A DNA stretch of 64,000 nucleotides from Bacilli bacterium (GTDB lineage: Bacteria > Bacillota_I > Bacilli_A > RFN20 > CAG-826): contig JAILBR010000030.1 of the NCBI GenBank assembly GCA_024680795.1, positions 7,594 to 71,593 on the forward strand, read 5' to 3'. The notes under the pieces are model-generated. The model had not been told where the DNA came from. It saw only the letters and a program-made list of their open reading frames with translations, and searched no databases. Both the position numbers and the translations under genes were made by a program. Positions 1-64,000 of this stretch are shown in pieces; the first letter of the stretch is position 1; each line of letters starts with the position of its first letter.

Positions 1-1546
1 AGCCTTCTTCACCAGGGATGTATGTTGTGTAGTAATCTTGTAATGAGACATCAGCTTTTGTCTTAACTGGAGTTGCTGTAGCATCAGTAATAACTGATTT
101 ATTAGTTCCTTCAAAGACTGATTTTCTCATAATCATGAAGTGGATGCCTGCTTCACTTCTGACACCAATAATCACGTTGCCAACTTTGTCACATAAGACT
201 TTTTTACCATTAACTTCTTGGAAGTTGTTGTTTGGAATCTTGTAATCGCCGTTTTCGAAGTCGTGTTCTGCAACAGTGACTTTATCTTCGCCGACGATGC
301 CATTATCTGTGATGTCTTCTGGAGTGATAACAAATGGTGAGTGGAAGTTTAAGAATTGGTTGAATAAGATGTTTCTTGGAAGCATGACATCACCAGATTC
401 TGGGGAAGTACCATTGATCTTATCGTTAGAAGCATTGTCACCAATTAACTTAAAGACTTGATATGGAACGGTTGGAACGTCTGTATAAGCAGCTTGTCTT
501 GAGACAGGTGTATGGACGTTAGTAACCATTTCAGATTTGATTAAGTCAGCAACATATTCTTTCTTAACGCCTGCGGTAGTAACTTCAGTGGTGATTGTTG
601 AACCTTCAACATCAGTACCAACAACTTTCTTATCTAAACCAAGGGCTTTATGAATGTTTTCGTTATCGCTTGTTGCAGAATCAATTGGGTTAAGACCACT
701 CATGATTGCATCGTAAGCATAGATACCGAGTTTGAATTCATTATAGAATGATGTCTTTGTGGACATGATACCGACATCACCATATTGATCCTTACTTGTA
801 TCATCTGATAAGTTGAAGGCAACGTCTTCAAATGTGTATTGACCATCGATTAATTGACGGACAACTTGCCATAATTTGGTTGCTTCGGCTTCAGTGATTG
901 TTCCTCTATTGTAATCAGACTTGTCAGCTGATAACTTCACTAAGATGTGGAGGATGTGATAAGGATATAATGGTTCGACGTTTTCAACACCAGTTGTGAC
1001 ATCATGCCAATCTTTATCTAAACCAAGGTATTCATCTTTAAGGCTATTGATGTTTGTCTTGGCATACCAATCTGATAATTCTTCTTTTTCAAGATTGTAG
1101 AGATAGTATTGTTTTAAATCGTCATCGCTTTCGCAATTATGGGAATCCTTAATCTTTTCCCATTCTTCATCAAAGCTTGTACCGTTTGTACTAGCGTTTG
1201 AGTCAGCGGTTTGTCTAGCAGATTCATACTTATCATTAGCTTCACTCTTTAAGGTTTCGTAAGATCTTAAAGTAGTGCCTGTTTGCTTTGATAATTCTGG
1301 GTACTCATATCTAATTAATGCTTCTAAGATTGCATCATAATAGAGCTTAGTACCATCAGAAGAATCACTGTACTTGCCATATAAATCATCTGTTTTAATA
1401 ATGATCTTTTCATTGTTGTAACCAACTAATTCAACGAGTTCTCCTTCTTTAGAAGTAACAGGTGAGCTACTTGAGTCACAAGCAGACATTGCAAGTGCAC
1501 CAATGAAACTAGCAACTAAACCGACAGATAGTTTACTTTTTTTCAT
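1..1546 (-). CDS. Lipoprotein with parvulin-type PPIase-like domain (PrsA-like foldase); C-terminal end lies outside the window
   Basis: Minus-strand frame is open from the ATG (reverse complement of cat at 1544-1546) to the window edge. It is absent from the ORF track because it is open-ended. The N-terminus MKKSKLSVGLVASFIGALAMSAC is a signal peptide plus lipobox Cys. My own translation gives YPYHILHILVKLSAD (about 900-960) and EAGIHFMIMRKS (about 121-160), which resemble parvulin/PrsA strands. Confidence 0.6.
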   Translation of the reverse strand, partial: MKKSKLSVGLVASFIGALAMSACDSSSSPVTSKEGELVELVGYNNEKIIIKTDDLYGKYSDSSDGTKLYYDAILEALIRYEYPELSKQTGTTLRSYETLKSEANDKYESARQTADSNASTNGTSFDEEWEKIKDSHNCESDDDLKQYYLYNLEKEELSDWYAKTNINSLKDEYLGLDKDWHDVTTGVENVEPLYPYHILHILVKLSADKSDYNRGTITEAEATKLWQVVRQLIDGQYTFEDVAFNLSDDTSKDQYGDVGIMSTKTSFYNEFKLGIYAYDAIMSGLNPIDSATSDNENIHKALGLDKKVVGTDVEGSTITTEVTTAGVKKEYVADLIKSEMVTNVHTPVSRQAAYTDVPTVPYQVFKLIGDNASNDKINGTSPESGDVMLPRNILFNQFLNFHSPFVITPEDITDNGIVGEDKVTVAEHDFENGDYKIPNNNFQEVNGKKVLCDKVGNVIIGVRSEAGIHFMIMRKSVFEGTNKSVITDATATPVKTKADVSLQDYYTTYIPGEEG

Positions 1547-1695
1547 TTTCTGTACTCTCCTTTTTAAAATACATAGCGAGACTATTTTACATATATCTAA
1601 AATCGCGCGCAATAATAATTTTAATTATTTTCGCGTACACGCTTACACAAACCATTTATAAGAAATAGAAAAATGAAGAAAATTTATCATATCGT

Positions 1696-1724
1696 TTGCA
1701 TTGAAAAATGGTAGTCTATACAAT
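1696..1724 (+). promoter_or_regulatory. Putative sigma-A promoter of the suf operon
   Basis: TTGCAT (1696-1701), 17-nt spacer, TACAAT (1719-1724). GGTGAGGAA Shine-Dalgarno at 1732-1740 precedes the ATG at 1748. Confidence 0.5.
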
Positions 1725-1747
1725 ATTGCACGGTGAGGAAATAATTT

Positions 1748-2569
1748 ATGGCAATACTAAAAATTAAAAACCTACATGTTGCAGTTGACGGGAAAGAGAT
1801 TTTAAAAGGCGTAAATGTCGAAATCTCTGAAGGTGAAACTGTCGCATTATTAGGCCCTAACGGACATGGTAAATCTACTTTATTAAACGTTATTATGGGT
1901 CATCCAAGATATCAAATTACTGAAGGTTCTATCTATTTAGATGATGTGGATATCACTAATTATTCCACAGATGAAAGAGCAAAAGCAGGCTTGTTCCTCG
2001 CTTTACAAACCCCACCTGAAGTTCCAGGAGTTATCAACTCTGATTTTTTACGTGCTGCCGTTAATTCTAGAAGAGAAAATCACCTATCAACTTATAAATT
2101 TTATAAGTTACTCGATAGCGCAATCAAAGAAGTGAAGATGCCTTTTGATCTCGCAACTAGAAGCTTAAATGAAGGTTTCTCTGGTGGTGAAAAGAAGAGA
2201 AATGAAATTCTCCAACTCATCTTACTCGAACCAAAGATTGCCATGCTTGATGAAATTGATTCCGGCCTTGATGTTGATGCGATGCAAATCGTTGCTGATG
2301 TGATTAGAAAAGAAAAGGAAAAAGGAAGAGGCTTTTTAGTCATTTCTCACTATGCTAGATTGTTCGACTTAATTCAACCTACAAGAGCGATTGTCATGAT
2401 TAACGGAAGAATCGTTTTAGATGGGGGAATTGACCTCATTAAACGTATTGATCAGCACGGGTATGAATTCATCAAAACCGAACTAGGAATTAATATCGAA
2501 AAAGAAGAACCAAACATGAATTCCGTTTCAATTGGCTCTTGTGCAGTTAGAGAAGTTACAAAGAAATAG
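1748..2569 (+). CDS. sufC: Fe-S cluster assembly ATPase SufC
   Basis: Walker A GPNGHGKST, ABC signature FSGGEKKRNE, Walker B MLDEIDSGLD. First gene of a sufCDSUB arrangement. Confidence 0.95.
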   Translation: MAILKIKNLHVAVDGKEILKGVNVEISEGETVALLGPNGHGKSTLLNVIMGHPRYQITEGSIYLDDVDITNYSTDERAKAGLFLALQTPPEVPGVINSDFLRAAVNSRRENHLSTYKFYKLLDSAIKEVKMPFDLATRSLNEGFSGGEKKRNEILQLILLEPKIAMLDEIDSGLDVDAMQIVADVIRKEKEKGRGFLVISHYARLFDLIQPTRAIVMINGRIVLDGGIDLIKRIDQHGYEFIKTELGINIEKEEPNMNSVSIGSCAVREVTKK

Positions 2570-2571
2570 TT

Positions 2572-3339
2572 ATGAGCAAAATTGTTTTAGAAAATAAACT
2601 TGACCTTGACTTCACAACTTTAGAAAAAGAGATGTCTTTTGAACTTTCTGAAAATAAAGAAGCATGGCTATATATCACTAATCTTAATAATGATAATATA
2701 GTGAATTTTGAGCTTGCTAGTAACGCCATTTTGCATCTCTCTATTTTTGCTAAAGAACCAATCAAAAACTTAAAATTAATGGCAAATCTTAAGGAAAATA
2801 GTCAAATAATCGTATATTTTGCTGATTTTGCTAAAGAAAGTAACACTGGCGAAGTTTCAATAAATCTTAATGGTATTGGGGCAACCGCTGATTGGCATTT
2901 AGCCTCCTTGGCCAGTGATAAAGATAACAAAAATATATCCGTTTCTGTTTACCATAACGTCCCTCAAACCTTTGCTAAAGTCGATAACTATGGCGTTGTT
3001 AAGGATGATTCCAAACTCGTTTTTGCGGGAACATCCCATATTTTAAAAGGCAGTATTAAGAGTAAAACTCATCAAAACGCAAAGATTATGGTCTTCGATT
3101 CTAATAGTGACGCGATTGCTAAACCAATCTTAAAAATTGATGAAAATGATATCGAAGCTAGCCACGCTGCTGCGGTAGGAAAAATCAGTGATGAACATCT
3201 ATTCTATTTAACCTCTAGAGGATTAAATATGGAGGATGCAAAAATGCTTATTACACTTGGTTATTTAAAACCTATTTTTAATGGTTTTGACGAGGATAAA
3301 GTTGAATATATTAATGAGACAATGGGAGGTAGATTATAA
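2572..3339 (+). CDS. sufD: Fe-S cluster assembly protein SufD (short form, 255 aa)
   Basis: SufB/D-type C-terminal beta-helix region (DAIAKPILKIDENDIEASHAAAVGKISDEHLFYLTSRGL). Positioned between sufC and sufS. Confidence 0.8.
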   Translation: MSKIVLENKLDLDFTTLEKEMSFELSENKEAWLYITNLNNDNIVNFELASNAILHLSIFAKEPIKNLKLMANLKENSQIIVYFADFAKESNTGEVSINLNGIGATADWHLASLASDKDNKNISVSVYHNVPQTFAKVDNYGVVKDDSKLVFAGTSHILKGSIKSKTHQNAKIMVFDSNSDAIAKPILKIDENDIEASHAAAVGKISDEHLFYLTSRGLNMEDAKMLITLGYLKPIFNGFDEDKVEYINETMGGRL

Positions 3340-4574
3340 TGTACGACATTTATAAAGTCAGAAAAGAATTCCCAATGTTGAATGGCAAGAAAATGCAAGG
3401 ACATGATCTTGTTTATCTTGATAATGCTTCAACCACCTTTAAACCAAGATGTGTTATTGATGCAATGAATGAATATTATGAAGACTACACTGCTAACTCA
3501 CATCGTGGTGATTATGATTTATGCTATAAAGCAGAAACTAAAGTTAATGAGGCAAGAAGAAAGATTGCTGAATTTATTAACTCCGATGTAAACGAAGTGG
3601 TTTTTACAAGCGGAGACACTGAAGCCTTAAACTTAGTGGCCTATGGCTATGGACTAAAATTCTTAACTAAGGATGATGCAATTTTATTATCTAAATCTGA
3701 ACATGCTTCAAATACTTTGCCATGGTTTAAAATTTCTAATATGACAGGGTGTCATATCTACTTTGTAGATACTGATAAAAATATGATCACTCCTGAGAAT
3801 GTTAAAAAAGCATTTAGTGAACATCCAAATATTAAAGTAGTGGCCTTTGCCCATGTTGGAAATGTCTTAGGATATCGTATTGATATTGAAGAGATTACGA
3901 AAATCACTCATGAACATGGAGCGATTATTGTTGTTGATGGTGCTCAATCAGTACCACACGTTAAAACTGATTTCAAAAAGTTAGATATCGATTTCTTATC
4001 TTTCTCTGCTCATAAGATGTGTGGTCCAACTGGTGTTGGTGTCTTAATTGGAAAATATGATTTATTACAAAAGATGGATACATTCTTAACTGGTGGAGGA
4101 ATGAATGAATCATTCAACTCTAATATCGAATGTGTACCATATGATGCACCTAGAAAATTTGAAGCTGGTACACAAAATGTTGCAGGTATCATTGGATTTG
4201 GTGCTGCGATTGATTTTATCAATGAAATCGGATTAGAAAACATTGAAAAACATGAAGAAGAAATTCATACCTATTTATTAGAACAAATCAAAGATATAGA
4301 TGGCATCATTATTTATAATAATGACCATGAGAGTAATTTATTTACTTTTAATCGAAAAGGTGTATTTGCTCAAGATGAAGGTACTTTATTTAATTCCAAA
4401 GGCATTGCGGTTAGAACTGGTCAACACTGCGCTAAAATGCTTGATGAGCTAATTTGTGAAGTAGCTACCGTAAGAGCGTCATTCTATTTATATACAACTA
4501 AAGAAGAAATCGATGTATTTGTCGATGCATTAAGAAGTGGAGGAGATATTTTAGATGCCTATTTCAATGACTAA
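3339..4574 (+). CDS. sufS: Cysteine desulfurase SufS (class V aminotransferase)
   Basis: PLP-lysine context SFSAHKMCGPTGVG and catalytic Cys loop RTGQHCA. ATGA-type overlap with sufD. Confidence 0.95.
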   Translation: MYDIYKVRKEFPMLNGKKMQGHDLVYLDNASTTFKPRCVIDAMNEYYEDYTANSHRGDYDLCYKAETKVNEARRKIAEFINSDVNEVVFTSGDTEALNLVAYGYGLKFLTKDDAILLSKSEHASNTLPWFKISNMTGCHIYFVDTDKNMITPENVKKAFSEHPNIKVVAFAHVGNVLGYRIDIEEITKITHEHGAIIVVDGAQSVPHVKTDFKKLDIDFLSFSAHKMCGPTGVGVLIGKYDLLQKMDTFLTGGGMNESFNSNIECVPYDAPRKFEAGTQNVAGIIGFGAAIDFINEIGLENIEKHEEEIHTYLLEQIKDIDGIIIYNNDHESNLFTFNRKGVFAQDEGTLFNSKGIAVRTGQHCAKMLDELICEVATVRASFYLYTTKEEIDVFVDALRSGGDILDAYFND

Positions 4575-4989
4575 TGAAATGATGAGAAGTATTATTATGG
4601 ACCATGCTTCCCATCCAGAAAATAAACATACTCCTTCTAAAGAAGGATACGAAATGATCCATATGCATTCTGATAACTGCATCGATGACCTCAATATATA
4701 TCTATATATTAATAATGATGTAGTGGAAGATGCTTGTTTTGAAGGTGTGGCTTGTACAATATCTTTAAGTTCCACTGATATCTTATGCGACTTGATTAAA
4801 GGCAAGACTAAGAAAGAAGCCTTATACATGATTGAACAATATAATCACATGATGCATGAGGAACCATTTGATGATGAAGTTCTTGATGAAGCAGTGGTGT
4901 TTATCAATACCAGCAAACAAGCAGCGAGAATTAGATGTGCAACCATAGGTTGGACTGCCGCTGATAAGATTTTAAAAGGTGAGAAATAA
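4555..4989 (+). CDS. sufU: Fe-S cluster scaffold/sulfur acceptor SufU (IscU-like)
   Basis: SufU-type motifs ([30 protein letters not shown]). GGAGGAG lies 9 nt upstream of the ATG at 4555. Confidence 0.9.
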
Positions 4990-6389
4990 TGGGAAAAGAC
5001 GATATTAAATTCCAAGAAGATTATAAATACGGCTTTAAAGACGAAGATGTCTCTACTTTTAAAACTGAAAAAGGCTTAAATGAAGATATCGTTCGTCAAA
5101 TCTCTAAAGCTAAAGGCGAACCAGAATGGATGCTTGAATTTAGATTAAAAGCATTACGTTCATTTTTGGCTATGCCTTTACCAAAATATGGTCCTGATCT
5201 AAGTGATTTAGATTTTGATTCTTTCACATATTTCATTCGTCCAAGTGATAAAGAAGTTAAGGACTGGAATGAAGTTCCTGAAACAATCAAAAATACATTT
5301 GATAAATTAGGTATTCCAGAAGCCGAGCAAAAATATCTCGCTGGTGTATCTACTCAATATGAGAGCGAAGTTGTTTATCATAACATGCTTAAAGAGATTG
5401 AAGATAAAGGTGTTATCTTCCTATCTACTGATATGGCGTTAAAACTTTATCCTGATTTATTCAAAAAATATTTCTCCACAGTGATTCCAGTTGCAGATAA
5501 TAAATTCTCTGCATTAAATGGTGCGGTTTGGTCTGGAGGAAGCTTTATTTATGTGCCAAAAGGCGTGCATTTAGATAAGCCATTACAATCATACTTCCGT
5601 ATCAATAACGAGAAGAGTGGACAATTTGAAAGAACCTTAATCATCGTTGATGAGGGGGCTGATGTCCATTATGTCGAAGGATGTACCGCTCCTACATATT
5701 CTAAAGAATCATTACACGCTGCTGTAGTAGAAATCATTGTTTTAAAAGATGGCAGATGTAGATATTCAACAGTCCAAAACTGGTCTACAAATATTGTTAA
5801 CCTTGTTACTAAGAGAGCAGTTTGTTATGAGAATGCATCTATGGAATGGATTGATGGCAATATTGGTAGCCAAGTAAATATGAAATACCCAGCCTGTATT
5901 TTAAAAGGCAATGGTGCAAAAGGAACTTGTATTTCTATTGCTGTAGCAGGAAAAGGTCAATATCAAGACGCTGGTGCTAGAATGATTCATGAAGCAGATA
6001 ATACAACTTCCACAATTATTTCCAAATCAATTGTTAAAAATGGTGGTGTCGCTAACTATAGAGGCACTGTCAGACATAAAAAAGGTGCTTCAAACTGTAG
6101 AAGCCATGTTGAATGTGACACTTTGATTCTTGATGATATTTCTAGAAGTGACACAATCCCAACTAATGAAGTTAATAACAACACTTCATATATTGAACAT
6201 GAAGCCACTGTCAGTAAGATTAATGAAGATCAATTATTCTATTTGATGAGTAGAGGTATCTCAGAAAAAGACGCTACTCAGATGATTGTCATGGGATTCA
6301 TTGAACCATTTAGTAGAGAATTACCAATGGAATACGCAGTGGAACTCAATCAACTCATCAAAATGGATATGGAAGGTAGTGTAGGATAA
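4989..6389 (+). CDS. sufB: Fe-S cluster assembly protein SufB
   Basis: 466 aa with typical SufB sequence ([30 protein letters not shown]). Overlaps the sufU stop. Confidence 0.95.
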
Positions 6390-6391
6390 TA

Positions 6392-8269
6392 ATGGACTAT
6401 CAAGTTATCGTTGTTGGTGGAGGACATGCAGGTTTAGAAGCTGCTTTTGCTAGTGCGCATATGGGAATGCGTACTCTTTTGGTGTCTATTAACATCAAGA
6501 TGATGGGAAATATGCCATGCAATCCTTCTATCGGTGGCAGCGCTAAAGGCATTGTGGTCAGAGAAATCGATGCACTTGGTGGCATGATGGGTATTGCCGC
6601 TGATCATCACTATCTCCAAATGAAGATGCTTAACACAGGAAAAGGTCCTGGTGTTCAATGTCTAAGAGCACAACAAGATAAACTGGAATACCCTAAATTT
6701 TTACAAGAAAAAGCACTTTTGACTGAAAATTTAGAAGTAAAAGAAGGAATTGTCACCTCCTTAATACACAATGATAAAAAGGTATTTGGAGTTAGACTTC
6801 AAAGTGGAGAAGAATATACAGGAGACGCCGTGATTCTATCTACTGGCACCTACATGGAAAGCTATATTTTCCGTGGACACGATAAGATAAGTGAAGGTCC
6901 AGATGGTGAAAAACCATCATTAGGATTATCTCCATATTTACGTTCCATGGGTATCGAGACTTATAGGCTTAAAACAGGCACCCCACCAAGGATTGCAAAA
7001 GAATCGATTGACTTTAGTAAAGCCAAAGTGGAACCAGGGACACCTGGTAGGTTAGCATTTTCCTTTATGACTGATGAGTTTATCCCATTAGAAGAGCAAG
7101 AACTATGCTATTTAATCTATACAAATGAACATACACACAACATTATTCGTGAACATTTAGATGAAACTGCTCTATTTTCTGGCAATATTGAAGGTGTTGG
7201 TCCTAGATACTGCCCATCTATTGAAAGCAAAATCATGACTTTCAAAGATAAAGAGAGACATCAACTATTTTTAGAGCCTGAATCTAGATATACAAACTCT
7301 ATTTATCTCCAAGGATTCTCCACAAGTATGAGTAAAGAGATTCAAGAAGAGATGGTACACTCATTACCAGGTTTTGAAAACGCTAAATTCTTAAAATATG
7401 CATACGCAATTGAGTATGACGCGATCAAAACCGAAGAGTATGGACCTACTTTAGAAATTAAAAAGTGGCCAGGCTTATATATCGCAGGCCAAATTTGTGG
7501 TACTTCTGGCTATGAAGAGGCTGCTGGTTTAGGTTTGTTAGCTGGAATTAATGCTTCTTTAAAGATTCAAGGTAAAGAGCCACTCATTTTAAGAAGAGAT
7601 CAATCCTATATCGGGGTTATGATTGATGATTTAATCACTAAAGGAACCCAAGAACCTTATAGATTACTATCCTCAAGAGCGGAATTCCGTCTTCTTTTAA
7701 GACATGATAACGCTGATTTAAGGCTCACAGAGATCGGTAGACAAATCGGTTTAGTGGATGATAAAAGATACGAAAAATTTACCAAAAAGAAATCGAATAT
7801 CGAGCAGGTCACGGCTATTTTGGAAAGTACTTATATCGGAAAGCGCAAAGGAGTGGAGGAATATTTGACCTCTTTAGGCTTCAATGAACTTAAAGGTGGC
7901 ATCCTTGCTAGCGAGTTATTAAAAAGACCAGGTGTCAAACTAGTGGAACTTGCTAGATTCATCCCTGCTTTAGCGGATTTTGATTTAGACGAACAAACTA
8001 TTGAAGAGATTGAAATCATTGAAAAATATGAAGGCTATATCGTTAAGCAAAAGAAAGAAGCAGAAAATCTTATCAAACTAGAAAAAACTCTTATTCCAGA
8101 AGATATCGATTATCTCCATCTAGATGGATTAAGATTAGAAGCCAGAGAAAAACTTAACAGAGTTAGACCTTTAACTGTTGGGCAAGCAAGTCGTGTTGCA
8201 GGTGTTAACCCAAGTGATATTTCTATGCTTGTCTTACATATCAAGAAAATGAGAAAAGAAAATGAATAA
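6392..8269 (+). CDS. mnmG: tRNA uridine 5-carboxymethylaminomethyl modification enzyme MnmG (GidA)
   Basis: FAD-binding N-terminus VIVVGGGHAGLEAA, 625 aa, followed by rsmG as in many bacteria. Confidence 0.97.
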   Translation: MDYQVIVVGGGHAGLEAAFASAHMGMRTLLVSINIKMMGNMPCNPSIGGSAKGIVVREIDALGGMMGIAADHHYLQMKMLNTGKGPGVQCLRAQQDKLEYPKFLQEKALLTENLEVKEGIVTSLIHNDKKVFGVRLQSGEEYTGDAVILSTGTYMESYIFRGHDKISEGPDGEKPSLGLSPYLRSMGIETYRLKTGTPPRIAKESIDFSKAKVEPGTPGRLAFSFMTDEFIPLEEQELCYLIYTNEHTHNIIREHLDETALFSGNIEGVGPRYCPSIESKIMTFKDKERHQLFLEPESRYTNSIYLQGFSTSMSKEIQEEMVHSLPGFENAKFLKYAYAIEYDAIKTEEYGPTLEIKKWPGLYIAGQICGTSGYEEAAGLGLLAGINASLKIQGKEPLILRRDQSYIGVMIDDLITKGTQEPYRLLSSRAEFRLLLRHDNADLRLTEIGRQIGLVDDKRYEKFTKKKSNIEQVTAILESTYIGKRKGVEEYLTSLGFNELKGGILASELLKRPGVKLVELARFIPALADFDLDEQTIEEIEIIEKYEGYIVKQKKEAENLIKLEKTLIPEDIDYLHLDGLRLEAREKLNRVRPLTVGQASRVAGVNPSDISMLVLHIKKMRKENE

Positions 8270-8963
8270 AAATGAGTTAGTTACTTCAGTAAATCAAAAT
8301 ATTACTAAACTAGATAGTATTGTTTTCGACTTACTTGAAAAACTAATGAATATAACTATAGAAACAAATGAGAAATTTAATCTCACCGCCATCAAAGAGG
8401 AAGATAAGTTTAGAGAGCTGATGATTTATGATTCTCTTTTGCCTTTGAGGTATTTTGATTTAGATGGAAAGAGTGTTTTAGATGTTGGTACAGGTGCTGG
8501 ATTTCCTGGCTTGCCACTTGCTATTTCTACTAGAGGAAATATCACTTTATTAGACTCCACAAATAAGAAAATAGGGCATATATGTTCGATTATTGATGAA
8601 TTCGGACTTAAAAACGCTAAGGCAATTTGTGCTAGAGCGGAAGAATATGGAAGAAGTAATAGAGAACAATTTGATTATGTGATTGCGCGCGCTGTTGCTC
8701 CATTAAATATTCTTGCTGAGTTATGTCTCCCAATGGTTAAAGTTGGCGGATTTTTTATTGCTATGAAGGGTAGTAATGGACAAGAAGAACTAGATGAAGC
8801 TAATAAGGCAATCGAAAAGCTAGGTGGAAAAGTAATTGCTATTCATAATGATGAATTACCTATCTCAAAAGAAGCTAGAATTACTATTGAAATTAAGAAG
8901 ATAAAGGAGACTAACAAAAAGTATCCTAGAGATTATAAAGAAATTAAGGTTAAACCTCTTTAA
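8262..8963 (+). CDS. rsmG: 16S rRNA (guanine527-N7)-methyltransferase RsmG (GidB)
   Basis: SAM-binding motif LDVGTGAGFPGLPLAI. Overlaps the mnmG stop by 8 nt. Confidence 0.93.
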   Translation: MNKNELVTSVNQNITKLDSIVFDLLEKLMNITIETNEKFNLTAIKEEDKFRELMIYDSLLPLRYFDLDGKSVLDVGTGAGFPGLPLAISTRGNITLLDSTNKKIGHICSIIDEFGLKNAKAICARAEEYGRSNREQFDYVIARAVAPLNILAELCLPMVKVGGFFIAMKGSNGQEELDEANKAIEKLGGKVIAIHNDELPISKEARITIEIKKIKETNKKYPRDYKEIKVKPL

Positions 8964-8992
8964 TAATTTATTCATTAGAGATACAATATAAA

Positions 8993-9147
8993 CACTTCAG
9001 GGCAGCGAAATAACGCGACCGGCGGTAAACCCCGCAAGCGAAAGCATGAACTTGTGAAATTCAAGTGGCGACAGTAAAGTCTGGATGAGAGAAGTTATAA
9101 AAAGATTTATCTTTTTTGTAGAGCCCCTGAAGCGAGGGCTATTTTTT
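8993..9147 (+). promoter_or_regulatory. FMN riboswitch (RFN element) with downstream hairpin/U-run expression platform
   Basis: CTTCAGGGCAGCGAAATAACGCGACCGGCGGTAAACCCCGCAAGCG...GGCGACAGTAAAGTCTGGATGAGAGAAG matches the conserved RFN core (GGGCAG, GACCGGCGGT, CGACAGTnAAAGTCTGGATGnGAGAAG). P1 pairs CTTC (8995-8998) with GAAG (9090-9093). Downstream are AAAGA-TTTA-TCTTT-TTTT and AGCCC-N9-GGGCT-ATTTTTT (9122-9147), directly before the ATG at 9148. Confidence 0.85.
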
Positions 9148-9939
9148 ATGAAAAAAGAAAGAAGAAGTGTAAGTGAAACTATTACAAGAATGTCGACTTT
9201 AGCAATCTTATCGGCATTAGGATTTGTTTTGATGTCTTTTGCACAGTTTCCAAATCCATTCGCACCATGGTTAAAGATTGAGGTTAGTGAAATTGTTACC
9301 TTACTAGCGTATGCCTTATATGGTTTGCCTGGTGGTATCTTTGTAGCGATTACCAAAACCGGATTAAATATCGCTGTTAGAGGTTTATCAGCAATGGGTT
9401 TAGGTGATATAACTGCCTTTATCACCTCTTGTGTATTTATCCTTGGCCTATTTTTAACTAGCCATGTTTTCAAATGGTTTAAAAAAGGATTAGGTTTTAG
9501 AATCTTATCTTATGGAGTTATTACAACATTAGTGACAGTGGTTTTAACTTTCTTAAATGCAATATTCATTACCCCTTCCTATTTAACTATCTTTAGTGAG
9601 GGTAGATTATCGACATGTTTTGAACCCGGAATGATTCAAAATGTTGTTAATTATCTACTGAAAACTGATAGCACAAGTGTCAATGGATGGGTCTATATAG
9701 GCGCAATCTGTGCGATTTACGTGCCTTTTAACTTGCTAAAAGGAGCAATTTGCTGTGCGGCTTACGAGATACTTTTCAATCGTTTGATTTTTGTCTTTAT
9801 GAGAAGATCAGAGTTCTTCCAAAAATACTTTGTTGGCAATATTTTTACTAAAAAAGCTGAAGAAAAACCAGCTGAAGAAGAGCCTAACTCGGATATAGTA
9901 AACGAAGAAGTAAAGGAAGAGGAAGAACAAAATGGCTAA
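9148..9939 (+). CDS. Riboflavin-transporter-like membrane protein (ECF S-component/RibU-like) with acidic C-terminal tail
   Basis: Multi-TM protein immediately downstream of the FMN riboswitch. I moved the start from 9085 to the in-frame ATG at 9148 because 9085-9147 is riboswitch/terminator RNA. C-terminal tail is KKAEEKPAEEEPNSDIVNEEVKEEEEQNG. The substrate is inferred from the riboswitch context. Confidence 0.7.
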   Translation: MKKERRSVSETITRMSTLAILSALGFVLMSFAQFPNPFAPWLKIEVSEIVTLLAYALYGLPGGIFVAITKTGLNIAVRGLSAMGLGDITAFITSCVFILGLFLTSHVFKWFKKGLGFRILSYGVITTLVTVVLTFLNAIFITPSYLTIFSEGRLSTCFEPGMIQNVVNYLLKTDSTSVNGWVYIGAICAIYVPFNLLKGAICCAAYEILFNRLIFVFMRRSEFFQKYFVGNIFTKKAEEKPAEEEPNSDIVNEEVKEEEEQNG

Positions 9940-10531
9940 TTATGGAATGAGTCTTGCAAAAGGCCAAGAAGCCTTGATGGTGGTTAATGGAAAACCTATT
10001 CAAAGAATTAGATTAGAAGTGGGCTGGCATCCAATATATGGCGAAGAAAACATGGATATTGATTCATCAATATTGGTCTATCAAAAAGAGCAACCTGATA
10101 TTCAAGAGCTAATCTCTTATTATAATAAGCATAGTTATAATGGTTCAATTTGTCATAATGGCGATAATCTAACTGGCGAAGACGATTACTTCGGGTATGA
10201 TTCAGAAGATGGTGTTGATGAAACAATCGATGTGGATTTAGCTAGTTTAGATCCTCATTATAATAGACTTGCAGTGGCGATAAATATTTATGACGCCCAT
10301 GCTAAAGAACAAACATTTGAAGATGTCGACGGTCTATTTATAAGAATTGTAAATACAGATGATGGTTCATATATATGTAACTATAAAGTTACCAATAAAA
10401 TCTATAATGATAATACTTTGGTGATCGGCCTATTTTTAAAAAAAGGCACCGAGTGGATATTTAAGGCACTCGGAGTCTCATATGACTTTGATAATATTGA
10501 AAACTTTGCCGATATGGTGGCAGAGCATTAA
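9932..10531 (+). CDS. TerD-family stress-response protein
   Basis: TerD hallmark GDNLTGEDD...DETIDVDL and the N-terminal SLAKGQ motif. Overlaps the upstream transporter stop by 8 nt. Alternative start at 9947. Confidence 0.85.
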   Translation: MANYGMSLAKGQEALMVVNGKPIQRIRLEVGWHPIYGEENMDIDSSILVYQKEQPDIQELISYYNKHSYNGSICHNGDNLTGEDDYFGYDSEDGVDETIDVDLASLDPHYNRLAVAINIYDAHAKEQTFEDVDGLFIRIVNTDDGSYICNYKVTNKIYNDNTLVIGLFLKKGTEWIFKALGVSYDFDNIENFADMVAEH

Positions 10532-10558
10532 AAAACCAGGAGCGAATCCTGGTTTTTC
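10531..10558. terminator. Bidirectional rho-independent terminator
   Basis: AAAAACCAGGA-GCGAA-TCCTGGTTTTT, a perfect 11-bp stem flanked by A-run and T-run, between convergent terD and the ferredoxin gene. Confidence 0.75.
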
Positions 10559-10566
10559 ATTATATC

Positions 10567-10746
10567 TTACTCTTCAACAGAGATTGCACCAACTGGGCAG
10601 ACACCAACTGCGTCTTCTTCAGCTTCTCCTGTAACTGCTTCTGCTAATCCGCTATCGCCGATTGCGAAGTCATCAGGATATGTGCCAGCGCAACATCCGC
10701 ATCCAATGCAGAGACTTTGATCGAGTTTGACTCTCTTTTTCGCCAT
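10567..10746 (-). CDS. Small 4Fe-4S ferredoxin
   Basis: CIGCGCCAG...VCPVGAI cluster motifs. I chose the ATG at 10746 (MAKKRVKL) because AGGAGG lies 9 nt upstream of it. The longer track ORF starts at 10776. Confidence 0.8.
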   Translation of the reverse strand: MAKKRVKLDQSLCIGCGCCAGTYPDDFAIGDSGLAEAVTGEAEEDAVGVCPVGAISVEE

Positions 10747-10842
10747 TGATATATACCTCCTAAGGCTATATGACAATTATACTATCCGGTCAATGTAATT
10801 GCATTAATTATTAAATAAAATTGAGTTAGTCTTGTATAACTA

Positions 10843-12513
10843 CTATAAATGAATTTTATCGTTAATTTCTTTGATTAATTTAGGTTCGATCTTAATAATT
10901 TCGCGGTCAAAGGTGATGAAACCATTGGTTTCTTCTTCAACATCGGTTAGTTGAGTGTATATCGAAGCGGATAGACCTTTAGGTATGTTTTTAATTACAT
11001 CCCTTTCAATCATCTTTTTATAAGCTTTAAGATAGTCTTCTTTATTTTCAAACTTTGTATAAACACTATTACCTTTGATAATATGACCTTCGATTGGTAA
11101 AACTAAACCGCCAAATTCACTAAGAATAATGCTTCTTTTCTTTTCGCGTGGGAGTCTTACCCCTCTAAAGTAGACATGTAATGATTTGACATCACTAACT
11201 TTTTGATCGTGCCATCCAGAAGCATGGTCATATATTCTAGTTGGATCTAGTTTAACCATTTCTTGATAAATCTCTTTACTATCAAATTGTCCCCAGCCTT
11301 CATTAAAGATTGTCCATAATCCGATGCAAGGGCAATTATATAAATAATTAATCGTGTCTTTAAATTCTTGAATGACTTCTTTTCTTCCTACTTCATTATT
11401 TCTTCCAAACACTTTATAGTTATGATCATTTCTATGCATGTTTGTAACTAATGGGAGAGTGATAACTAGTTGAGAATAAGTGGTTCCTCCATTAACGAAG
11501 TCTTGCCAAACTATAATTCCTCTTTTATCACATTCAAAATACCATCGTGGTATTTCAATTTTGATGTGTTTTCTAATTGCGTTAAAACCTAAACTTTTCA
11601 CTAGTTCTATATCTTTGATATAGTCTTTATAACTAGATGGAGTTAATAACCCATCCTTATAATATCCTTGGTCTAAGACACCTTTCATAAATAAAGGTTT
11701 ATTATTTAACGCTAGTCGGAGGATTCCGTTCTCATCTTTCATCGTGGAGAATTTTCTCATCGCAAAGTAACTAGTTACTTCGTCATAATCTTCTATTTCG
11801 ATACGAACAAAATATAGATATGGATCTTCAGGGGACCATAATCTCATATCTTTTACTTTGACATGATTATCTTTGTTACAATCGATTGGTCTATCCATAC
11901 CAAAGATATGGATGATGGCTTCGTCAGCCTTACTTTTAATATTGATGATGATTTCCTCTTTATCGATGTCAGGAGTGAACTTAACATCCTCAATATATTT
12001 TTCATTAACGCTTTCTAACCATACTGGCATATAAATACCACTTTGTGGGGTATACCAAATACCACCATGTTTAAGCTTCTGCTTTCCTCTAGATAAGTAA
12101 GATGTATCGGTTAAATCTTGAACCCTAACAACTAAAGTATTCTTTTCTTCTAAGAATGGCTTTATATCAAACTCAAAAGGAAGGAATCCTCCAATGTGTT
12201 TGCCAACCTCTTTATCATTTAGATAAACTTCGGCAATTTGGTCAACTGCAGTAAAATGTAGAATTACTTTATCTTTAATGAATTCAGATGGTAGAGAAAA
12301 CTCTAATTTATAATATAAAAACTCATCAGGCTGAAGGATGTGATTAACTCCACTTAACTTAGTTTCTGGAGAAAAAGGAACAATAATCTTGCCATCAAAA
12401 AGTTTAGGAATGGTTCGGTCTTTTGTAATCGCATACTCCCATTCACCATTTAAAGAAATGTAACTTTCTCGATATAGTTGAGGACGTGGATATTCACTTA
12501 ATGGTTGGTTCAT
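10843..12513 (-). CDS. Glycoside hydrolase family 2 protein (beta-galactosidase/glucuronidase/mannosidase-like)
   Basis: N-terminal EYPRPQLYR...SLNGEWEY sugar-binding domain signature and the NAIRKHIK / WTIFNEGWG catalytic-region motifs typical of GH2. Confidence 0.8.
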   Translation of the reverse strand: MNQPLSEYPRPQLYRESYISLNGEWEYAITKDRTIPKLFDGKIIVPFSPETKLSGVNHILQPDEFLYYKLEFSLPSEFIKDKVILHFTAVDQIAEVYLNDKEVGKHIGGFLPFEFDIKPFLEEKNTLVVRVQDLTDTSYLSRGKQKLKHGGIWYTPQSGIYMPVWLESVNEKYIEDVKFTPDIDKEEIIINIKSKADEAIIHIFGMDRPIDCNKDNHVKVKDMRLWSPEDPYLYFVRIEIEDYDEVTSYFAMRKFSTMKDENGILRLALNNKPLFMKGVLDQGYYKDGLLTPSSYKDYIKDIELVKSLGFNAIRKHIKIEIPRWYFECDKRGIIVWQDFVNGGTTYSQLVITLPLVTNMHRNDHNYKVFGRNNEVGRKEVIQEFKDTINYLYNCPCIGLWTIFNEGWGQFDSKEIYQEMVKLDPTRIYDHASGWHDQKVSDVKSLHVYFRGVRLPREKKRSIILSEFGGLVLPIEGHIIKGNSVYTKFENKEDYLKAYKKMIERDVIKNIPKGLSASIYTQLTDVEEETNGFITFDREIIKIEPKLIKEINDKIHL

Positions 12514-12617
12514 AATCGTCTCTTAAAATAATTATACTATTTATCAAAAGATAAAAATAAATTTTTTGAGATTGCTTTATTTTCTCTTTAAAGTATAATG
12601 AAAGTGCTATTTTGATT

Positions 12618-13286
12618 ATGACTAAGAAAGAAAAAAATGTTGATAGTTTACCATATAAAAAGGTAAGTGGATGGTATAGGTTCTGGAAAAGAACTTTTGA
12701 CATCTTTGTCTCAGGACTCGCTATCATCGTTTTAGCGTTACCTCTTCTAGTCATTTATATCATTGTTTGGGCCACTTCTAAAGGCACAGGCATCTTCCAC
12801 GATAATCGTGTTGGGAAAGATCATAAACCAATCCATGTTTATAAGTTCAGAACTATGTACGCGGATGCGGAAGAAAATATCGATAAATATCTATCCAAAA
12901 AACAACAAAAAGAATGGAAGAAGGAAAGAAAAGTTAAAGATGATCCAAGAATTACTCCTTTTGGTGCATTCTTAAGAAAGACATCTTTAGATGAACTTCC
13001 TCAACTATTTAATATTTTTAAAGGTTCTATGACTGTTGTTGGTCCTCGTCCAATCACCGAAAAAGAATTACAAGATCACTACACTAAAGAAGAACAAGAA
13101 ATCCTTCTTTCTGCTCGTCCAGGCCTATTAGGTTATTGGGGTGTTATGGGCAGAAATGAAGTTCAATATGATAAAGGCAGACAAAAACTAGAATTAGATT
13201 ATTTCAAACTTCGTGGTTTATGGTTTGACTTATGCCTTATGTTCCGCGCTATTCCAGCGGTCCTCAAAGGAAAGGGAGCTAAGTAG
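12618..13286 (+). CDS. Polyprenyl-phosphate sugar-phosphate transferase (bacterial sugar transferase family, WbaP/EpsL-like)
   Basis: KFRTMY, DELPQLFNIFKGSMTVVGPRP and PGLLGYW motifs of PF02397-type initiating phosphoglycosyl transferases. ATG at 12618, with an upstream in-frame TTG at 12612 also possible. Confidence 0.88.
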   Translation: MTKKEKNVDSLPYKKVSGWYRFWKRTFDIFVSGLAIIVLALPLLVIYIIVWATSKGTGIFHDNRVGKDHKPIHVYKFRTMYADAEENIDKYLSKKQQKEWKKERKVKDDPRITPFGAFLRKTSLDELPQLFNIFKGSMTVVGPRPITEKELQDHYTKEEQEILLSARPGLLGYWGVMGRNEVQYDKGRQKLELDYFKLRGLWFDLCLMFRAIPAVLKGKGAK

Positions 13287-13287
13287 A

Positions 13288-13311
13288 GGAACACTTTAGT
13301 GTTCTTTTTTA
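13288..13311 (+). terminator. Putative rho-independent terminator
   Basis: GAACAC-TTTA-GTGTTC followed by TTTTTTATT, directly after the stop at 13286. Confidence 0.55.
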
Positions 13312-13321
13312 TTCAATAGTT

Positions 13322-15469
13322 ATGATTATTGAAGATATTAATGAAAAGGGAATTAAACTAAATCGTTTCATCAATGAAGATGGTTTTGAGTTTGTCTTTT
13401 CTCCTATCGGTGCTTCCATCTATTACATTAAAGATGGAGAAACATATCTAAATAGATTCCCTAAGAACTTCAAAGATTTCTTAAGACCTAAATGTTATTA
13501 TGGTAAAACTGTAGGCCGTGTCGCTAACCGCATTAGAGGCAATAAAATAAGGTTCAACGAGCAAGAATTTGAGATTGAAAACAATGAAGGTGAAAATACA
13601 CTTCATGGCGGAATCCACGTGCTCTCTGTCGCGGAATTCAAGTTTAAATCATCTATCAATAGCACACATTATATCCTCACTTATACCTATTTATCTAAGG
13701 ATGGAGAAAGTGGGTTTCCAGGTAATTTAAACGTTGAAGTTAAGTATTTAGTTCCTCTCCATGGCTTTGACATTGAAATCATTTATACGGCGTGGTCAGA
13801 TAAAGACACTCCGATTGGACTTGCTAACCACGCTTATTTCACACTAGGAAGTAAAAGTTTAGATGAATTAACATTAAGAATCGATAGCGATTATTTCTTA
13901 AATGTTGATAAAGATATGCTTGCGGACAAGATTTCGGAAATGAATTTCTATATGGATTTTAGAAAGCCAAAAGTCATCACTAAAGACATTGACCATCCAG
14001 GCATTAACCACGATCGATTAAGAGGATATGACAACTTCTATTACTTTATTAATAAAGATATAGAAAAATGTAATGTCTCTTTAGAGAATGAATACTATAA
14101 AATGGACATCTACACTGATTTTGAAGGATGCCAAATTTATACTTCTAATTTTGAAGAACCATTCCCATTAGCGCCAGAATGTAAGCAATTAAGAGATAGC
14201 ATCGCTATCGAGCCAAGTGATTCGCATCTAAGACTTAGAATATTAAAAGCTGGACATAAATATATTAGACATATGAAATATGTATTCACCAAGAAAGTGA
14301 AAAAGGAAAAACAAGTTATGGATAATAACATCATCAAAAAAGAATTCGCTAAATTATATGGACATGAATGTGACAATCTCTTCTCTTGTGGAGGAAGATT
14401 TGAAATTTTAGGTAACCATACTGACCATAATCATGGATTATGTCTCGCGGCAACATGCGATTTAAATATTACCGCAGCAGTTAAAAAGACTGATGGTTTA
14501 AAGACAGTTCAATTTATATCCAAAGGATATGATCATGACTTAGTAAGACTTACAATTCTTGAACCGCTTGAAGAAGAAAAAGGATCAAGCAAAGCAATCA
14601 TCCGTGGTGTGGCTGAATATTTAAATAGTCACGGATATAAAATTGGTGGATTCGAAGCTTATTCAGAGAGCAGCATCTTCCCTGGTGCTGGTGTGTCTTC
14701 TAGTGCAGCCTTTGAACTTCTTGTTGGACAAATCTTTAATGACTTATATAACGAAGGCAAAATTTCTAAACTTGAATTATGCAAAGCTGGCCAATACGCT
14801 GAGAACAGATATTTTGGTAAGGCAAGTGGCTTATTAGACCAAATTGGTGTGGGCTATGGCAACATCTCTTATATCGATTTTAAAGACATTAAAAACCCAA
14901 ATATCGAACAGGTCCCTTTTGTTTTTGATGATTTGAGTTTCTTAATCGTTAATACAGGAGGCAGTCACGCACACCTTTCTCACCTATATAGTCAGATCCC
15001 TCAAGATATGTATTCTGCCGCTCAAAAAAGTGGAGTCGAGTTCTTAAGAGATATCAGTTTTGATGATCTTGATAAATCTAATTTGAGTGATATCGAATAT
15101 AGTAGAGCGTTACACTTCTATAGTGAGAATGAAAGAGTTCAAAAAGCCGTGGAAGCCATCAAAAATCATGATAAAGAAACCTTCTTACAAATGATTAACG
15201 AATCAAGACTAAGTTCCACAAATAATTTGAGAAATATGATGGTGGAAAATGAATATAAAGGTTCACCTTTAGAAGCATGTGATTATTTCTTAAAAGTCAC
15301 TGAAGGCAAAGGTGCAATCAAAATCAATGGTGGTGGTTTTGCCGGAAGCGTTATTGCGGTTGTTCCAAAAGATATTCTTCCTCATGTCATCGAAAAAATG
15401 GCGGAGAAATATGGCAAAGAAAATGTTAGAGAAGTATTTGTCAGGACCTCTGGACCTTCTATTTTATAA
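13322..15469 (+). CDS. Fused aldose 1-epimerase (GalM-like, N-terminal about 325 aa) and galactokinase-family GHMP kinase (C-terminal about 385 aa)
   Basis: N-terminal half has GKTVGRVANRI...NTLHGG epimerase motifs. C-terminal half has GRFEILGNHTDHNHG (galactokinase signature variant) and PGAGVSSSAAFE (GHMP motif II). There is no stop codon between the halves. Confidence 0.85.
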   Translation: MIIEDINEKGIKLNRFINEDGFEFVFSPIGASIYYIKDGETYLNRFPKNFKDFLRPKCYYGKTVGRVANRIRGNKIRFNEQEFEIENNEGENTLHGGIHVLSVAEFKFKSSINSTHYILTYTYLSKDGESGFPGNLNVEVKYLVPLHGFDIEIIYTAWSDKDTPIGLANHAYFTLGSKSLDELTLRIDSDYFLNVDKDMLADKISEMNFYMDFRKPKVITKDIDHPGINHDRLRGYDNFYYFINKDIEKCNVSLENEYYKMDIYTDFEGCQIYTSNFEEPFPLAPECKQLRDSIAIEPSDSHLRLRILKAGHKYIRHMKYVFTKKVKKEKQVMDNNIIKKEFAKLYGHECDNLFSCGGRFEILGNHTDHNHGLCLAATCDLNITAAVKKTDGLKTVQFISKGYDHDLVRLTILEPLEEEKGSSKAIIRGVAEYLNSHGYKIGGFEAYSESSIFPGAGVSSSAAFELLVGQIFNDLYNEGKISKLELCKAGQYAENRYFGKASGLLDQIGVGYGNISYIDFKDIKNPNIEQVPFVFDDLSFLIVNTGGSHAHLSHLYSQIPQDMYSAAQKSGVEFLRDISFDDLDKSNLSDIEYSRALHFYSENERVQKAVEAIKNHDKETFLQMINESRLSSTNNLRNMMVENEYKGSPLEACDYFLKVTEGKGAIKINGGGFAGSVIAVVPKDILPHVIEKMAEKYGKENVREVFVRTSGPSIL

Positions 15470-15503
15470 AAATAGTGAAAATAAAAAACTAATGTTGTAA
15501 AAT

Positions 15504-15537
15504 ATCCGTACCGAAATTCGTTACGGATTTTTTATTT
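15504..15537 (+). terminator. Rho-independent terminator
   Basis: ATCCGTA-N11-TACGGAT followed by TTTTTTATTTT. Confidence 0.7.
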
Positions 15538-15553
15538 TATATGGAGGCGTATT

Positions 15554-16723
15554 ATGAAGAAGTGTCCAAATTGTCATAAAGAATATAACGATGACGCTAA
15601 GTTCTGCCTAGAATGTGGCGCTCAATTAGAAAAAGTTGTGGAAGTGGAATCTGAAAAGAGCACTGCTGAACAACCTGAACTCATCAGAAAACCAAGAAGA
15701 ACACCTAGATGGTTAACTGTTGTCTTTTCTGCATTGAGTTTTGTTTTATTCTCTTTCTTTATGCTTGGATATCTTGGTCCTGAATTAGAACTTTATGGAA
15801 ATTCTGGTTCCGGACAAATCGCCATGAGAATCACTTATTACTTTGGTGGCGGAATTCAAAACTTGATGAATATTTATAATACAATGCCATACCAAGAATT
15901 CTTTGTCTTTGATTTAGTTCTATACATCTTCCAATGTATCGCATTCTTTGGCGGATTTATTGCGACAATTGCCTTTTCTGTGCTTGGCATTATCGACGGA
16001 GTTAAAACTATTTCTGAAGGAAAAGATGTCGATACAAAATACTTATTAATCGTTGCATTATGCGCTATTCCACATATCTTCTTCAGCGTTGCCCCAAATG
16101 TGGTGAAAATAAGTGGTAGTGCTGAATATTTAAGAGTGTACGAAGGATGGGGTATTGGTTTATTGAAATTTGCCTTCATCACAACCTTCATTCTTATCTC
16201 TGCCTTTAACGTTGTTAAAAACGCTATTTTTAGAAATGGTGTTTTAAAAACTATCTTTGCCTCTGTTGTTGCTTTATTCCTATCAATTACTGCAATGATG
16301 ATGTTTGAAGATGTCGTTTCTTTCTCTAATTCAGCTGCTAGTGGAGATGTGAATGCATTTTATGCTTTAGAAACAAGCTTATATTCATTTAGTGATGGTG
16401 CTTCTAACTTTATTGGGCTTCCTCTACTTTATGGAGGTATTGCGATTGTCTTTGTTATTATCAGTGTTGTTTTATCAACCCTATCTTTAAAAAGTGTTAT
16501 TAAGGAACAATATAGCAAAGCTACTATCTTTATCGGCGCTAACTTCTTCTCATCTATTATCGCTAGTTTATTTGCAGCTGGATCGGTTGGAGAATTAATT
16601 TCTGATACTTTTAATCCGTTTGTCCTCATTTCTGGCTCAGTTATCGCAAGATGTTTCTTATTAATCTTATGTTTTGTCCTATTAATCGTTTCGTTAACTC
16701 TACAAGCAAGGGAAAATAAATAA
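15554..16723 (+). CDS. Zinc-ribbon-anchored polytopic membrane protein, function unknown
   Basis: N-terminal CPNCHKEYNDDAKFCLECG zinc ribbon followed by about 8 hydrophobic segments. Confidence 0.7.
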   Translation: MKKCPNCHKEYNDDAKFCLECGAQLEKVVEVESEKSTAEQPELIRKPRRTPRWLTVVFSALSFVLFSFFMLGYLGPELELYGNSGSGQIAMRITYYFGGGIQNLMNIYNTMPYQEFFVFDLVLYIFQCIAFFGGFIATIAFSVLGIIDGVKTISEGKDVDTKYLLIVALCAIPHIFFSVAPNVVKISGSAEYLRVYEGWGIGLLKFAFITTFILISAFNVVKNAIFRNGVLKTIFASVVALFLSITAMMMFEDVVSFSNSAASGDVNAFYALETSLYSFSDGASNFIGLPLLYGGIAIVFVIISVVLSTLSLKSVIKEQYSKATIFIGANFFSSIIASLFAAGSVGELISDTFNPFVLISGSVIARCFLLILCFVLLIVSLTLQARENK

Positions 16724-17415
16724 TGAATATCGCATTAATAGTCTTTGCTGGCAAGGGAACAAGAATTCATTCCCAAATCCCTAAACAATTTATTCGTATT
16801 GATAAAAAGGAAATTGTGGCCTACACAATTGAAACTTTTCAGCATCATCCTTTGATTGATGAAATCATCTTAGTGACCTCTGCTGATTACCTTCCTTATA
16901 CCCAAAACCTTACATATCTCAATCATTTTGATAAAGTGATTAACATTGTAGAGGGTGGAGAAACAAGACAAGAATCAGTTAGAAAAGGCCTTCTTTCCAT
17001 CAAAGCTAATGATAAAGATAATGTCCTTATTCATGATGGAGATAGGCCATTAGTCAGCCATGAAATCATTACTAGATGTCTACGCGAATTAGCGGAGCAT
17101 GATGCTTGTACAGTCGCTATCAAAAGCGACGAGGCATTAACCGAAGTTAAAAATCTTGGAAGAAAGTATCACCTTGATGGGGTTGATTATGATATCCAAA
17201 CCCCTCAATGCTTTAAATTTGGTCTAATTAGAGACGCCCATATTAGATTATGCGAACAAAAGTTTGTCGATGATGCATCTTTAATCATAGAGATGGGTAA
17301 AGATGTTTCCTTAGTGGAAGGTGATAAATATAACTTCAAAGTGACTACCGACCAGGATTTGGAATTCTTAAGAAAAGAATTAGTTATAAGGAACCAAATA
17401 AAAGACGAAGAGTAA
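16723..17415 (+). CDS. IspD/TarI-family cytidylyltransferase (MEP or ribitol-5-phosphate cytidylyltransferase)
   Basis: N-terminal VFAGKGTRI...IPKQF nucleotide-binding motif and 230 aa length. ATGA-type coupling to the upstream gene. Confidence 0.85.
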   Translation: MNIALIVFAGKGTRIHSQIPKQFIRIDKKEIVAYTIETFQHHPLIDEIILVTSADYLPYTQNLTYLNHFDKVINIVEGGETRQESVRKGLLSIKANDKDNVLIHDGDRPLVSHEIITRCLRELAEHDACTVAIKSDEALTEVKNLGRKYHLDGVDYDIQTPQCFKFGLIRDAHIRLCEQKFVDDASLIIEMGKDVSLVEGDKYNFKVTTDQDLEFLRKELVIRNQIKDEE

Positions 17416-17429
17416 ATTAAGGAAGGAAT

Positions 17430-17951
17430 ATGAGAAAAGAACCATCAAAATTTAAGAAGTTCATGTTCAGAATATTTGAAACTCATGATATACATGATCC
17501 TTTATGCATGATTTTGGATGTTTTCTATATACTCTTGATTCTATTATCGCTTGTATTAACGATTTTAGAGGCCTTCAAAATCGGTCATGAAGTAAAAGCG
17601 CTTGAGATTGTTGAGTATGTGATTGTGGGTTTCTTCACTTTAGAATGGTTTTCAAGCTTATATACCGCTGACATTGAATTTGCTCCTCTCCCTTATTGGA
17701 AAGCAAAATTAAGATGGATATTCTCTGTCGAAAGCATTTGCGACATTATCTGCCTTGCTATTTTCATCATCTCCTTTCTTCCATTTAAAAATATGTCAGA
17801 AGAAGTGGAGATGTCATTAAGGCTAATTGTCCTCATAAAATTTGTAAGGCTCTATAAATACAAGAAGTATATTGTTTCATATAAAAAGACAGCCGAAGAG
17901 GATAAAGCCGTTAAAGAAGAAAATTGTAATAAAAATTCGCCAAATTCCTAA
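17430..17951 (+). CDS. Four-TM voltage-sensor-domain-like protein without a pore module
   Basis: Four hydrophobic helices. The second has the acidic FTLEWF motif, the third has SICDII, and the fourth is SLRLIVLIKFVRLYKYKK with basic residues spaced every third position as in S4. Confidence 0.55.
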   Translation: MRKEPSKFKKFMFRIFETHDIHDPLCMILDVFYILLILLSLVLTILEAFKIGHEVKALEIVEYVIVGFFTLEWFSSLYTADIEFAPLPYWKAKLRWIFSVESICDIICLAIFIISFLPFKNMSEEVEMSLRLIVLIKFVRLYKYKKYIVSYKKTAEEDKAVKEENCNKNSPNS

Positions 17952-17976
17952 TTAATATAAGAATTGCTGGCGAATT

Positions 17977-19557
17977 TTATTTTTCTTTACGTTTTTGCTT
18001 GAGTAGGAAGAAACCAAGAATTGAGGTGGAAGAGAGGAATATTGAGGTCGAGACAATTTGACCTCCACAGAAGGTTTGATAGCCAATTGGATCAGAGCCT
18101 CCTCTACTGACTGTGACCTTACATTCAGTGGTTAAGTCCCCTATTTTTGCGGTGATAGTGGCAGTGCCTGTTTTTACCGCGGTTACTTTTCCATTTCGAT
18201 CAACCCCAACAATTGTGTAATCGCTAGAAGTGAATGTGACTTCGCTAGCAGCATCTGCTGGGTCGGTGGTGGCTACTAATGTTTCGCTACTACCAATCAC
18301 TAACTCCAATGAAGATTTATTAAGCGTTAATGATGTAGCGGTTTGTGGTTCTTTAGGTTCATATTCTAGTAATGCCTTGACATTAAGGGCGCCATAACCA
18401 AATGTTGTATCCCATCCGCTAGTACCGATGTCATTAGCGGTATTAAATAGAGCCTCTTCAAATTGATTAGGAGTGCCATCAGGATATTTTTCTTTCCATA
18501 AAGCAGCTGCTCCAACGATAACTGGGCAAGAGAAAGAAGTTCCACTTTGAACGTCATATGTGGATTGTGCTCTTCCTCTCATTCCTTGATAACTTGGAAC
18601 AACAACGGTTCCAGGAGCGGTAACGTCAACTGATGGATTTGTGTCTGGGGTATCAGTTTTGAGATTATAGTTTGAATAATTTGCTTTTGTGGTGCCACTA
18701 TTTTCTTCTAGTGCGCCAACACCAATCACATAATCGTTGCATGTTGGATAGGAGTGTGTGTCTGTGCATTCGTTACCAGCTGCGGCAACAAGAATGACTC
18801 CATGTTCATGTGCGTAGTTGAGCCCTTCTACCATCGAAGATTCTGCTTCAGGGAAATAATCCTCCCCTATTTGATTGTACATGGTGTGTGTTTGCCCATC
18901 AAAATATGGCTCTGCATAAGCACCAAAAGACATATTAATGACATCTGCTCCCTCTTCAACTGCATATTTGATGGCAGCGTTAATCGAATTATCATCAAAG
19001 TCGCATTTTAAAACTAGAAGTGTGCAATCATAGGCTATACCAACTGTACCGGTATTATTTTTTCTAGCACCAATAACGCCTGCTGTACCGCTTCCATGGT
19101 CTTCATATGCACGAGTGTCTCGATCATAATCATGAGTGATAAAGGCAGTGCCAATATCGTGTTTTACCACATATGGCGAATCATAATCATCATTTTCATA
19201 TTCGGTATAAAAATATCCGCTTCTATCGCTTATCGCGCCTTGAAAATCAGGATGATCGATATCAATACCACTGTCAATAACAGCGACAACCACGTCTTTA
19301 CCTGTATAAGTGTTCCATATTGTTTCGATATCACCGATGTGGTTAAACATTATCTTTTGTGATTTTCTGTTCACCTTACTTACTCCAGTATAATATGGGT
19401 CTTGTGGTGAAATAGCGGGAACATATTTAATCCTTCCTGTTGCTCTACCTCTCAAATAAACGTTACTATCGCTTTTTGTAGCGGCATAAGTAAAGCATGG
19501 AACAGAGACTGCTCCTAGGATTGCTAATAACGATAAACACTTAATACTCTTTCTCAT
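17977..19557 (-). CDS. Subtilisin-like serine protease (S8) with Big_2 domain and C-terminal membrane anchor
   Basis: Catalytic triad contexts VAVIDSGID (Asp), HGSGTAGVIGA (His) and SGTSFSCPVIVGAAAL (Ser). Has an N-terminal signal peptide and a C-terminal hydrophobic segment followed by KQKRKEK. Confidence 0.9.
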   Translation of the reverse strand: MRKSIKCLSLLAILGAVSVPCFTYAATKSDSNVYLRGRATGRIKYVPAISPQDPYYTGVSKVNRKSQKIMFNHIGDIETIWNTYTGKDVVVAVIDSGIDIDHPDFQGAISDRSGYFYTEYENDDYDSPYVVKHDIGTAFITHDYDRDTRAYEDHGSGTAGVIGARKNNTGTVGIAYDCTLLVLKCDFDDNSINAAIKYAVEEGADVINMSFGAYAEPYFDGQTHTMYNQIGEDYFPEAESSMVEGLNYAHEHGVILVAAAGNECTDTHSYPTCNDYVIGVGALEENSGTTKANYSNYNLKTDTPDTNPSVDVTAPGTVVVPSYQGMRGRAQSTYDVQSGTSFSCPVIVGAAALWKEKYPDGTPNQFEEALFNTANDIGTSGWDTTFGYGALNVKALLEYEPKEPQTATSLTLNKSSLELVIGSSETLVATTDPADAASEVTFTSSDYTIVGVDRNGKVTAVKTGTATITAKIGDLTTECKVTVSRGGSDPIGYQTFCGGQIVSTSIFLSSTSILGFFLLKQKRKEK

Positions 19558-19619
19558 ATCTAATCAATTATTATATATTGTTTTTTCAAAAAATGAAAAA
19601 AAGATGATACTATTAAACT

Positions 19620-20294
19620 ATGTCAACAGTGTCTAGAGGCAATAAAGGTGAGAAGGCTGTCATCACCAAATTAAAGCATGAAAAGAAGTATCATCGCGTG
19701 ATAAATGATGCAATTTTTTTGACGGAAAAAAGTGAGATGACTCACCAAATTGATCATATTCTTATCCACCCTCATGGTGTATTTGTCATCGAAACAAAAA
19801 ACTATTTCGGAACAATAATTTCCGATACAGGTGAACCATTTTGGATTAAAGAAATTAGAGGAGAAAGAACAAAAATTTCTAACCCGTTGACTCAAAATAA
19901 GAGTCACGCGAAAATCATCAATCGCATTTTAGAAAAGAAATATGATGTCGTTCCAGTCGTGGTGTTTGTAAAGAATAACGCCCCATACATGGGCGATGAA
20001 AATGTTATTAATCTCAAAGATTTAATTTTATTCATCGAATCATACCCTTATATAAAAATATTAGATAGGAAAGAGATAGATGAGATTTACAAAGTGATAA
20101 AAGCCAATATTGCAAAAATTAGTAAATCCGAACATGTTAAAAACATAGGTTACCTAAAACAAATCAATGATGAGCTTAGGCAAGAAAAGGAATATGCGAT
20201 TGAAACCAGGACTTGTCCAAGGTGTGGTGGAAGAATAATTGAGAAGAATCTTATCTTTAATTGTGATAGATGCGATTTTAAATTTAGAATTTAA
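19620..20294 (+). CDS. NERD-domain protein with C-terminal zinc ribbon
   Basis: HQIDHILIHPHGVFVIETKNY NERD core; CPRCGGRI...CDRCDFKF zinc ribbon. Confidence 0.85.
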   Translation: MSTVSRGNKGEKAVITKLKHEKKYHRVINDAIFLTEKSEMTHQIDHILIHPHGVFVIETKNYFGTIISDTGEPFWIKEIRGERTKISNPLTQNKSHAKIINRILEKKYDVVPVVVFVKNNAPYMGDENVINLKDLILFIESYPYIKILDRKEIDEIYKVIKANIAKISKSEHVKNIGYLKQINDELRQEKEYAIETRTCPRCGGRIIEKNLIFNCDRCDFKFRI

Positions 20295-20430
20295 ATGTGA
20301 TTCAGTCTAACTATTTGAACTACATAAAAAAATTAGATATGAAAATAAAATTTTCACATGTATAATATAATCTTCCGTAAAAAGAAAGTTATATTTAAAA
20401 TATACATAGAATAAAACAAGAGGTAGGAAA

Positions 20431-23067
20431 ATGAAAAAAATCTTAAAAGCGATCCCGATAGCTATTTTTGGCCTCCTTATTTCTGCATGTGGTCAACCTA
20501 TCAACAATAATGGTGGCCAACAAGGCGATGACCAACAACAAAGTGGCGATCAAGCTACATTATCAAGTATCGAAGTCACAACAAAACCAACTAAAGTATC
20601 TTATAAGGTTGGTGAAGCTTTTGATTCTACTGGTATGGTTGTCACAGCAAAGTATAGTGATAATTCCACAAAGGTAGTTACTGATTATTTAATCAGCAAT
20701 GTAAACACATCAGCTGCCGGAGAAGTGACTGTTAAAGTTGTTTATGAAGGCAAAGAAGCAACCTTTACTATCACTGTTACCGCTCAAGGCTCTGAAGAGG
20801 GTCAAGGTGGCCAACAAGGCGGAGAAGGTTCTGGTGAAGGATCTGGCGAAGGCCAACAAGGTGGCGAAGGATATGATGAAGGACAAGGTGGCGAGCAACA
20901 ACAAGTTACTCTTTCCAGCATCTCAGTTACTTCAATGCCAACCAAAGTTTCTTATAAAGTTGGAGAATCATTCGAATCAGCTGGTTTAGTTGTAACCGCA
21001 AAATATAGTGATAACTCTACAAAAGCAGTCACAGGTTACCAATTATCTGGCTTCAGTTCTTCTTCTGCTGGTGAAAAGACTATTACTGTTACTTATCAAG
21101 GAAAAACCACAACATTTAAAGTTACAGTTGTAGAAGATACTAAACCAACTGTTTCTGGTGTAGTTGATAAACTAACTAACGCTTCAACAGAAGTTTCTGG
21201 TTCAAGATATGAAAACTGGACATATACAGGTACATCTGGAACAAAATATGCTGGTAGATCAGCGGGTAGTGACAGTACTATACAGTTAAGAAGCAAGAAC
21301 TCTGATTCTGGTATCTATACAACATATTCAGTTGGCAATGTTACGAATGTAACAGTTGTCTGGAATTCTAAATCCGAAAATGGTAGAACATTAAATGTTT
21401 ATGGTAGCAATAATCCATATACAAGTGTTGAAAGTTTGTATTCTGGTCAAGCTGGAAAGAAACTTGGCACTATTGTTAATGGAACAAGCACAACTTTAAA
21501 CATTTCTGAAGAATATCAATATGTGGCTGTTAGAATGGAAAGCGGTGCAGCATACTTCGATTCTATTTCCTTTACTTGGGGTGATCCAGAACCAGTTGAT
21601 CCAACTAACATTTCTATCACTTCAACATTAGAAATTGCTCAAGGAAAGTCAAAGACTTTAAGCGTTGAATATACACCTGCAAACGCAAATCAAAATAAAG
21701 ATATTAAATGGGAAAGTTCAAACACAGCAGTCGCAACTGTTAGCGATGGCGTTGTTTCTGTTAAATCAGACGCTACCATCGGAGCAACTGCAGTTATTAC
21801 TGCATCATTAGTTAACTTCCCAACAATTAAATCAACATGTACTGTTACAGTTACAGAATTAAAATTAGATAAAATGACTCTCTTGTTCTATATCTGCGGT
21901 TCTACCCTTGAAAGTGATGGTGCATCTACTAAAGATGGCTGTGCAACCGATGACTTACAAGAAATCTTAGCTGTTGCTGGTCAACCTGATAGTGTTAACA
22001 TCGCGGTTGAAACCGGTGGTGCTAAGAAATGGGAATCTACATTAGGTATTAAGAATACTGAATTAGGCAGATGGCATGTCGAAAATAAAAAGCTTGTCAA
22101 AGATGGATCAGTTGCAAATGCTTCAATGGGTGAAGCGTCAACATTACAAAGCTTCCTCGAATGGGGTATTCAAGAATATCCAGCTGAAAAATATGGCTTA
22201 TTCATGTGGAACCATGGTGGCGCTATGGATGGCTGTTGCTTCGATGAAAACTTTAGTGATGATGGTTTAACCAATCCTGAAGTTTATGAAGCTGTTACAA
22301 AAGCTAGAAGCACATGTGGCTTAAGTGAAAAATTAGAATTCATCGCTTACGATGCATGCTTAATGGCGGTTCAAGATGTTGCTGAATATAATTCACATAA
22401 CTTCAACTACATGCTTTCATCTCAAGAATCTGAATGGGCAGGTGGTTATGATTACGATGCATGGTTACCAGCGTTATACAATAATCCAAGCATTTCCACA
22501 GTCAGTTTATTAACTGAAATCGGAAGCACATTCTTAGCAGAACAATCAAGTGATAACCACGAAGATCAAACTCAATCAGTCTTAGATCTATCAAAGATGG
22601 CTGATTATAAAACTGCATGGGAGGATATGGCTGCTGGATTAAAAGGTATAGTTACATCTGCAAGTAAATGGACTTCATTTGCTAATAAGATCAATACAGT
22701 TAAAAAATATGGTCAATACACAGATGATTACGGAAATCCTGATTCGGAATATGAAAACTATAATGATGCATATGTCTATGACATCTTTGATGTTAAAGGC
22801 GCATTAACAGCCCTTAAAGGTGATTCAACTTATTCATCTATTTCTGATAAGATTGATGCAGTACTAACCGAATTAGCTAAAGTTGTTGTTTGGGAAAGCC
22901 ATGGCACACAAATGTCTGGAAGTAATGGCTTATGTCTATTCTGCCCAATCAGCGGTTATAACTTATGTGAGCCAACTTCTAAATATGAAGCCAATTATGG
23001 CGCAAAAGATACTAACTTCACAGTTTGGAGAGAATTCGTCGTCCAATACGGAAGCTGGTATAACTAA
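20431..23067 (+). CDS. Surface lipoprotein with Ig-like repeats and a clostripain-like (C11) cysteine peptidase domain
   Basis: Lipobox LLISAC. Carries two about 75-aa Ig-like repeats (LSSIEVTTKPTKVSYKVGEAFDSTGMVVTAKYSDNSTK / LSSISVTSMPTKVSYKVGESFESAGLVVTAKYSDNSTK), a Big_2 domain, and the C11 His/Cys contexts FMWNHGGAMDG and FIAYDACLMA. Confidence 0.8.
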   Translation: MKKILKAIPIAIFGLLISACGQPINNNGGQQGDDQQQSGDQATLSSIEVTTKPTKVSYKVGEAFDSTGMVVTAKYSDNSTKVVTDYLISNVNTSAAGEVTVKVVYEGKEATFTITVTAQGSEEGQGGQQGGEGSGEGSGEGQQGGEGYDEGQGGEQQQVTLSSISVTSMPTKVSYKVGESFESAGLVVTAKYSDNSTKAVTGYQLSGFSSSSAGEKTITVTYQGKTTTFKVTVVEDTKPTVSGVVDKLTNASTEVSGSRYENWTYTGTSGTKYAGRSAGSDSTIQLRSKNSDSGIYTTYSVGNVTNVTVVWNSKSENGRTLNVYGSNNPYTSVESLYSGQAGKKLGTIVNGTSTTLNISEEYQYVAVRMESGAAYFDSISFTWGDPEPVDPTNISITSTLEIAQGKSKTLSVEYTPANANQNKDIKWESSNTAVATVSDGVVSVKSDATIGATAVITASLVNFPTIKSTCTVTVTELKLDKMTLLFYICGSTLESDGASTKDGCATDDLQEILAVAGQPDSVNIAVETGGAKKWESTLGIKNTELGRWHVENKKLVKDGSVANASMGEASTLQSFLEWGIQEYPAEKYGLFMWNHGGAMDGCCFDENFSDDGLTNPEVYEAVTKARSTCGLSEKLEFIAYDACLMAVQDVAEYNSHNFNYMLSSQESEWAGGYDYDAWLPALYNNPSISTVSLLTEIGSTFLAEQSSDNHEDQTQSVLDLSKMADYKTAWEDMAAGLKGIVTSASKWTSFANKINTVKKYGQYTDDYGNPDSEYENYNDAYVYDIFDVKGALTALKGDSTYSSISDKIDAVLTELAKVVVWESHGTQMSGSNGLCLFCPISGYNLCEPTSKYEANYGAKDTNFTVWREFVVQYGSWYN

Positions 23068-23260
23068 TACACTAATATCCAAAACAAGCGGGATATGTTG
23101 GGTTATTGAAACTTAATTCAACTCCCGCTTTTCTTTTTGAGCAGCGTAATATAGCTAAAATAATGTGTTCATTTATTAATCCATCGATAGATGTTTTTAC
23201 AAATAGTCATGATTATTTATACGCATATTGGTATAATAAGAAAACGAAAGTAAAAAAGAG

Positions 23261-25327
23261 ATGAAAAAACGATTTATATTCTTGCCTATCATATTAAGTA
23301 CGCTTCTATTAAGTAGTTGCTCTTTTCATGATTATTTTGTGACTAGATTAACTTCTATCACCGTCACTGATGAAACAAGATATTACGCTGCGGGCGATAC
23401 ATATCTTAATGAAGCTGAACTAACAATTATTGGAAAATACAATAACGGCAAGAGCAAAGAATTTACCATTGAAGATATGGAATCAAACTCTCTTGTTAAA
23501 GGAGAAACATCTTATAATCCAGCCCACCCTTTTGCTGAAGCCGGAACTTATCAATTCATTGTTAAATATGATGGAGTGGAATCTACACCGATCGATATTA
23601 ATGTTTTAAGTGAACATAAATATGTCACATCTATTAAAATAGATGGTCCAACCGAATTAGAATCTAAACAAAATGGATCTTATACTGTGGCTGTTTCCCC
23701 AAGCGATTACACAACAAAATTAGTTATTACTTCAAGTAATGAGAATGCTTTCCAAATTGAAGAGACTGATACTGGTTTTAATGCTTATGCTTTAAAAGCA
23801 GGAAATTATAACTTAATTGCTCAATCTAAGAGCAGTAAAGACACAACTATATCTGACTCGATTGATGTTAATGTTATTGCTTCTGCTCCATTAGTGAACA
23901 TGAAGCAAACATATAATGATTATGTCAAGAATCACGTCTATAACCTTAGTGCTTGTCCATTATCTGGCGAGCCAAGATTATTAGTTATTCCAATTTGGCT
24001 AACGGATTCTTCTAAATACATTAAAAAGGATCGAGAGAATGTTAGAAATGATATTGAGAAAGTATATTTCGGCACTAAAAATGAAACTGGATGGAATAGT
24101 GTTGCTACATATTATAATGAGGAAAGTTTAGGCAAGATTAGTCTAAAAGGAACAGTGGCAAATTGGTACGAATGTGGCCGCTCTGTCAATGAAATCGGAC
24201 AAGAAAAGTTTGATACAGCAGGTTTAGTTAAAGAAGCAGTAAACTGGTATTTTGCTAATAACCCATCCGATAGCAGAAGTAATTATGACCTCGATAACGA
24301 TAAATATTTAGATGGCGTTATTCTCATTTACGCTGCGCCTGATTATCAACAAAAAGGTTTTGAAAAATATGAAAATCTTTGGGCTTTCACATACTGGATT
24401 CAAGGAACTACAGTTTCTAATATTGTTCCTAATGTTTTCTTCTGGGCTAGTTATGACTTTATTTATGGCTCATCAACCGCGTTAAAAAGAACGGGTAGCT
24501 ATTATTATAATGGTGACACCAATAACTGTAATTTAGATGCTCATACATTTATCCATGAGATGGGACATGTCTTTGGCTTAGATGATTATTATGATTATGG
24601 TCAACAATATGACCCAGCTGGTGGTTTCTCCATGCAAGACTATAATGTTGGGGGACATGATCCATATTCTGTTTTATCTTTTGGCTGGGCAGATGCTTAT
24701 ATTCCTTCTGAATCCGTTACAATCACTATAAGTGAATTTGTTAAGACCCATGACTTAATTCTTTTAAGTGAACATTATAATTCATATGATTCTCCATTTG
24801 ATGAATACTTCTTATTAGAGTTATATTCTCCAAATGGTTTGAACGAATTTGATGTTGAACATAGATATTGTTCTAGATTCCCAACTGGTTTAAATAAAGC
24901 TGGCATAAGGCTATGGCACGTTGATGCAAGATTAGCAAAATCACTAAACGGATATTCCTTCTCCCTTGCTGGATCTAATGTTAAAACCGGAAACATTAAA
25001 ACTGCAATGTCTAATACCTACTATAATGAATCTAAAATTGCAGAAATTAAGAATTATTTATCATGTCTAGGCGCTCAATATTATGATTTTAATCTTTTAC
25101 AACTAATTAGAAATAACACGAGTCTTACCTATCAACCACGTGGTGATGTGAAGAATAGTGATTTATTCCGTCAAGGTGATTCATTCAATATCAGTTCATA
25201 TAGCAAACAATTTAAAAACGCCACCAAGTTTAATAATGGTGACGATATTAGATGGAGCTTTACAGTTGATAAGATTGAACTAGTCAATGGTATCGCTAAC
25301 GCTACTCTGACTTTGACTCATCAGTAG
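23261..25327 (+). CDS. Surface lipoprotein, zinc metalloprotease (M6/immune-inhibitor-A-like HEXXH domain)
   Basis: Lipobox LLLSSC, Ig-like N-terminal domains, and HTFIHEMGHVFGLDDYYDY (HEXXH followed by the GLxDxYD motif seen in M6 proteases). Confidence 0.8.
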   Translation: MKKRFIFLPIILSTLLLSSCSFHDYFVTRLTSITVTDETRYYAAGDTYLNEAELTIIGKYNNGKSKEFTIEDMESNSLVKGETSYNPAHPFAEAGTYQFIVKYDGVESTPIDINVLSEHKYVTSIKIDGPTELESKQNGSYTVAVSPSDYTTKLVITSSNENAFQIEETDTGFNAYALKAGNYNLIAQSKSSKDTTISDSIDVNVIASAPLVNMKQTYNDYVKNHVYNLSACPLSGEPRLLVIPIWLTDSSKYIKKDRENVRNDIEKVYFGTKNETGWNSVATYYNEESLGKISLKGTVANWYECGRSVNEIGQEKFDTAGLVKEAVNWYFANNPSDSRSNYDLDNDKYLDGVILIYAAPDYQQKGFEKYENLWAFTYWIQGTTVSNIVPNVFFWASYDFIYGSSTALKRTGSYYYNGDTNNCNLDAHTFIHEMGHVFGLDDYYDYGQQYDPAGGFSMQDYNVGGHDPYSVLSFGWADAYIPSESVTITISEFVKTHDLILLSEHYNSYDSPFDEYFLLELYSPNGLNEFDVEHRYCSRFPTGLNKAGIRLWHVDARLAKSLNGYSFSLAGSNVKTGNIKTAMSNTYYNESKIAEIKNYLSCLGAQYYDFNLLQLIRNNTSLTYQPRGDVKNSDLFRQGDSFNISSYSKQFKNATKFNNGDDIRWSFTVDKIELVNGIANATLTLTHQ

Positions 25328-26258
25328 GTTCTTCTTTAGAAGAATACTTAGTTTCGAGTCGAGTTAATAAATAAGATAATATTATAAAGATGATAAATAG
25401 AGCTATGCCGAGAGGTATCTCTATTTCTTTTTTAAGTGGCATAACTGCGCCAGCTGCCCATAGTTCGTAATACTTCCAGATATCAAAATTGATGAACAAG
25501 GCAATAACACTGCCAACCACAAATCCGATGATGGCAAAGAATGTGACATCACGATATTTAGATAATAGGAATGACATCAATTTTGAGATGAAGAAGAATC
25601 CAACAATAACCCCAATAGCAAAACAACCTAATATAGCGATTTGATTACCAAAGTTAGACCAATCACCCGCTAGACAGTTTTTTGCAGTAGCAACTGTGCT
25701 TTCAATAAGAGGGGTGTAAAAACCTAATAAAACAAGCATCATGCTACCAGAAATGCCAGGAACCACCAAAGCAAAGCTAGCAACAACTCCAACAGGGATC
25801 AAAACAAAATAGAACCAAATAGGAGTGTTGGTGAAGAATTGACCAACATCATTTTGAGAAACAACACTAGCTACGCCTAACCCAGCTGCGATTAAAAATG
25901 CCACCACTAAAGCGATAATGTGTTTAGCTTTAACTGGAACTTCTTTTACTTCTTTAGTTAATTTTGGGATTGAGCCAACGATAAAACCTGCAAATACACA
26001 GACAATTCCGAATAGGAAATTTGCTAACGCTTTATCCATGAGAATAATAGTAGGGATGACTCCGATTACGATGCCTAAAACGATAGGGAATAAAATCTTA
26101 AACGCTTCTTTAAAATGCTTGAAGAGATTGCTGATTGACCAAATGAGTTTTTCATAGACATTAAAAATAACAGCAACTGTACCACCAGAAACACCTGGGA
26201 TGCCGCTTCCTACCCCAATTCCAATTCCACTAAGAAATTTCTTAAACCATTCTTTCAT
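25302..26258 (-). CDS. DUF368-family membrane protein (candidate undecaprenyl-phosphate translocase, PopT-like)
   Basis: GIGVGSGIPGVSGGTVAVI and PGISGSMMLVLLG repeated DUF368 motifs; polytopic. The 3' end overlaps the convergent protease gene by 26 nt. Confidence 0.85.
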   Translation of the reverse strand: MKEWFKKFLSGIGIGVGSGIPGVSGGTVAVIFNVYEKLIWSISNLFKHFKEAFKILFPIVLGIVIGVIPTIILMDKALANFLFGIVCVFAGFIVGSIPKLTKEVKEVPVKAKHIIALVVAFLIAAGLGVASVVSQNDVGQFFTNTPIWFYFVLIPVGVVASFALVVPGISGSMMLVLLGFYTPLIESTVATAKNCLAGDWSNFGNQIAILGCFAIGVIVGFFFISKLMSFLLSKYRDVTFFAIIGFVVGSVIALFINFDIWKYYELWAAGAVMPLKKEIEIPLGIALFIIFIILSYLLTRLETKYSSKEEPTDESKSE

Positions 26259-26308
26259 TGCGTATGAATGATAACAAAGTCATTTTTTCTTTTCAACAAA
26301 AAAGAGAC

Positions 26309-27196
26309 TTAGTAAGCCTCCTTTGCAACATAGAATACGGCAAGTGATTTTGGACCGATGTGTGCTCCTGAAATAATGTCGTAATCATATATTTCAATGT
26401 TGGAAATTCCTTCTTTTTCCAGCAAATCCTTCATTTTTTCCGCTTCTTCTATGTCATCGCAGTGCGTGATATAAACAACTTGTTCAACGTCTTTATCAAT
26501 GTTTTCAGTCACTGTGCTAACCAGTTTTTTAATCGCTGATTCTTTTCCTTTTGCGGTTCCAGCAAGCGCTATTCTTGAATGCTCATTTCTTTTAAGCAGG
26601 ATTTTGATGTTCAAGAAATTAGCAAATCTTCCTAGTGTTTTTAATACTCTTCCTGTTTTGAGCAGGAATCTAATGTCGTCTACTGTAAAGTCGCTTCTGA
26701 CATAGTGTTTATAATCTTCTAATTCTTTAATAACTTCTTCGAAATCTTTATCACCGTTTTTGACTAATTCATATGCGTGTATAACTTGGAGCCCTTCTCC
26801 AAAGCCGGCGGTCATGCTATCAATAACTTCAACTTCTTTACTTCCACATTCATCATTAATCATGTCTCTAGCGATACATGCTGATTGATATGTACCTGAA
26901 ATACCTGACGCCATTGTATAACAGATGACCTTATAACCTTTATCTATTTCTTCTTTGAAAGCTTCATAGTATTCGCCAGTGCTAACTAAAGAGGTTTGAA
27001 CTTTGCTTTTTCCTTCTGATAGCATCTGGAAATATGTCTTTGAAAATTCGCGTATATCTTTAATGTCGTCGTAAACTCTATATTCTTTTTCATCTATTCT
27101 AAGATGAACGTTCATAATGCGTACATATAGGCCTTTGTTTTCTTGTATGTCATTAAATAAATTGCTAACCGCGTCTGCTATAATTTTGATTTTCAA
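26309..27196 (-). CDS. DegV-family fatty-acid-binding protein (FakB-like)
   Basis: 295 aa with typical DegV layout (MKIKIIADAVSNL N-terminus, SGISGTYQSA motif). Confidence 0.85.
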   Translation of the reverse strand: MKIKIIADAVSNLFNDIQENKGLYVRIMNVHLRIDEKEYRVYDDIKDIREFSKTYFQMLSEGKSKVQTSLVSTGEYYEAFKEEIDKGYKVICYTMASGISGTYQSACIARDMINDECGSKEVEVIDSMTAGFGEGLQVIHAYELVKNGDKDFEEVIKELEDYKHYVRSDFTVDDIRFLLKTGRVLKTLGRFANFLNIKILLKRNEHSRIALAGTAKGKESAIKKLVSTVTENIDKDVEQVVYITHCDDIEEAEKMKDLLEKEGISNIEIYDYDIISGAHIGPKSLAVFYVAKEAY

Positions 27197-27276
27197 TTTA
27201 TAATGCCTCCATATGTCAAATCAATTTAATATACTACTTTATTCCAAAATAATAAATATGATATATTATTTTCACT

Positions 27277-27828
27277 ATGAAACTAATCGTTGGTTTAGGC
27301 AATCCAGGCAAAAAATATGAACATACCCGCCACAACATGGGATTTGATGCTGTGGATCTTTTTGCTGACCTTGCCAAGATTGACGTTGATAAAGATATCT
27401 TTAAAGGACTACTTGGTAGAGGTAAAGTGTTAGAGCATGATGTGATGGTATTAAAACCACAAACATTCATGAATCTTTCTGGCGAATCAGTCCGTGCAGT
27501 CATGGATTATTTCAAGATTGATATTGATGATATTGTCGTTGTTTTTGATGATATGGCTTTGCCAGTTGGCAAAATAAGACTTAGAGCAAATGGTTCCAGT
27601 GGTGGACATAAAGGTATGCAAAATATCATCGACCATTTAGGAACAGATAAAATTAAAAGAATTAAGATTGGAATTGGAGAGCCAACATTTGATGCAATTG
27701 ATTATGTCTTAGGAAAGCCAAGTAAAGACGACGCCCCTCTAATTCAAGAAGCAATCGAAAAGGCCGTTGAGGCCTTAAAAGAATACTTAAAAAGAGACTT
27801 TGATGTTGCGATGAATAAATTTAATTAG
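27277..27828 (+). CDS. pth: Peptidyl-tRNA hydrolase
   Basis: LIVGLGNPGKKYEHTRHNMGF N-terminus, 183 aa, upstream of mfd. Confidence 0.95.
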   Translation: MKLIVGLGNPGKKYEHTRHNMGFDAVDLFADLAKIDVDKDIFKGLLGRGKVLEHDVMVLKPQTFMNLSGESVRAVMDYFKIDIDDIVVVFDDMALPVGKIRLRANGSSGGHKGMQNIIDHLGTDKIKRIKIGIGEPTFDAIDYVLGKPSKDDAPLIQEAIEKAVEALKEYLKRDFDVAMNKFN

Positions 27829-27893
27829 TTAAGGAGAAGATATAGACGAAGTTATTTGAAAAGCTAGCCACAAATAAAGCAATACCCCCCTAC

Positions 27894-30800
27894 TTGAACA
27901 AAAGTGGGTCTTTTGTCGTTGATGATTTGGTTGGTATTTCCTTATTAACTGCCGCTGCATATCAAGAGAATAAAGAAAAATATCTCCTTGTCGCCTCTAA
28001 CTTATATAAAGCACAGAAGATTTTCTCTTTCCTTTCGTCTTTACTTCCAAAAGCCAAAATACATTTATATCCAAGCGATGAATTAATACGCGCTGAAAAC
28101 ATCTCCCAATCTAAAGAGATGTCCGCAAATAGAATATACGTGTTAAATGAAATACTAACTGGGCGTAATGAAATCGTCATCGCTAACCTTGCTAGTCTAG
28201 TTAGATTTCTTCCTGTTCCAGAACTATTCAAAAATAATACAATCAAGATTAAAGTTGAACAAAAAATTAACCTTCAAGATATAAGAAAAACCCTAGTAGA
28301 AGCTGGATATACTAAAGTTAACAAAATTGACTCTACATTACAGTTTGCAATCAGGGGTGATATCCTCGATATTTTCTCTGTGAACACGGATGATCCAGTT
28401 AGAATTGAACTTTTTGATGATGAAGTGGAGTCAATTAGAGAATTTGATATTGGAACCCAGTCGAGTAAGAAACAAATTAATAAAGTTGAGATACTCCCAG
28501 CGAATGATTTTCTCTTTACTCCTGAAGAATTAAAGGGTGCAAGCGAAAAGATATTCTCTAGATTAGAAAAAGACCAGGAAATTTTGTCTCCAGTTGACTT
28601 TACTAACCTTAGAAATGTTACTGAAACTGATGTGATGGATATTCTGGAAAGTAACTATTCACCACGTATCTATCGTTACTTCTCTTTAATTGCAAATAAG
28701 ACCAATACTTTAGTTGATTACTGTAAAGGTTATAACTTGGTTTTGGTGGATGAACCCGCCATTAAAGAAAGCTACGACTTACTAGCAGAAGAAAGCCATT
28801 CTTTCCTATATGAATTATTTGAAAATGGTAGGATGATTTCTCACCTAGAAATGTATGAAAACTACTACGATTTAGACTATGATCATTCAAGACTAATTAG
28901 AACAAAAATCTTCAAAAGTGACGAAAATGATATAACTTTTGCATGTAAAAATGTGCCTTTTGTTGTAAATCGTGACATCGACGCAGTAAATATAATTAAT
29001 TCGTATTTGAATGAAGAATATCAAGTTAATATTTCGCTCAGTAGTAAGGAACAATTGAACCTTGTTATTGACCTCCTTAATTTCTCAAATCTATCTTTTG
29101 AAATGGTCGATGCCCTGTCTTTTTCTGATAAGGCTAAGATTGGATTATCGATTTATTCTTTACCATCTGGATTTGTCTTAGAAGATGAGAAGCTAGTGGT
29201 CCTTACTGGCAAAGAATTATTCAATGATAAAGTCCGTGTAACAAGGTTTGACAATAGATTTAAAGAGGGAACCATCCTTACAAGCTACGAAGAACTTAAT
29301 CCAGGTGATTATGTTGTCCATGAATATCAAGGAATTGGTCAATTTTTAGAGCTTCAAACTTTAGAAGTTGACGGTGAGCACCAAGACTACCTCAAACTTG
29401 CCTATCAGGGTGGAGAAATACTATATGTTCCACTCAATCAATTTCATCTTATTAGGAAATATACTGGTAAAGAAGGCATCAAACCTAGATTAACTAGATT
29501 ACACACCAAAGATTGGGAGAGAACCAAGGCTAAAATCAAGGAAAGAATTAAGGATTTAGCTGAGAGGTTATTTAACCTATATGTTGAGAGAAGTCATATT
29601 GAAGGTTTTTCCTTCCCAAAGGATGATGATTTCCAAGAAGCATTTGAAAATAACTGTGAATTTGACCTCACAAAAGATCAAGATCGTGCCATAAAAGAGA
29701 TAAAAGCGGATATGGAGTCTAATCATCCGATGGATAGACTCTTATGTGGCGATGTTGGCTTTGGAAAAACTGAAGTTGCTTTTCGAGCAGCATTTAAAGC
29801 CATTAATTCCGGTAAACAAGTTGCAATATTATGCCCAACTACTTTACTAGCGAGACAACACTATGAAGTTGCTTTATCACGTTTCTTTGGTTTCGATATT
29901 AAAATTGCTCTATTTTCTAGGCTCGTGCCTATGAAAAAACAGAATGAATATATTAGAGAGATTAGAGATGGAAATGTCCATCTAGTAATTGGAACGCATC
30001 GATTATTATCAAAAGAGATAGTGTTTAAGGATTTAGGACTACTCATTGTTGACGAAGAACAACGATTTGGTGTCGAACAAAAAGAAAAGATTAAAGAATT
30101 AAAGACTAATGTTGATGTTTTAACTCTAACTGCTACTCCAATTCCAAGAACTTTACAGATTTCTTTATTAGGAGTTAGAAGCTTATCACAAATTAATACC
30201 CCTCCAAAAGATAGAATGCCGATCCAAACATATGTTACTCCATATCGTTTTGACGTCGTAAAAGAGTTAATTACTAGAGAATTAGGCCGTGAAGGACAGG
30301 TTTTCTATCTCCATAACCGTGTAGAAACCATCTATCAGACCGCAAATAGATTGCAAAGAGTAATGCCAGAAGCAACGATATCTGTTATCCATGGAAAAAT
30401 GGACAAAGATAGCATTGAAGATACAATGCTTAAGTTCTATAGTGGTGAAATTCAGGTTTTAGTGTGTACATCCATTATTGAAAATGGTATTGATGTTCCT
30501 AATGCAAATATGATTATTGTTGAAGATAGCGAAAGATATGGTTTAGCGCAGCTATATCAAATCAAAGGAAGAGTAGGCCGTGGCGATCGTATTGCCTATG
30601 CATACCTCATGTATAATGATGCGAAGGTATTAAAAGAAGATACACAAAAGAGGTTAAAAGCTTTACAAGATTTTTCTGCTTTAGGAAGTGGCTATAAAAT
30701 CGCTCAAAGAGACTTAATGATTAGGGGCGCTGGAGACATTTTAGGTCCAGAACAAGCTGGTTTCATTGACTCAATCGGTTTAGATATGTATATCAAGCTC

Positions 30801-31328
30801 CTCAATGAAGCAGTGCAAGAAAAGGTTACTGGTAAGGAGAATAAACCACTTGAATATGAGGTTAACTTGAATTTAAAGATGGATGCCTATATTCCAGAGG
30901 CTTTCGCTAATGATCAGAATAAGATTGAACTATATCAAGATATCTTAAGTGCATCTAGTACAGATTCCTTACTTGAAGTTAAAAATAAGATGATTGATAT
31001 GTATGGAAAGCTACCTCAAGAAGTGGAATTGTTGTTCCTGAAGCGCAATATACATCTTTTAATTCAATCATTAGAGACTGCTTCTTTAAAAGAATATCCA
31101 AGATACATTGAAATAATGCTCGGCGACAACTTTATTAACATTAAAGGTGTTGGAAACTTGATATTTGAGGCTTTGATTCCTTATTTATCAATTATTAAGA
31201 TTAGTTATATTAATCATCGATTTAAAATAATAGTCACCAAGAAGACAAATTGGATATATGACATCGAAGGAATACTTAAAAACCTTAAGAATATATTAGA
31301 TAATAACGTTGTAGAGGTAATCAAATGA
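27894..31328 (+). CDS. mfd: Transcription-repair coupling factor Mfd
   Basis: 1144 aa with a CarD-like domain (VHEYQGIGQF), SF2 helicase motifs (GDVGFGKTEVA, DEEQRFGV) and a TRCF domain. TTG start; no in-frame ATG is available upstream before the stop at 27843. Confidence 0.95.
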   Translation: MNKSGSFVVDDLVGISLLTAAAYQENKEKYLLVASNLYKAQKIFSFLSSLLPKAKIHLYPSDELIRAENISQSKEMSANRIYVLNEILTGRNEIVIANLASLVRFLPVPELFKNNTIKIKVEQKINLQDIRKTLVEAGYTKVNKIDSTLQFAIRGDILDIFSVNTDDPVRIELFDDEVESIREFDIGTQSSKKQINKVEILPANDFLFTPEELKGASEKIFSRLEKDQEILSPVDFTNLRNVTETDVMDILESNYSPRIYRYFSLIANKTNTLVDYCKGYNLVLVDEPAIKESYDLLAEESHSFLYELFENGRMISHLEMYENYYDLDYDHSRLIRTKIFKSDENDITFACKNVPFVVNRDIDAVNIINSYLNEEYQVNISLSSKEQLNLVIDLLNFSNLSFEMVDALSFSDKAKIGLSIYSLPSGFVLEDEKLVVLTGKELFNDKVRVTRFDNRFKEGTILTSYEELNPGDYVVHEYQGIGQFLELQTLEVDGEHQDYLKLAYQGGEILYVPLNQFHLIRKYTGKEGIKPRLTRLHTKDWERTKAKIKERIKDLAERLFNLYVERSHIEGFSFPKDDDFQEAFENNCEFDLTKDQDRAIKEIKADMESNHPMDRLLCGDVGFGKTEVAFRAAFKAINSGKQVAILCPTTLLARQHYEVALSRFFGFDIKIALFSRLVPMKKQNEYIREIRDGNVHLVIGTHRLLSKEIVFKDLGLLIVDEEQRFGVEQKEKIKELKTNVDVLTLTATPIPRTLQISLLGVRSLSQINTPPKDRMPIQTYVTPYRFDVVKELITRELGREGQVFYLHNRVETIYQTANRLQRVMPEATISVIHGKMDKDSIEDTMLKFYSGEIQVLVCTSIIENGIDVPNANMIIVEDSERYGLAQLYQIKGRVGRGDRIAYAYLMYNDAKVLKEDTQKRLKALQDFSALGSGYKIAQRDLMIRGAGDILGPEQAGFIDSIGLDMYIKLLNEAVQEKVTGKENKPLEYEVNLNLKMDAYIPEAFANDQNKIELYQDILSASSTDSLLEVKNKMIDMYGKLPQEVELLFLKRNIHLLIQSLETASLKEYPRYIEIMLGDNFINIKGVGNLIFEALIPYLSIIKISYINHRFKIIVTKKTNWIYDIEGILKNLKNILDNNVVEVIK

Positions 31329-31555
31329 GAATAGATTTATTTTTAAAAGAAACAAGAATCATCAAAAGAAGAACAATCGCCAAAGAATTTTGTGAAAGAG
31401 GCTTAGTGTCGGTGAACGATAAAGTGGTAAAGCCTGCTTTTGATATAAAAGAAGGGGACAAATTCTCCGTGAAACTAGGCAATAAGATTCTCACAGCTGT
31501 TGCCCACATCGATAGTACTGGTAAAAAAGAAAAAGGAAGCTATGAACCTCTCTAA
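31325..31555 (+). CDS. S4-domain RNA-binding protein (YabO/Hsp15-like)
   Basis: MRIDLFLKETRIIKRRTIAKE...VSVNDKVVKP S4 fold signature. ATGA overlap with mfd. Confidence 0.8.
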   Translation: MRIDLFLKETRIIKRRTIAKEFCERGLVSVNDKVVKPAFDIKEGDKFSVKLGNKILTAVAHIDSTGKKEKGSYEPL

Positions 31556-32759
31556 TTTAGACAAAAATAAGACATATTTACTAGCGTGTTCTTTTGGGCC
31601 AGACTCAATGGCGGCTTTTCATATACTTTTAACACACAATTATAAATTTGATGTCGCTATTGTTAACTATCATCTTAGACCTGAAAGTGACTCTGAGGTT
31701 AAAGGGCTAGAAGAATACGCTAAAAAACACGATATCAGGGTACATGTTTTGGATGTTAAAGAAGAGATTAAAACCAACATCGAAAAGAGATGTAGAGACA
31801 TTAGATATAGATACTTTAAAACTCTGATTGATGAGTACGGTTATGAAGCGCTTATTACCGCCCATCAAGAGGACGATTTAATCGAAACTTATCTACTTCA
31901 GAAAAAACGAAAAATTCTGACAAAAGTATATGGAATTTCCGAAATTGCTCGTATATTTGGCATAAAAGTGATTAGACCATTCCTTGACCTATCCAAAAAA
32001 GAAATGCAAGAGATTTGCGATCAAAATGGAGTGCCATACGCAATCGATTCTTCTAACTTAGAAGACAAATATCTACGTAATTCTATCCGTCATAATATTG
32101 TTGAAAAGATGAGCAAAATAGATAGGAAAGAAATCCTCCAAGAAATCAAAGCTGAAAATGTGAAAGTAAAGGATATATTTGACCATATTGAATGGGAAAA
32201 AGCGCATGATATCAAGTATGTTCTTTCTCTCGATGAGATAACCTACTATTATTTAATTAATGAACTTGTTTTTTCTCTTAAAAATGACTATAAAATCTCA
32301 TATAACCATGGTCAGGAGATTTTAAAAGTTCTAAGAAGTGATAGGCCAAATGTTGTTGCTAAGATTTATAAGGATTTATATCTAGAAAAACAGTATGATT
32401 CTTTCGATTTTAGAGTTGGAAAGATTAGTGACGCTTCGTATTCATATAAAATCGATATACCAACTGTTCTTGATACTGAATATTTCTATTTAGATTTCAC
32501 TGGCGACACTTCTAACCGCAATGTTTCGCATGATGACTATCCTTTGACTATTAGGAATGCTCAGAAGGGTGATAAATATTTGATCCAAGGGTATGAAGTA
32601 GAAGTCAGAAGACTATTTATTGATTGGAAGATGCCATCGACATATCGTCTCATTTGGCCTGTTATTATAAATAAAGATAATAGAATCATTTACATTCCAC
32701 GTTATCAAAAGGATTTTAAGACAAATAAAGAAACGAATTTCTACGTTAAAACAAAATGA
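31542..32759 (+). CDS. tilS: tRNA(Ile)-lysidine synthase TilS
   Basis: PP-loop LLACSFGPDSMA. I took the start at the internal ATG (MNLSNLDK) rather than the track ORF at 31500, which would overlap most of the S4 gene tail. Confidence 0.9.
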   Translation: MNLSNLDKNKTYLLACSFGPDSMAAFHILLTHNYKFDVAIVNYHLRPESDSEVKGLEEYAKKHDIRVHVLDVKEEIKTNIEKRCRDIRYRYFKTLIDEYGYEALITAHQEDDLIETYLLQKKRKILTKVYGISEIARIFGIKVIRPFLDLSKKEMQEICDQNGVPYAIDSSNLEDKYLRNSIRHNIVEKMSKIDRKEILQEIKAENVKVKDIFDHIEWEKAHDIKYVLSLDEITYYYLINELVFSLKNDYKISYNHGQEILKVLRSDRPNVVAKIYKDLYLEKQYDSFDFRVGKISDASYSYKIDIPTVLDTEYFYLDFTGDTSNRNVSHDDYPLTIRNAQKGDKYLIQGYEVEVRRLFIDWKMPSTYRLIWPVIINKDNRIIYIPRYQKDFKTNKETNFYVKTK

Positions 32760-32897
32760 CAGTTGATGTCTCACATATAAAGAATAAATGCTAATTAAAT
32801 GCGTTTTTCTTTTAAACAAATTGAAAAGTCTATATAATTGCATTATCTATCAGATAAAGATTACATATCAATTTTTACGTAAAAGGGGGTAACCTGA

Positions 32898-34943
32898 ATG
32901 CCTGATGAAAATAATAATATGCCAAGAAGAAGGATATCGATTGGCTTTATCATATCTGTACTATTAGTGGTCGGACTTATTGGTATTCTCATTTGGAGAA
33001 TATTTGGTGGTATCGATAATAGCACTCACTTATCAACTAGCCAATATGTTGTTGCTTTATATAATGATAAAGTTGAAAGTGCAACAGTCGCGATGCACTA
33101 TAACGAAAAAATCGTTATTACTGGTGTCTATATCAATGATAATGACGCTAAAAAGTCTTACACAGTTGTTACCGATAAGACCACTTATGAAACATATGAT
33201 GGCTATGTCGTAACCGTTAGTGGAGTTGATACACCTGTCAACCACACTCTTAACTATATGATGAATAACGAAGCCCTTTTAATTAGTAAGGGTGGAGTTT
33301 CCTATAACGATATTTATGAAACAACATGGTGGGATCAATGGGGACCAACCATTATCATGCTTTTAGGAAGTGCAATTTTAATCATCTTCTTATTCTCTAG
33401 ACTTTCTGGCTCTATCGGAAGTAGCAATAGACAAGCCATGGACTTCTCCAAATCAAGAGCGAGAAGGGTGCAAGATTCTAAAGTTAGATTTAGAGATGTG
33501 GCAGGATGTGATGCTGAAAAAGCTGAGATGGAAGAAATTGTTGAATACCTTAAAGACCCACAAAAATTCACCAAGTTTGGTGCTAAGTTACCTAAAGGTA
33601 TCTTATTAGTTGGCTCACCTGGTACTGGTAAAACATTATTAGCGAAAGCAGTCGCTGGAGAAGCAGGAGTTCCATTCTTCTCAATCTCTGGTTCTGATTT
33701 CGTCGAAATGTTTGTTGGTGTTGGTGCTGGCCGTGTTAGAGATATGTTCCAAACCGCTAAAAAGAATGCTCCATGTCTCGTCTTCATCGATGAAATCGAT
33801 GCTGTTGGTAGACAAAGAGGTGCTGGTTTAGGTGGTGGTAATGATGAAAGAGAACAAACCCTTAACCAATTACTTGTTGAAATGGATGGTTTCTCCGATA
33901 ACTCTGGAATTATTGTTATCGCTGCAACCAATAGAGACGATGTCCTTGACCCAGCTCTTTTAAGAGCAGGTCGTTTCGATAGAAAGATTACTGTTTCCTT
34001 ACCAGATAAACTTGGTAGAAAAGCCATCTTTGAAGTCCACTCTAGAAATAAGAAATTATCTCCTGAAGTTGACTTTATGGCGATTGCTGAAAGAACTGTA
34101 GGGTTCTCTGGTGCTGATATTGAAAATATCATGAATGAAGCCGCTATCCTTGCTGTTCGTAGAAAGAAAGACTGCATCGGTATGGATGAAATCGATGAAG
34201 CAATCGATAGAAGAATTGCCGGACCAGCAAAATCTGGTAGAACAATGAACAAGCACGAAAGAGATGTGGTTGCTCATCACGAAGCTGGACACGCAATTAT
34301 TGGTCTTAGACTTGAACATTCTGATAAAGTTCAAAAGATTACAATTATTCCTCGTGGTAATACCGGCGGTCACGTCCGTATGACACCTGAAGAAGATCGT
34401 TTCTTATTGACCAAGAAAGAATTAGAAGCCCGTATCGTTGGATATTTGGGTGGCAGAAGCTCTGAAGAAGTGTTTTTTGATGATGTTTCTAGTGGTGCTC
34501 AAAACGATATCGAAATGGCAACTAGAATTGCTAGAATGATGGTCACAGAACTTGGTATGAGTTCATTAGGACCTATCCAATACGAAAGAGATACTGGAAG
34601 CGTCTTCTTAGGAAGAGATTATGCTTCTACTCAAAAGAACTTCTCATTAGCGACTGCTGAAAAGATTGACGCTGAAGTGCAAAAGATTATCAATGACGCT
34701 CATGATTTAGCAATCAAGATCATCAAAGAGAATAAAGCGGAAGTGGAATTAATCGCTAAGACTCTTCTCAAATATGAACAAATCACTGCAGAAGAAATCG
34801 ATTACTTACTCGCTAATGGGCATTTAAAAAGAGAAGAAGTTGAAGAAGCTCCTCAAACCAAAGTTGAAGAAATTCCTCAAACTAAGGTGGAAGAAGAAGC
34901 TCCAACTACCGAAGAAAATAAACCAGAAGGAGGAGAGGAATAA
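32898..34943 (+). CDS. ftsH: ATP-dependent zinc metalloprotease FtsH
   Basis: Walker A GSPGTGKTLLAKA, SRH region, HEAGHAI zinc site, N-terminal TM pair. Confidence 0.97.
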   Translation: MPDENNNMPRRRISIGFIISVLLVVGLIGILIWRIFGGIDNSTHLSTSQYVVALYNDKVESATVAMHYNEKIVITGVYINDNDAKKSYTVVTDKTTYETYDGYVVTVSGVDTPVNHTLNYMMNNEALLISKGGVSYNDIYETTWWDQWGPTIIMLLGSAILIIFLFSRLSGSIGSSNRQAMDFSKSRARRVQDSKVRFRDVAGCDAEKAEMEEIVEYLKDPQKFTKFGAKLPKGILLVGSPGTGKTLLAKAVAGEAGVPFFSISGSDFVEMFVGVGAGRVRDMFQTAKKNAPCLVFIDEIDAVGRQRGAGLGGGNDEREQTLNQLLVEMDGFSDNSGIIVIAATNRDDVLDPALLRAGRFDRKITVSLPDKLGRKAIFEVHSRNKKLSPEVDFMAIAERTVGFSGADIENIMNEAAILAVRRKKDCIGMDEIDEAIDRRIAGPAKSGRTMNKHERDVVAHHEAGHAIIGLRLEHSDKVQKITIIPRGNTGGHVRMTPEEDRFLLTKKELEARIVGYLGGRSSEEVFFDDVSSGAQNDIEMATRIARMMVTELGMSSLGPIQYERDTGSVFLGRDYASTQKNFSLATAEKIDAEVQKIINDAHDLAIKIIKENKAEVELIAKTLLKYEQITAEEIDYLLANGHLKREEVEEAPQTKVEEIPQTKVEEEAPTTEENKPEGGEE

Positions 34944-34959
34944 TCCTCCTTTCTTTTCT
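34927..34959 (+). terminator. Possible attenuating hairpin/terminator overlapping the ftsH stop
   Basis: AAGGAGGA-N9-TCCTCCTT followed by TCTTTTCT. The dus ATG follows at 34962, so termination is probably partial. Confidence 0.4.
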
Positions 34960-34961
34960 AT

Positions 34962-35945
34962 ATGTTTAAACTTGGTGACTATGAGATAAATGGGAGAGTA
35001 ATCCTAGCTCCAATGGCGGGATATACTTTTCATAGTTATCGAAAATTCATGTCAAAATTTGGAGCCTCAATTTGCTATTCCGAAATGGTTAGTGATATGG
35101 GGTTGATATACGATAATGACAACACAAATGAGTATGTAATCTTCCCAAAAGAAGAAGTTCCTGTTGGTGTGCAACTATTTGGCTCAGAACCAGAGAATTT
35201 AGCTAAAGCAGTGGGAATTTGCGAGGGATTAAACGGAAAAAACATCGATTTTTATGATGTTAATATGGCGTGTCCTGTCACCAAAGTCACTAAGACTGGA
35301 GCGGGTTCATCCCTATTAAAAGAACCTAAAAGATGTGGCGATATTATTAGAGCCATGAAGGCCGTTACTTCTAAGCCTGTGACCGCGAAAATTAGGCTTG
35401 GTTTGGATAAAAATACCACTAACTTTTTAGAAGTGATTAAAGAGCTTGAAGAGGCTGGAGTAGATATGATTGCTATCCACGCTAGAACCGCCAAAGAAAT
35501 GTATATGGGTGAACCTCATTTTGATTTATTAAAAGACTTAAGAAGCAAGATGAACGTCCCATTAGTGATTTCTGGAAATATCTTTACCGCTCAGGATGCA
35601 GTTAATGCTTTGAGTATTACTGGGGCTGACGCGGTTATGGTGGCTAGAGGTGGAGTTGGTAATCCAATGTTAATCACTAACATCAACCGTCTTTTAAATG
35701 GCGAGAAAGAGATTAATCCTTCTTTAGAAGAACAGATGGAATATTGCAAAGAATTAGCTAGAGAGATAGTTGAAGAAAAAGGTGAATTTATCGGTATTAG
35801 ATTATTTAGATCAATTGGTCCTAGATTCTTTAACGGCTTCCCATACTCAAAAGCATTAAAGAGTCGTATTGTTTCTCAAATAGTGACCTATGATGATTTA
35901 GAAAGAATATTAAGAGAATATAAGGCAGATGAAAAAATACTCTAA
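34962..35945 (+). CDS. dusB: tRNA-dihydrouridine synthase (DusB-like)
   Basis: ILAPMAGYT N-terminus, FMN-binding TIM-barrel motifs (DVNMACPV, IHARTAKEMY). Confidence 0.9.
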   Translation: MFKLGDYEINGRVILAPMAGYTFHSYRKFMSKFGASICYSEMVSDMGLIYDNDNTNEYVIFPKEEVPVGVQLFGSEPENLAKAVGICEGLNGKNIDFYDVNMACPVTKVTKTGAGSSLLKEPKRCGDIIRAMKAVTSKPVTAKIRLGLDKNTTNFLEVIKELEEAGVDMIAIHARTAKEMYMGEPHFDLLKDLRSKMNVPLVISGNIFTAQDAVNALSITGADAVMVARGGVGNPMLITNINRLLNGEKEINPSLEEQMEYCKELAREIVEEKGEFIGIRLFRSIGPRFFNGFPYSKALKSRIVSQIVTYDDLERILREYKADEKIL

Positions 35946-36597
35946 AGGTGATTTTGATTATATCAAGTTTGACACAGATGAAGAGATAGAAGATTTCGTT
36001 AAAACTGTGTCTTTGCTGTTCTTTGTTGATAAGGATGGAACTTTATATTGCTTTGATTATTATCAAAGAAGAAGCGTTAGATTCGATAAAGACTCATATA
36101 AATGGGTCATGGATAGTAAAACTGATCTTGATGACTTTGAAGGATTTGATGAGGTGGATGAAGAGACCACAAAAGCGTTATTTAAGTCTATCCCACCTTT
36201 TGAATGTTTTGGTGAATTGGAAGCACTAGCGGAGCAAGAAGCTTTAAAGTATTACGAAAAAGTGAGAAAAGAAACTCCGAGAAAAGTAGTGGGGTGGTTA
36301 AGTAGAGTTAGTGATTATATAGAAGCTGTTGATAATCAAGACTTCTATAGCGCCGCGATTATCAATGACATTATTGAACATAATTATTTCTTTGTGGCGG
36401 ATTGGATGAATTTGATTCCGGTTTTTGATGATGGAACATATCTATATTTATCTTCTAGAAGCATGGGATATCTAATCGCAATCAGTAAAAATGAAGCCAA
36501 AGATTTTTCTTATGTCAGATATGCATTTGGTCAAGAATTTTGGGATGAGGACGATTCATTCTTCAACATACCAAAAGAAGGATTATATGAAAAATAA
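35929..36597 (+). CDS. Hypothetical acidic cytoplasmic protein
   Basis: 222-aa ORF overlapping the dus stop by 17 nt. I recognise no motif. Confidence 0.6.
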   Translation: MKKYSKGDFDYIKFDTDEEIEDFVKTVSLLFFVDKDGTLYCFDYYQRRSVRFDKDSYKWVMDSKTDLDDFEGFDEVDEETTKALFKSIPPFECFGELEALAEQEALKYYEKVRKETPRKVVGWLSRVSDYIEAVDNQDFYSAAIINDIIEHNYFFVADWMNLIPVFDDGTYLYLSSRSMGYLIAISKNEAKDFSYVRYAFGQEFWDEDDSFFNIPKEGLYEK

Positions 36598-36663
36598 AGT
36601 TTTGACTATTCTAAAGTCAAACTTTCATATATACTTGTGTAAGTGTAACGGGAGGAATTACAT

Positions 36664-38154
36664 ATGGGAAATGAACAAAATCTAAACGATCAAGAGATTG
36701 TTAGAAGAGAGAAATTAGAAAGATATCAAAAGGAATTTAAAGTTGATCCATTTGGTAAATCTTTTAAAGTGTCTCATCACGCAAAAGATATTAAAGAGGC
36801 ATTTACAAAGAAGAGTGATGCTTATTTAGAAAAAAATAAACCTTACGTTACAGTTGCTGGAAGAATTAAAGCCATTCGTAGAATGGGCAAAGCTTCATTT
36901 ATGAATATCCAAGATAAAACTGGCAATATCCAAGTTTATATGGGCATTGATGTCGTTGGTAAGAAAACCTACGAATTATTTAAGCTCGCCGATATTGGTG
37001 ATATCGTTGGTGTTTATGGTCGCATTATGAAGACTAGAAGTGGTGAACTCACCATTAGAGCGGAGAAATACACTCACTTAACAAAGTGCTTACATCCACT
37101 TCCAGAAAAATTCCACGGCTTAACCGATGTTGAAGAAAGAAGTAGAAGAAGATATTTAGACCTCATTGTTAATGAAGAAAGTAGAACCGTCGCTTTCGCG
37201 AGACCAAAACTCATTAGAAGTATTCAAAACTATTTAGATAATCAAGGCTATGTCGAAGTGGAAACCGCAGTGTTATCACCAATCTTAGGTGGCGCTAATG
37301 CTAGACCATTTGTCGCCCATATGAATGCTTTAGATAAAGATTTCTATTTAAGAATTGCAACCGAACTTAATCTTAAAAGATTATTAGTCGGTGGCATGGA
37401 AAGAGTGTATGAAATTGGCAGACTCTTTAGAAACGAAGGTATGGATGCTTCTCATAATCCAGAATTCACCACCATTGAAGCATATGAAGCTTATGGCGAT
37501 TTACAATCGATGAGAAAACTTGCCGAAGGCATGATTAGAAAAGCTGCAAAAGATGTTACTGGTAGTGATATCGTCGTTTATCAAGATAAAGAAATCAACT
37601 TCCATAAACCATTTAGATGGGTAAAAATGGCGGACTTAATCTTAGAAAAGACTGGTATCGACTTTAGAAACATTTATGATTTTGCTGAAGCAAAGAAACT
37701 TGCCGAAGAAAGAGGCATCAAACTCGAAGCTCATAAAAATACAGTGGGCCATGTCATGAATGAATTCTTTGAAGAATTCTGCGAAGCAGAACTCATCCAA
37801 CCAACATTCGTATATTGTTATCCTATCGAAGTTTCTCCATTAACTAAGAAAGGTAAAGATCCAAGATACGTTGAAAGATTTGAACTCTTTGTCAATGGTA
37901 GAGAACTCGCTAATGCATATACCGAATTAAATGACCCAATTGATCAAAAAGAAAGATTCATCAATCAATTAAAAGCAAAAGAATTAGGTGATGAAGAAGC
38001 TAATGAAATGGATGTCGATTTCGTCGAAGCCCTTGAATATGGTATGCCTCCAGCGGGTGGAATCGGCATGGGAATTGATAGATTAGTGATGCTATTAACT
38101 AATCAAGAAAATATCCGTGAAGTCATCTTGTTCCCAATGATGAAAGATAGATAA
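36664..38154 (+). CDS. lysS: Lysine--tRNA ligase (class II)
   Basis: OB-fold N-terminal domain plus class II motifs (FRNEGMDASHNPEFT, GGIGMGIDRLVM). Confidence 0.97.
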   Translation: MGNEQNLNDQEIVRREKLERYQKEFKVDPFGKSFKVSHHAKDIKEAFTKKSDAYLEKNKPYVTVAGRIKAIRRMGKASFMNIQDKTGNIQVYMGIDVVGKKTYELFKLADIGDIVGVYGRIMKTRSGELTIRAEKYTHLTKCLHPLPEKFHGLTDVEERSRRRYLDLIVNEESRTVAFARPKLIRSIQNYLDNQGYVEVETAVLSPILGGANARPFVAHMNALDKDFYLRIATELNLKRLLVGGMERVYEIGRLFRNEGMDASHNPEFTTIEAYEAYGDLQSMRKLAEGMIRKAAKDVTGSDIVVYQDKEINFHKPFRWVKMADLILEKTGIDFRNIYDFAEAKKLAEERGIKLEAHKNTVGHVMNEFFEEFCEAELIQPTFVYCYPIEVSPLTKKGKDPRYVERFELFVNGRELANAYTELNDPIDQKERFINQLKAKELGDEEANEMDVDFVEALEYGMPPAGGIGMGIDRLVMLLTNQENIREVILFPMMKDR

Positions 38155-38180
38155 TATATCTTAATTAAATATGAATATAG

Positions 38181-38212
38181 GCCGGATATGTTTGATTATC
38201 TGGCTTTTATTT
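38181..38212 (+). terminator. Rho-independent terminator after lysS
   Basis: GCCGGATA-N8-TATCTGGC (one G-U pair) followed by TTTTATTT. Confidence 0.6.
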
Positions 38213-38219
38213 AGAAAAT

Positions 38220-39563
38220 ATGAAAGTACATATCAGCGAACATTTTACCTATAAGAAGATATTCCACATTACGATTTTTCCAATCATAATGATGATTTTT
38301 ACTTCGCTATATTGGATAGTAGATGGAGTATGTGTTTCTAACTTCGCAAATGCCTCTAGCTTTGCTGCGGTTAACCTCGCTTTTCCTTTTATTGGTTTAT
38401 TAGGAGCGATTGGTTTTATGTTTGGCACTGGTGGTACTGCCTTAGTTTCTAAATTATTAGGTGAAAAGAAAGATGAAGAGGCTAATCAAGCTTTTTCATT
38501 TATCGTTTACTTCCTTATTGCTATCGGCATCGTTATTTCTATTGCTTTTTACTTCTCGGTAGAACCAATTATGGTGGCTATGGGAAGTATAACCGCTGAT
38601 TCAACCGAAGAAATGGTCAAAGAAGCGATATTATATGGCAAGATTCTCGCTCTTGCTCAGCCAGTATTTATGCTTCAATATCTCTTCCATTCATTTTTAA
38701 TGGTGGCAGAGAAGTCAAAATTAGGTTTAATCTTCACAATCAGTAGTGGAGTTACTAATATTGTTCTCGATATTTTGTTTATTGGAGTATTTAAATGGGG
38801 TGTTGCGGGGGCAGCATCTGCAACGATATGTGGATATCTAATAGGTGGGTTAGGACCTCTAATATACTTCTCTGTAAAAAGAGATGGCATTATTTATCTA
38901 GGAAAACCTAGTTTTAAAGCTAGTCATATTTATCGTTCAGCTTATAACGGTATGAGCGAATTTATTGCAAATATTGCCATGAATGTCGTATCAATTGTTT
39001 ATAATGCACAATTATTAAAGGCATATGGTGAACATGGTGTATCTGCTTATGGGGTCATCATGTATGTATCATTTGTGTTCTTTGCAGTATTCATAGGATA
39101 TTCGTTAGGCATAGCACCAGTTGTGGGTTATAACTACGGAGCACAAAATCGAGAAGAATTAAAGAATGTTTATCATAAAAGCTTATTTATAATCATCATC
39201 ACTAGTATCACCATGTTTGCTTTAGCGTTCTTTTCTGCTAAACCATTCTCATGGGCTTTTTCTGGTGGAAGTGAAGAACTATCTGAACTAGCGACACTAG
39301 GCTTAAGAATATATTCTGTGGCTTTCTTATTCTGTGGAATTTCTTCTTTTGCCTCTTCATTCTTTACAGCGTTAAATAATGGAACTGTCTCAGCAATTAT
39401 CTCGACAAGCAGGACGATGGTATTCCAAATTGTGTTTGTCTTCGTCCTTCCATTATTATTTGGTCCAGTTGGTATTTGGTGGTCAATTGTGGTAGGTGAA
39501 GCTTTATCCACACTTGTTTCTGTTATATTCCTAGCGTGTTTACATAAAAAATACGGCTATTAG
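38220..39563 (+). CDS. MATE-family efflux transporter
   Basis: 447 aa, 12 predicted TM helices, with the typical MATE N-terminal FPIIMMIFTSLYWIVDGVCVS-type sequence. Confidence 0.85.
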   Translation: MKVHISEHFTYKKIFHITIFPIIMMIFTSLYWIVDGVCVSNFANASSFAAVNLAFPFIGLLGAIGFMFGTGGTALVSKLLGEKKDEEANQAFSFIVYFLIAIGIVISIAFYFSVEPIMVAMGSITADSTEEMVKEAILYGKILALAQPVFMLQYLFHSFLMVAEKSKLGLIFTISSGVTNIVLDILFIGVFKWGVAGAASATICGYLIGGLGPLIYFSVKRDGIIYLGKPSFKASHIYRSAYNGMSEFIANIAMNVVSIVYNAQLLKAYGEHGVSAYGVIMYVSFVFFAVFIGYSLGIAPVVGYNYGAQNREELKNVYHKSLFIIIITSITMFALAFFSAKPFSWAFSGGSEELSELATLGLRIYSVAFLFCGISSFASSFFTALNNGTVSAIISTSRTMVFQIVFVFVLPLLFGPVGIWWSIVVGEALSTLVSVIFLACLHKKYGY

Positions 39564-39620
39564 TGAATAAACACTTTAATTTTAATTAATATTTTGATAT
39601 ATTCTTTGTTGCACTGAGTG

Positions 39621-39695
39621 GGACCCATAGCTCAAAGGAAGAGCCCTCCGCTCATAACGGAGTTGTTGTAGTGTCGGGATCTACTGGGTCCACCA
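39621..39695 (+). tRNA. tRNA with CAU anticodon (Met or Ile2/lysidine), atypical T-arm
   Basis: Manual fold: acceptor GGACCCA/TGGGTCC, discriminator A plus encoded CCA, D-arm GCTC-AAAGGAA-GAGC, anticodon arm CTCCG-CTCATAA-CGGAG. The T-arm is GTAGT-GTCGGGA-TCTAC, which has a U-U at the conserved 53:61 position and GTCGGGA in place of TTCRANT. Confidence 0.6.
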
Positions 39696-39699
39696 AGCT

Positions 39700-39791
39700 G
39701 GAGAATTACCCAAGTGGTTGAAGGGGCCGGTCTTGAAAACCGGAAGGGGGTGCATAGCCCCGCTAGGGTTCGAATCCCTAATTCTCCGCCA
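39700..39791 (+). tRNA. tRNA-Ser (UGA anticodon), class II with long variable arm
   Basis: Acceptor GGAGAAT/ATTCTCC, G discriminator plus CCA, anticodon arm CCGGT-CTTGAAA-ACCGG, long variable arm, canonical GGGTTCGAATCCC T-arm. Confidence 0.92.
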
Positions 39792-39803
39792 AAAATATGA
39801 AAT

Positions 39804-39834
39804 ACACGTATCCTCTGGAGCGTGTTTTTTATTT
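39804..39834 (+). terminator. Putative terminator of the tRNA pair
   Basis: ACACG-(TA TCC TCT GGA G)-CGTGT followed by TTTTTTATTTT. It lies inside the 5' extension of track ORF 39797. Confidence 0.5.
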
Positions 39835-39880
39835 TAAAATAGTTGATTATTTGTATAACAAAAGAGATGATATAAATGAT

Positions 39881-41422
39881 ATGGCTCTATTAAAAGTTAC
39901 TGGTTTAAAATTCAATTATTATGATAAAGAACTTTATGATGAAGTTTCTTTTCAACTTAACGATGAAGACCACGCTGTTTTAGTGGGCCAAAATGGTTCA
40001 GGTAAAACCACATTAATCGATATCATCACTTATAAACTTATTCCTGATAAAGGAAAGATTGAATGGGAACCACATGTCACCTATTCATATTTAGACCAGC
40101 ACTATAAAGTAAATGATAACTATACAGTTTTTGAATTCTTAAGCCAAATATATAAAGACTTATTCGATAAAGAAAAAGAGATGAATGAATACTATCTTAA
40201 AGGTAGTGATTTTTCTGATCCGAATTATGAAGAATATCTCGAGAAAGCAGAACAGATTAATCAATATTTGATTAGTAGAGATTTTTATCTTATCGAAACT
40301 GAAATAAAAAAGATTACTTGTGGGCTAGGAATCACTAACGACAAATTAGATTCCAAACTTATCAACCTCAGTAGTGGGCAAAGAGAAAAAGTCTATCTTG
40401 CTAAGATGTTATTAGAGAAAAACGATGTCTTACTTTTGGATGAACCTACTAACTATCTCGATGTTGAACATGTTGCTTGGCTAACTGATTATTTAAAAGC
40501 GTATCCAAAAGCCTTTTTAATCGTTTCCCACGATGAAGAATTCTTAAAGAATATCGCTAATGTGGTATTCCATCTCTCTAATAGAAGAATAGAAAGGTAT
40601 AAAGGTGACTATAATTATTTCCTCACTCAATCCGCGATTAGAAAAGAACAATATGAAAAAGACTACATCGCTCAACAACGATATATCAAAAAAGAAGAAG
40701 CATTCATTGCCGCCCATATTGTTAGAGCCACCAGTGCTCGAGCGGCGAAAAGTAGAAGAACTAGATTAAGTCACTTACAAAGGTTAGAAGCTCCATCTAA
40801 TGATACAAATAAAGTATTCTTTAGATTCCCATATTCTGGAGATATTGGTAATGATATTTTAGATGTGGAAGATTTGATTATTGGCTATGATAAGCCTTTA
40901 CTAAGTCCTATTTCTTTTTCTCTAAAGAAAGGTGATAGAATCGCAGTGATTGGTAAAAATGGTATTGGTAAATCTACTCTTATTAAAACATTATTAAATA
41001 TAATTCCTTCTTTAGGTGGATCTTTTACCTTTAATGAAAAGAAAAGGATTGGCTATTTTAGCCAAGTAGAAAATCCAGATTTATCTATTACCCCAGTTGA
41101 ACTCATTAAAAATGCTTATCCAAGCTTAAAACCTGGTGAGATAAGAAGTTTACTCGCTAAATGTGGAGTAAAATCTAATCTCGCGATTAAACCATTAAAA
41201 GAATTAAGCGGTGGAGAAGAAGCTAAATCTAGACTTTGTTTATTAACTATCGTTAAGACCAATATCTTAGTGCTAGACGAACCAACAAACCATTTAGATG
41301 TCATTGCAAAAGAATCACTTAAAAGAGCGATTGATGAATATGATGGAGTGGTCATTCTTGTTAGCCATGAAAAAGAATTCTACGAAGATATCGTCGATTA
41401 TATCATTCAACTTGATATATAG
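39881..41422 (+). CDS. ABC-F family ATPase (two ABC cassettes, no TM domain)
   Basis: Two Walker A sites (GQNGSGKTT, GKNGIGKST), two signatures (LSSGQREK, LSGGEEAK) and an inter-domain linker rich in K/R/E/Q. I moved the start to the ATG at 39881 (MALLKVTGL), downstream of the tRNA terminator. Confidence 0.88.
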   Translation: MALLKVTGLKFNYYDKELYDEVSFQLNDEDHAVLVGQNGSGKTTLIDIITYKLIPDKGKIEWEPHVTYSYLDQHYKVNDNYTVFEFLSQIYKDLFDKEKEMNEYYLKGSDFSDPNYEEYLEKAEQINQYLISRDFYLIETEIKKITCGLGITNDKLDSKLINLSSGQREKVYLAKMLLEKNDVLLLDEPTNYLDVEHVAWLTDYLKAYPKAFLIVSHDEEFLKNIANVVFHLSNRRIERYKGDYNYFLTQSAIRKEQYEKDYIAQQRYIKKEEAFIAAHIVRATSARAAKSRRTRLSHLQRLEAPSNDTNKVFFRFPYSGDIGNDILDVEDLIIGYDKPLLSPISFSLKKGDRIAVIGKNGIGKSTLIKTLLNIIPSLGGSFTFNEKKRIGYFSQVENPDLSITPVELIKNAYPSLKPGEIRSLLAKCGVKSNLAIKPLKELSGGEEAKSRLCLLTIVKTNILVLDEPTNHLDVIAKESLKRAIDEYDGVVILVSHEKEFYEDIVDYIIQLDI

Positions 41423-41505
41423 AATGCCTAGAATAATGCAGGATTTTCTTTTATATCACTACAAAAATTGTTATCATTTTTCTAAGAAAAAGAAGGTAAA
41501 TCTAT

Positions 41506-42681
41506 ATGAGAGATGATTTTAAAATCATCATAAAAAGTTTTGATGACAAGAAAATAAAATTAAAAGCCTCTAATTCCGTTTCAAAAGATGACTTTAAGGA
41601 TATAAAAAAAGGGATTAAAGAACTAGCAATTACTAATGGACCAACTAGAATTGAAAATAATGCTTTACGTAATCGCCAAAGCATGAAAAAAGTCGAACTA
41701 GCGGACTCCATTGAATATATCGGTGATAAAGCTTTTTATAACTGCAAAGAACTAGAAGATATTTATTTACCAGAAAACTTATCTTATGTCTCTTTAGATG
41801 CCTTTTATCTATGTAAATCATTAAAATTTAATGAATATGAAAATGGACAATATTTAGGAAGTAAAAATAATCCATACCTTCTTTTAATGAATGTTATCGA
41901 TGGTGAAGTAGAAGAATTTAATATCCATCCAGATTGCCGTTTTATCTTTGCTTTATTTGCAGGAACCAAAATTAAAGAGATTAATATCCCTAGCAAAGTA
42001 AAAGAGATTCATGATATCGCTTTTGGGATTGGAACGTCTTTAGAAAAGATTAATGTCGATAAAGATAATCCATATTTCTTAAGTGAAGATGGAGTTTTAT
42101 ATAGCAAAGATAAAAAAACATTGCTCGCTATCCCATATTTAAGAAAAGAGCCATATATCATTCCTATAGAAGTGGAAAATATAGAATGTAAACCATTTGG
42201 TTATCCGTACTTAAACTACAACACTTCTAATCGTGTTTACTATTTAGCTAAAAAAGATAATCCATTTTTCCTTTGTGTGGGTGGAAATCTCTCTGATGAA
42301 AAAGAAATTAAGCTTGAAAACGGAACGGAAATCATCGGCCCAAATGCCTTCGTTAGCTCTGATTATAGTGTAGAAAAGATTACTTTCCCTAATTCAGTAA
42401 AAGTCATTTCCAAGAATGCCTTTCTTAAATGTTGGCTTAAAGAAGTTAACCTCAATGACGGGTTAGAGTATATTGGAGAAAACGCCTTTTTAAGAACGAC
42501 ACACGTTAAAGAATATAAGTTATATCCATCGATAAAAGAAATCGGTTCAAAAGCGTTTGATGCAGATGATATGTATATGAATGCGTTATTCCTTTTTATG
42601 GGAAATGAAGGGCAGTTTAACAAAATAAAATTAGGTGAATCCGCTCTTAAGATGAAGAATGTTAAGTTCATGGAGGAATAG
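41506..42681 (+). CDS. BspA-type leucine-rich-repeat protein
   Basis: Repeated IxxIGxxAFxxCxxL units (IEYIGDKAFYNCKELEDIYLP, IHDIAFGIGTSLEKINV, LEYIGENAFLRTTHV). No obvious signal peptide. Confidence 0.8.
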   Translation: MRDDFKIIIKSFDDKKIKLKASNSVSKDDFKDIKKGIKELAITNGPTRIENNALRNRQSMKKVELADSIEYIGDKAFYNCKELEDIYLPENLSYVSLDAFYLCKSLKFNEYENGQYLGSKNNPYLLLMNVIDGEVEEFNIHPDCRFIFALFAGTKIKEINIPSKVKEIHDIAFGIGTSLEKINVDKDNPYFLSEDGVLYSKDKKTLLAIPYLRKEPYIIPIEVENIECKPFGYPYLNYNTSNRVYYLAKKDNPFFLCVGGNLSDEKEIKLENGTEIIGPNAFVSSDYSVEKITFPNSVKVISKNAFLKCWLKEVNLNDGLEYIGENAFLRTTHVKEYKLYPSIKEIGSKAFDADDMYMNALFLFMGNEGQFNKIKLGESALKMKNVKFMEE

Positions 42682-42685
42682 GGAA

Positions 42686-43246
42686 ATGAAAGATTTATAT
42701 TTACATCTCTATATTAGAAATCATGATGACTCTATAACTTATGAAGCGGATATAAAAGTCGATGATTATAGCCTTGATCTTCCATGTAGTGGCAGACTTT
42801 CAATCAGAAAGATTGATGAAGATGGCACCATCCATGAAGGAATTAACAATGTTATTTATTTAAATAAACCATTTTTTAGGAATGGCTATGATGCGGATTA
42901 CATCATCATCTCCTATTTCAAAGAGCCAGATGTGATGAAGAAGGTTACTGGTATCAATATTTCTGAATGGCATAGTTACGAAGATAATAGAGAAACTGAA
43001 TCAGAAAGATATGTGGTTGACTTTATAAATCAAACATTTGAATCGCATATCAATAATTATAAAGTTGAAATAAGAGTGATTAGTGAGATTGCTTGCGAAA
43101 TCAATATTGATGGCAAATTACTTGGAGAATTAAATCCATTTAAACACCTTATTTTTAAAGACACAGCAAAATACGCGCTTAGAAATACTGAAGATAGTGT
43201 TTTAGAATTCGGAAAAGAAATCTATTTCACAATGTCTTACGAATAA
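42686..43246 (+). CDS. Hypothetical protein
   Basis: ORF with GGAGGA 8 nt upstream of the ATG at 42686 (the track ORF begins at 42659). I recognise no motif. Confidence 0.55.
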   Translation: MKDLYLHLYIRNHDDSITYEADIKVDDYSLDLPCSGRLSIRKIDEDGTIHEGINNVIYLNKPFFRNGYDADYIIISYFKEPDVMKKVTGINISEWHSYEDNRETESERYVVDFINQTFESHINNYKVEIRVISEIACEINIDGKLLGELNPFKHLIFKDTAKYALRNTEDSVLEFGKEIYFTMSYE

Positions 43247-43286
43247 ACTTGTTTAAAAACAAAAGTCATATATAATAGTTAGCATT

Positions 43287-43967
43287 ATGGTTAAGAATCT
43301 TTCACTTACCTTTTTAAAAGGAATCCTCGCTGGTTTATCAATTGGACTAGGCGGATTTTTATATATCCTCATGGTCCATTATGTACCAGGAGAATTAGGA
43401 AAAGTTTTAGGAAGCCTCCTTTTTGCTGTAGGCCTATTCTTAGTTTGCACATTTAAATTTCATCTCTATACTGGAAAAATCGGTGTGATTTATGAAGGTA
43501 AACAAAGTTTAGAATTCTATTTATCTTTACCAATTATGTTAATCGGTAATGCGATAGGTGCGTTTGGATTAGGTTATATTTGCTACTTCATTTTTAAAGA
43601 TACAGAAGTGATGAATACAGTAATCAATACATGTCAAATTAGAACCAATCTTGCGACATTTAACGACTATCTTGGTTTATTTATCAAGTCTATGCTATGT
43701 GGATTATGCGTATATATCGCCGTTAAATGTTTCAATCTCAATAGGTTAAAACCTTTAGGTATTGGCTTATTAGTACTATTTGTCTTTATCTTTGTTTATT
43801 CTGGATTTCAACACTGTATCGCCAATATGTTCTATTTCGGATTTGGCAACCATATAAGTGGTCTAACATTTGTTAATCTCTTATTCTGCATATTGTTCAA
43901 TTCTATTGGACCAATTTTTGGAGTTTGGATTTTTAAATTATTCTCAAAAGTAAATAATACAAAGTAA
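43287..43967 (+). CDS. Formate/nitrite transporter (FNT) family membrane protein
   Basis: Six hydrophobic helices and the FNT-type SGFQHCIANMFYF motif. Confidence 0.8.
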   Translation: MVKNLSLTFLKGILAGLSIGLGGFLYILMVHYVPGELGKVLGSLLFAVGLFLVCTFKFHLYTGKIGVIYEGKQSLEFYLSLPIMLIGNAIGAFGLGYICYFIFKDTEVMNTVINTCQIRTNLATFNDYLGLFIKSMLCGLCVYIAVKCFNLNRLKPLGIGLLVLFVFIFVYSGFQHCIANMFYFGFGNHISGLTFVNLLFCILFNSIGPIFGVWIFKLFSKVNNTK

Positions 43968-44051
43968 AAAAGTAGTGAAAAACACTATCTTTTTTCTAGC
44001 AAAATAAACTAAACATATATATCTTATATAAGACAAAAGGAGAGAAAAACT

Positions 44052-45029
44052 ATGACAAATTTTCAAGTTTATAGAAAAACATTATCGTTCTCACTTTTAG
44101 AATTCTTGGTCGACATGTTCGCTCTTGCAGTTTTAGCAGGATGTTGTACAGCAGGTTTCTTTATCGCTGATAACACCCCATCAAGTAGAGCGTTAATCGG
44201 TTTAGTTATCGGCTTAGTAGTGGGTATCATCCTTGATGTCCTCATCAGTGTCTTTATCTCTAACCGTATCAAGGCCGCTCAAATCGCCATGATGACTAAA
44301 GGTGTCACTGAAGATGAATTACCAGATCACCCATTCCACGCTGGCTTTCAAGAAATCAGAGGAAGATTTGGTGCGATTACTGCCTTCTTCTTTATCACCA
44401 ATGCGATTAAAGGAATCTTTAGAGAATTAGGTAGAGCAATCAATCAACTTGGTACCGCGATCGGTGGTGATGTCGGTAATGGCATTACTTCTGCGATTGA
44501 CTCCGCTGTCCAAACCTTAATTAGCTATCTATGTGACTGTTGCTTAGGATGGATTTTATTCCGTAAAGATGTCATCGCTGCTAAAGCAGGATGTGAAGGT
44601 GCAGTTATCTTCTTTAAACACGGTAAGACTTTAGCTAGAAATGTCGGAAGAATCTTCGGCATGGGCTTCTTATCGCTTCTCATCATCGGTGGTGGATTCT
44701 TCGGCTTATCATATTGGATTTTCACTTTATATCCAGGCATGTTTGAAAGACTTATTGCAGAAATTTCTGATTTAATTACTAGAAATGGTGGAACAGTTCC
44801 TGAATTATTCCAAAACACAACTTTCACAATGCTTCTTATCGCTGGTATTGTCGGTATCATCATTTGGGGAATCTTACATAGTGTGCTTATTCGTCCATTT
44901 ATCTTAACAGGCGTATTACGTAACTTTATGGCCGCTGGTATTAAAGATATTCCAACTGAACAAGACTTTGCCGAACTTGATAGTAAATCATCTAGATTCG
45001 CTAAACTACATAAGAGTTATAAGAATTAG
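44052..45029 (+). CDS. Hypothetical polytopic membrane protein
   Basis: 325-aa ORF with several long hydrophobic segments and a good RBS (AAAGGAGAG) upstream. Confidence 0.6.
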   Translation: MTNFQVYRKTLSFSLLEFLVDMFALAVLAGCCTAGFFIADNTPSSRALIGLVIGLVVGIILDVLISVFISNRIKAAQIAMMTKGVTEDELPDHPFHAGFQEIRGRFGAITAFFFITNAIKGIFRELGRAINQLGTAIGGDVGNGITSAIDSAVQTLISYLCDCCLGWILFRKDVIAAKAGCEGAVIFFKHGKTLARNVGRIFGMGFLSLLIIGGGFFGLSYWIFTLYPGMFERLIAEISDLITRNGGTVPELFQNTTFTMLLIAGIVGIIIWGILHSVLIRPFILTGVLRNFMAAGIKDIPTEQDFAELDSKSSRFAKLHKSYKN

Positions 45030-45108
45030 TTAAGATTGATAAACAATATTTTATCTTCAAAAATAGTTCCCAATAGATGTAGAATAAATCTATTAGGAGC
45101 TTTTTTAT

Positions 45109-48100
45109 ATGAGAAAGACTACATTAGCAGTTTTAGCAGTGTCTACACTTGCTACTTTAGGTTTGGCTGTTGCGTATTTAGTAAAAACCGAACCAGATGT
45201 CTCTGTAAGTAGAACTTACGCAAATCCAGAATATGGATGTGCCCTTCCAGATAGTACTTATATGGAAATAGGTGATTTATGTGCCCTTTCTAGTGGCACC
45301 ACAAATCCAAAAACTATTAGAGGTACAGTTACTAGAAGTACAAGTGACATGACATATATTCAACGTGTCAATCAACAAACACATCGACTCGATGCGATAT
45401 CAGTTTATAACCTTGGAAGAAGTTATACTCCAGGTAATGTCCTAGATATTAGTGGTGGAACCTTAATGAAAACTAATGGTGTTCCATCGTTAAATGCGAC
45501 CGGAGCAGAAGTTGATGTAGCGTATTCAGTTAACACAACTGGTTATGATCCAACTTTATATGACTCAGTGGGTGATTTTGTTAGCCATAGTCACGATAAC
45601 ACTTATGCATATTCCCACTATGTGGAGTTACATAATGCAAAAGTGGAGTATGAAGTTGGTAGTGATACCGTCTTCACCTTGTCCGATATCTCAAATTCTT
45701 CTATCCGTATGGCGGGAGAAGCAACCACAGATGATATAAAAACCGCTCTTGATGATTATTATTTAAGAGGAAGTAACCTCTCCATTAAAGGTGTCTTATA
45801 TAAGAATGGTGACACAGATGTTTTGCGTATTGTTGATGAAAATGATATCGATATCTATGATTCACCACTTAGATGGGGACAAGATACCACCATCTTACAA
45901 GCGTGGAACTGGTCAATAAGCAATATCGATGCTCAACTTGATAATATCAAGAATGCTGGATTTAAGACCATTCAAGTCTCCCCATTACAACCTCAAAAAG
46001 ATAAGGATTCAGATGATACATGGCAACAAGGCTGGTGGAAATTATATCAACCATATGCCTTTAAAGTATCTGATAGCAGTAATGAAACTACAATCGGCAC
46101 TAAAGACGATTTAACCGATTTATGTGCTCACGCTAAAGAACGTGGTATCAATATTATTGTTGATGTTGTCGCTAATCACCTCGCTGGTGGCACAGGTACA
46201 TCATTCCACTCTAGAGTTGTTGATTATGATTCTGAACTAGCTAATACCGCAAATGTTATCCATACATATGGACCAATGAATGATTCTCAACAAGGAACCG
46301 TCCAAGGCCACTTTGTTGGATATCCAGATTTAAATACAAGTTTATCAATCGTTCAAGAGCGTGTAATCGATATGCTTGAGGATTATATTGACTGTGGCGT
46401 GAGAGGATTTAGATTTGACGCTGCTAAACATATCGAAACTCCAAGTGATGGTGAATATGCCTCTGATTTCTGGAGCAATGTTACTACTTCAATTGATACA
46501 TATTCTCAATCCACCAAAGGATATACAACATATAAATATGGTGAAATCTTAGGAGCAGGAAACGACAGATGGCCAAGTTGGTATAACGACTATATGTCTT
46601 CTTCTTCCGCAGAAACTAGAAAATACATCAATGGTGTTCAAGCTGGAAGCGTTGACGGAATTGATGGCGGTTATGGTTATGATATGCCTGCTGATAAGAG
46701 TGTTCTCTGGCCAGAAAGCCACGATGATTTTAAAGCTGAATTTGAAGCTGGGACCACTAAAGACCAATTCAATATTAATAAAGCCTACGCAATGCAAGCT
46801 AGTAGAGCAGGCGCTGCTACACTTTATTTAGCTAGACCAACAGATGGCAACACTAAGATGGGACAAATCGGTTCCATGGCCTTTAGCACTGACGCAGTCG
46901 TTAGAGCAAGTAATATCTTCCATAACGAACTATATAACGCCACTGAATATCTAAGAAGAGAAAATGGCTATTATATCAATATCAGAAAAGGTAGCGAGAG
47001 ATATGGCGCAATGATTGTCAATGTCGGTGGCAGTGGCAGTGGTTCCATTAACTTAAATACATATAACGCGAATAGTATTCCTGATGGTGAATATTATGAC
47101 TTAGCCAATAACCGCACTGTCACAGTAGCGGGTGGTTATGTCCAAGCTAATTTTGGTGATACCGCAGTTATGGCTCTCTTAAGAGTGGAAAAATCTGGCA
47201 CTGAAATCACTTCTGGATATGGTTTAAAAATCAATAGCCGTCCAATCCTTGCAGTTGATCAAGGAACTCAAGACTACCAAGGTAGACAGCAATATAAGAT
47301 TATTAGACAACACTTCGATGAAGGTGATGAATTCACATTATATGACTTCTCTAATAAAGCAACCTGGACAATTGATGTCGATGGTTATTCCTTTGGAGGA
47401 GGAAGTGATGATGATACAACATGGCAATCTTACTTTAGTAAAACAAATACAAAATATACAGTCTTACAAGACTTTGACGCAGATGTATATATCAAGATTA
47501 AAAACCAAGATGACAAGATTTACTTTGACCTTCAAGGTTTATCGGTGAGTAAGTCATCAACTAGTTTATTGCCTGGTGGCACTGATACGATAACAGTTTC
47601 TCATTATGCAGGTTCATATACTGCGACTAGTAGAAATACTAATGTCGCCACTGTTGCTAAAGCAGGTGATACAATCACTATCACTGCCGTAGCGGCGGGT
47701 TCTACCGTAATAGATGTCACTGATGGAGTAGCGCCAAAAGAGATAGAGGTCACTGTTGATCCATATTTAAACTTATATAAAATGCACTTAAATTCTTCTG
47801 ACCATAATTTAACTGGTAAGAATGAAAATACAGAATATTACATCACCGAAGTTGAACTAGCGGTTAATGATGAATTATGTTTCTACCTAGGTAGTAGTGC
47901 GAATTGCTATGGCTACGCAGATATCAAACCATCTTCACCAGCGAAAGCTAATTTTGTTAACTCTGGTGGAAAGATTAGAGTATCTACCGCTGGAACATAT
48001 GATTTCTATGTCAAAGTTGAAGCAGATGAAAGTGGTACAGATGAAGGTAAGAGAATCTATATTATGGAAACTCCAGCTGAGCCTGAACCAGAACCTTCAA

Positions 48101-48384
48101 CAAAAACTATCCCGCTCAGTTTAGGCGCTTGGGGAAATGGAGCTGATACATACGCTTGGGTATGGGGAGCTGGTGTTAGCAGTCAATGGGTTAAAGCTGT
48201 TAACAACCAATTAGTAGTGCCAGAGGGTGTCACAGGTCTTAAATTAGTTAGAATGGAGTCAGATACAGATCCAAGTTTTGATACAAACTGGAACGAAACC
48301 GGAGATTTGACTTATCAAGCAAGCAAAACATTAACATTCACTAGTTGGGGTTCTGGGAAATTAGCCAACTTCAACTGGCAATAG
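45109..48384 (+). CDS. Cell-surface alpha-amylase (GH13) with Big_2 and C-terminal carbohydrate-binding-like domains
   Basis: GH13 conserved regions IIVDVVANHLA (I), GFRFDAAKHIE (II), YGEILG (III) and WPESHDD (IV). Has an N-terminal signal anchor and a Big_2-like segment (TDTITVSHYAGSYTATSRNTNVATVAKAGDTITITAVAAGSTVIDV). Confidence 0.9.
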   Translation: MRKTTLAVLAVSTLATLGLAVAYLVKTEPDVSVSRTYANPEYGCALPDSTYMEIGDLCALSSGTTNPKTIRGTVTRSTSDMTYIQRVNQQTHRLDAISVYNLGRSYTPGNVLDISGGTLMKTNGVPSLNATGAEVDVAYSVNTTGYDPTLYDSVGDFVSHSHDNTYAYSHYVELHNAKVEYEVGSDTVFTLSDISNSSIRMAGEATTDDIKTALDDYYLRGSNLSIKGVLYKNGDTDVLRIVDENDIDIYDSPLRWGQDTTILQAWNWSISNIDAQLDNIKNAGFKTIQVSPLQPQKDKDSDDTWQQGWWKLYQPYAFKVSDSSNETTIGTKDDLTDLCAHAKERGINIIVDVVANHLAGGTGTSFHSRVVDYDSELANTANVIHTYGPMNDSQQGTVQGHFVGYPDLNTSLSIVQERVIDMLEDYIDCGVRGFRFDAAKHIETPSDGEYASDFWSNVTTSIDTYSQSTKGYTTYKYGEILGAGNDRWPSWYNDYMSSSSAETRKYINGVQAGSVDGIDGGYGYDMPADKSVLWPESHDDFKAEFEAGTTKDQFNINKAYAMQASRAGAATLYLARPTDGNTKMGQIGSMAFSTDAVVRASNIFHNELYNATEYLRRENGYYINIRKGSERYGAMIVNVGGSGSGSINLNTYNANSIPDGEYYDLANNRTVTVAGGYVQANFGDTAVMALLRVEKSGTEITSGYGLKINSRPILAVDQGTQDYQGRQQYKIIRQHFDEGDEFTLYDFSNKATWTIDVDGYSFGGGSDDDTTWQSYFSKTNTKYTVLQDFDADVYIKIKNQDDKIYFDLQGLSVSKSSTSLLPGGTDTITVSHYAGSYTATSRNTNVATVAKAGDTITITAVAAGSTVIDVTDGVAPKEIEVTVDPYLNLYKMHLNSSDHNLTGKNENTEYYITEVELAVNDELCFYLGSSANCYGYADIKPSSPAKANFVNSGGKIRVSTAGTYDFYVKVEADESGTDEGKRIYIMETPAEPEPEPSTKTIPLSLGAWGNGADTYAWVWGAGVSSQWVKAVNNQLVVPEGVTGLKLVRMESDTDPSFDTNWNETGDLTYQASKTLTFTSWGSGKLANFNWQ

Positions 48385-48400
48385 TTACAAATAAGAAAAT

Positions 48401-48434
48401 GCCATCACAAAGTAGTGGTGGCTTTTTATTTTAT
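48401..48434. terminator. Rho-independent terminator after the amylase gene
   Basis: GCCATCAC-AAAGTA-GTGGTGGC (one G-U pair) followed by TTTTTATTTT. Confidence 0.7.
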
Positions 48435-48443
48435 AAAAAGATT

Positions 48444-48477
48444 TTAACAAACTTTTTAATTATGTTTGTTGTTAAAA
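48444..48477. repeat. Left copy of 34-bp direct repeat flanking the HipA-like gene
   Basis: TTAACAAACTTTTTAATTATGTTTGTTGTTAAAA. Contains the inverted half-sites AACAAAC/GTTTGTT and overlaps the gene's stop codon (48472-48474). Confidence 0.9.
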
Positions 48478-49767
48478 TAGACTTTTAAGATAGTTATATC
48501 TATTTAATATTGCATCAGCAATTTCATCCTTATTAGGAATATCCATAGGGATGTTTTTGATGATGTTATTAATGTCTTCTAAATCTATGCTTTTGAATTT
48601 GATTGTTTTATATAGTTCTCTTGCTACTTTATTATTATTTAGGAAGTTAACGAACACTTTGATAAAACCATCTTTCTTTGGGTTGCTATTAAGCACGTCA
48701 TTAACCGCGATTAAAGATAAGTTATTATCATAGTTAGGCGCTAAAGAAATGATTTTTCCATTATCAGGATTTCTTAATAACCCAAGATTTTCGTTATGCC
48801 TGTCGATGTTATTAACAACCGAATCAAAACATATCATCTTCAAATATTCTTTAGCGATGTCTTCTCTTATCTTGTATAGGATATCAAAGATATATTCATA
48901 GTTATCATTATCGTCAGCGAGAGAGGCAATTGGTTCAAAGTTATAATCTTTTGCGAAATTCTTACATCTAATAAACCCTTCATCTAATTCATATTTAACA
49001 GTATCTATCCCAATGAGGTTTGCAAATTCAGTGGAGAATAATTCAGAGAATAATTGCTTATCATTTCCTACTTTATATAGCCACCATTCATTATCGATAT
49101 ACCTCCAACCTTTTTCAAAACTACCAGTGGTGGTGATTTCCGGAGATAACTTGCTTTTATGATAAAAGACATTAACTTCACCTTTTAACGAAGTATCAAA
49201 TAAGATGTCGTTAGTGAAAATCACATCGTTATATTTGAGCTTTGAATGTTTTGGTTTAAACCAATAGTGATCGCTAACTGATAATGCATAAGCATATAAA
49301 GATGTTTTATAATCTTCATCAACTTCGATATTTAATACCTTCTTTAATATTCTTGCATTGGTCCTGCTCATATCAATAACACGAAGTTTTAAAAACTTCT
49401 CAATCGAATGAGTTCTTTTAATGACTAATGGGGCAAGTGATTCGTTGATATCAATAAGGACACCTTTTTCAAATCTAGCAGTTATCACATTCTTATTCAT
49501 AATATAACCAGTTAGCTCATCTGCGTTCTTCGATAAAGAATAGTCTCTTGATTTGTAGCTTTTAATTTGCTTTTCAATTTCTTTACGTCTTTGAATTTGT
49601 TTTTTAAGAAGTTCTAATTCTTCTTTGGACTTGATAATCCCGCTATATCTTTTGCCATTAGAAAAATATTGATGGTAATAATAGGTCTTACCATTAATGG
49701 TTTTCTTATATATATTCCCAAGTGGAAGAGAATGAAGTTCTTTTAATAATACGCTTAAAGTGTTCAT
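48472..49767 (-). CDS. HipA-family kinase-like protein (toxin-type), no adjacent HipB-like gene
   Basis: C-terminal domain motif VVNNIDRHNENLGLL...ISLAPNYDNNLSL matches the HipA_C catalytic DRHxxN and APxYD motifs. Confidence 0.8.
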   Translation of the reverse strand: MNTLSVLLKELHSLPLGNIYKKTINGKTYYYHQYFSNGKRYSGIIKSKEELELLKKQIQRRKEIEKQIKSYKSRDYSLSKNADELTGYIMNKNVITARFEKGVLIDINESLAPLVIKRTHSIEKFLKLRVIDMSRTNARILKKVLNIEVDEDYKTSLYAYALSVSDHYWFKPKHSKLKYNDVIFTNDILFDTSLKGEVNVFYHKSKLSPEITTTGSFEKGWRYIDNEWWLYKVGNDKQLFSELFSTEFANLIGIDTVKYELDEGFIRCKNFAKDYNFEPIASLADDNDNYEYIFDILYKIREDIAKEYLKMICFDSVVNNIDRHNENLGLLRNPDNGKIISLAPNYDNNLSLIAVNDVLNSNPKKDGFIKVFVNFLNNNKVARELYKTIKFKSIDLEDINNIIKNIPMDIPNKDEIADAILNRYNYLKSLF

Positions 49768-49773
49768 ATTTAT

Positions 49774-49801
49774 ATTATATAAAATTTAACAAACTTTTCA
49801 A
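49774..49801 (-). promoter_or_regulatory. Putative promoter of the HipA-like gene, embedded in the right repeat; predicts a leaderless mRNA
   Basis: On the minus strand: TTGAAA (49801-49796), 16-nt spacer, TATAAT (49779-49774), then only 6 nt before the ATG (49767). No Shine-Dalgarno sequence is visible. Confidence 0.45.
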
Positions 49802-49819
49802 TTATGTTTGTTGTTAAAA
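49786..49819. repeat. Right copy of 34-bp direct repeat flanking the HipA-like gene
   Basis: TTAACAAACTTTTCAATTATGTTTGTTGTTAAAA, 33/34 identical to 48444-48477, located 1342 bp away. Confidence 0.9.
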
Positions 49820-49886
49820 AACAAAATTTGGTATTACAATACCGAAAAATATTAATTTTTGATATCAGTTATGCTAACATATTTCC

Positions 49887-50552
49887 ATGAAAAGAATAGT
49901 TTATCATGGCACGGATCACATAATTGAAAAGCCATTATTTGGGTATGGTGAAAGGCACAATGATTACGGCTTAGCTTTTTATTGTGCCGAGAATATCGAT
50001 TTAGCAAAAGAATGGGCTTGCAAAGAAAAACCTAATGGCATTGTAAACAAATACGAAGTTGATATAGATTCATTTAGAATTTTAGATTTGACTGATAAAA
50101 ACAAGTACAGTGTTTTAAATTGGATAGCAATTATTCTTCATTTTAGGGACGTGGATGATGATATCAAAAATCAATTTGATATAGAACTTCAATTTCTTGA
50201 AGAAAACTATTATATAGATGTTGAAAAATATGATGTGATTATTGGATACCGCGCTGATGACGCATATTTTAGATTTCCACAAGCGTTTATCAGAAATGAG
50301 ATAACAGTGGAGAAACTGGAAGAAGTGTATTTATTAGGAGATTTAGAAAAACAGATTTCTTTTAAAAGCGAACGATCATTTATGCAATTATTATTTGTCG
50401 ATTATTTTGAAGTGGATGAAGAATATCATCAACGTTATATAGAAAGAATTAATAAGGCTAAGAAGAAGTTTTCTCAAATATTAAATGATGAAAGAAGAAA
50501 TACTACTGGAAGAAGATTGAGAGATTTGATTTTTGGAGAGAAAAAAAGATGA
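49887..50552 (+). CDS. DUF3990-like protein with ADP-ribosyltransferase-like H-Y motifs
   Basis: N-terminus IVYHGTDH...HNDYGLAFYCAENIDLAKEWA fits my recollection of the DUF3990 profile. It also resembles the HG[ST]...G-x-x-FY-x-A strands of H-Y-E ARTs. Confidence 0.7.
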   Translation: MKRIVYHGTDHIIEKPLFGYGERHNDYGLAFYCAENIDLAKEWACKEKPNGIVNKYEVDIDSFRILDLTDKNKYSVLNWIAIILHFRDVDDDIKNQFDIELQFLEENYYIDVEKYDVIIGYRADDAYFRFPQAFIRNEITVEKLEEVYLLGDLEKQISFKSERSFMQLLFVDYFEVDEEYHQRYIERINKAKKKFSQILNDERRNTTGRRLRDLIFGEKKR

Positions 50553-51550
50553 TTGATTATTATGACAAAAGTTTAATAGTGGAATTATTCGAACATATTT
50601 TTTCTATTGCCTTAACTAGAAGAATGAATCCAAAAGCTTTAGAACATCTTATTTCCAATTCCAGGATAGCAAACGATTTAGAAAAGGGTGATTCTAGTTT
50701 CCTAAATGATTGTTATAAACCAAAGCTAATTGAAGATTTGTTTAAAGCAAAACTGACAAAGGAAGAATGGGAAAGCCATTATGATATTTGCTTATGGGTT
50801 AGCATGATGTATGTTTCTTTGCTCTTTAAATATAAAAAATCATTTGAGTATCTTTTCTTATATATTTCCATTGAAGAGATGCATGATAAATTTTATTTAT
50901 ATCATGAAATGGATATTACTCAACTATATAGTTATTTTGAAATGAAGGTAAATAAAAAAACCTTATTGTCATCACTAATGAAAAAACATCATTATTCTTC
51001 TTCCTCGCTATCGGTTGCTAGTGGAATAAGTGTTAACACAATTGAAAAGTACTGTAAAAGCGATGAAGCTTTATATAGAGCCAGTTATGAAAATATTTAT
51101 ATGTTAAGTCATCTTTTACATGTTAAAAGCAACATTTTCGCTAGACAGTTAATACTTGCTGATGAGATTACAAAATATAGAAACGATTACGATAATATGA
51201 TAGAAAAGTTAGGACTATTTTTTGCTTGCTATTATGATAGAAACATCGCTAAAGAAAAGTTTGAATACGATAAAAGCACACAAAGATATCGTTCTGCAAA
51301 GATCAATGATTTATTTTTGCTTGTGATTAAAAATATAAATGAGTTACCTGAGAAGTCTCCTATTGACTATAATACAATCCTTGTTTTAGTTATGAATGAA
51401 GTTAACATCGAGAAAGAAGAACTGGCTTATTTTAAAAGAATAATTGTTATCAGTGAAAACGAAGCATACGATTTAGACAAAAATAGCAAAAAACCGATAT
51501 CGAATGATGTAAGAGAAACTAGTGTTGTTTTATTAGAAAAAGATAATTAA
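50549..51550 (+). CDS. Hypothetical protein with DUF3791-like N-terminus and central HTH-like segment, translationally coupled to the DUF3990 gene
   Basis: ATGA overlap with the upstream gene. The central segment SSLSVASGISVNTIEKYCKSDE looks like an XRE-type helix-turn-helix. The domain assignments are tentative. Confidence 0.55.
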   Translation: MIDYYDKSLIVELFEHIFSIALTRRMNPKALEHLISNSRIANDLEKGDSSFLNDCYKPKLIEDLFKAKLTKEEWESHYDICLWVSMMYVSLLFKYKKSFEYLFLYISIEEMHDKFYLYHEMDITQLYSYFEMKVNKKTLLSSLMKKHHYSSSSLSVASGISVNTIEKYCKSDEALYRASYENIYMLSHLLHVKSNIFARQLILADEITKYRNDYDNMIEKLGLFFACYYDRNIAKEKFEYDKSTQRYRSAKINDLFLLVIKNINELPEKSPIDYNTILVLVMNEVNIEKEELAYFKRIIVISENEAYDLDKNSKKPISNDVRETSVVLLEKDN

Positions 51551-51602
51551 TTCCCCCTATCAAATAAGAAGTATTGTATAATAAGAATAACAAAGACATA
51601 TT

Positions 51603-52304
51603 ATGGTAGTAAGTATTGTCCTCATAGTGCTTGGAATGATTTCAATGTCTTTCTTTATCTATGGAAAGATTACTAACTATTCCATTAAGACTAATATCAT
51701 TAAATTAGTTACATCTTTATTATTTGTCGCTCTAGCGTTATATCTATATATCACCAAAGGATATCCACTCATTGGATTATTTATCCTTTTAGGTGGTATT
51801 TTTGGTTTATTAGGGGATGTGGCCTTAGGACTTAAACGTATCTTTAAAAATAAAAATAAGCAGCTTATATTATTAGGCTTATTCTTCTTCGCTATTGGTC
51901 ATATATTATATGATACTGGATTATATATCTGCTATTACATCCCAGGACAAATCGTAGCGATTATTATCCCAGTGATATTAGCCCCTTTATGTGGATCATT
52001 TGGTTCGATGTTATTAGAAAAGGTATGCCATCTCCATTATGGCAAATTTAAATATATTGGAATGTTCTATTATACCTGTGTCTATTCCTTATCACTCGTA
52101 AGCTTCTCCTTATTAGCGATTAATGGCTTTACTAATACATTCTTATGGATATTCTTTGTGGGTGCATTATTATTCGCTAGTAGTGATACGATTTTAGCCA
52201 AGACCTACTTTAGTGATAATGTTAAAAAGGTTGATCAGATATCAACAACCATTACCTATTATCTCGCTCAATTTGTGATTGCCTTCTCAATTTTCTTCTT
52301 ATAG
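51603..52304 (+). CDS. YhhN-family membrane protein (lysoplasmalogenase-like)
   Basis: Eight hydrophobic helices with the LLGDVALG and FASSDTILA motifs typical of YhhN/TMEM86. Extended -10 TGTATAAT upstream, at about 51576-51583. Confidence 0.8.
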   Translation: MVVSIVLIVLGMISMSFFIYGKITNYSIKTNIIKLVTSLLFVALALYLYITKGYPLIGLFILLGGIFGLLGDVALGLKRIFKNKNKQLILLGLFFFAIGHILYDTGLYICYYIPGQIVAIIIPVILAPLCGSFGSMLLEKVCHLHYGKFKYIGMFYYTCVYSLSLVSFSLLAINGFTNTFLWIFFVGALLFASSDTILAKTYFSDNVKKVDQISTTITYYLAQFVIAFSIFFL

Positions 52305-52321
52305 AAACATAAATGCTACAA

Positions 52322-52361
52322 AATAGAAAATAAATATGTCTATAGACATATTTTTTCTATT
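52322..52361 (+). terminator. Long near-perfect hairpin after the YhhN gene
   Basis: AATAGAAAATAAATATGTCTA / TAGACATATTTTTTCTATT: a 19-bp stem with a 2-nt bulge, centred at 52342/52343, followed by TTTT. Confidence 0.6.
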
Positions 52362-52450
52362 TTTAAACATTGTTAGACATGCATTGTAGCATTTGCTACA
52401 TATGGTGTCCCCTATTTCATATATAGATATAAAGTGATATTATTATCGAT

Positions 52451-52894
52451 ATGGAATTTAAAAAAGAAACTTTAACTGATGATGTCATAGAACAATTAAT
52501 ATCTTTATCAAAAGAATGGGTAGAAGAAGATTGTTGTTTTGGAATGGTCGCTAACACAAGAGATGATTTAAAAGAACCTCTATTTGTAGCAGTGGAAGAT
52601 AATATTATTGTTGGATATATATTTGGCCACTATTATGAGCAAGAAAAGAAAACCTCATATATAGAAATAGGGGAGAAGTGCTTTGATGTTGATGAACTAT
52701 ATGTCAAAAAAGAATATCGAGATCAAGGAATAGGAAGAATCCTATTTAATGTGATGGAACTAGAAGTTAAAGATAAATGTAAATATATAACTCTAGCGAC
52801 ATCTAATAAAGATTATAAGAAAGTATTAAAGTTTTATACGGAAATAGAAGATATGACCTTCCATAGTGCCTTCTTAATTAAAGAGATGAAATAA
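52451..52894 (+). CDS. GNAT-family N-acetyltransferase
   Basis: Motif A VKKEYRDQGIGRILF; 147 aa. Confidence 0.85.
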   Translation: MEFKKETLTDDVIEQLISLSKEWVEEDCCFGMVANTRDDLKEPLFVAVEDNIIVGYIFGHYYEQEKKTSYIEIGEKCFDVDELYVKKEYRDQGIGRILFNVMELEVKDKCKYITLATSNKDYKKVLKFYTEIEDMTFHSAFLIKEMK

Positions 52895-52905
52895 GTGTTA
52901 ATGCG

Positions 52906-52932
52906 TAAGTGCAAGGCACTTATTTTTCTTTT
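52906..52932 (+). terminator. Rho-independent terminator after the GNAT gene
   Basis: TAAGTGC-AAG-GCACTTA followed by TTTTTCTTTT. Confidence 0.6.
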
Positions 52933-52974
52933 CGATACAAAAAGTAAAAATTTTTGGTCATAAAAATGAAAAAT

Positions 52975-52998
52975 CCTCCTATTAGTTTAATGAGGAGG
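52975..52998 (+). promoter_or_regulatory. Hairpin sequestering the Shine-Dalgarno of the RhuM-like gene
   Basis: CCTCCTATTA-GTT-TAATGAGGAGG. The 3' arm is the AGGAGG SD (52993-52998), 8 nt upstream of the ATG at 53007. Confidence 0.45.
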
Positions 52999-53006
52999 TC
53001 TTTTAC

Positions 53007-54263
53007 ATGGCCAATGAAAATTACGAAATAATCAAGTTCAGTTATGGTGATATAGAACTTGATATAAAGGTATCACCAAAAGAAAATACTGTGTGGTTAT
53101 CTCTTAATGATATGTGTGTGCTTTTTAAGAGAACAAAACCATCAATATCTAAACATATAAGAAATATCCTACAATCAGAAGATAGTGATGAAAATTCAGT
53201 TGTTTCACATATTGAAACAGTTCAAGCAAAAATTGAAACAACTGCCTCTGATGGCAAGGTCTATGATGTTGATTATTATAGTCTAGATGTTGTTATGGAA
53301 ATAGGTAAAAGAACTAGATCGGATATAACCCCTATATTCTATAACTGGTGTATGGAAACTTTAGCTGATTTAAATGGAGAAAACGAGATACAATCTAACA
53401 TAGTTAGATATGAAAACGGAAATGTCTCATTAAATGTCAACTATTCCCCTGAAGAAAAGACTATTTGGATGACTCAAAATCAGATTGCAATATTATATGA
53501 AACAACTCAACCAAATGTCAGTATGCACATCAAAAATATCCTTGATGAAAGTGAGTTAGATTTGAATTCAGTTCATAAGAATTACTTATATACTGCCACA
53601 GATGGTAAACAATATTTTGTCTCACTTTATAACCTAGATATGATACTTGCTATTGGTTATCGAACTAGGACAAAAAAGGCAATCGAATTCCGAAGTTGGG
53701 CCACAAAGATTATCACTGAATATTTGTTCAAAGGCTATGTTGATAATAACGATTCGAATATATCCAAAGACTTTGTCAAAGATATCACCGCTTCAATAGT
53801 GAGACTTGATAGTAGAGTGTCTCAATTAGAAGTGAATCAAAAGCATTATTTTCTAGATAATATTATGATTCAAGATGGCCAAGCATTTGAGGCAAAAGTT
53901 TGGATGAATAAAATCATTGAAACCGCTCAAAAAGAAATAGTGCTCATTGATTCTTATGTGAATATAAATTCACTGGATTTGTTTAAAAACAAAAAAGAGG
54001 GTGTTTCTTTATATATTATTACTTCTTCAATCAAATTGAGACTATCGCAAGTTGAAATAGATTCTTTCAATAATGAATATGGTTATTTACAAGTGAAATA
54101 TGATGAAAGATATCATGATCGTTATCTAATTATTGATGATGAAGTGTTCTATGATCTAGGTAATTCCACTAATCACATGGGGATACGCTTCAGTAGTGTC
54201 AAGCAAATCAAAGATATAGATTTCATAGATATAATAAGAAAAAGAATAAGAGAAGTTATCTAG
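53007..54263 (+). CDS. RhuM-family protein with duplicated N-terminal RhuM/ORF6N-like DNA-binding domain and HDRYLIID C-terminal domain
   Basis: Two tandem copies of the module ...TVWLSLNDMCVLFKRTKPSISKHIRNIL...DGKVYDVDYYSLDVVMEIGKRTRS... and ...TIWMTQNQIAILYETTQPNVSMHIKNIL...DGKQYFVSLYNLDMILAIGYRTRTKKAIEFRSWAT.... The C-terminal region has IVLIDSYV...YHDRYLIIDDEVFYDLGNS. Confidence 0.8.
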   Translation: MANENYEIIKFSYGDIELDIKVSPKENTVWLSLNDMCVLFKRTKPSISKHIRNILQSEDSDENSVVSHIETVQAKIETTASDGKVYDVDYYSLDVVMEIGKRTRSDITPIFYNWCMETLADLNGENEIQSNIVRYENGNVSLNVNYSPEEKTIWMTQNQIAILYETTQPNVSMHIKNILDESELDLNSVHKNYLYTATDGKQYFVSLYNLDMILAIGYRTRTKKAIEFRSWATKIITEYLFKGYVDNNDSNISKDFVKDITASIVRLDSRVSQLEVNQKHYFLDNIMIQDGQAFEAKVWMNKIIETAQKEIVLIDSYVNINSLDLFKNKKEGVSLYIITSSIKLRLSQVEIDSFNNEYGYLQVKYDERYHDRYLIIDDEVFYDLGNSTNHMGIRFSSVKQIKDIDFIDIIRKRIREVI

Positions 54264-54328
54264 AGGTGCACGGTTGATTCTAAGCATCTTTTTAATTTTT
54301 TTACATTTTTTCATCTTTCCAACATCAC

Positions 54329-54343
54329 GACATAAATAATGTC
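54329..54343. promoter_or_regulatory. Palindromic candidate operator, site 1 (GACAT-N5-ATGTC)
   Basis: GACATAAATAATGTC. The 21-nt block ACATAAATAATGTCACATTGA (54330-54350) recurs at 56904-56924 with 20/21 identity. A TATAGT -10-like hexamer lies at 54355-54360. Confidence 0.55.
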
Positions 54344-54392
54344 ACATTGACTTCTATAGTAAAGGTGCAGTCGATAACAAGGAGGTAAGTTG

Positions 54393-55034
54393 ATGAGTGT
54401 TGTTGTTGCAATAAAAGAAGAAGGAAAGGTTTATATCGGTGCTGATTCACAAGTGACCAAAGGCGGAACTAGAACCACTTTAAAAAATCCTAATAATTAT
54501 AAGATTTGGAAAGTTGATGGTTGTGAGAACTGCCTAATGGGTCATGTCGGTAATCTCAGAGATGCGAATATCGTGAGGTTAATGAGAAATGTCGTTGATG
54601 ATTACGACGAGTTCTATGAAAGAGTCAACTACCGATATGTGGTGAAGTATCTAGTTCCAGAAATCATCAAAAGCCTAAAAGAAGCTAAGTTCCTTAAAGG
54701 GGCTGATGATTATCTCGACTTCATGGATTCTAGTTACCTATTCGCCTATAAGGACAAGTTATTCTGCATCAACACTGATTGCTCGGTGATTGAAATCGAT
54801 GACTATGTGGCGATTGGCAGTGGATCTCAAGAAGCGATTGGTAGCTTATTATCCACCGAAGGACAAAATCCAAGAAAGAGGATTGTTAAGGCCATCAAGG
54901 CCAGTGCGGCGAGTGACATCTATGTCGATTACCCAATCATCCTAACCGATACAGGGGAAATGAACTTCGAAGTTGTAACAGAGAAAAATGAAAATAAGTA
55001 TCTCGGAAACACTAAAGGAGGAGATAAGTCATGA
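54393..55034 (+). CDS. Proteasome beta/HslV-like Ntn hydrolase with N-terminal Ser
   Basis: After Met removal the N-terminus is SVVVAIKEEGKVYIGADSQVT, which aligns to HslV [21 protein letters not shown] with Ser at position 1 and Asp at position 17. It also has the YKIWKV Lys region and the VAIGSGSQEAIGSL GSG motif. AAGGAGG lies upstream; the ATG is at 54393 and an in-frame TTG at 54390. Confidence 0.75.
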   Translation: MSVVVAIKEEGKVYIGADSQVTKGGTRTTLKNPNNYKIWKVDGCENCLMGHVGNLRDANIVRLMRNVVDDYDEFYERVNYRYVVKYLVPEIIKSLKEAKFLKGADDYLDFMDSSYLFAYKDKLFCINTDCSVIEIDDYVAIGSGSQEAIGSLLSTEGQNPRKRIVKAIKASAASDIYVDYPIILTDTGEMNFEVVTEKNENKYLGNTKGGDKS

Positions 55035-55147
55035 AAGTATTAGGATTTATATTCCTGGGGTTATGTCTCATAACCCTGGGAATTGTCAGTGTGAAATTAG
55101 GGTGGGTAGATTATATCTACCACTGGTTTGAAGGGTTGGTGAAATAG
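55031..55147 (+). CDS. 38-aa single-pass membrane peptide (not in the supplied ORF track)
   Basis: ATGA overlap with the upstream stop. Translation is MKVLGFIFLGLCLITLGIVSVKLGWVDYIYHWFEGLVK. It ends 1 nt before the next ATG and exactly fills the inter-ORF gap. Confidence 0.45.
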   Translation: MKVLGFIFLGLCLITLGIVSVKLGWVDYIYHWFEGLVK

Positions 55148-55148
55148 G

Positions 55149-55580
55149 ATGGAATATTTTAATAAGATTGTGATTACTACCAGTGTGGAAGATGTCTTTA
55201 TTAGAGATGGTAGACAAGTAGTGATATCTAACTGCAAGCATCATATTGAAGAAGGATGTTTATATATCGCCGCTGAACTTGGTGATATCGATATCGTCAT
55301 TCCTCATGGGAGATATGAAAGCATCAAGATTAATACCTCAACTGGAGATGGACATATCGAATTAAACGATGCTTCAATTGGTCAATTATCGTTCATATCT
55401 TCGACTGGAGATTTATATCTAGACGCGGAATGTGACTATGTGTCATTTAATTCCCTATGTGGAGACTTAATTCGTTCTAATAATGGACATAGACTTCAAT
55501 CATCTCTAAAGACAAAAACCGTTAAGACAACAGTAACTAACCAAACTCAAGATTGGAGAAATGGAGAGAGGTATAAATAA
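55149..55580 (+). CDS. DUF4097-like all-beta protein
   Basis: Repeated short strands ending in S/T-G-D (INTSTGDGHIEL, FISSTGDLYLD, FNSLCGDLIR), as in DUF4097/LiaG-YvlB-type beta-helical proteins. Confidence 0.6.
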   Translation: MEYFNKIVITTSVEDVFIRDGRQVVISNCKHHIEEGCLYIAAELGDIDIVIPHGRYESIKINTSTGDGHIELNDASIGQLSFISSTGDLYLDAECDYVSFNSLCGDLIRSNNGHRLQSSLKTKTVKTTVTNQTQDWRNGERYK

Positions 55581-56899
55581 TGAAATTTAATAAGAATGAT
55601 TATTTCGATTATAACGGTGATAGATTAACGATTCTTGATCTACTTGGAGAAGGTGGACAAGGAGAAGTATATCTCGTTAGTTATAAGGGACAAAAGCTCG
55701 CCTTTAAATACTATAAGGACATTCCTAGTGACGACTTCAAATATAATTTGAAAAATAACATCACTAAGGGCAGTCCATCTTCTACCTTCTTATGGCCTAA
55801 AGAATATATCGAATTCGATGATGATTCATGTGGCTATCTCATGGAACTTAGACCTAAAGAATATGTCTCATTTGTCTCATATCTAACCGGCACGAATAGG
55901 TTTAAGAATAAGAGGATTATGCTTAACTGGTGTATTGAACTAGTGAAAAGTTTCAAACTCTTACACGAGAAAGGCTATTCATATCAAGACCTTAACGATG
56001 GCAGCTTCTTCCTTAATCCTGAAAATGGAAAATTACTAATCTGTGATAACGATAATGTCACCGCGGATAAACGTAGTTTAGGGGTATTAGGAAAGATGAG
56101 ATATATGGCCCCAGAAATCGTGAGAGGTGATAAAGATAAAAATACGGGAGAAAGGCAAATGCCTGATACCCATTCTGACCGTTTCTCTTTAGCGATTATC
56201 CTCTTCTTGGCATTATGTATGGGCAATCCATTTGAAGGGGAATGTTTAAAGAAATATGTGATTGTTGATGAGAAAGCGGAATATGAGATGTTTGGTAGTA
56301 AGCCAGTCTACATCTATAGCGAACTTGATAAAACAAATCGTCCGATTAGAGGCTATCACACCGCGGTCATTAATAAATATCCAGAACTGCCTACTTATAT
56401 CAAAGAAGCATTCCATAGAACGTTTGTTGATGGGCTTAAAGATAGAGAGAATGGTAGGACCAATGAGCTAGAGTGGTTGAAGTTATTATGTAAATATCGT
56501 GATGAACTGATTACTTGCTCATGTGGGAAAGAATATATCTATGGATTCAATGAAAAGAAACATAACGATAGATGCCCATATTGCAAAAAGGAAACAAGAA
56601 GATTCTGCTATCTACAGATTGGGAAAAATAGAATCCTTTTAGAACCTAATAAATATATCTATGAGATCCATATCGATAAGTATTCATCTAACTATAACTT
56701 AGCGGTTGGCAAAGTCATCGTTAATAAGAATAATCCAGGATTATGGGGCATCAAATTGCAACTAAATAACGATATACTTATCAAAGATAAGAGTGGTAAA
56801 GAAAAGACCATTACCAAGGATGGAGTAATTCCGATTGTTAATGAACTAAAAATCAAGTTCAGTGATACGTCAATTGGACAAATAATAACTAACCAATAA
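55580..56899 (+). CDS. Ser/Thr protein kinase with C-terminal zinc ribbon and beta-rich domain
   Basis: Gly-loop LLGEGGQGEVY, beta3 Lys LAFKYY, catalytic loop YQDLNDGSFFLN, DFG-equivalent ICDNDN, YMAPE and DRFSLAIIL. These are followed by CSCGKEY...RCPYCKKE. TAATG overlap with the upstream gene. Confidence 0.88.
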   Translation: MKFNKNDYFDYNGDRLTILDLLGEGGQGEVYLVSYKGQKLAFKYYKDIPSDDFKYNLKNNITKGSPSSTFLWPKEYIEFDDDSCGYLMELRPKEYVSFVSYLTGTNRFKNKRIMLNWCIELVKSFKLLHEKGYSYQDLNDGSFFLNPENGKLLICDNDNVTADKRSLGVLGKMRYMAPEIVRGDKDKNTGERQMPDTHSDRFSLAIILFLALCMGNPFEGECLKKYVIVDEKAEYEMFGSKPVYIYSELDKTNRPIRGYHTAVINKYPELPTYIKEAFHRTFVDGLKDRENGRTNELEWLKLLCKYRDELITCSCGKEYIYGFNEKKHNDRCPYCKKETRRFCYLQIGKNRILLEPNKYIYEIHIDKYSSNYNLAVGKVIVNKNNPGLWGIKLQLNNDILIKDKSGKEKTITKDGVIPIVNELKIKFSDTSIGQIITNQ

Positions 56900-56902
56900 C
56901 AT

Positions 56903-56917
56903 TACATAAATAATGTC
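56903..56917. promoter_or_regulatory. Palindromic candidate operator, site 2 (TACAT-N5-ATGTC)
   Basis: TACATAAATAATGTC, part of the 21-nt block shared with site 1. A TAAGAT -10-like hexamer at 56929-56934 sits at the same 11-nt offset as in site 1. Confidence 0.55.
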
Positions 56918-56967
56918 ATATTGAATATTAAGATAAAAACGAAAACAAAATAGGAGAAAGAAAAATA

Positions 56968-57690
56968 ATGAAAGACAGAACAATAGCCGAAGGCATTAAA
57001 AAACAAGAATTGAACCTCATATTCATCATCGATAATAGTGGTTCTATGGAAGGAGAAAAGATTGGCGCGGTCAATAATGCGATTAGAGATGTGATGAGCA
57101 TTATGCCAGAAATCCAAGAAGATACTTCTGATGCAGAAATTAAGATTAGCGCTTTAACATTCTCTGACCACTGTAAATGGGTTTATAAAGAACCACAAGG
57201 TGTTAATGATTTTAAATGGAATGATATCACCACGGAAGGAGGAACTGACTATTCTAAGACTTATGATGAATTAGCGAAGTTCCTTTGTAAGAAAGAAAAT
57301 GGTGGTCAAATGCCAGATATCGGGGGAGTGGCCCCAATCATCATCCTTATGAGTGATGGTATGCCTACAAGCCCAGATTGGATGGATCATCTTAATAGCT
57401 TACGAAAGAAAGGCTGGTTTAAAGTCGCTCTTAAATACGCCTTAGCGATTCAAATCGATACTCAAGAAGCAATGGATGTCTTATCCGCTTTCACTGGTAA
57501 TCCAGAAACAGTGCTAAAAGTCTATACCGCAGAAGCTTTAAGAAAAGTAATTAAGGTTATTGCGATTACCGCTAGTAAAGTCAAATCATCCTCTAGCCAA
57601 GTCAGTGGCGGCACTCTTATCTCTAAAGAAGAAGAGGCTAAACAAGAAATCGCTAAAGGATTAGAAGAAATCTCTGACGTGGAATGGTAG
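56968..57690 (+). CDS. vWA-domain protein (TerY-like), paralog 1
   Basis: MIDAS motif IIDNSGSMEG, plus TEGGTDY and LMSDGMPT. C-terminus is ...EEISDVEW. Confidence 0.88.
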   Translation: MKDRTIAEGIKKQELNLIFIIDNSGSMEGEKIGAVNNAIRDVMSIMPEIQEDTSDAEIKISALTFSDHCKWVYKEPQGVNDFKWNDITTEGGTDYSKTYDELAKFLCKKENGGQMPDIGGVAPIIILMSDGMPTSPDWMDHLNSLRKKGWFKVALKYALAIQIDTQEAMDVLSAFTGNPETVLKVYTAEALRKVIKVIAITASKVKSSSSQVSGGTLISKEEEAKQEIAKGLEEISDVEW

Positions 57691-57704
57691 GAGGATAAGG
57701 AAAG

Positions 57705-58415
57705 ATGATGGATAGAATTGCCAAAGAAAAACTAAATATCATCCTTCTTATCGATGCTTCCAAGTCCATGCAGGGTAATAGAATCAAACAAGTAGATCAA
57801 GCAATATACGATATTCAAGATTATCTAATTGATTTAGGAAAAGAAAACACAAACGTTGATTTTTACCTCACCTTAATACCATTCGCAACGGGGTCCTCCT
57901 TTTATCAAAATCAAGTTTCCACTCATATTGAAAACTTCCGTTACGATGGTATTAAGTGTGGGGGGTATTCAAACCTCCATCTCGCCTTAGATAATCTCGG
58001 GGACATCATGAAGAAAGAATCTAAAGGTGGAATTATGCCAGATTTTGGAGGGGCATCGCCAATCATCCTTCTTCTTACTGATGGTCATCCAACCGGAAAT
58101 GCTTATAAGGAATCATTAGAAAACATTAAAGATATCCCTTGGTATAAAGCTGCTTTGCGATACGGAATCGCGATTGAGCTAAATGATGATAGGACGATGA
58201 AAGTGTTAAGCGACTTTGTGGGTAAGAATGGAGATGTGATTAACTGTTATCATTCTTCCTTACTCAAAGATATTATCAAGGTTATTGTCTTAACCGCGAG
58301 TAAGGTGAGATCAAGCTGCACGAACATCGCTAACGGACCTCATGTCACTCAAAACCAATTAGCCCAACAATATATTGCAGAAGCATTAAGTGATATCGAT
58401 GCATCGGGGTGGTAG
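57705..58415 (+). CDS. vWA-domain protein (TerY-like), paralog 2
   Basis: MIDAS motif LIDASKSMQG, plus LLTDGHPT. Collinear with paralog 1 (IIKVIVLTASKVRSS versus VIKVIAITASKVKSS). C-terminus is ...LSDIDASGW. Confidence 0.85.
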   Translation: MMDRIAKEKLNIILLIDASKSMQGNRIKQVDQAIYDIQDYLIDLGKENTNVDFYLTLIPFATGSSFYQNQVSTHIENFRYDGIKCGGYSNLHLALDNLGDIMKKESKGGIMPDFGGASPIILLLTDGHPTGNAYKESLENIKDIPWYKAALRYGIAIELNDDRTMKVLSDFVGKNGDVINCYHSSLLKDIIKVIVLTASKVRSSCTNIANGPHVTQNQLAQQYIAEALSDIDASGW

Positions 58416-58417
58416 AA

Positions 58418-59242
58418 ATGTATTACGTATTTAATAAGTCCAGTATTGGATATGCACACATAAAAAATAAAAAACCATGCCAGGATTATTCCGCTTCATA
58501 TCAGGATAACGAGCGAGTGATTATCACGTGTTGTGACGGCCATGGAGGCGCTCAATATGTGAGAAGTCAAATTGGTTCAAAAATCGCTAGTAATTCCATA
58601 ATAAATGTATTTTCTTCAGTCAATTCCCGCTTCTTTTTGGAAAATGATATAGAAAAAGTGAAGTTATTGGTCCTTTGTGAATATAACAAATTAGTGGAAC
58701 AAGAACTCAATAAAAAGCCAATTAGGAAGAAGGATTTGAAAGGACTAAAAGAAGAAGACATTGATATGCTAAGGTTCAATCCGATGAAGGCTTATGGGAC
58801 CACTTTATCAGGTGCGATGATCTATAAAAACCATCTCTTAGTCATCTCAATTGGAGACACAGAAGTATTAGGAATTAGGAAAGGCGAACTAGTAAAAATA
58901 TTCGATAATTCCAATGACCCCGCTGGTAATGTTACCTACTCGATGTGCCAAGAAGATGCCTATAAATATCTACGTGTTGCGGACCTAGACATTAGGGATT
59001 TTGATGGGATACTTCTATGTACAGATGGCCTATCTAGCCCCTATCAAAGCTATGACAACTTCAATGAATCGTTTGTTAGACCAAGTGTCCATCGTGTGAT
59101 TTGTTCAAAGTCAATTCGTGAACTAGATAGCAATATCGAAAAGATCGCTACTAGGTTAGGGGTAGGGGATGATGTCAGCTTATCGCTCATCTTAAGTGAT
59201 AAAACAAACGAAAAATTTTATCGAAGGAGAAATATAGAATGA
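58418..59242 (+). CDS. PP2C-family protein phosphatase
   Basis: CQDYSAS...CCDGHGGAQ, SIGDTEV, LCTDGLSS and GDDVSLSLIL metal-binding motifs. ATG at 58418, 3 nt after the upstream stop; the track ORF uses the GTG at 58409. Confidence 0.85.
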   Translation: MYYVFNKSSIGYAHIKNKKPCQDYSASYQDNERVIITCCDGHGGAQYVRSQIGSKIASNSIINVFSSVNSRFFLENDIEKVKLLVLCEYNKLVEQELNKKPIRKKDLKGLKEEDIDMLRFNPMKAYGTTLSGAMIYKNHLLVISIGDTEVLGIRKGELVKIFDNSNDPAGNVTYSMCQEDAYKYLRVADLDIRDFDGILLCTDGLSSPYQSYDNFNESFVRPSVHRVICSKSIRELDSNIEKIATRLGVGDDVSLSLILSDKTNEKFYRRRNIE

Positions 59243-59988
59243 AAAAGATTACAAAATTATTAACTACATGTTTAGCGGCCTTAACTTTAGTGGGCTGCAA
59301 TAAAGGCGAAGAATATATTCCAAATATGTTAGGAAGAGTATTCGGTGATTTTGACTATAACGGAGTCTTTCTTACCGAATATGCGATTAAACAAATTAAA
59401 GTTGATGAAGCTAAAAAACTTGTCGATATTAGACCAAATCTAAAAAGAAACTATAAGTTAAGAGAAACTACTGAAGAAGATATTAAAACAGTTCTCTCTA
59501 AATATGCTTCTCTAGTCACTACCGTCAAATACTACATCAGTGGTAATGAAGAACAACAAGTGAGAAGTGATATCTATCAAGGTACAGATTTCAAGTATTT
59601 ACTTGAAAATAACTACTACGAACCATTTGGACAGATGAGTGTTAAATATATCTTTGTTGATGATGATCTTCTTGATGAGATGGAAGCCGCTAATGAGGAG
59701 TTTATCAATAATAAACAACATCTAGTTAGCCCATTTAATGAACCATTTACCTATCACACTAGTGAAGAAGATAAGTTAATCGTCCAAACTCATCATTTTG
59801 CGGAACTACCAGCTTCTATCAGCGGTGGTATCGGCTCAACATTTAGACAGGATTGTGAGCTTCTCTTCGATGAAGAAGGAAAAATAACATTCTGGCAGTC
59901 GTCATTAGGGTTATATACATCTACTCCTACTGGCACTGTCAAAGAAGGATATGTGTTTGAAGTAGGATTCGAATGGATCAGTAAATAG
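59239..59988 (+). CDS. Lipoprotein, function unknown
   Basis: MKKITKLLTTCLAALTLVGC signal peptide plus lipobox. ATGA overlap with the phosphatase gene. Confidence 0.75.
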   Translation: MKKITKLLTTCLAALTLVGCNKGEEYIPNMLGRVFGDFDYNGVFLTEYAIKQIKVDEAKKLVDIRPNLKRNYKLRETTEEDIKTVLSKYASLVTTVKYYISGNEEQQVRSDIYQGTDFKYLLENNYYEPFGQMSVKYIFVDDDLLDEMEAANEEFINNKQHLVSPFNEPFTYHTSEEDKLIVQTHHFAELPASISGGIGSTFRQDCELLFDEEGKITFWQSSLGLYTSTPTGTVKEGYVFEVGFEWISK

Positions 59989-60000
59989 AAAGGGAAGAGA

Positions 60001-61056
60001 ATGGACTATCAAAGTGCGTTTACTAAAATTATTAATCAACACGGATTAGAAATATTGGACAATAACTTTCTAGTCCATTCTTTTCTTTTAGATTTGATTG
60101 GTGGAGATAAGCGAAGTATCGAACTTGCGGAAGCTTTCTTTATTCTTAATGATGAGAGCGTTTATCTTAAAATCTCAGGAAAGAAACTAAGCGAAATAGC
60201 GCCTTTGCTTGATGGGCTGATTAGGACTTTAGATAGATCATATACCTCATTAATTTATCTACTATCTATTGAGCCTCTTTTAATCCATCTATTCCCCTAT
60301 GAATATGTTAAATTGAATCCGAATATCAAACATGGTGCCCCTAAAATCGTAAAAGCACCTCATAATAAAAGCATGCAAAGTGTGCATATAACTCCAGTAC
60401 AAATTACCCCACAGGTAAAGAAAAAAGTAGTGGTGGACTCCTACATAATTAATGCGAGATGTCGAGGGTTATCTATTGTCTGTTCGAATAATAAGAAGAT
60501 AAGAATTATTGATAAAGGTTACCATGATGTGACTAAGCAGTTTAAGCCTAAGAAGAGTAAAAACATTAGAACCTTAAATATTGAAGGTAGACATAATTCT
60601 TTCTATCTATTTTTACCTAAGAAAAGATATAAAAATGTCACTATCAATTTCAAAGGAGTGAAGTTGTCTCTAACTGGTGACCATAATAATAACTTCAAAT
60701 GCGAACAACTTGAGATAAATGCGAATAAGATTAACGGACAAATATTTGTGGACTCTGATGTGATATCTGGAAAAATAGATAAAGGCACTATTCAGTTCTA
60801 TGGGGAGATAAAGAATATTGTTCTTAACTATGGAGATGTCGATGTCAAAGCGCTTATTAAGGGAGTAAATGCGAATAGATATATGTGTAAAGTGAATAAA
60901 GGCAATATCGAAATCAACTTCTTAGACATCATTTTAAAATCTAAGGTTAGACACATCTTCAAAGGCTCTATTAATGTTCATAACACATATAATGTGAATG
61001 GCAGACAGATGGAGCTAAAATTAAGTACTGATCGTGGCAAGATAAATGTGCTTTGA
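60001..61056 (+). CDS. Hypothetical two-domain protein with DUF4097-like C-terminal beta region
   Basis: Helical N-terminal about 110 aa. The C-terminal half has repeated short beta strands (VKLSLTGDHNN, INGQIFVDSDVISGKIDKG, NKGNIEINF, TDRGKINVL) resembling the 55149 protein. Confidence 0.6.
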   Translation: MDYQSAFTKIINQHGLEILDNNFLVHSFLLDLIGGDKRSIELAEAFFILNDESVYLKISGKKLSEIAPLLDGLIRTLDRSYTSLIYLLSIEPLLIHLFPYEYVKLNPNIKHGAPKIVKAPHNKSMQSVHITPVQITPQVKKKVVVDSYIINARCRGLSIVCSNNKKIRIIDKGYHDVTKQFKPKKSKNIRTLNIEGRHNSFYLFLPKKRYKNVTINFKGVKLSLTGDHNNNFKCEQLEINANKINGQIFVDSDVISGKIDKGTIQFYGEIKNIVLNYGDVDVKALIKGVNANRYMCKVNKGNIEINFLDIILKSKVRHIFKGSINVHNTYNVNGRQMELKLSTDRGKINVL

Positions 61057-61069
61057 TATACAGTTGTTA

Positions 61070-61098
61070 TTGTTAATATTACATCAAAAATGTATTAT
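61070..61098 (+). promoter_or_regulatory. Putative promoter of the WYL regulator with embedded palindrome, site 3 (TACAT-N5-ATGTA)
   Basis: TTGTTA (61070-61075), 17-nt spacer, TATTAT (61093-61098). The palindrome TACATCAAAAATGTA (61080-61094) occupies the spacer and the start of the -10. Confidence 0.45.
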
Positions 61099-61115
61099 TA
61101 ATCAGAGGTAACTAT

Positions 61116-62096
61116 ATGGGTAAAGCCGCAATGTGCATCAAAATGCTCCAGATTTTAAATACTGGGCGCACCTACAAAGTTAGTGAACTAGCAGACCTTT
61201 TGGAAACCAATCCAAGAAATGTTATCGAATATAAAAAAGAACTCGATGAAGTGGTTTCTGATTCTTTTGGTACTGCTGGTTTTTATATTGAGACAATACC
61301 TGGCCGTTATGGCGGATATCGTCTTCATGGTGATGTGGCGATGCCAGCCTTAAGATTAACCGAAAATGAAAAAGTATCTTTTATAGAAGCTTTAGATTAT
61401 CTTTCATCCCGTAATGACTTCATGGCAAAAAATGACTTCCAAGTTGCTGTTGGAAAAGTTTTTGCTGCTCTTATTACTAAAGAAATCAAAAAAGAAGAGA
61501 ATGTTTTAATCATTAACCGCTATCCATTAGTGATGCCGCAAGAGGAAATTGAACATCGTTATAATGTGATCAAAGTTGCGATTAAGCAGAATAAAAAAAT
61601 TAAGTTTAACTATCTTTCCCAAAAGAACACTGTTAAGGAAAGAATCTTTGATCCATATGAGTTATTTATGTATAACAACGCTTGGTTTGTAATAGGATGG
61701 TTAAATTCTGAAAACCATCCAGGTGTCTGCTGGTTTAAGTTAAACCGTATGCAAGATATCTCAATGACAAACGAAAAATATACGATGTGGAAATACTATC
61801 ACAAAGCCGATTATATCGATGAATATGGCTTCAAAAGTAATGGTGAGTGGTACCATGTTGAATTTATAGCCCATGAGACATACGCAAGTTTATGTAGAGA
61901 AAGAATATATGGGAAAAACCAAGTAGTTGAAGTTATTGATGATAATTCCACTAAAGTAAGTGTGGATATGCAAAATAAAGAAAACATCAGGGTGTTCATC
62001 CTTGGATTTGGAGAGAATCTTGATGTATTAGAGCCCGATTGGCTTAAAGAAGATCTTAAGAATATCGCAAATGCGATGTTAGAAAAATATAGGTAG
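61116..62096 (+). CDS. HTH-WYL-domain transcriptional regulator (YafY/BrxR/CapW-like architecture)
   Basis: N-terminal wHTH IKMLQILNTGRTYKVSELADLLETNPRNVIEYKKEL. WYL domain IKFNYLSQKNTVKERIFDPYELFMYNNAWFVIGW. Has a C-terminal extension. Confidence 0.85.
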   Translation: MGKAAMCIKMLQILNTGRTYKVSELADLLETNPRNVIEYKKELDEVVSDSFGTAGFYIETIPGRYGGYRLHGDVAMPALRLTENEKVSFIEALDYLSSRNDFMAKNDFQVAVGKVFAALITKEIKKEENVLIINRYPLVMPQEEIEHRYNVIKVAIKQNKKIKFNYLSQKNTVKERIFDPYELFMYNNAWFVIGWLNSENHPGVCWFKLNRMQDISMTNEKYTMWKYYHKADYIDEYGFKSNGEWYHVEFIAHETYASLCRERIYGKNQVVEVIDDNSTKVSVDMQNKENIRVFILGFGENLDVLEPDWLKEDLKNIANAMLEKYR

Positions 62097-62104
62097 GTAA
62101 GAAT

Positions 62105-64000
62105 ATGAGAAAAAGAACAAAGACTTTAATCACAATCGTCGCAGCGGCTATGGCAATTCCTGCTCTTTTTGGATGTTCAGATAAGAGCTTTAGTCAATGG
62201 GCTGCCGATGTTGAAAATGGTTGGAATGATTTTGTCAATGACTTAGACGATACCGGTGACAAGATAAAAGATGGCTTAGATGATGCAGGGCAAACAATAA
62301 AGGATGGAATAGAAGATGCTGGACAAAATATTCAAGATGGTTGGAATGATTTTGCCGACAATGTTAAAGATACAGTAGACAATATCAGTCAAGGCGCCCA
62401 AAGCTTTGGAAATCAGGTTGGAGAGTGGTTCACACAGACTTATCAAAATGCAAGCAATGTGACTAGAGATGTTACTAATAAAATCAAAGATTTTACTGTA
62501 GATACTGCTACTAAAATTGGTGATTTTTGTATTGATACGAAAGATAGAATTATGAGCATGTCTTTTACTCCTGATTCATTTGGCAAGTTTACTATAAGAG
62601 ATGCTGCTAGATATGATGTTGATTTGACAGAAGAATATTACAATGATATCGAAACATTTGTTTATTCTTTGGTCTTTCATGAGTTTTCGAAGATTTATAG
62701 AACGTTTGTGGCTAAAGCAACAAATCCTCTTACAAATGAAGAAGTATTAGGTATTGCTGTGGAAGGTGAGTTTGATTCTGAACTTATTGATGATGGTAAC
62801 TGTCAGTATTTCTATGATGAAGAAGACAATGTTTATTCAATAGTAGGCTTTGTTCAAGAGGCTGGTGCTACTCCATTTACTGAGGAAGAACTACGTCAGG
62901 GAATCGATGTTGTCAATGCTGGTGATACTGATGATGACATGGTAAATTACATAATCGGATTAGATATTCCTGATTTTACTAGTCATTTTGTTAGACAAAA
63001 TAAATATGTTGTTTTTGGAATAAAGAATGATGTTATTTTCTTTGACCAATATGATTATTCGCTTTTAGCGTGTTATGAAAATGGCAAAATTGAATATGGC
63101 GGATTATATAACTACGATAATCAAGAATGGATTGATACTGATTATTTTGGAAATGCAAACGAGCATATAACTACTGATGGCAGTTTGTTAACTGGTGCGA
63201 ATACAGTTGGATTAGAGTTATCAACAAGCGAAATAATTGAAAAAATGAGACAAACTAAATTTTCGTTCAGCTTTGATCATTTTTCGAATATGCTTTCCAA
63301 CATAGGTTCTCTTTTGCAGAGTGTTAAATCCAACATTGAAGAGAATACATTTTTAGGCTATAACATGGCTGACATTCTTAATAAGACAGGTGCATTTAAC
63401 GAATCTGACGTTTTAAAAGCAGCGGATAATCAGTTTAATATTTCACCTATACCTGAAAATCCTGATGCAACTGTTTCTCAAACTACTAAGACAGTTCTAA
63501 TTGTTGTTGCTGTTATATTAACTATATTAACGTTATTTGTGTCCTTATTTATGAGAGCATATCCATGGATTGGCTCAATATTCTCGGCTCTATCTGCAGT
63601 AGCAGTTTATATCGCATTTGAAATTTGCAATGGAAAAAACTTTACACAATTAAACTGGACAAAAATCATTATTACTGCGATTGCTGGTGCGTTGGCTCCT
63701 TTCTTAGGGAAAGTTAGTGGTTCTTTAGTTGCTGCTCTTACATCAACAATATTTACCATGATGGATGGCAATTCATTATTGGGTGGCGGTCTTACTTTCA
63801 TGTTTACTTTCATTGTTTCGATTATAATTGCCAATGTGTTTGAAAAGATTGCAAAGTTTATTGATAAAAAAATCCCGAAAATTGGTGAATTCATTGACAA
63901 TCATCAAATTACCTTTGGCCGTAAAAAATTGACTGCAGCCCAGGGAAGAATTCTAAGGCCAGAAGAATTAGATGATAATGCTTCAAGAAAACTATTCAAT
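62105..64000 (+). CDS. Large lipoprotein with 11-residue amphipathic repeats, a globular ectodomain and C-terminal multi-TM region; 3' end outside the window
   Basis: I translated 62105-64000 by hand and found no stop codon (632 codons). The N-terminus ends in the lipobox ALFGC. Residues 38-108 form 11-mer repeats (IKDGLDDAGQT, IKDGIEDAGQN, IQDGWNDFADN, VKDTVDNISQG). Hydrophobic helices lie at about 63490-63850. The start is 8 nt after the WYL gene stop. Confidence 0.7.
   Translation, partial: MRKRTKTLITIVAAAMAIPALFGCSDKSFSQWAADVENGWNDFVNDLDDTGDKIKDGLDDAGQTIKDGIEDAGQNIQDGWNDFADNVKDTVDNISQGAQSFGNQVGEWFTQTYQNASNVTRDVTNKIKDFTVDTATKIGDFCIDTKDRIMSMSFTPDSFGKFTIRDAARYDVDLTEEYYNDIETFVYSLVFHEFSKIYRTFVAKATNPLTNEEVLGIAVEGEFDSELIDDGNCQYFYDEEDNVYSIVGFVQEAGATPFTEEELRQGIDVVNAGDTDDDMVNYIIGLDIPDFTSHFVRQNKYVVFGIKNDVIFFDQYDYSLLACYENGKIEYGGLYNYDNQEWIDTDYFGNANEHITTDGSLLTGANTVGLELSTSEIIEKMRQTKFSFSFDHFSNMLSNIGSLLQSVKSNIEENTFLGYNMADILNKTGAFNESDVLKAADNQFNISPIPENPDATVSQTTKTVLIVVAVILTILTLFVSLFMRAYPWIGSIFSALSAVAVYIAFEICNGKNFTQLNWTKIIITAIAGALAPFLGKVSGSLVAALTSTIFTMMDGNSLLGGGLTFMFTFIVSIIIANVFEKIAKFIDKKIPKIGEFIDNHQITFGRKKLTAAQGRILRPEELDDNASRKLFN

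Follow-up and report, generated by a model that had tools for sequence, protein, structure and literature searches.

A TerY-P-like kinase, vWA, and PP2C core with a frequent proteasome-like peptidase arm in a candidate conflict cassette of gut and rumen Bacillota

The question raised by this locus is whether the genes packed at the end of the window, the whole 64,000-nt stretch of Bacilli DNA analysed here, form one system, and of what kind. ORF listing and frame translation place eleven co-directional genes at 54393-64000 on the + strand (Table 1), with a widest inter-gene gap of 68 nt or less and with coupling overlaps at 55031 (ATGA), 55580 (TAATG), and 59239 (ATGA). This is the packing that the first-pass annotation described; its observation of the cluster is confirmed and its interpretation is partly supported. 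The domain calls made there are all backed by profile searches, that of the second DUF4097 protein via orthologues only. The Pfam families matched are Proteasome, Pkinase, VWA (twice), PP2C_2, DUF4097, WYL, and WCX, and the lipoboxes LVGC and LFGC can be read straight off the translations. Base 54329 is not the start of a gene, being the first of an operator-like palindrome, and gene 11 is not a conserved cluster member, sitting in a variable slot after the WYL gene.

Table 1. Genes and candidate control sites of the cassette, in window coordinates
Feature	Coordinates	Strand	Basis or position
Palindrome 1, CGACATAAATAATGTCACA (GACA-N7-TGTC), then TATAGT box	54328..54360	+	5' of peptidase gene
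Proteasome/HslV-like Ser-Ntn peptidase	54393..55034	+	213 aa; PF00227 1.1e-9, exceeds Pfam cut-off
38-aa single-TM peptide	55031..55147	+	ATGA overlap, translational coupling to peptidase gene
Small cytoplasmic toastrack (DUF4097), 143 aa	55149..55580	+	PF13349 8.6e-6
Ser/Thr kinase with C-terminal Zn ribbon and ~100-aa beta-strand domain	55580..56899	+	Pkinase 2e-12
Palindrome 2, TTACATAAATAATGTCATA, then TAAGAT box	56902..56934	+	kinase-vWA1 gap
vWA1, TerY-like vWA protein	56968..57690	+	VWA 2.8e-8
vWA2, diverged vWA1 paralogue	57705..58415	+	VWA 4.9e-9
PP2C phosphatase	58418..59242	+	PP2C_2 8.9e-31; DGHGG and GDDVS motifs in translation
Lipoprotein, 249 aa, no family assigned	59239..59988	+	lipobox LVGC
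Adaptor-like 351-aa protein (g09)	60001..61056	+	alignment A5
Palindrome 3, TTACATCAAAAATGTAT	61079..61095	+	21 nt upstream of WYL start codon
WYL-WCX transcription regulator, N-terminal HTH	61116..62096	+	WYL 5e-13, WCX 1.5e-10
Gene 11, lipoprotein/TM protein, incomplete at window end	62105..64000	+	translation

The kinase, two vWA paralogues that carry MIDAS motifs, and the PP2C phosphatase make up a conserved four-gene core. The Zn-ribbon cysteines of the kinase (C313, C315, C332, and C335) are invariant among 41 sequences. Its AF2 model has a mean pLDDT of 79.6, exceeding 90 over residues 300-439 with about 10 strands, and the best Foldseek matches are protein kinases. Judged by its sequence the kinase is active-looking; the atypical catalytic loop (YQDLND) and an alpha-C Glu that is not obvious count against the best reading. 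vWA1, 70-91% identical across close loci, has the MIDAS motif DNSGS, a linker rich in Ser, and a C-terminus that is acidic and closes with DVEW. vWA2 is 32% identical to it (BLASTP 3e-50), with the MIDAS motif DASKS and a tail with a terminal Trp, and is found in nearly all close-tier loci. The PP2C ORF opens at GTG 58409, and the start is probably ATG 58418, matching orthologues that begin at the Met of MYYVFNK.

These are the enzyme classes of the TerY-P triad, which consists of a TerY-like vWA, a PP2C, and a Zn-ribbon Ser/Thr kinase (Anantharaman, Iyer & Aravind 2012, summarised in PMC11090510); PMC7159879 describes a kinase with a "zinc ribbon and beta-strand-rich domain" together with PP2C and vWA. 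The first-pass annotation had proposed this relationship, and two lines of matches support it. The nearest annotated vWA1 relative (42% identical) is in an HTH/TerY-C/kinase/vWA/PP2C locus on Prevotella plasmid pE2-28, and some 59 kinases from metagenomes, 36-42% identical, occur in kinase-vWA-PP2C triads. Because these distant kinase relatives form plain triads, the core is an offshoot of the TerY-P kind. The single vWA of plain triads matches vWA1, not vWA2. The neighbours that were scanned included no ter genes. Of the features thought to fall outside the precedent, the duplicated vWA gene does not, as duplicated TerY-like vWA genes near TerY-P are known from CoCoNuT loci (PMC11090510). As for a kinase in a separate upstream unit, kinase-first is the usual order in this triad clade, and the part that stands is the promoter/operator-like site in the kinase-vWA1 gap of the window.

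A constant set recurs in more than 25 divergent loci of gut and rumen Bacillota: kinase, vWA, vWA, PP2C, a protein whose N-terminus is helical and whose C-terminus varies, and WYL. The adaptor-like protein and the regulator accompany the four-gene core. Gene order from the Ntn gene to g09 is preserved in L002-L007 (Ntn identity 67-78%), and kinase-vWA-vWA-PP2C-unknown-WYL, usually with a neighbouring Ntn gene, is found in L011-L053 and L124-L128. The distribution in Bacillota is patchy, and all matches but one are metagenome bins; no close relatives were found on viral contigs, a result that speaks neither for nor against host defence. Synteny of the Ntn hydrolase, toastracks, lipoprotein, and WYL with the vWA/PP2C/kinase genes is seen in many genomes. 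The claim that the extra genes are a conserved set holds for the g09-like protein and WYL, which are near-constant, and fails for the peptidase module, which is optional and also found without the kinase set, and for the variable gene 11 slot.

The peptidase and its membrane satellites are a frequent optional arm; of 13 loci centred on the kinase, 8 have the Ser-Ntn gene. It is missing from about one-third of kinase cassettes, and the kinase set is missing from about half of the peptidase loci; because each is so often absent from the other, the peptidase cannot be an obligatory effector. Such separations could mean that three independent units, one with the peptidase, one TerY-P-like, and one of WYL plus cargo, lie side by side in a variable island and do not work together. 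Peptidase without the kinase set occurs in L009, L010, L012, L014, L017, L020, L022, L025, L028, and L029, the kinase set without peptidase in L033, L040, L041, L047, and L050, and shuffled order in L031 and L013. We consider this very unlikely, given that the same partners recur, mostly in the same order, across kinase identities of 59% to 87%, that the units are joined by translational coupling, and that one palindrome, locus- and strand-specific, precedes all three.

The peptidase ATG at 54393 lies 7 nt past AAGGAGG (the ORF list opens at TTG 54390), and the predicted nucleophile is Ser2, which would be exposed once Met is removed. PDB matches are to HslV (1m4y, 8.5e-5) and also to BPH (5ovu), and PHROG_1040, "peptidase HslV family", matches at 1e-13. 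Across 30 relatives with identity down to 31%, S2, D18, and G142 each reach a conservation of 90% or more. K37, which aligns with HslV Lys33, is invariant in the closer peptidase set A2, and most of the distant relatives have K or R there. The satellites of the peptidase, which form an optional module with it, are the 38-aa TM peptide (49-74% identical in L002-L008, L011, L033-L035, and L053), the small toastrack, and the lipoprotein. The toastrack scores 25.7 bits against PF13349 (cut-off 22.9) and carries a conserved C-terminal W-x-x-G-E-R-Y-K (alignment A6). The lipoprotein has no match in Pfam or PDB, a mean column identity of 64% among 8 orthologues, and at every locus of detection an Ntn gene as company.

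The adaptor-like protein opens with a conserved helical N-domain of about 100 aa, which a low-complexity linker joins to a toastrack at the C-terminus. The 351-aa protein itself has no Pfam match; 5 of 10 orthologues match DUF4097 (best 2.7e-7), one additionally matching LiaF-like_C, and hhalign aligns its family with that of the small toastrack (95%, E = 3.6e-8). By eye, the N-domain recurs with different C-termini, such as an apparent LRR in L019. The WYL regulator is also matched by the PADLOC WYL profile (3e-25). In a table that is not de-duplicated, 26 close-tier loci have at least 5 kb of downstream sequence, and 20 of these carry a WYL gene no more than 9 kb downstream.

What follows WYL varies. 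Gene 11 bears ApoLp-III/YtxH-like helical repeats and then C-terminal TM helices, with weak matches only to Pfam, PADLOC, and NCBIfam, and the fetched loci hold one match to it, L001, whose short contig is identical to the window. Elsewhere the slot holds, among others, a WHH-nuclease (toxin) lipoprotein (L011, L019, L031), a MACPF protein (L005, L013), large lipoproteins (L033, L034, L053), JAB+E1-E2 (L038, L041, L050), a mad8/SspH-like protein (L048), or small ORFs with an MkoA-like helicase (L016, L124). The cassette might mainly sense and regulate for this cargo (gene 11 in the window), with the phospho-switch and WYL governing its expression and the peptidase merely tuning the regulator. 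Such cargo could be a polymorphic toxin, a pore-forming protein, or an enzyme of defence. Unrelated large genes begin within about 50 nt after WYL in many loci, the gap to gene 11 in the window is 8 nt, and WYL regulators usually lie 5' of the system that they control, as CapW of CBASS does (PMC9122588). The cargo classes are nevertheless too mixed for one output logic and could be mere island neighbours; L002, L004, and L007 have no WYL; and the position of the palindromes is a further objection.

KACA-N7-TGTM has 3 matches in the 64 kb, and all 3 are in cassette gaps, ahead of the genes for the peptidase, vWA1, and WYL. The exact 15-mer ACATAAATAATGTCA has two copies only in the window, in palindrome 1 and at 56904, and palindrome 3 holds the window's sole perfect TACA-N7-TGTA. 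In related loci the motif occurs 5' of Ntn genes (L008, L011, L013, L017, L022, L034, L036, L053), in the same kinase-vWA1 gap (L033 and L053), and immediately 5' of WYL (L034, L036, L045). The motif regex finds 40 matches on the system strand versus 5 on the opposite strand there, and 3 and 2 on the two strands of plain-triad loci. The palindrome is thus a candidate operator-like or promoter-like element common to three gaps. Because it precedes the peptidase and vWA units too, the cassette itself would be a regulated target, and service to a cargo gene seems unlikely. L002, L004, and L007 retain the palindrome with no WYL gene within 9 kb, which leaves WYL unproven as its binder.

The neighbourhood, here and in other loci, is a defence or toxin island. 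Beside the window cassette are RhuM/PDC-S05 (7e-85), DUF3990/PDC-M42A (1e-41), and a HipA-like gene in DNA of 28-30% GC, and other loci have MkoA-like helicase, JAB+E1-E2, SLFN/AlbA_2, and HNH genes as neighbours. The toastracks, lipoprotein, and TM peptide suit an envelope-stress reading equally well. In an envelope-stress or surface-homeostasis operon the lipoprotein and TM peptide would sense the envelope, the toastracks would act as in Psp/Lia, and the peptidase would serve quality control. That is consistent with two DUF4097 toastracks, with the LiaF-like_C match of one orthologue, with the TM peptide and the strongly conserved lipoprotein, with a chromosomal cassette not found on viral contigs, and with most cassette proteins having no PADLOC match. 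We think it quite unlikely in view of the patchy species presence, changing flanks, and modular gene content, and of the low-GC island with TA-like and PADLOC-candidate genes alongside. Moreover, neither toastrack has a signal peptide or TM segment, and no PspA/PspC/LiaF-type match was seen among the scanned subset of neighbouring proteins.

The reading that we prefer, at a probability of roughly one half, makes the locus one co-regulated conflict cassette that has a TerY-P-type phospho-switch as its base and most likely acts against phages or mobile elements; the abortive-infection role that had been proposed for it may apply. WYL would repress three promoters through the palindrome overlying the -35 region, and a ligand or damage signal would lift repression. 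The kinase may phosphorylate the Ser/Thr-rich vWA tails or the adaptor linker, with PP2C resetting them, and phosphorylation state would govern assembly of vWA/adaptor complexes. Those complexes could license a self-compartmentalised peptidase as the toxic or processing effector, a licensing role that IetA-like or Clp-type AAA+ ATPases may fill in sister loci. A known signalling trio of kinase, phosphatase, and adhesion domain is here enlarged, and with it come a proteasome-like protease and a ligand-sensing regulator, under control sites in common.

No PADLOC model spans the gene set, in keeping with the earlier statement that no described system is known to have this composition. Like the TerY-P triad, the window has the three enzymes adjacent in the order kinase, vWA, PP2C, a kinase with Zn ribbon and beta domain, and the acidic Trp-ended vWA tail common to plain triads. 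It differs in the duplicated vWA, in the fixed partners (adaptor-like protein, WYL, and often the peptidase), in an operator motif of its own, and in a kinase clade set apart from plain triads at 36-42% identity. Anti-phage activity has been reported for one version alone, the TerY-P of Gao et al. 2020 (cited in PMC11090510); the three enzyme classes are the same there, but its kinase is described as an OB-fold fusion. The PADLOC-DB v2 TerY model does not match the window vWA proteins even at E = 0.1 and marginally matches one plain-triad vWA (1.3e-3), and PADLOC models have no match to the window peptidase, PP2C, and toastrack proteins.

Compared with HslV and BPH, the latter among the stand-alone bacterial proteasome homologues, the peptidase belongs to the same fold family (PF00227), likewise has residue 2 as its N-terminal nucleophile, and retains counterparts of Asp17 and Lys33. 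Its nucleophile is Ser rather than Thr, it scores 31 bits where the HslV equivalog cut-off is 137, no HslU gene accompanies it, it is in an accessory island, and some loci have 2-4 tandem paralogues. IetAS (Gao_Iet) is a protease-toxin/ATPase pair of AAA+ IetA and subtilisin-like IetS, in which defence requires protease activity (PMC13069673). It likewise pairs a protease with a regulator, and IetA-like ATPases of one homology cluster adjoin the peptidase family in L018, L021, L022, L026, L028, and L048 (PADLOC E ~1e-38 for the L028 and L048 copies). L047 has two such copies directly 5' of the kinase, scored at 1e-25 and 1e-31, and L050, judged from inspection of the sequence alone, has such ATPases in that position too. 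The peptidase family is elsewhere also beside AAA_2/ClpB_D2 (Clp-type) ATPase and WYL genes. The window protease, in contrast, is a proteasome-type Ntn hydrolase rather than S8, and the cassette encodes no ATPase, the phospho-switch occupying its place.

With CapW the regulator shares the HTH-WYL-WCX architecture, a defence-island setting, and palindromic sites that overlap promoters (predicted here), but its gene lies within the cassette or at its 3' end, not at the head, and three candidate sites are spread across the cassette. The Deinococcus radiodurans operon DRA0331-0334, a vWA-kinase-FHA-PP2C operon whose push-pull regulation was studied experimentally (bioRxiv 10.64898/2026.01.23.701218), is by description alike in vWA, Ser/Thr kinase, and PP2C. 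It contains phospho-docking domains, with FHA both as a protein of its own and in a KI-FHA-PP2C fusion, and has no Zn-ribbon kinase, peptidase, toastrack, or WYL.

The cassette has 11 genes, all on the + strand from position 54393 to the end of the window, as read from the ORF list and from a frame translation of the last 1.9 kb. They encode, in order, a proteasome-like peptidase, a 38-aa transmembrane (TM) peptide, a small toastrack (DUF4097) protein, a Ser/Thr kinase, 2 vWA proteins, a PP2C phosphatase, a lipoprotein, an adaptor-like protein, a WYL regulator, and what we call gene 11. The first-pass annotation had described a tightly packed set, and this is upheld with small corrections to some coordinates: its three coupling overlaps are where it placed them, and every intergenic gap is 68 nt or less, where it had allowed 70. 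Most of its domain assignments are backed by Pfam (Proteasome, DUF4097 for the 143-aa protein, Pkinase, VWA twice, PP2C_2, and WYL with WCX), and its lipoprotein calls agree with clear lipoboxes in the 249-aa protein and gene 11. Proteins of this kind bring up a rival explanation, that the cassette is an envelope-stress operon. Coordinates are collected in the table, where handles from L001 to L128 are related loci fetched from other genomes and metagenomes.

Coordinates of features in the window and in related loci
Feature	Locus	Position	Detail
Helicase-like protein gene	window	27894-31328	1144 aa; weak PADLOC PbeA (7e-12) and DpdF matches
Upstream island-like stretch	window	48472-54263
Direct repeat, first copy	window	54261-54270	TAGAGGTGCA
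Direct repeat, second copy	window	54360-54369	TAAAGGTGCA
Peptidase start codon	window	54393	ATG, 7 nt 3' of AAGGAGG
Gene overlap	window	55031	ATGA
Small toastrack gene	window	55149-55580	143 aa; conserved C-terminus at 55540-55580
Gene overlap	window	55580	TAATG
vWA C-terminal tails	window	57580-57690, 58300-58415
Gene overlap	window	59239	ATGA
Lipoprotein gene	window	59239-59988	249 aa
Adaptor-like protein gene	window	60001-61056	351 aa
Tandem peptidase paralogues	L039	990-3265	four
Tandem peptidase paralogues	L038	2118-3373	two
Tandem peptidase paralogues	L048	5488-6641	two
Peptidase/IetA-like unit	L028	8691-12527	Liberiplasma polymorphum C05PYG
WHH nuclease unit	L031	10277-14841
WHH nuclease unit	L011	15943-19677
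WHH nuclease unit	L019	8226-11660
Toastrack and 389-aa lipoprotein	L002	16648-18145	also in L004, L007
Kinase-vWA1 gap ORF	L033	11377-11826
Kinase-vWA1 gap ORF	L036	4369-4998
Kinase-vWA1 gap ORF	L045	11310-11543
Kinase-vWA1 gap ORF	L050	5530-5844
Kinase-vWA1 gap ORF	L053	11381-12085

The product of the first gene begins Met-Ser-Val-Val-Val and matches PF00227 (Proteasome) at 1.1e-9, with 38.6 bits against a Pfam cut-off of 22.4. PHROG_1040, "peptidase HslV family," is matched at 1e-13, and profile search of PDB finds HslV (PDB ID: 1m4y) at 8.5e-5 as well as BPH. On these scores the peptidase belongs, distantly, to the proteasome/HslV fold family. Its S2, D18, and K37 align with T1, D17, and K33 of HslV 1m4y, and S2, D18, and the glycine of GSG are at least 90% conserved across 30 peptidase relatives reaching down to 31% identity. 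It does not score as a true HslV, having 31 bits against NCBIfam equivalog cut-offs of 137 and 158, and no HslU partner accompanies it, the window cassette being without an ATPase and AAA+ partners occurring in other loci only. The family comprises 382 clusters at 50% identity (E < 1e-10) and is nameless in every library scanned, NCBIfam included. Some relatives have tandem peptidase paralogues, certain of which are missing the Ser/Thr-2 nucleophile (in L038, L039, and L048), and this suggests heteromeric rings that would mix active and inactive subunits.

Peptidase homologues at 78% and 68% identity sit in loci with the same gene order as the window, from the peptidase through the TM peptide, small toastrack, kinase, vWA, vWA, PP2C, and lipoprotein to a protein of about 350 aa. 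A peptidase scan of species-representative genomes recovers 26 loci, nearly all of them in rumen or gut metagenome bins of Erysipelotrichaceae, other Bacilli, Acholeplasmatales, Anaeroplasmataceae, and Clostridia. The linkage proposed in the first-pass annotation holds in about half of the 26, where the kinase-vWA-vWA-PP2C set adjoins the peptidase, and fails in the remainder, which are without the set. Some of these kinase-less loci have as partners a coiled-coil protein and an IetA-like AAA+ ATPase (PADLOC IetA about 1e-38), and in three (L018, L026, and L028) a divergent WYL gene lies upstream of the peptidase/IetA-like unit (PADLOC WYL 1.4e-12). In another (L029) the partners are an AAA_2/ClpB_D2 ATPase and a PP2C; further partners are an SNF2 helicase, FRG with an apparent DNA methyltransferase, and the conjugation protein TraG with an apparent ClpP, the methyltransferase and ClpP being read by eye. 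The 249-aa lipoprotein family has no match in PDB or Pfam by profile search, and wherever detected it is in a locus with a peptidase gene, kinase-less L014 included. The sole cultured isolate among the 26 is Liberiplasma polymorphum, which has the divergent WYL gene, peptidase, coiled-coil protein, and IetA-like AAA+, with the kinase set absent. No other cultured carrier was found, and it could give experimental access to the peptidase family.

The kinase matches Pkinase at 2e-12 (Pfam), and its alignment has an invariant glycine loop, Lys43 equivalent, D137, D156, and APE motif, with an atypical catalytic loop, YQDLND. Four invariant cysteines in the pattern CxC...CPxC make up a Zn ribbon, for which the PDB matches are weak. 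The AF2 model averages a pLDDT of 79.6, with residues 300-439 above 90 and predicted as about ten beta strands. Foldseek with the whole model finds kinases and kinase domains exclusively, and the C-terminal beta domain has weak sequence matches to S17 (OB) at E of 0.2-0.4.

A metagenome scan with the kinase alignment returns at least 558 relatives in two tiers. In the close tier (L033-L053, at least 59% identity), the order is kinase, vWA1, vWA2, PP2C, a protein with the N-terminal helical domain of the 351-aa type, and then WYL; the same architecture appears in two further kinase look-ups. A peptidase is present in 8 of the 13 close-tier loci having enough upstream DNA. L047 has two IetA-like ATPases 5' of the kinase, L050 has, by sequence inspection, a similar AAA-like protein, and in L048 the kinase set is joined by peptidases and an IetA-like ATPase. 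The distant tier (L054-L112, 36-42% identity) has plain kinase-vWA-PP2C triads, with peptidase and WYL absent. We considered a phage-borne origin of the cassette and rejected it, since viral contigs yield no peptidase relatives and match only distant plain-triad kinases. The kinase-vWA1 gap is an insertion hot spot in relatives, holding apparently unrelated ORFs of 77-234 aa; in the window it has an operator-like site alone and no inserted ORF.

Both vWA proteins match PF00092 (2.8e-8 for vWA1 and 4.9e-9 for vWA2) with a readable MIDAS DxSxS, and PP2C, which starts 2 nt past the vWA2 stop codon, matches PF13672 (PP2C_2) at 8.9e-31. The nearest annotated relative of vWA1, at 42% identity, is in an HTH/TerY-C/kinase/vWA/PP2C locus on a Prevotella plasmid, and vWA2 is 32% identical to vWA1. 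vWA1 is the orthologue of the single TerY-like gene of the triads, and vWA2 a faster-evolving paralogue. Because the distant tier consists of plain triads and the vWA1 relative is in such a locus, the core branches from the TerY-P kind that PMC11090510 defines and PMC7159879 sketches. The first-pass annotation had foreseen at most a partial Gao_TerY match. In PADLOC, scanned at the HMM level, no TerY match to vWA1, vWA2, or PP2C is found at E up to 0.1, the window kinase matches only mad6 and PD-T4-6, and neither the cassette nor its plain-triad relatives receive a TerY-P assignment. No ter genes or restriction-type systems were seen among the neighbors scanned.

All TerY-like vWA proteins (L002-L127 and the window, in close and plain-triad loci) finish with a linker rich in Ser/Thr, then an acidic helix, then an acidic C-terminus whose last residue is usually Trp, in variants such as DVEW, DWEW, DDGIQW, and DDWG. 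The small toastrack ends in W-x-x-GERYK in most orthologues. These vWA tails and the GERYK end look like docking or phospho-acceptor elements. The close-tier PP2C ends in a basic-aromatic K-x-YY-K/R patch that plain-triad PP2C does not have. HbYX-like docking by the GERYK and K-x-YY-K tails was considered and kept only as a side remark, as the Tyr is not always penultimate.

The small toastrack matches PF13349 at 8.6e-6 (25.7 bits, cut-off 22.9). The 351-aa protein had also been called a DUF4097 protein; it has no Pfam match of its own and finds itself alone as a homologue query, and support comes from its orthologues, 5 of 10 of which match DUF4097, and from hhalign of its family to the small toastrack family (95% probability, E = 3.6e-8, residues 144-271). 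Its single-sequence AF2 model has a pLDDT of 34.6. The WYL product matches PF13280 at 5e-13 and WCX PF25583 at 1.5e-10, with a predicted HTH + WYL + WCX architecture, and its orthologue in L124 has a weak HTH_11.

The upstream regions of the peptidase in divergent loci share TACA-N7-TGTA, with the core ACAyaAATaATGT. A TATAAT-like box follows about 12 nt downstream, which puts the palindrome over the -35 region. The exact 15-mer ACATAAATAATGTCA has two copies in the window, one ahead of the peptidase gene (within 54328-54346) and one inside the 68-nt gap between kinase and vWA1 (within 56902-56920), and the window's single perfect TACA-N7-TGTA is 21 nt 5' of the WYL start codon (within 61079-61095). 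KACA-N7-TGTM matches three times in the 64 kb, which is a chance number, and all three matches are within three cassette gaps totaling 256 nt; we estimate the chance of such placement at about 6e-8. In related loci the core regex occurs 40 times on the system strand versus 5 on the other (754 kb), and in plain-triad loci 3 versus 2 (809 kb). In the related loci, sites precede peptidase, kinase, and WYL genes, and L033 and L053 have sites 3' of the kinase. The shared element in three gaps, with the system-strand enrichment in related loci, points to a single regulon made up of three units. The rival that the cassette is a chance juxtaposition of units is weakened by this shared operator and by the recurrent order, more so than the other two rivals. 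Consensus promoter/terminator scanning gave nothing above chance, and a repeat search did not recover the palindrome. The direct repeat, its copies 99 nt apart, flanks the first operator-like site.

WYL is the obvious candidate binder, because it is the only recognized DNA-binding protein in the cassette. Against that prediction, three loci (L002, L004, and L007) keep the palindrome upstream of the peptidase with no WYL gene within 9 kb. There the toastrack protein is followed instead by a 389-aa lipoprotein and a small SWIM-domain protein.

The cassette is preceded by a stretch of 28-30% GC. The upstream stretch has a minus-strand HipA-like gene (PDC-M03A 3e-11), a YhhN gene, a DUF3990 gene (PADLOC PDC-M42A 1e-41) with an adjoining HTH-protein gene, a RhuM-like gene (PDC-S05 7e-85), and, by eye, a probable 147-aa acetyltransferase; it looks like a toxin-antitoxin and candidate-defense island. 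At the other end, the position after WYL is a variable slot, and this is where the remaining rival, that the cassette regulates a downstream cargo gene, comes in. Gene 11, which fits this slot, is matched among the fetched loci only in L001, a short contig identical to the window. Other genomes have there a WHH-nuclease lipoprotein, MACPF, JAB + E1-E2, a mad8/SspH-like gene, or small ORFs and then an MkoA-like helicase. In three loci (L031, L011, and L019), what looks like a polymorphic-toxin unit lies 3' of WYL: a lipoprotein/TM protein ending in a WHH nuclease toxin domain (4.6e-10), a permease with weak resemblance to MacB, and small companion genes.

With the observed composition and conservation of the cassette, the modularity of its parts, its conserved catalytic residues, the shared palindrome, and the island context in hand, a mechanism can be proposed. 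WYL would repress the three units. The kinase and PP2C would determine how far the vWA tails or the adaptor linker are phosphorylated, and the vWA/adaptor assemblies might license the peptidase, standing where AAA+ ATPases stand in the sister loci. The peptidase, perhaps with the TM peptide, would deliver the output, harmful or processing, in the way that the protease does in IetAS (PMC13069673). We tentatively put at about 0.3 the probability that this is an undescribed immune or conflict family of gut and rumen Bacillota, in which the licensing of a proteasome-like Ser-Ntn peptidase falls to a Ser/Thr phospho-switch with its paired vWA adaptors, not to an ATPase, under a WYL repressor and a dedicated operator. 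If true, this would put a proteasome-type protease of a prokaryote under the control of phosphorylation and vWA proteins.

TerY-P triads occur widely as accessory modules of conflict systems and are already known to be embedded in diverse ones, and we know of no established output for them. The cassette offers a compact, defined setting in which a candidate output (the proteasome-type peptidase) comes with a candidate regulator and a mapped operator. It also links the peptidase family to defense-island contexts, where the partner is an IetA-like AAA+, a Clp-type AAA+, or the phospho-switch. Should the function be confirmed, bacterial immunity would gain a protease class, along with a tractable model of effector gating by vWA/kinase/phosphatase switches. 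The carriers are gut and rumen lineages, abundant and nearly all uncultured.

Like HslV and proteasome beta subunits, the window peptidase has the family profile match, an N-terminal nucleophile, and Asp17/Lys33 equivalents, but its nucleophile is Ser whereas in those T1 Ntn hydrolases it is Thr. IetAS pairs the AAA+ IetA with the S8 protease IetS; the window cassette has neither, IetA-like ATPases being confined to the sister loci. All three features of the TerY-P triad are present, namely a MIDAS vWA, an adjoining PP2C, and a Ser/Thr kinase with a C-terminal Zn ribbon. The TerY-P kinase of Gao is described as fused to an OB fold; for the C-terminal fold of the window kinase, an FHA-like sandwich and OB are both candidates. 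Literature searches located no description of this gene combination, in agreement with the first-pass annotation, and what appears new is a TerY-P-type module in which the vWA is duplicated, WYL and the adaptor are fixed, and both an operator of its own and an arm with a proteasome-like protease are present.

Follow-up and report, generated by a model that had tools for sequence, protein, structure and literature searches.

A proteasome-fold peptidase with a predicted N-terminal serine nucleophile at the head of a two-vWA TerY-P-variant operon

The peptidase gene and its operon

The window, i.e., the whole 64-kb stretch of DNA analyzed here, contains a tightly packed operon of ten plus-strand genes, the first of which encodes the peptidase (54393..55034, 213 aa). 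PF00227, AF2 modeling combined with Foldseek, and the catalytic alignment columns identify the product as a BPH/HslV-like Ntn peptidase of the proteasome fold with Ser as its predicted N-terminal nucleophile. The gene order is peptidase, 38-aa membrane peptide, toastrack protein, kinase, two vWA proteins, PP2C phosphatase, lipoprotein, hypervariable protein and WYL regulator, with overlaps or gaps of 1–68 nt between neighbors across 54393–62096. No plus-strand terminator was predicted inside the operon, promoter and terminator scans performed no better than on shuffled sequence, and the GC profile did not mark the edges of the cassette. Upstream of the operon lie a RhuM/PDC-S05 gene and a HipA-like gene.

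The peptidase start codon is preceded by a ribosome-binding site, AGGAGG (54380..54385, plus strand), 7 nt 5' of the ATG at 54393. An in-frame TAA at 54375–54377 leaves only TTG 54390 or ATG 54393 as candidate starts, making an upstream start or a propeptide impossible. The open reading frame proposed in an earlier note on this DNA is thus borne out, and the upstream start which that note had weighed against its own reading is excluded. The translation begins MSVVVAIKEEGKVYIGADSQVT, with Ser directly after the start Met, and includes NYKIWKV and AIGSGSQEAIGSL. Further upstream, a palindromic operator-like site, GACATAAATAATGTC (54329..54343, plus strand; family consensus TTACAyAAATArTGTAAC), is followed by a −10-like TATAGT at 54355–54360. 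A second copy, TTACATAAATAATGTCA (56902..56918, plus strand), occupies the gap between the kinase and the vWA genes, and an operator-like variant, TTACATCAAAAATGTA (61079..61094, plus strand), lies just 5' of the WYL gene.

The start of the second gene, encoding a 38-aa single-pass membrane peptide (55031..55147), overlaps the stop codon of the peptidase gene (ATGA). A tblastn search revealed this peptide at 44–73% identity in more than 15 related loci, and it is annotated as a gene in two of them (L027/L028). Next to it is encoded a toastrack (DUF4097) protein of 143 aa (55149..55580; Pfam PF13349, E 8.6e-6), which evolves fast, being 37–42% identical where the kinase is 83–87% identical. The Ser/Thr kinase (55580..56899; Pfam Pkinase) carries a C-terminal zinc ribbon and a beta-rich C-terminal domain; the ribbon cysteines C313, C315, C332 and C335 (CxC...CxxC) are invariant in 16 orthologues together with the kinase motifs, and the beta-rich domain has no Pfam match. 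Two TerY-like vWA proteins follow (Pfam VWA), one with the MIDAS motif DNSGS and an acidic tail ending in SDVEW (56968..57690), the other with the MIDAS motif DASKS and a tail ending in DASGW (57705..58415). Both C-terminal tails are conserved, that of the first protein in all orthologues. Pfam therefore confirms that, as previously proposed, the neighbors of the peptidase gene are a kinase and vWA proteins.

The distal part of the operon starts with a PP2C-family Ser/Thr phosphatase (58409..59242; Pfam PP2C_2, PF13672, E 8.9e-31), followed by a lipoprotein (59239..59988) recognized from its sequence by a signal peptide with the lipobox LVGC. In three relatives (L007, L008, L009), the lipoprotein gene stands directly 3' of the peptidase gene; the protein has neither a Pfam nor a PDB match. 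The possibility that this 249-aa gene encodes a hidden alpha-like subunit was considered and rejected, as the product is a lipoprotein and the family HMM finds a single proteasome-like ORF in the window. The hypervariable protein of 351 aa (60001..61056) is a core member of the module, encoded after PP2C in most loci, and is only 23–39% identical to counterparts whose kinases are 70–84% identical. It gave no Pfam or PDB match, a homologue search returned only the protein itself, its AF2 single-sequence model was unusable (pLDDT 34.6), and it does not significantly resemble the toastrack protein. The last gene encodes a WYL-WCX regulator with the PafBC/BrxR/CapW type of architecture (61116..62096; Pfam WYL and WCX).

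Catalytic residues, fold and family placement

HMM alignments place D18 at HslV Asp17, K37 at HslV Lys33, G50-x-x-G53 at HslV G45-x-x-G48 and G142-S143-G144 at the GSG loop; all of these residues align with those of both HslV and BPH. Across 110 diverse representatives sharing 27–59% identity, the only columns conserved at 90% or above are S2, K8, D18, K37, G53, G142 and G144. The N-terminal 'MS' is present in 120 of 120 close homologues, when a few over-extended gene calls are allowed for. Among about 115 more distant relatives, counted over full-length representatives of 50%-identity clusters, residue 2 is Ser in 106, Thr in five, Gly in two and Ala in one. The assignments made by eye in the earlier note, namely Ser at position 1, Asp at position 17, a Lys near 33–36 and a GSG motif, therefore hold, and its concern that residue 1 might not be Ser or Thr in orthologues is not borne out.

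These patterns support Ser as the predicted conserved N-terminal nucleophile of the peptidase, exposed without a propeptide. Methionine aminopeptidase would take off Met1, leaving Ser to supply both the nucleophile and the free amine, and Asp17, Lys36 (mature numbering) and the GSG loop would complete the active site. In BPH, the uncovering of residue 1 by removal of the start Met has been demonstrated by mass spectrometry (PMC5777263). The best explanation of the conserved residues is a catalytically competent, MEROPS T1-like Ntn hydrolase with a predicted N-terminal serine nucleophile. Ser-1 as such, treated earlier as a novelty, is already known: it is the rule in BPH outside Betaproteobacteria and is documented for one Anbu (PMC5777263), and Bacillus subtilis CodW is likewise reported with an N-terminal Ser (PMC7468587). 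The mechanism outlined here is our proposal.

Profile and structure searches agree with the proteasome/HslV-like fold proposed earlier. The PF00227 match scores 38.6 bits (E 1.2e-9), where the gathering score is 22.4, and a match to this model is likewise precomputed for 119 of 120 homologues. The AF2 model (pLDDT 86.9, pTM 0.86) shows the alpha-beta-beta-alpha sandwich with both helix pairs (H55–62 and H80–97, H145–154 and H160–172). At E ≤ 1e-3, Foldseek retrieved 931 chains of the proteasome family, led by BPH (5ovs; E 5e-10, TM 0.64/0.72). Besides being the best structural match, BPH (5ovs, 5ovt, 5ovu) aligns with the peptidase over its full length, has no propeptide, shares the shift of the catalytic Lys to about 36–37 instead of 33 and the acidic loop after helix 2, and has no dedicated ATPase, a likeness that for the peptidase refers to the window. 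HslV and CodW (HslVU, ClpYQ) have the same fold and catalytic residues and are also single-gene bacterial homologues, but the peptidase exceeds them by 30–40 residues, its pore loop is extended and its strands S2 and S3 are separated by an insertion.

Judged by profile scores, the peptidase is not an HslV orthologue, since it reaches about 31 bits (NF003964, 31.5 vs. 137; TIGR03692, 31.0 vs. 157.75; NCBIfam) where the equivalog cut-offs are 137–158. Profile E-values for BPH (1e-12) and Thermotoga maritima HslV (5e-14) are alike, and identity to BPH is 17–18%; because the HslV profile matches equally well, the peptidase family would be a sister of BPH rather than BPH proper. A match to PHROG 1040, 'peptidase HslV family' (E 1e-13), was also recorded. 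Anbu chains are absent from the 60 best of 110 PDB profile matches. The Anbu operon comprises ATP-grasp, alpha-E and transglutaminase genes, and Pfam searches found none of these neighbors around the peptidase. These results are best explained by a separate family, whose nearest bacterial homologues are BPH and HslV and which may correspond to one of the 22 families that Fuchs, Alva and Lupas described in 2021 (AAH, CPH, FC1–FC5 and others). Those families are likewise divergent bacterial proteasome-like proteins with Thr1/Ser1, Asp17, Lys33 and Gly47, and several are Firmicute-specific or phage-linked (PMC8665760). By analogy, the peptidase probably forms a double-ring, self-compartmentalizing particle; ring assembly, proteolysis and the substrates proposed below are what we infer for it.

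The distribution of the family is patchy and restricted to gut and rumen Firmicutes and Mollicutes. No relatives were found among the viral contigs searched, and phage records (Geobacillus virus E3, T5-like phages) yielded relatives at no more than 31% identity, which argues against the gene being phage cargo.

Genomic context across the family

To describe the linkage of the peptidase gene, 25 non-redundant relatives were compared, each flanked by 3 kb or more on both sides. The kinase, two vWA genes and PP2C adjoin the peptidase gene in 13 of them, in hosts ranging from Erysipelotrichaceae and Acholeplasmatales through to Clostridia. The genes flanking these module-linked loci are unrelated to one another, and gene order differs, the peptidase gene standing 3' of PP2C in L024 and L093. 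The kinase module is absent from 12 of the 25 loci, six of which have neither a kinase nor an AAA gene. The peptidase is itself facultative, being absent from about half of closely related two-vWA kinase modules.

The TerY-P triad, a phosphorylation module reportedly described by Anantharaman in 2012, is represented here by a two-vWA variant. The operon has the vWA proteins with MIDAS, the PP2C and the Ser/Thr kinase with a C-terminal zinc ribbon, but differs from the triad in having two vWA genes and in the addition of the toastrack protein, lipoprotein, hypervariable protein, WYL regulator and proteasome-like peptidase. In distant single-vWA versions, the kinase is 36–42% identical and the vWA protein has the same acidic, Trp-ended tail. 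A C-terminal zinc ribbon or OB fold is the criterion for a TerY-P kinase (PMC11090510); the kinase of the validated TerY-P system has an OB fold and not a zinc ribbon. The anti-phage activity of TerY-P modules has been validated (Gao 2020, as summarized in PMC11090510, PMC7699616). A related arrangement is known from type III-A CoCoNuT loci, where duplicated TerY-like vWA genes flank SpoVK/Cdc48-like AAA+ cassettes (Bell et al. 2024). The likeness lies in the combination of TerY-type vWA pairs, classical AAA+ and the TerY-P triad in conflict loci, which also occurs in the relatives L026, L015/L095, L099 and L092. The window differs in having no McrBC or CoCoNuT genes, and a proteasome-like peptidase is absent from Bell et al. 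2024.

The only AAA+ gene in the 64 kb encodes FtsH (AAA and Peptidase_M41; 32898–34943), a housekeeping, self-contained protease 19.5 kb upstream of the peptidase gene. The window contains no HslU, no AAA gene besides FtsH and no second proteasome-like gene; the statement that it lacks HslU, AAA+ and alpha-subunit genes thus stands for HslU and for a second proteasome-like gene, but not for AAA+. Among the 25 well-flanked relatives, eight have an AAA gene within 3 kb of the peptidase gene, drawn from at least four AAA lineages and Cdc48-, CbbX- or FtsH-like rather than HslU, i.e., unlike the HslV system, from the classical AAA clade. In many relatives, a distance of 22–160 bp separates such genes from the peptidase gene, and in the nearest relative beyond the window, at 80% identity, a CbbX/SpoVK-type AAA gene precedes the peptidase gene by 99 bp in an otherwise similar operon. 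Because eight of 25 relatives have an adjacent AAA gene, the missing ATPase is a state of the window locus, not of the family. The view of the enzyme as inherently stand-alone, without a partner ATPase, is therefore not upheld, and the proposal that it is controlled by phosphorylation or vWA docking "rather than by an unfoldase" is not supported as worded. No conserved HbYX-type C-terminal docking motif was detected on the neighboring AAA ATPases of relatives. Some Clostridia carry tandem active and inactive peptidase paralogues, with one catalytic copy and one to three degenerate copies per array. The coiled-coil protein c13 of sister loci had no PDB match.

The operator motif was found by aligning upstream regions; an inverted-repeat search had missed its 5-bp arms. 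It is located 53–127 nt (mostly 53–89 nt) 5' of the peptidase start in 19 of 70 non-redundant relatives; from the background rate, 0.06 per kb, about 0.6 occurrences would be expected. Where a locus has no peptidase gene, the motif occurs 5' of the kinase gene or of the small membrane-peptide gene, and in other loci also 5' of AAA and WYL genes; the canonical form lies 36–56 nt 5' of the WYL gene in L024, L035, L055 and L057. A copy in the kinase–vWA gap is found, besides the window, only in L026, L035 and L037. The WYL protein would be the one to bind this putative operator.

Conserved synteny, translational coupling through the ATGA overlap and the shared operator support the assignment of the peptidase gene to the kinase/vWA locus rather than to HslU, in agreement with its earlier description as part of a signaling locus. 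Control of the peptidase by phosphorylation or vWA docking is plausible. Two candidate signatures of such control were rejected: a Thr-rich loop, TKGGTRTTL, proposed as a kinase-specific phospho-site, is equally conserved in loci without the kinase, and the acidic Trp-ended vWA tails, proposed as a peptidase docking motif, show the same conservation in single-vWA systems, in which the peptidase never occurs. Examination of the Thr-rich loop and the vWA tails thus revealed no sequence feature specific to peptidase–kinase or peptidase–vWA pairing. The conserved context of the peptidase appears to be unreported, as no account of its linkage to the module was found in the literature searched, which did not include the 2012 Ter-system paper (PMC4104200).

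Proposed role and alternative explanations

We favor, with a probability of roughly 0.7, the reading that an N-terminal-Ser peptidase of the proteasome fold heads this two-vWA TerY-P-variant operon and acts as its proteolytic arm. Expression of the operon would be kept down by the WYL regulator until stress or infection is signaled, whereupon the kinase/phosphatase pair would determine which state the vWA proteins, among others, adopt. The peptidase would degrade or process proteins delivered to it, in many relatives by the adjacent AAA+ unfoldase and at the window locus by the vWA adaptors or by a housekeeping unfoldase acting in trans. The direction of control and an anti-phage role of the operon are both suggested here, the defense role by analogy. 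Among PADLOC models, none matches the peptidase, the vWA proteins or PP2C, while the kinase matches mad6 (E 9.5e-13) and, more weakly, the PD-T4-6 models (best 4.9e-8). The WYL gene matches the WYL models (E 1e-24 to 3e-25), and regulators of this type are typical of defense loci.

Of the alternatives, an autonomous BPH-like peptidase that clears peptides and unfolded proteins without an unfoldase or adaptor, traveling as a passenger in a mobile cassette uncoupled from the kinase module, is unlikely. BPH itself is inert in vitro with its partner not known (PMC5777263), and the 22 homologue families of Fuchs et al. were reported to have neither an informative gene neighborhood nor AAA+ proteins co-occurring with them (PMC8665760). 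The 12 of 25 loci that carry no kinase module, the six with neither kinase nor AAA, and the conserved loops that are independent of context fit this picture as well. The peptidase family nevertheless differs from BPH, which has no conserved partners, and from the Fuchs families in having kinase/vWA/PP2C, WYL and AAA neighbors. It is also difficult to account for the ATGA overlap, the shared operator and the repeated co-occurrence in altered gene orders unless the combination is selected for. We regard as quite unlikely that the peptidase is a safety catch, degrading a toxic component of the operon until kinase signaling halts the degradation, for which the control of toxin–antitoxin pairs by Lon offers a model. 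The downstream small membrane and toastrack genes are translationally coupled to the peptidase gene, the membrane peptide, toastrack and 351-aa proteins evolve fastest, and half of the modules do without the peptidase, as expected of an accessory regulator. Against this, the small membrane peptide is also present in loci without the peptidase (L080, L088), and toxicity of operon components is an assumption. The safety catch is a variant of the favored reading that differs only in the direction of control.

It is very improbable that the peptidase is a housekeeping HslV/CodW whose HslU/CodX is encoded elsewhere and whose position in the kinase locus is incidental. HslV chains rank among its best PDB sequence matches, JGI names one homologue an HslVU peptidase subunit, an N-terminal Ser is shared with Bacillus CodW (PMC7468587), and a 64-kb window is the part of the source genome seen. 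These points are set against equivalog scores far below the cut-offs, kinase-module linkage that recurs in different flanks under a shared operator, a patchy distribution, and AAA neighbors in relatives that are Cdc48-, CbbX- or FtsH-like. The gene hslV normally adjoins hslU, and the window has no hslU. Least probable of all is a sequence-specific transpeptidase or ligase that modifies one operon partner. Archaeal connectase proves that proteasome-fold ligases are possible (PMC8665760), and the vWA C-terminal tails are strikingly conserved, but these tails are just as conserved in systems without the peptidase. Moreover, connectase, a monomeric ligase, has no first helix pair (PMC8665760), whereas the peptidase model has both pairs, including H1/H2 (residues 55–62 and 80–97), and resembles the ring-forming BPH and HslV.

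Beyond the proteolytic-arm reading, we tentatively suggest that the peptidase family forms the catalytic core of a hitherto unrecognized proteasome-like degradation system under phosphorylation control, serving phage defense or stress-induced self-destruction in gut and rumen Firmicutes and Mollicutes, although we consider this wider view doubtful. In its full form, a single active Ser-1 subunit would be accompanied by between one and three inactive, alpha-like paralogues; the other parts would be an AAA+ unfoldase of the Cdc48, CbbX or FtsH type, adaptors of the vWA class, a switch formed by kinase and PP2C, and a WYL protein acting as sensor and repressor. The window would represent a minimal homomeric form without the ATPase. 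The 20S proteasome (PAN, Mpa, Cdc48) has the same fold and chemistry, and the active/inactive paralogues and Cdc48-like AAA of relatives recall its beta and alpha subunits and unfoldase. In actinobacteria, PafBC, a WYL protein, adjoins the proteasome genes, as the WYL regulator does here. In contrast to the 20S system, the window has a lone peptidase gene, accompanied by neither an alpha-like paralogue nor an AAA partner; no HbYX motif was found on the AAA proteins adjoining the peptidase in relatives, and no Pup or ubiquitin-like tagging genes were seen. If true, the wider view would provide BPH-like proteasome homologues with their first natural partner set and a physiological role, and the 26S arrangement, in which an AAA ring is joined by a vWA receptor and by active and inactive subunits, would have a parallel in bacteria.

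Apart from HslV, the proteasome homologues of bacteria are orphans, and the peptidase family described here gains a first conserved set of partners. The partnership is recurrent and co-regulated, and it involves a type of module already shown to block phages; sister loci pair the peptidase with AAA+ ATPases and inactive paralogues. With candidate partners named, the function and the partners of such homologues become experimentally addressable. If the coupling is real, regulated proteasome-like proteolysis would join the effector repertoire of bacterial immunity, and the family would shed new light on the interconversion of forms that do and do not depend on an unfoldase.

Start site, fold and active site of the peptidase

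The peptidase ORF was found at 54393–55034 on the forward strand as the earlier note had claimed, and the motifs quoted there were recovered in its translation: the product begins MSVVVAIKEEGKVYIGADSQVT, with NYKIWKV and AIGSGSQEAIGSL further inside. A strong ribosome-binding site, AGGAGG (54380–54385, + strand), lies 7 nt ahead of the ATG at 54393. An upstream start that would bury the predicted nucleophile, Ser2, is excluded because an in-frame TAA at 54375–54377 leaves TTG 54390 as the sole alternative, which directly precedes the ATG and is separated from the ribosome-binding site by just 4 nt. In several relatives GTG replaces ATG directly ahead of the Ser, which confirms the start position. 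Met followed by Ser is a good substrate of methionine aminopeptidase. In the Betaproteobacteria proteasome homologue (BPH), removal of the start Met was demonstrated by mass spectrometry (PMC5777263).

The product is firmly assigned to the proteasome fold, in line with the initial expectation. Pfam PF00227 (Proteasome) matched with 38.6 bits (gathering score 22.4; E 1.2e-9), and AlphaFold2 modeling with 27 homologues as input yielded two β-sheets and two helix pairs (mean pLDDT 86.9, pTM 0.86). A Foldseek search of this model against the PDB retrieved 931 proteasome-family chains at E ≤ 1e-3; BPH of Thiobacillus denitrificans was the top match (5ovs, E 5e-10, TM 0.64/0.72), followed by 20S subunits and HslV (1g3i, TM 0.56/0.68).

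HMM alignments were used to map the catalytic residues onto HslV, placing D18 at Asp17, K37 at Lys33, G50-x-x-G53 at G45-x-x-G48 and G142-S143-G144 at the GSG loop (proteasome Ser129). An exhaustive HMMER search over 1.84 billion cluster representatives identified 2257 relatives at E ≤ 1e-3, of which 382 reach E ≤ 1e-10. Conservation of Ser or Thr at position 1, on which the original assignment depended, was borne out: Met is followed by Ser in 106 full-length representatives, by Thr in 5, by Gly in 2 and by Ala in 1, and all 120 close homologues carry M-S-V/L at the N-terminus or internally at a mis-called start. Across an alignment of 110 representatives (27–59% identity), only S2, K8, D18, K37, G53, G142 and G144 are at least 90% conserved; conservation thus picks out the same residues as the HMM-mapped catalytic set.

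Two other identities were considered. An HslV orthologue was rejected, as the NCBIfam HslV equivalogs gave 31 bits where 137 and 157.75 are required. Phage cargo was likewise rejected: the IMG/VR scan gave no peptidase relatives, and those in GenBank phages all stand at 31% identity or less.

Operon structure and a shared operator

The peptidase opens a ten-gene operon (54393–62096, +) whose following genes are tightly packed, with overlaps or gaps of 1–68 nt. A 38-aa membrane peptide (55031–55147, +), whose start shares an ATGA overlap with the peptidase stop, precedes a DUF4097 toastrack protein (55149–55580, +). The kinase and vWA neighbors already named in the earlier note were confirmed, namely a Ser/Thr kinase (55580–56899, +) and two vWA proteins (56968–57690 and 57705–58415, +), after which come a PP2C phosphatase (58409–59242, +), a lipoprotein (59239–59988, +), a 351-aa protein (60001–61056, +) and a WYL-WCX regulator (61116–62096, +). 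In the kinase, a β-rich domain follows an invariant CxC...CxxC zinc ribbon, and both vWA proteins retain the MIDAS DxSxS motif. A zinc-ribbon kinase, a PP2C and a vWA protein are the defining parts of the TerY-P triad (PMC11090510), one form of which is protective against T7-like phages (Gao 2020, as summarised in PMC7699616).

Rates of divergence differ among the products. Between the window and its relatives, the kinase (about 83% identity), vWA1 (about 84%) and peptidase (about 78%) diverge far more slowly, whereas the toastrack (37–42%) and the 351-aa protein (23–39%) diverge fastest; for the latter, word-based search gave no homologue and no fold was recognisable. Given this fast divergence, we speculate that these two proteins may face a variable partner. 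The C-termini of the TerY-like vWA proteins (window 57676–57690 and 58401–58415) form a conserved acidic tail whose last residue is Trp, seen in all vWA orthologues of L001–L156 (handles of related peptidase- or kinase-centered loci from genomes and metagenomes). Tails of vWA1 end in D[VI]EW and those of vWA2 in DDWEW, and distant single-vWA systems have DDGIQW or VQDGW; the tail resembles a docking motif or MIDAS ligand shared by TerY-P modules at large.

Alignment of upstream regions revealed an operator-like palindrome with the consensus TTACAyAAATArTGTAAC, followed by a −10-like TATAGT or TATAAT and overlapping the −35 region of that promoter. It lies upstream of the peptidase in 19 of 70 non-redundant loci (about 0.6 expected at a background of 0.06 per kb), 53–127 nt from the start codon and mostly 53–89 nt. 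Within the window, copies precede the peptidase (54329–54343) and vWA1 (56902–56918), with a variant ahead of the WYL gene (61079–61094). Elsewhere the palindrome stands about 50–130 nt upstream of the first operon gene (L001, L002, L005, L007, L011, L026, L029, L033–L038, L055, L057, L079, L080, L085, L088, L089, L110, L115), precedes the kinase or small membrane-peptide gene in peptidase-less loci, and is also found ahead of AAA genes (L026, L098) and WYL genes (L024, L035, L055, L057). As peptidase, kinase, AAA and WYL genes have this operator in common, the peptidase belongs to the same regulon as the signaling genes. The WYL-WCX regulator probably binds this palindrome.

Upstream of the operon lies an island-like variable stretch (48472–54263). 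It contains a RhuM/Fic-like gene strongly matching the PADLOC candidate PDC-S05 (E 7e-85), genes for GNAT, YhhN and a DUF3990 accompanied by an HTH protein, and, on the minus strand, a HipA-like kinase toxin. Past the WYL gene, a large surface protein resembling a lipoprotein runs off the window end (62105–64000); it has a repeat region rich in Asp and Gly, with several transmembrane segments towards its C-terminus. A clostripain-family (C11) peptidase with Ig-like domains (20431–23067) and a subtilase with Big_2 domains (17977–19557) are probably secreted proteases unrelated to the Ser-1 peptidase.

Genomic linkage, AAA neighbors and paralogue arrays

To assess linkage, 77 peptidase-centered loci were gathered from genomes and metagenomes, and counts were made on the 25 non-redundant ones flanked on each side by 3 kb or more. 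The kinase, two vWA genes and PP2C adjoin the peptidase in 13 of these, an AAA gene lies within 3 kb in 8, both are present in 2 and neither in 6. Hosts include Erysipelotrichaceae, Acholeplasmatales, Anaeroplasmataceae, Eubacteriales and Clostridia; the kinase-linked loci sit in unrelated flanking sequence, and gene order varies (peptidase last in L024 and L093, lipoprotein gene adjoining it in L007–L009). In a reciprocal kinase-centered scan, the peptidase was found in about half of the close two-vWA relatives of the module (kinase identity 55% or more) and never in distant triads with a single vWA (Bacteroidota, Lachnospiraceae and Treponema; kinase 36–42% identical). No pairing-specific sequence signature of direct coupling was found in the peptidase loop, vWA tails or AAA C-termini.

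The AAA genes in 8 of 25 relatives do not agree with the absence of a partner ATPase as a property of the enzyme. For the window itself, the earlier note held that HslU, AAA+ and alpha-subunit genes were missing; there is indeed no HslU and a single proteasome-like ORF, but an FtsH (AAA + M41) is encoded at 32898–34943, 19.5 kb from the peptidase among mfd, lysS and gidA, and is a housekeeping enzyme.

In the closest relative outside the window (80% identity; L026–L028), a CbbX/EccA-type AAA gene (PF00004 and AAA_lid_6; PDB 3zuh, E 9e-56) lies 99 bp upstream of the peptidase, in an operon otherwise like that of the window with extra genes inserted. CbbX/EccA/SpoVK-type genes adjoin the peptidase gene directly at L026 8868–9905 and in L003, L046–L048 and L057. 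A second context comprises four genes, a divergent WYL1-like gene (PDB 6oaw, E 1.6e-14), the peptidase, a coiled-coil protein and a Cdc48/VAT-D2-like AAA (L012, L016, L020, L022, L059). The coiled-coil protein (205 aa) falls outside known families, the AAA is single-domain, and L022 (6691–10527) comes from the cultured organism Liberiplasma polymorphum. A soluble FtsH-like AAA-M41 protein (471 aa; L039 6435–7850) precedes the peptidase and is followed by a SNF2 helicase. At L054 (8644–9702) yet another AAA gene overlaps with the stop codon of the peptidase. Another protease-rich context was seen in an Acholeplasmatales MAG (L014 5879–9174), where the peptidase gene precedes genes for a 162-aa protein, a protease judged ClpP-like by eye only, and a 541-aa protein without a Pfam match. 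For the 22 new homologue families of Fuchs, Alva and Lupas (2021, PMC8665760), neither genomic context nor co-occurring AAA+ was reported as identifiable, and the BPH study reports likewise for BPH (PMC5777263).

Ten Clostridia loci encode two to four tandem proteasome-like genes beside the kinase/vWA/PP2C module, often with a Cdc48-like AAA (L092, L093 at 12663–14960, L098, L099 at 6449–7852, L100, L102, L105, L114 at 1509–3771, L115, L117 at 5174–7441). In most arrays one copy, starting MS or MT, keeps S/T1, D17, K33 and the glycine motifs, and the interleaved copies start MI, MV, ML or MF and lack the nucleophile as well as Asp17 and Lys33. The pattern recalls 20S-style active beta and inactive alpha-like subunits and suggests heteromeric particles; compared with these multi-copy arrays, the window has the minimal single-gene form.

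Proposed role of the peptidase

On the evidence gathered, the protein is likely an active Ser-1 Ntn peptidase, probably ring-forming, that would supply the proteolysis of a conflict module containing vWA proteins, controlled by the WYL regulator and switched by the kinase and PP2C. The analysis itself shows the fold and catalytic residues, the start site, the packing of the operon, the recurrent linkage and the shared operator; ring assembly, actual proteolysis, the substrates and a defensive role are inferred, as is whether the peptidase executes or restrains. A Ser-1 nucleophile in proteasome homologues, stand-alone bacterial proteasome homologues, TerY-P triads, and the duplication of TerY-like vWA genes around AAA cassettes are already known. 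A literature search, with the 2012 Ter-system paper outside it, gave no description of a BPH/HslV-like Ser-1 peptidase joined to a WYL regulator and a TerY-P-type module with two vWA genes; this conserved, co-regulated combination, the AAA partners and the active/inactive paralogue arrays of the family are apparently undescribed in the searched literature. These findings bring the function of orphan proteasome homologues within reach of testing.
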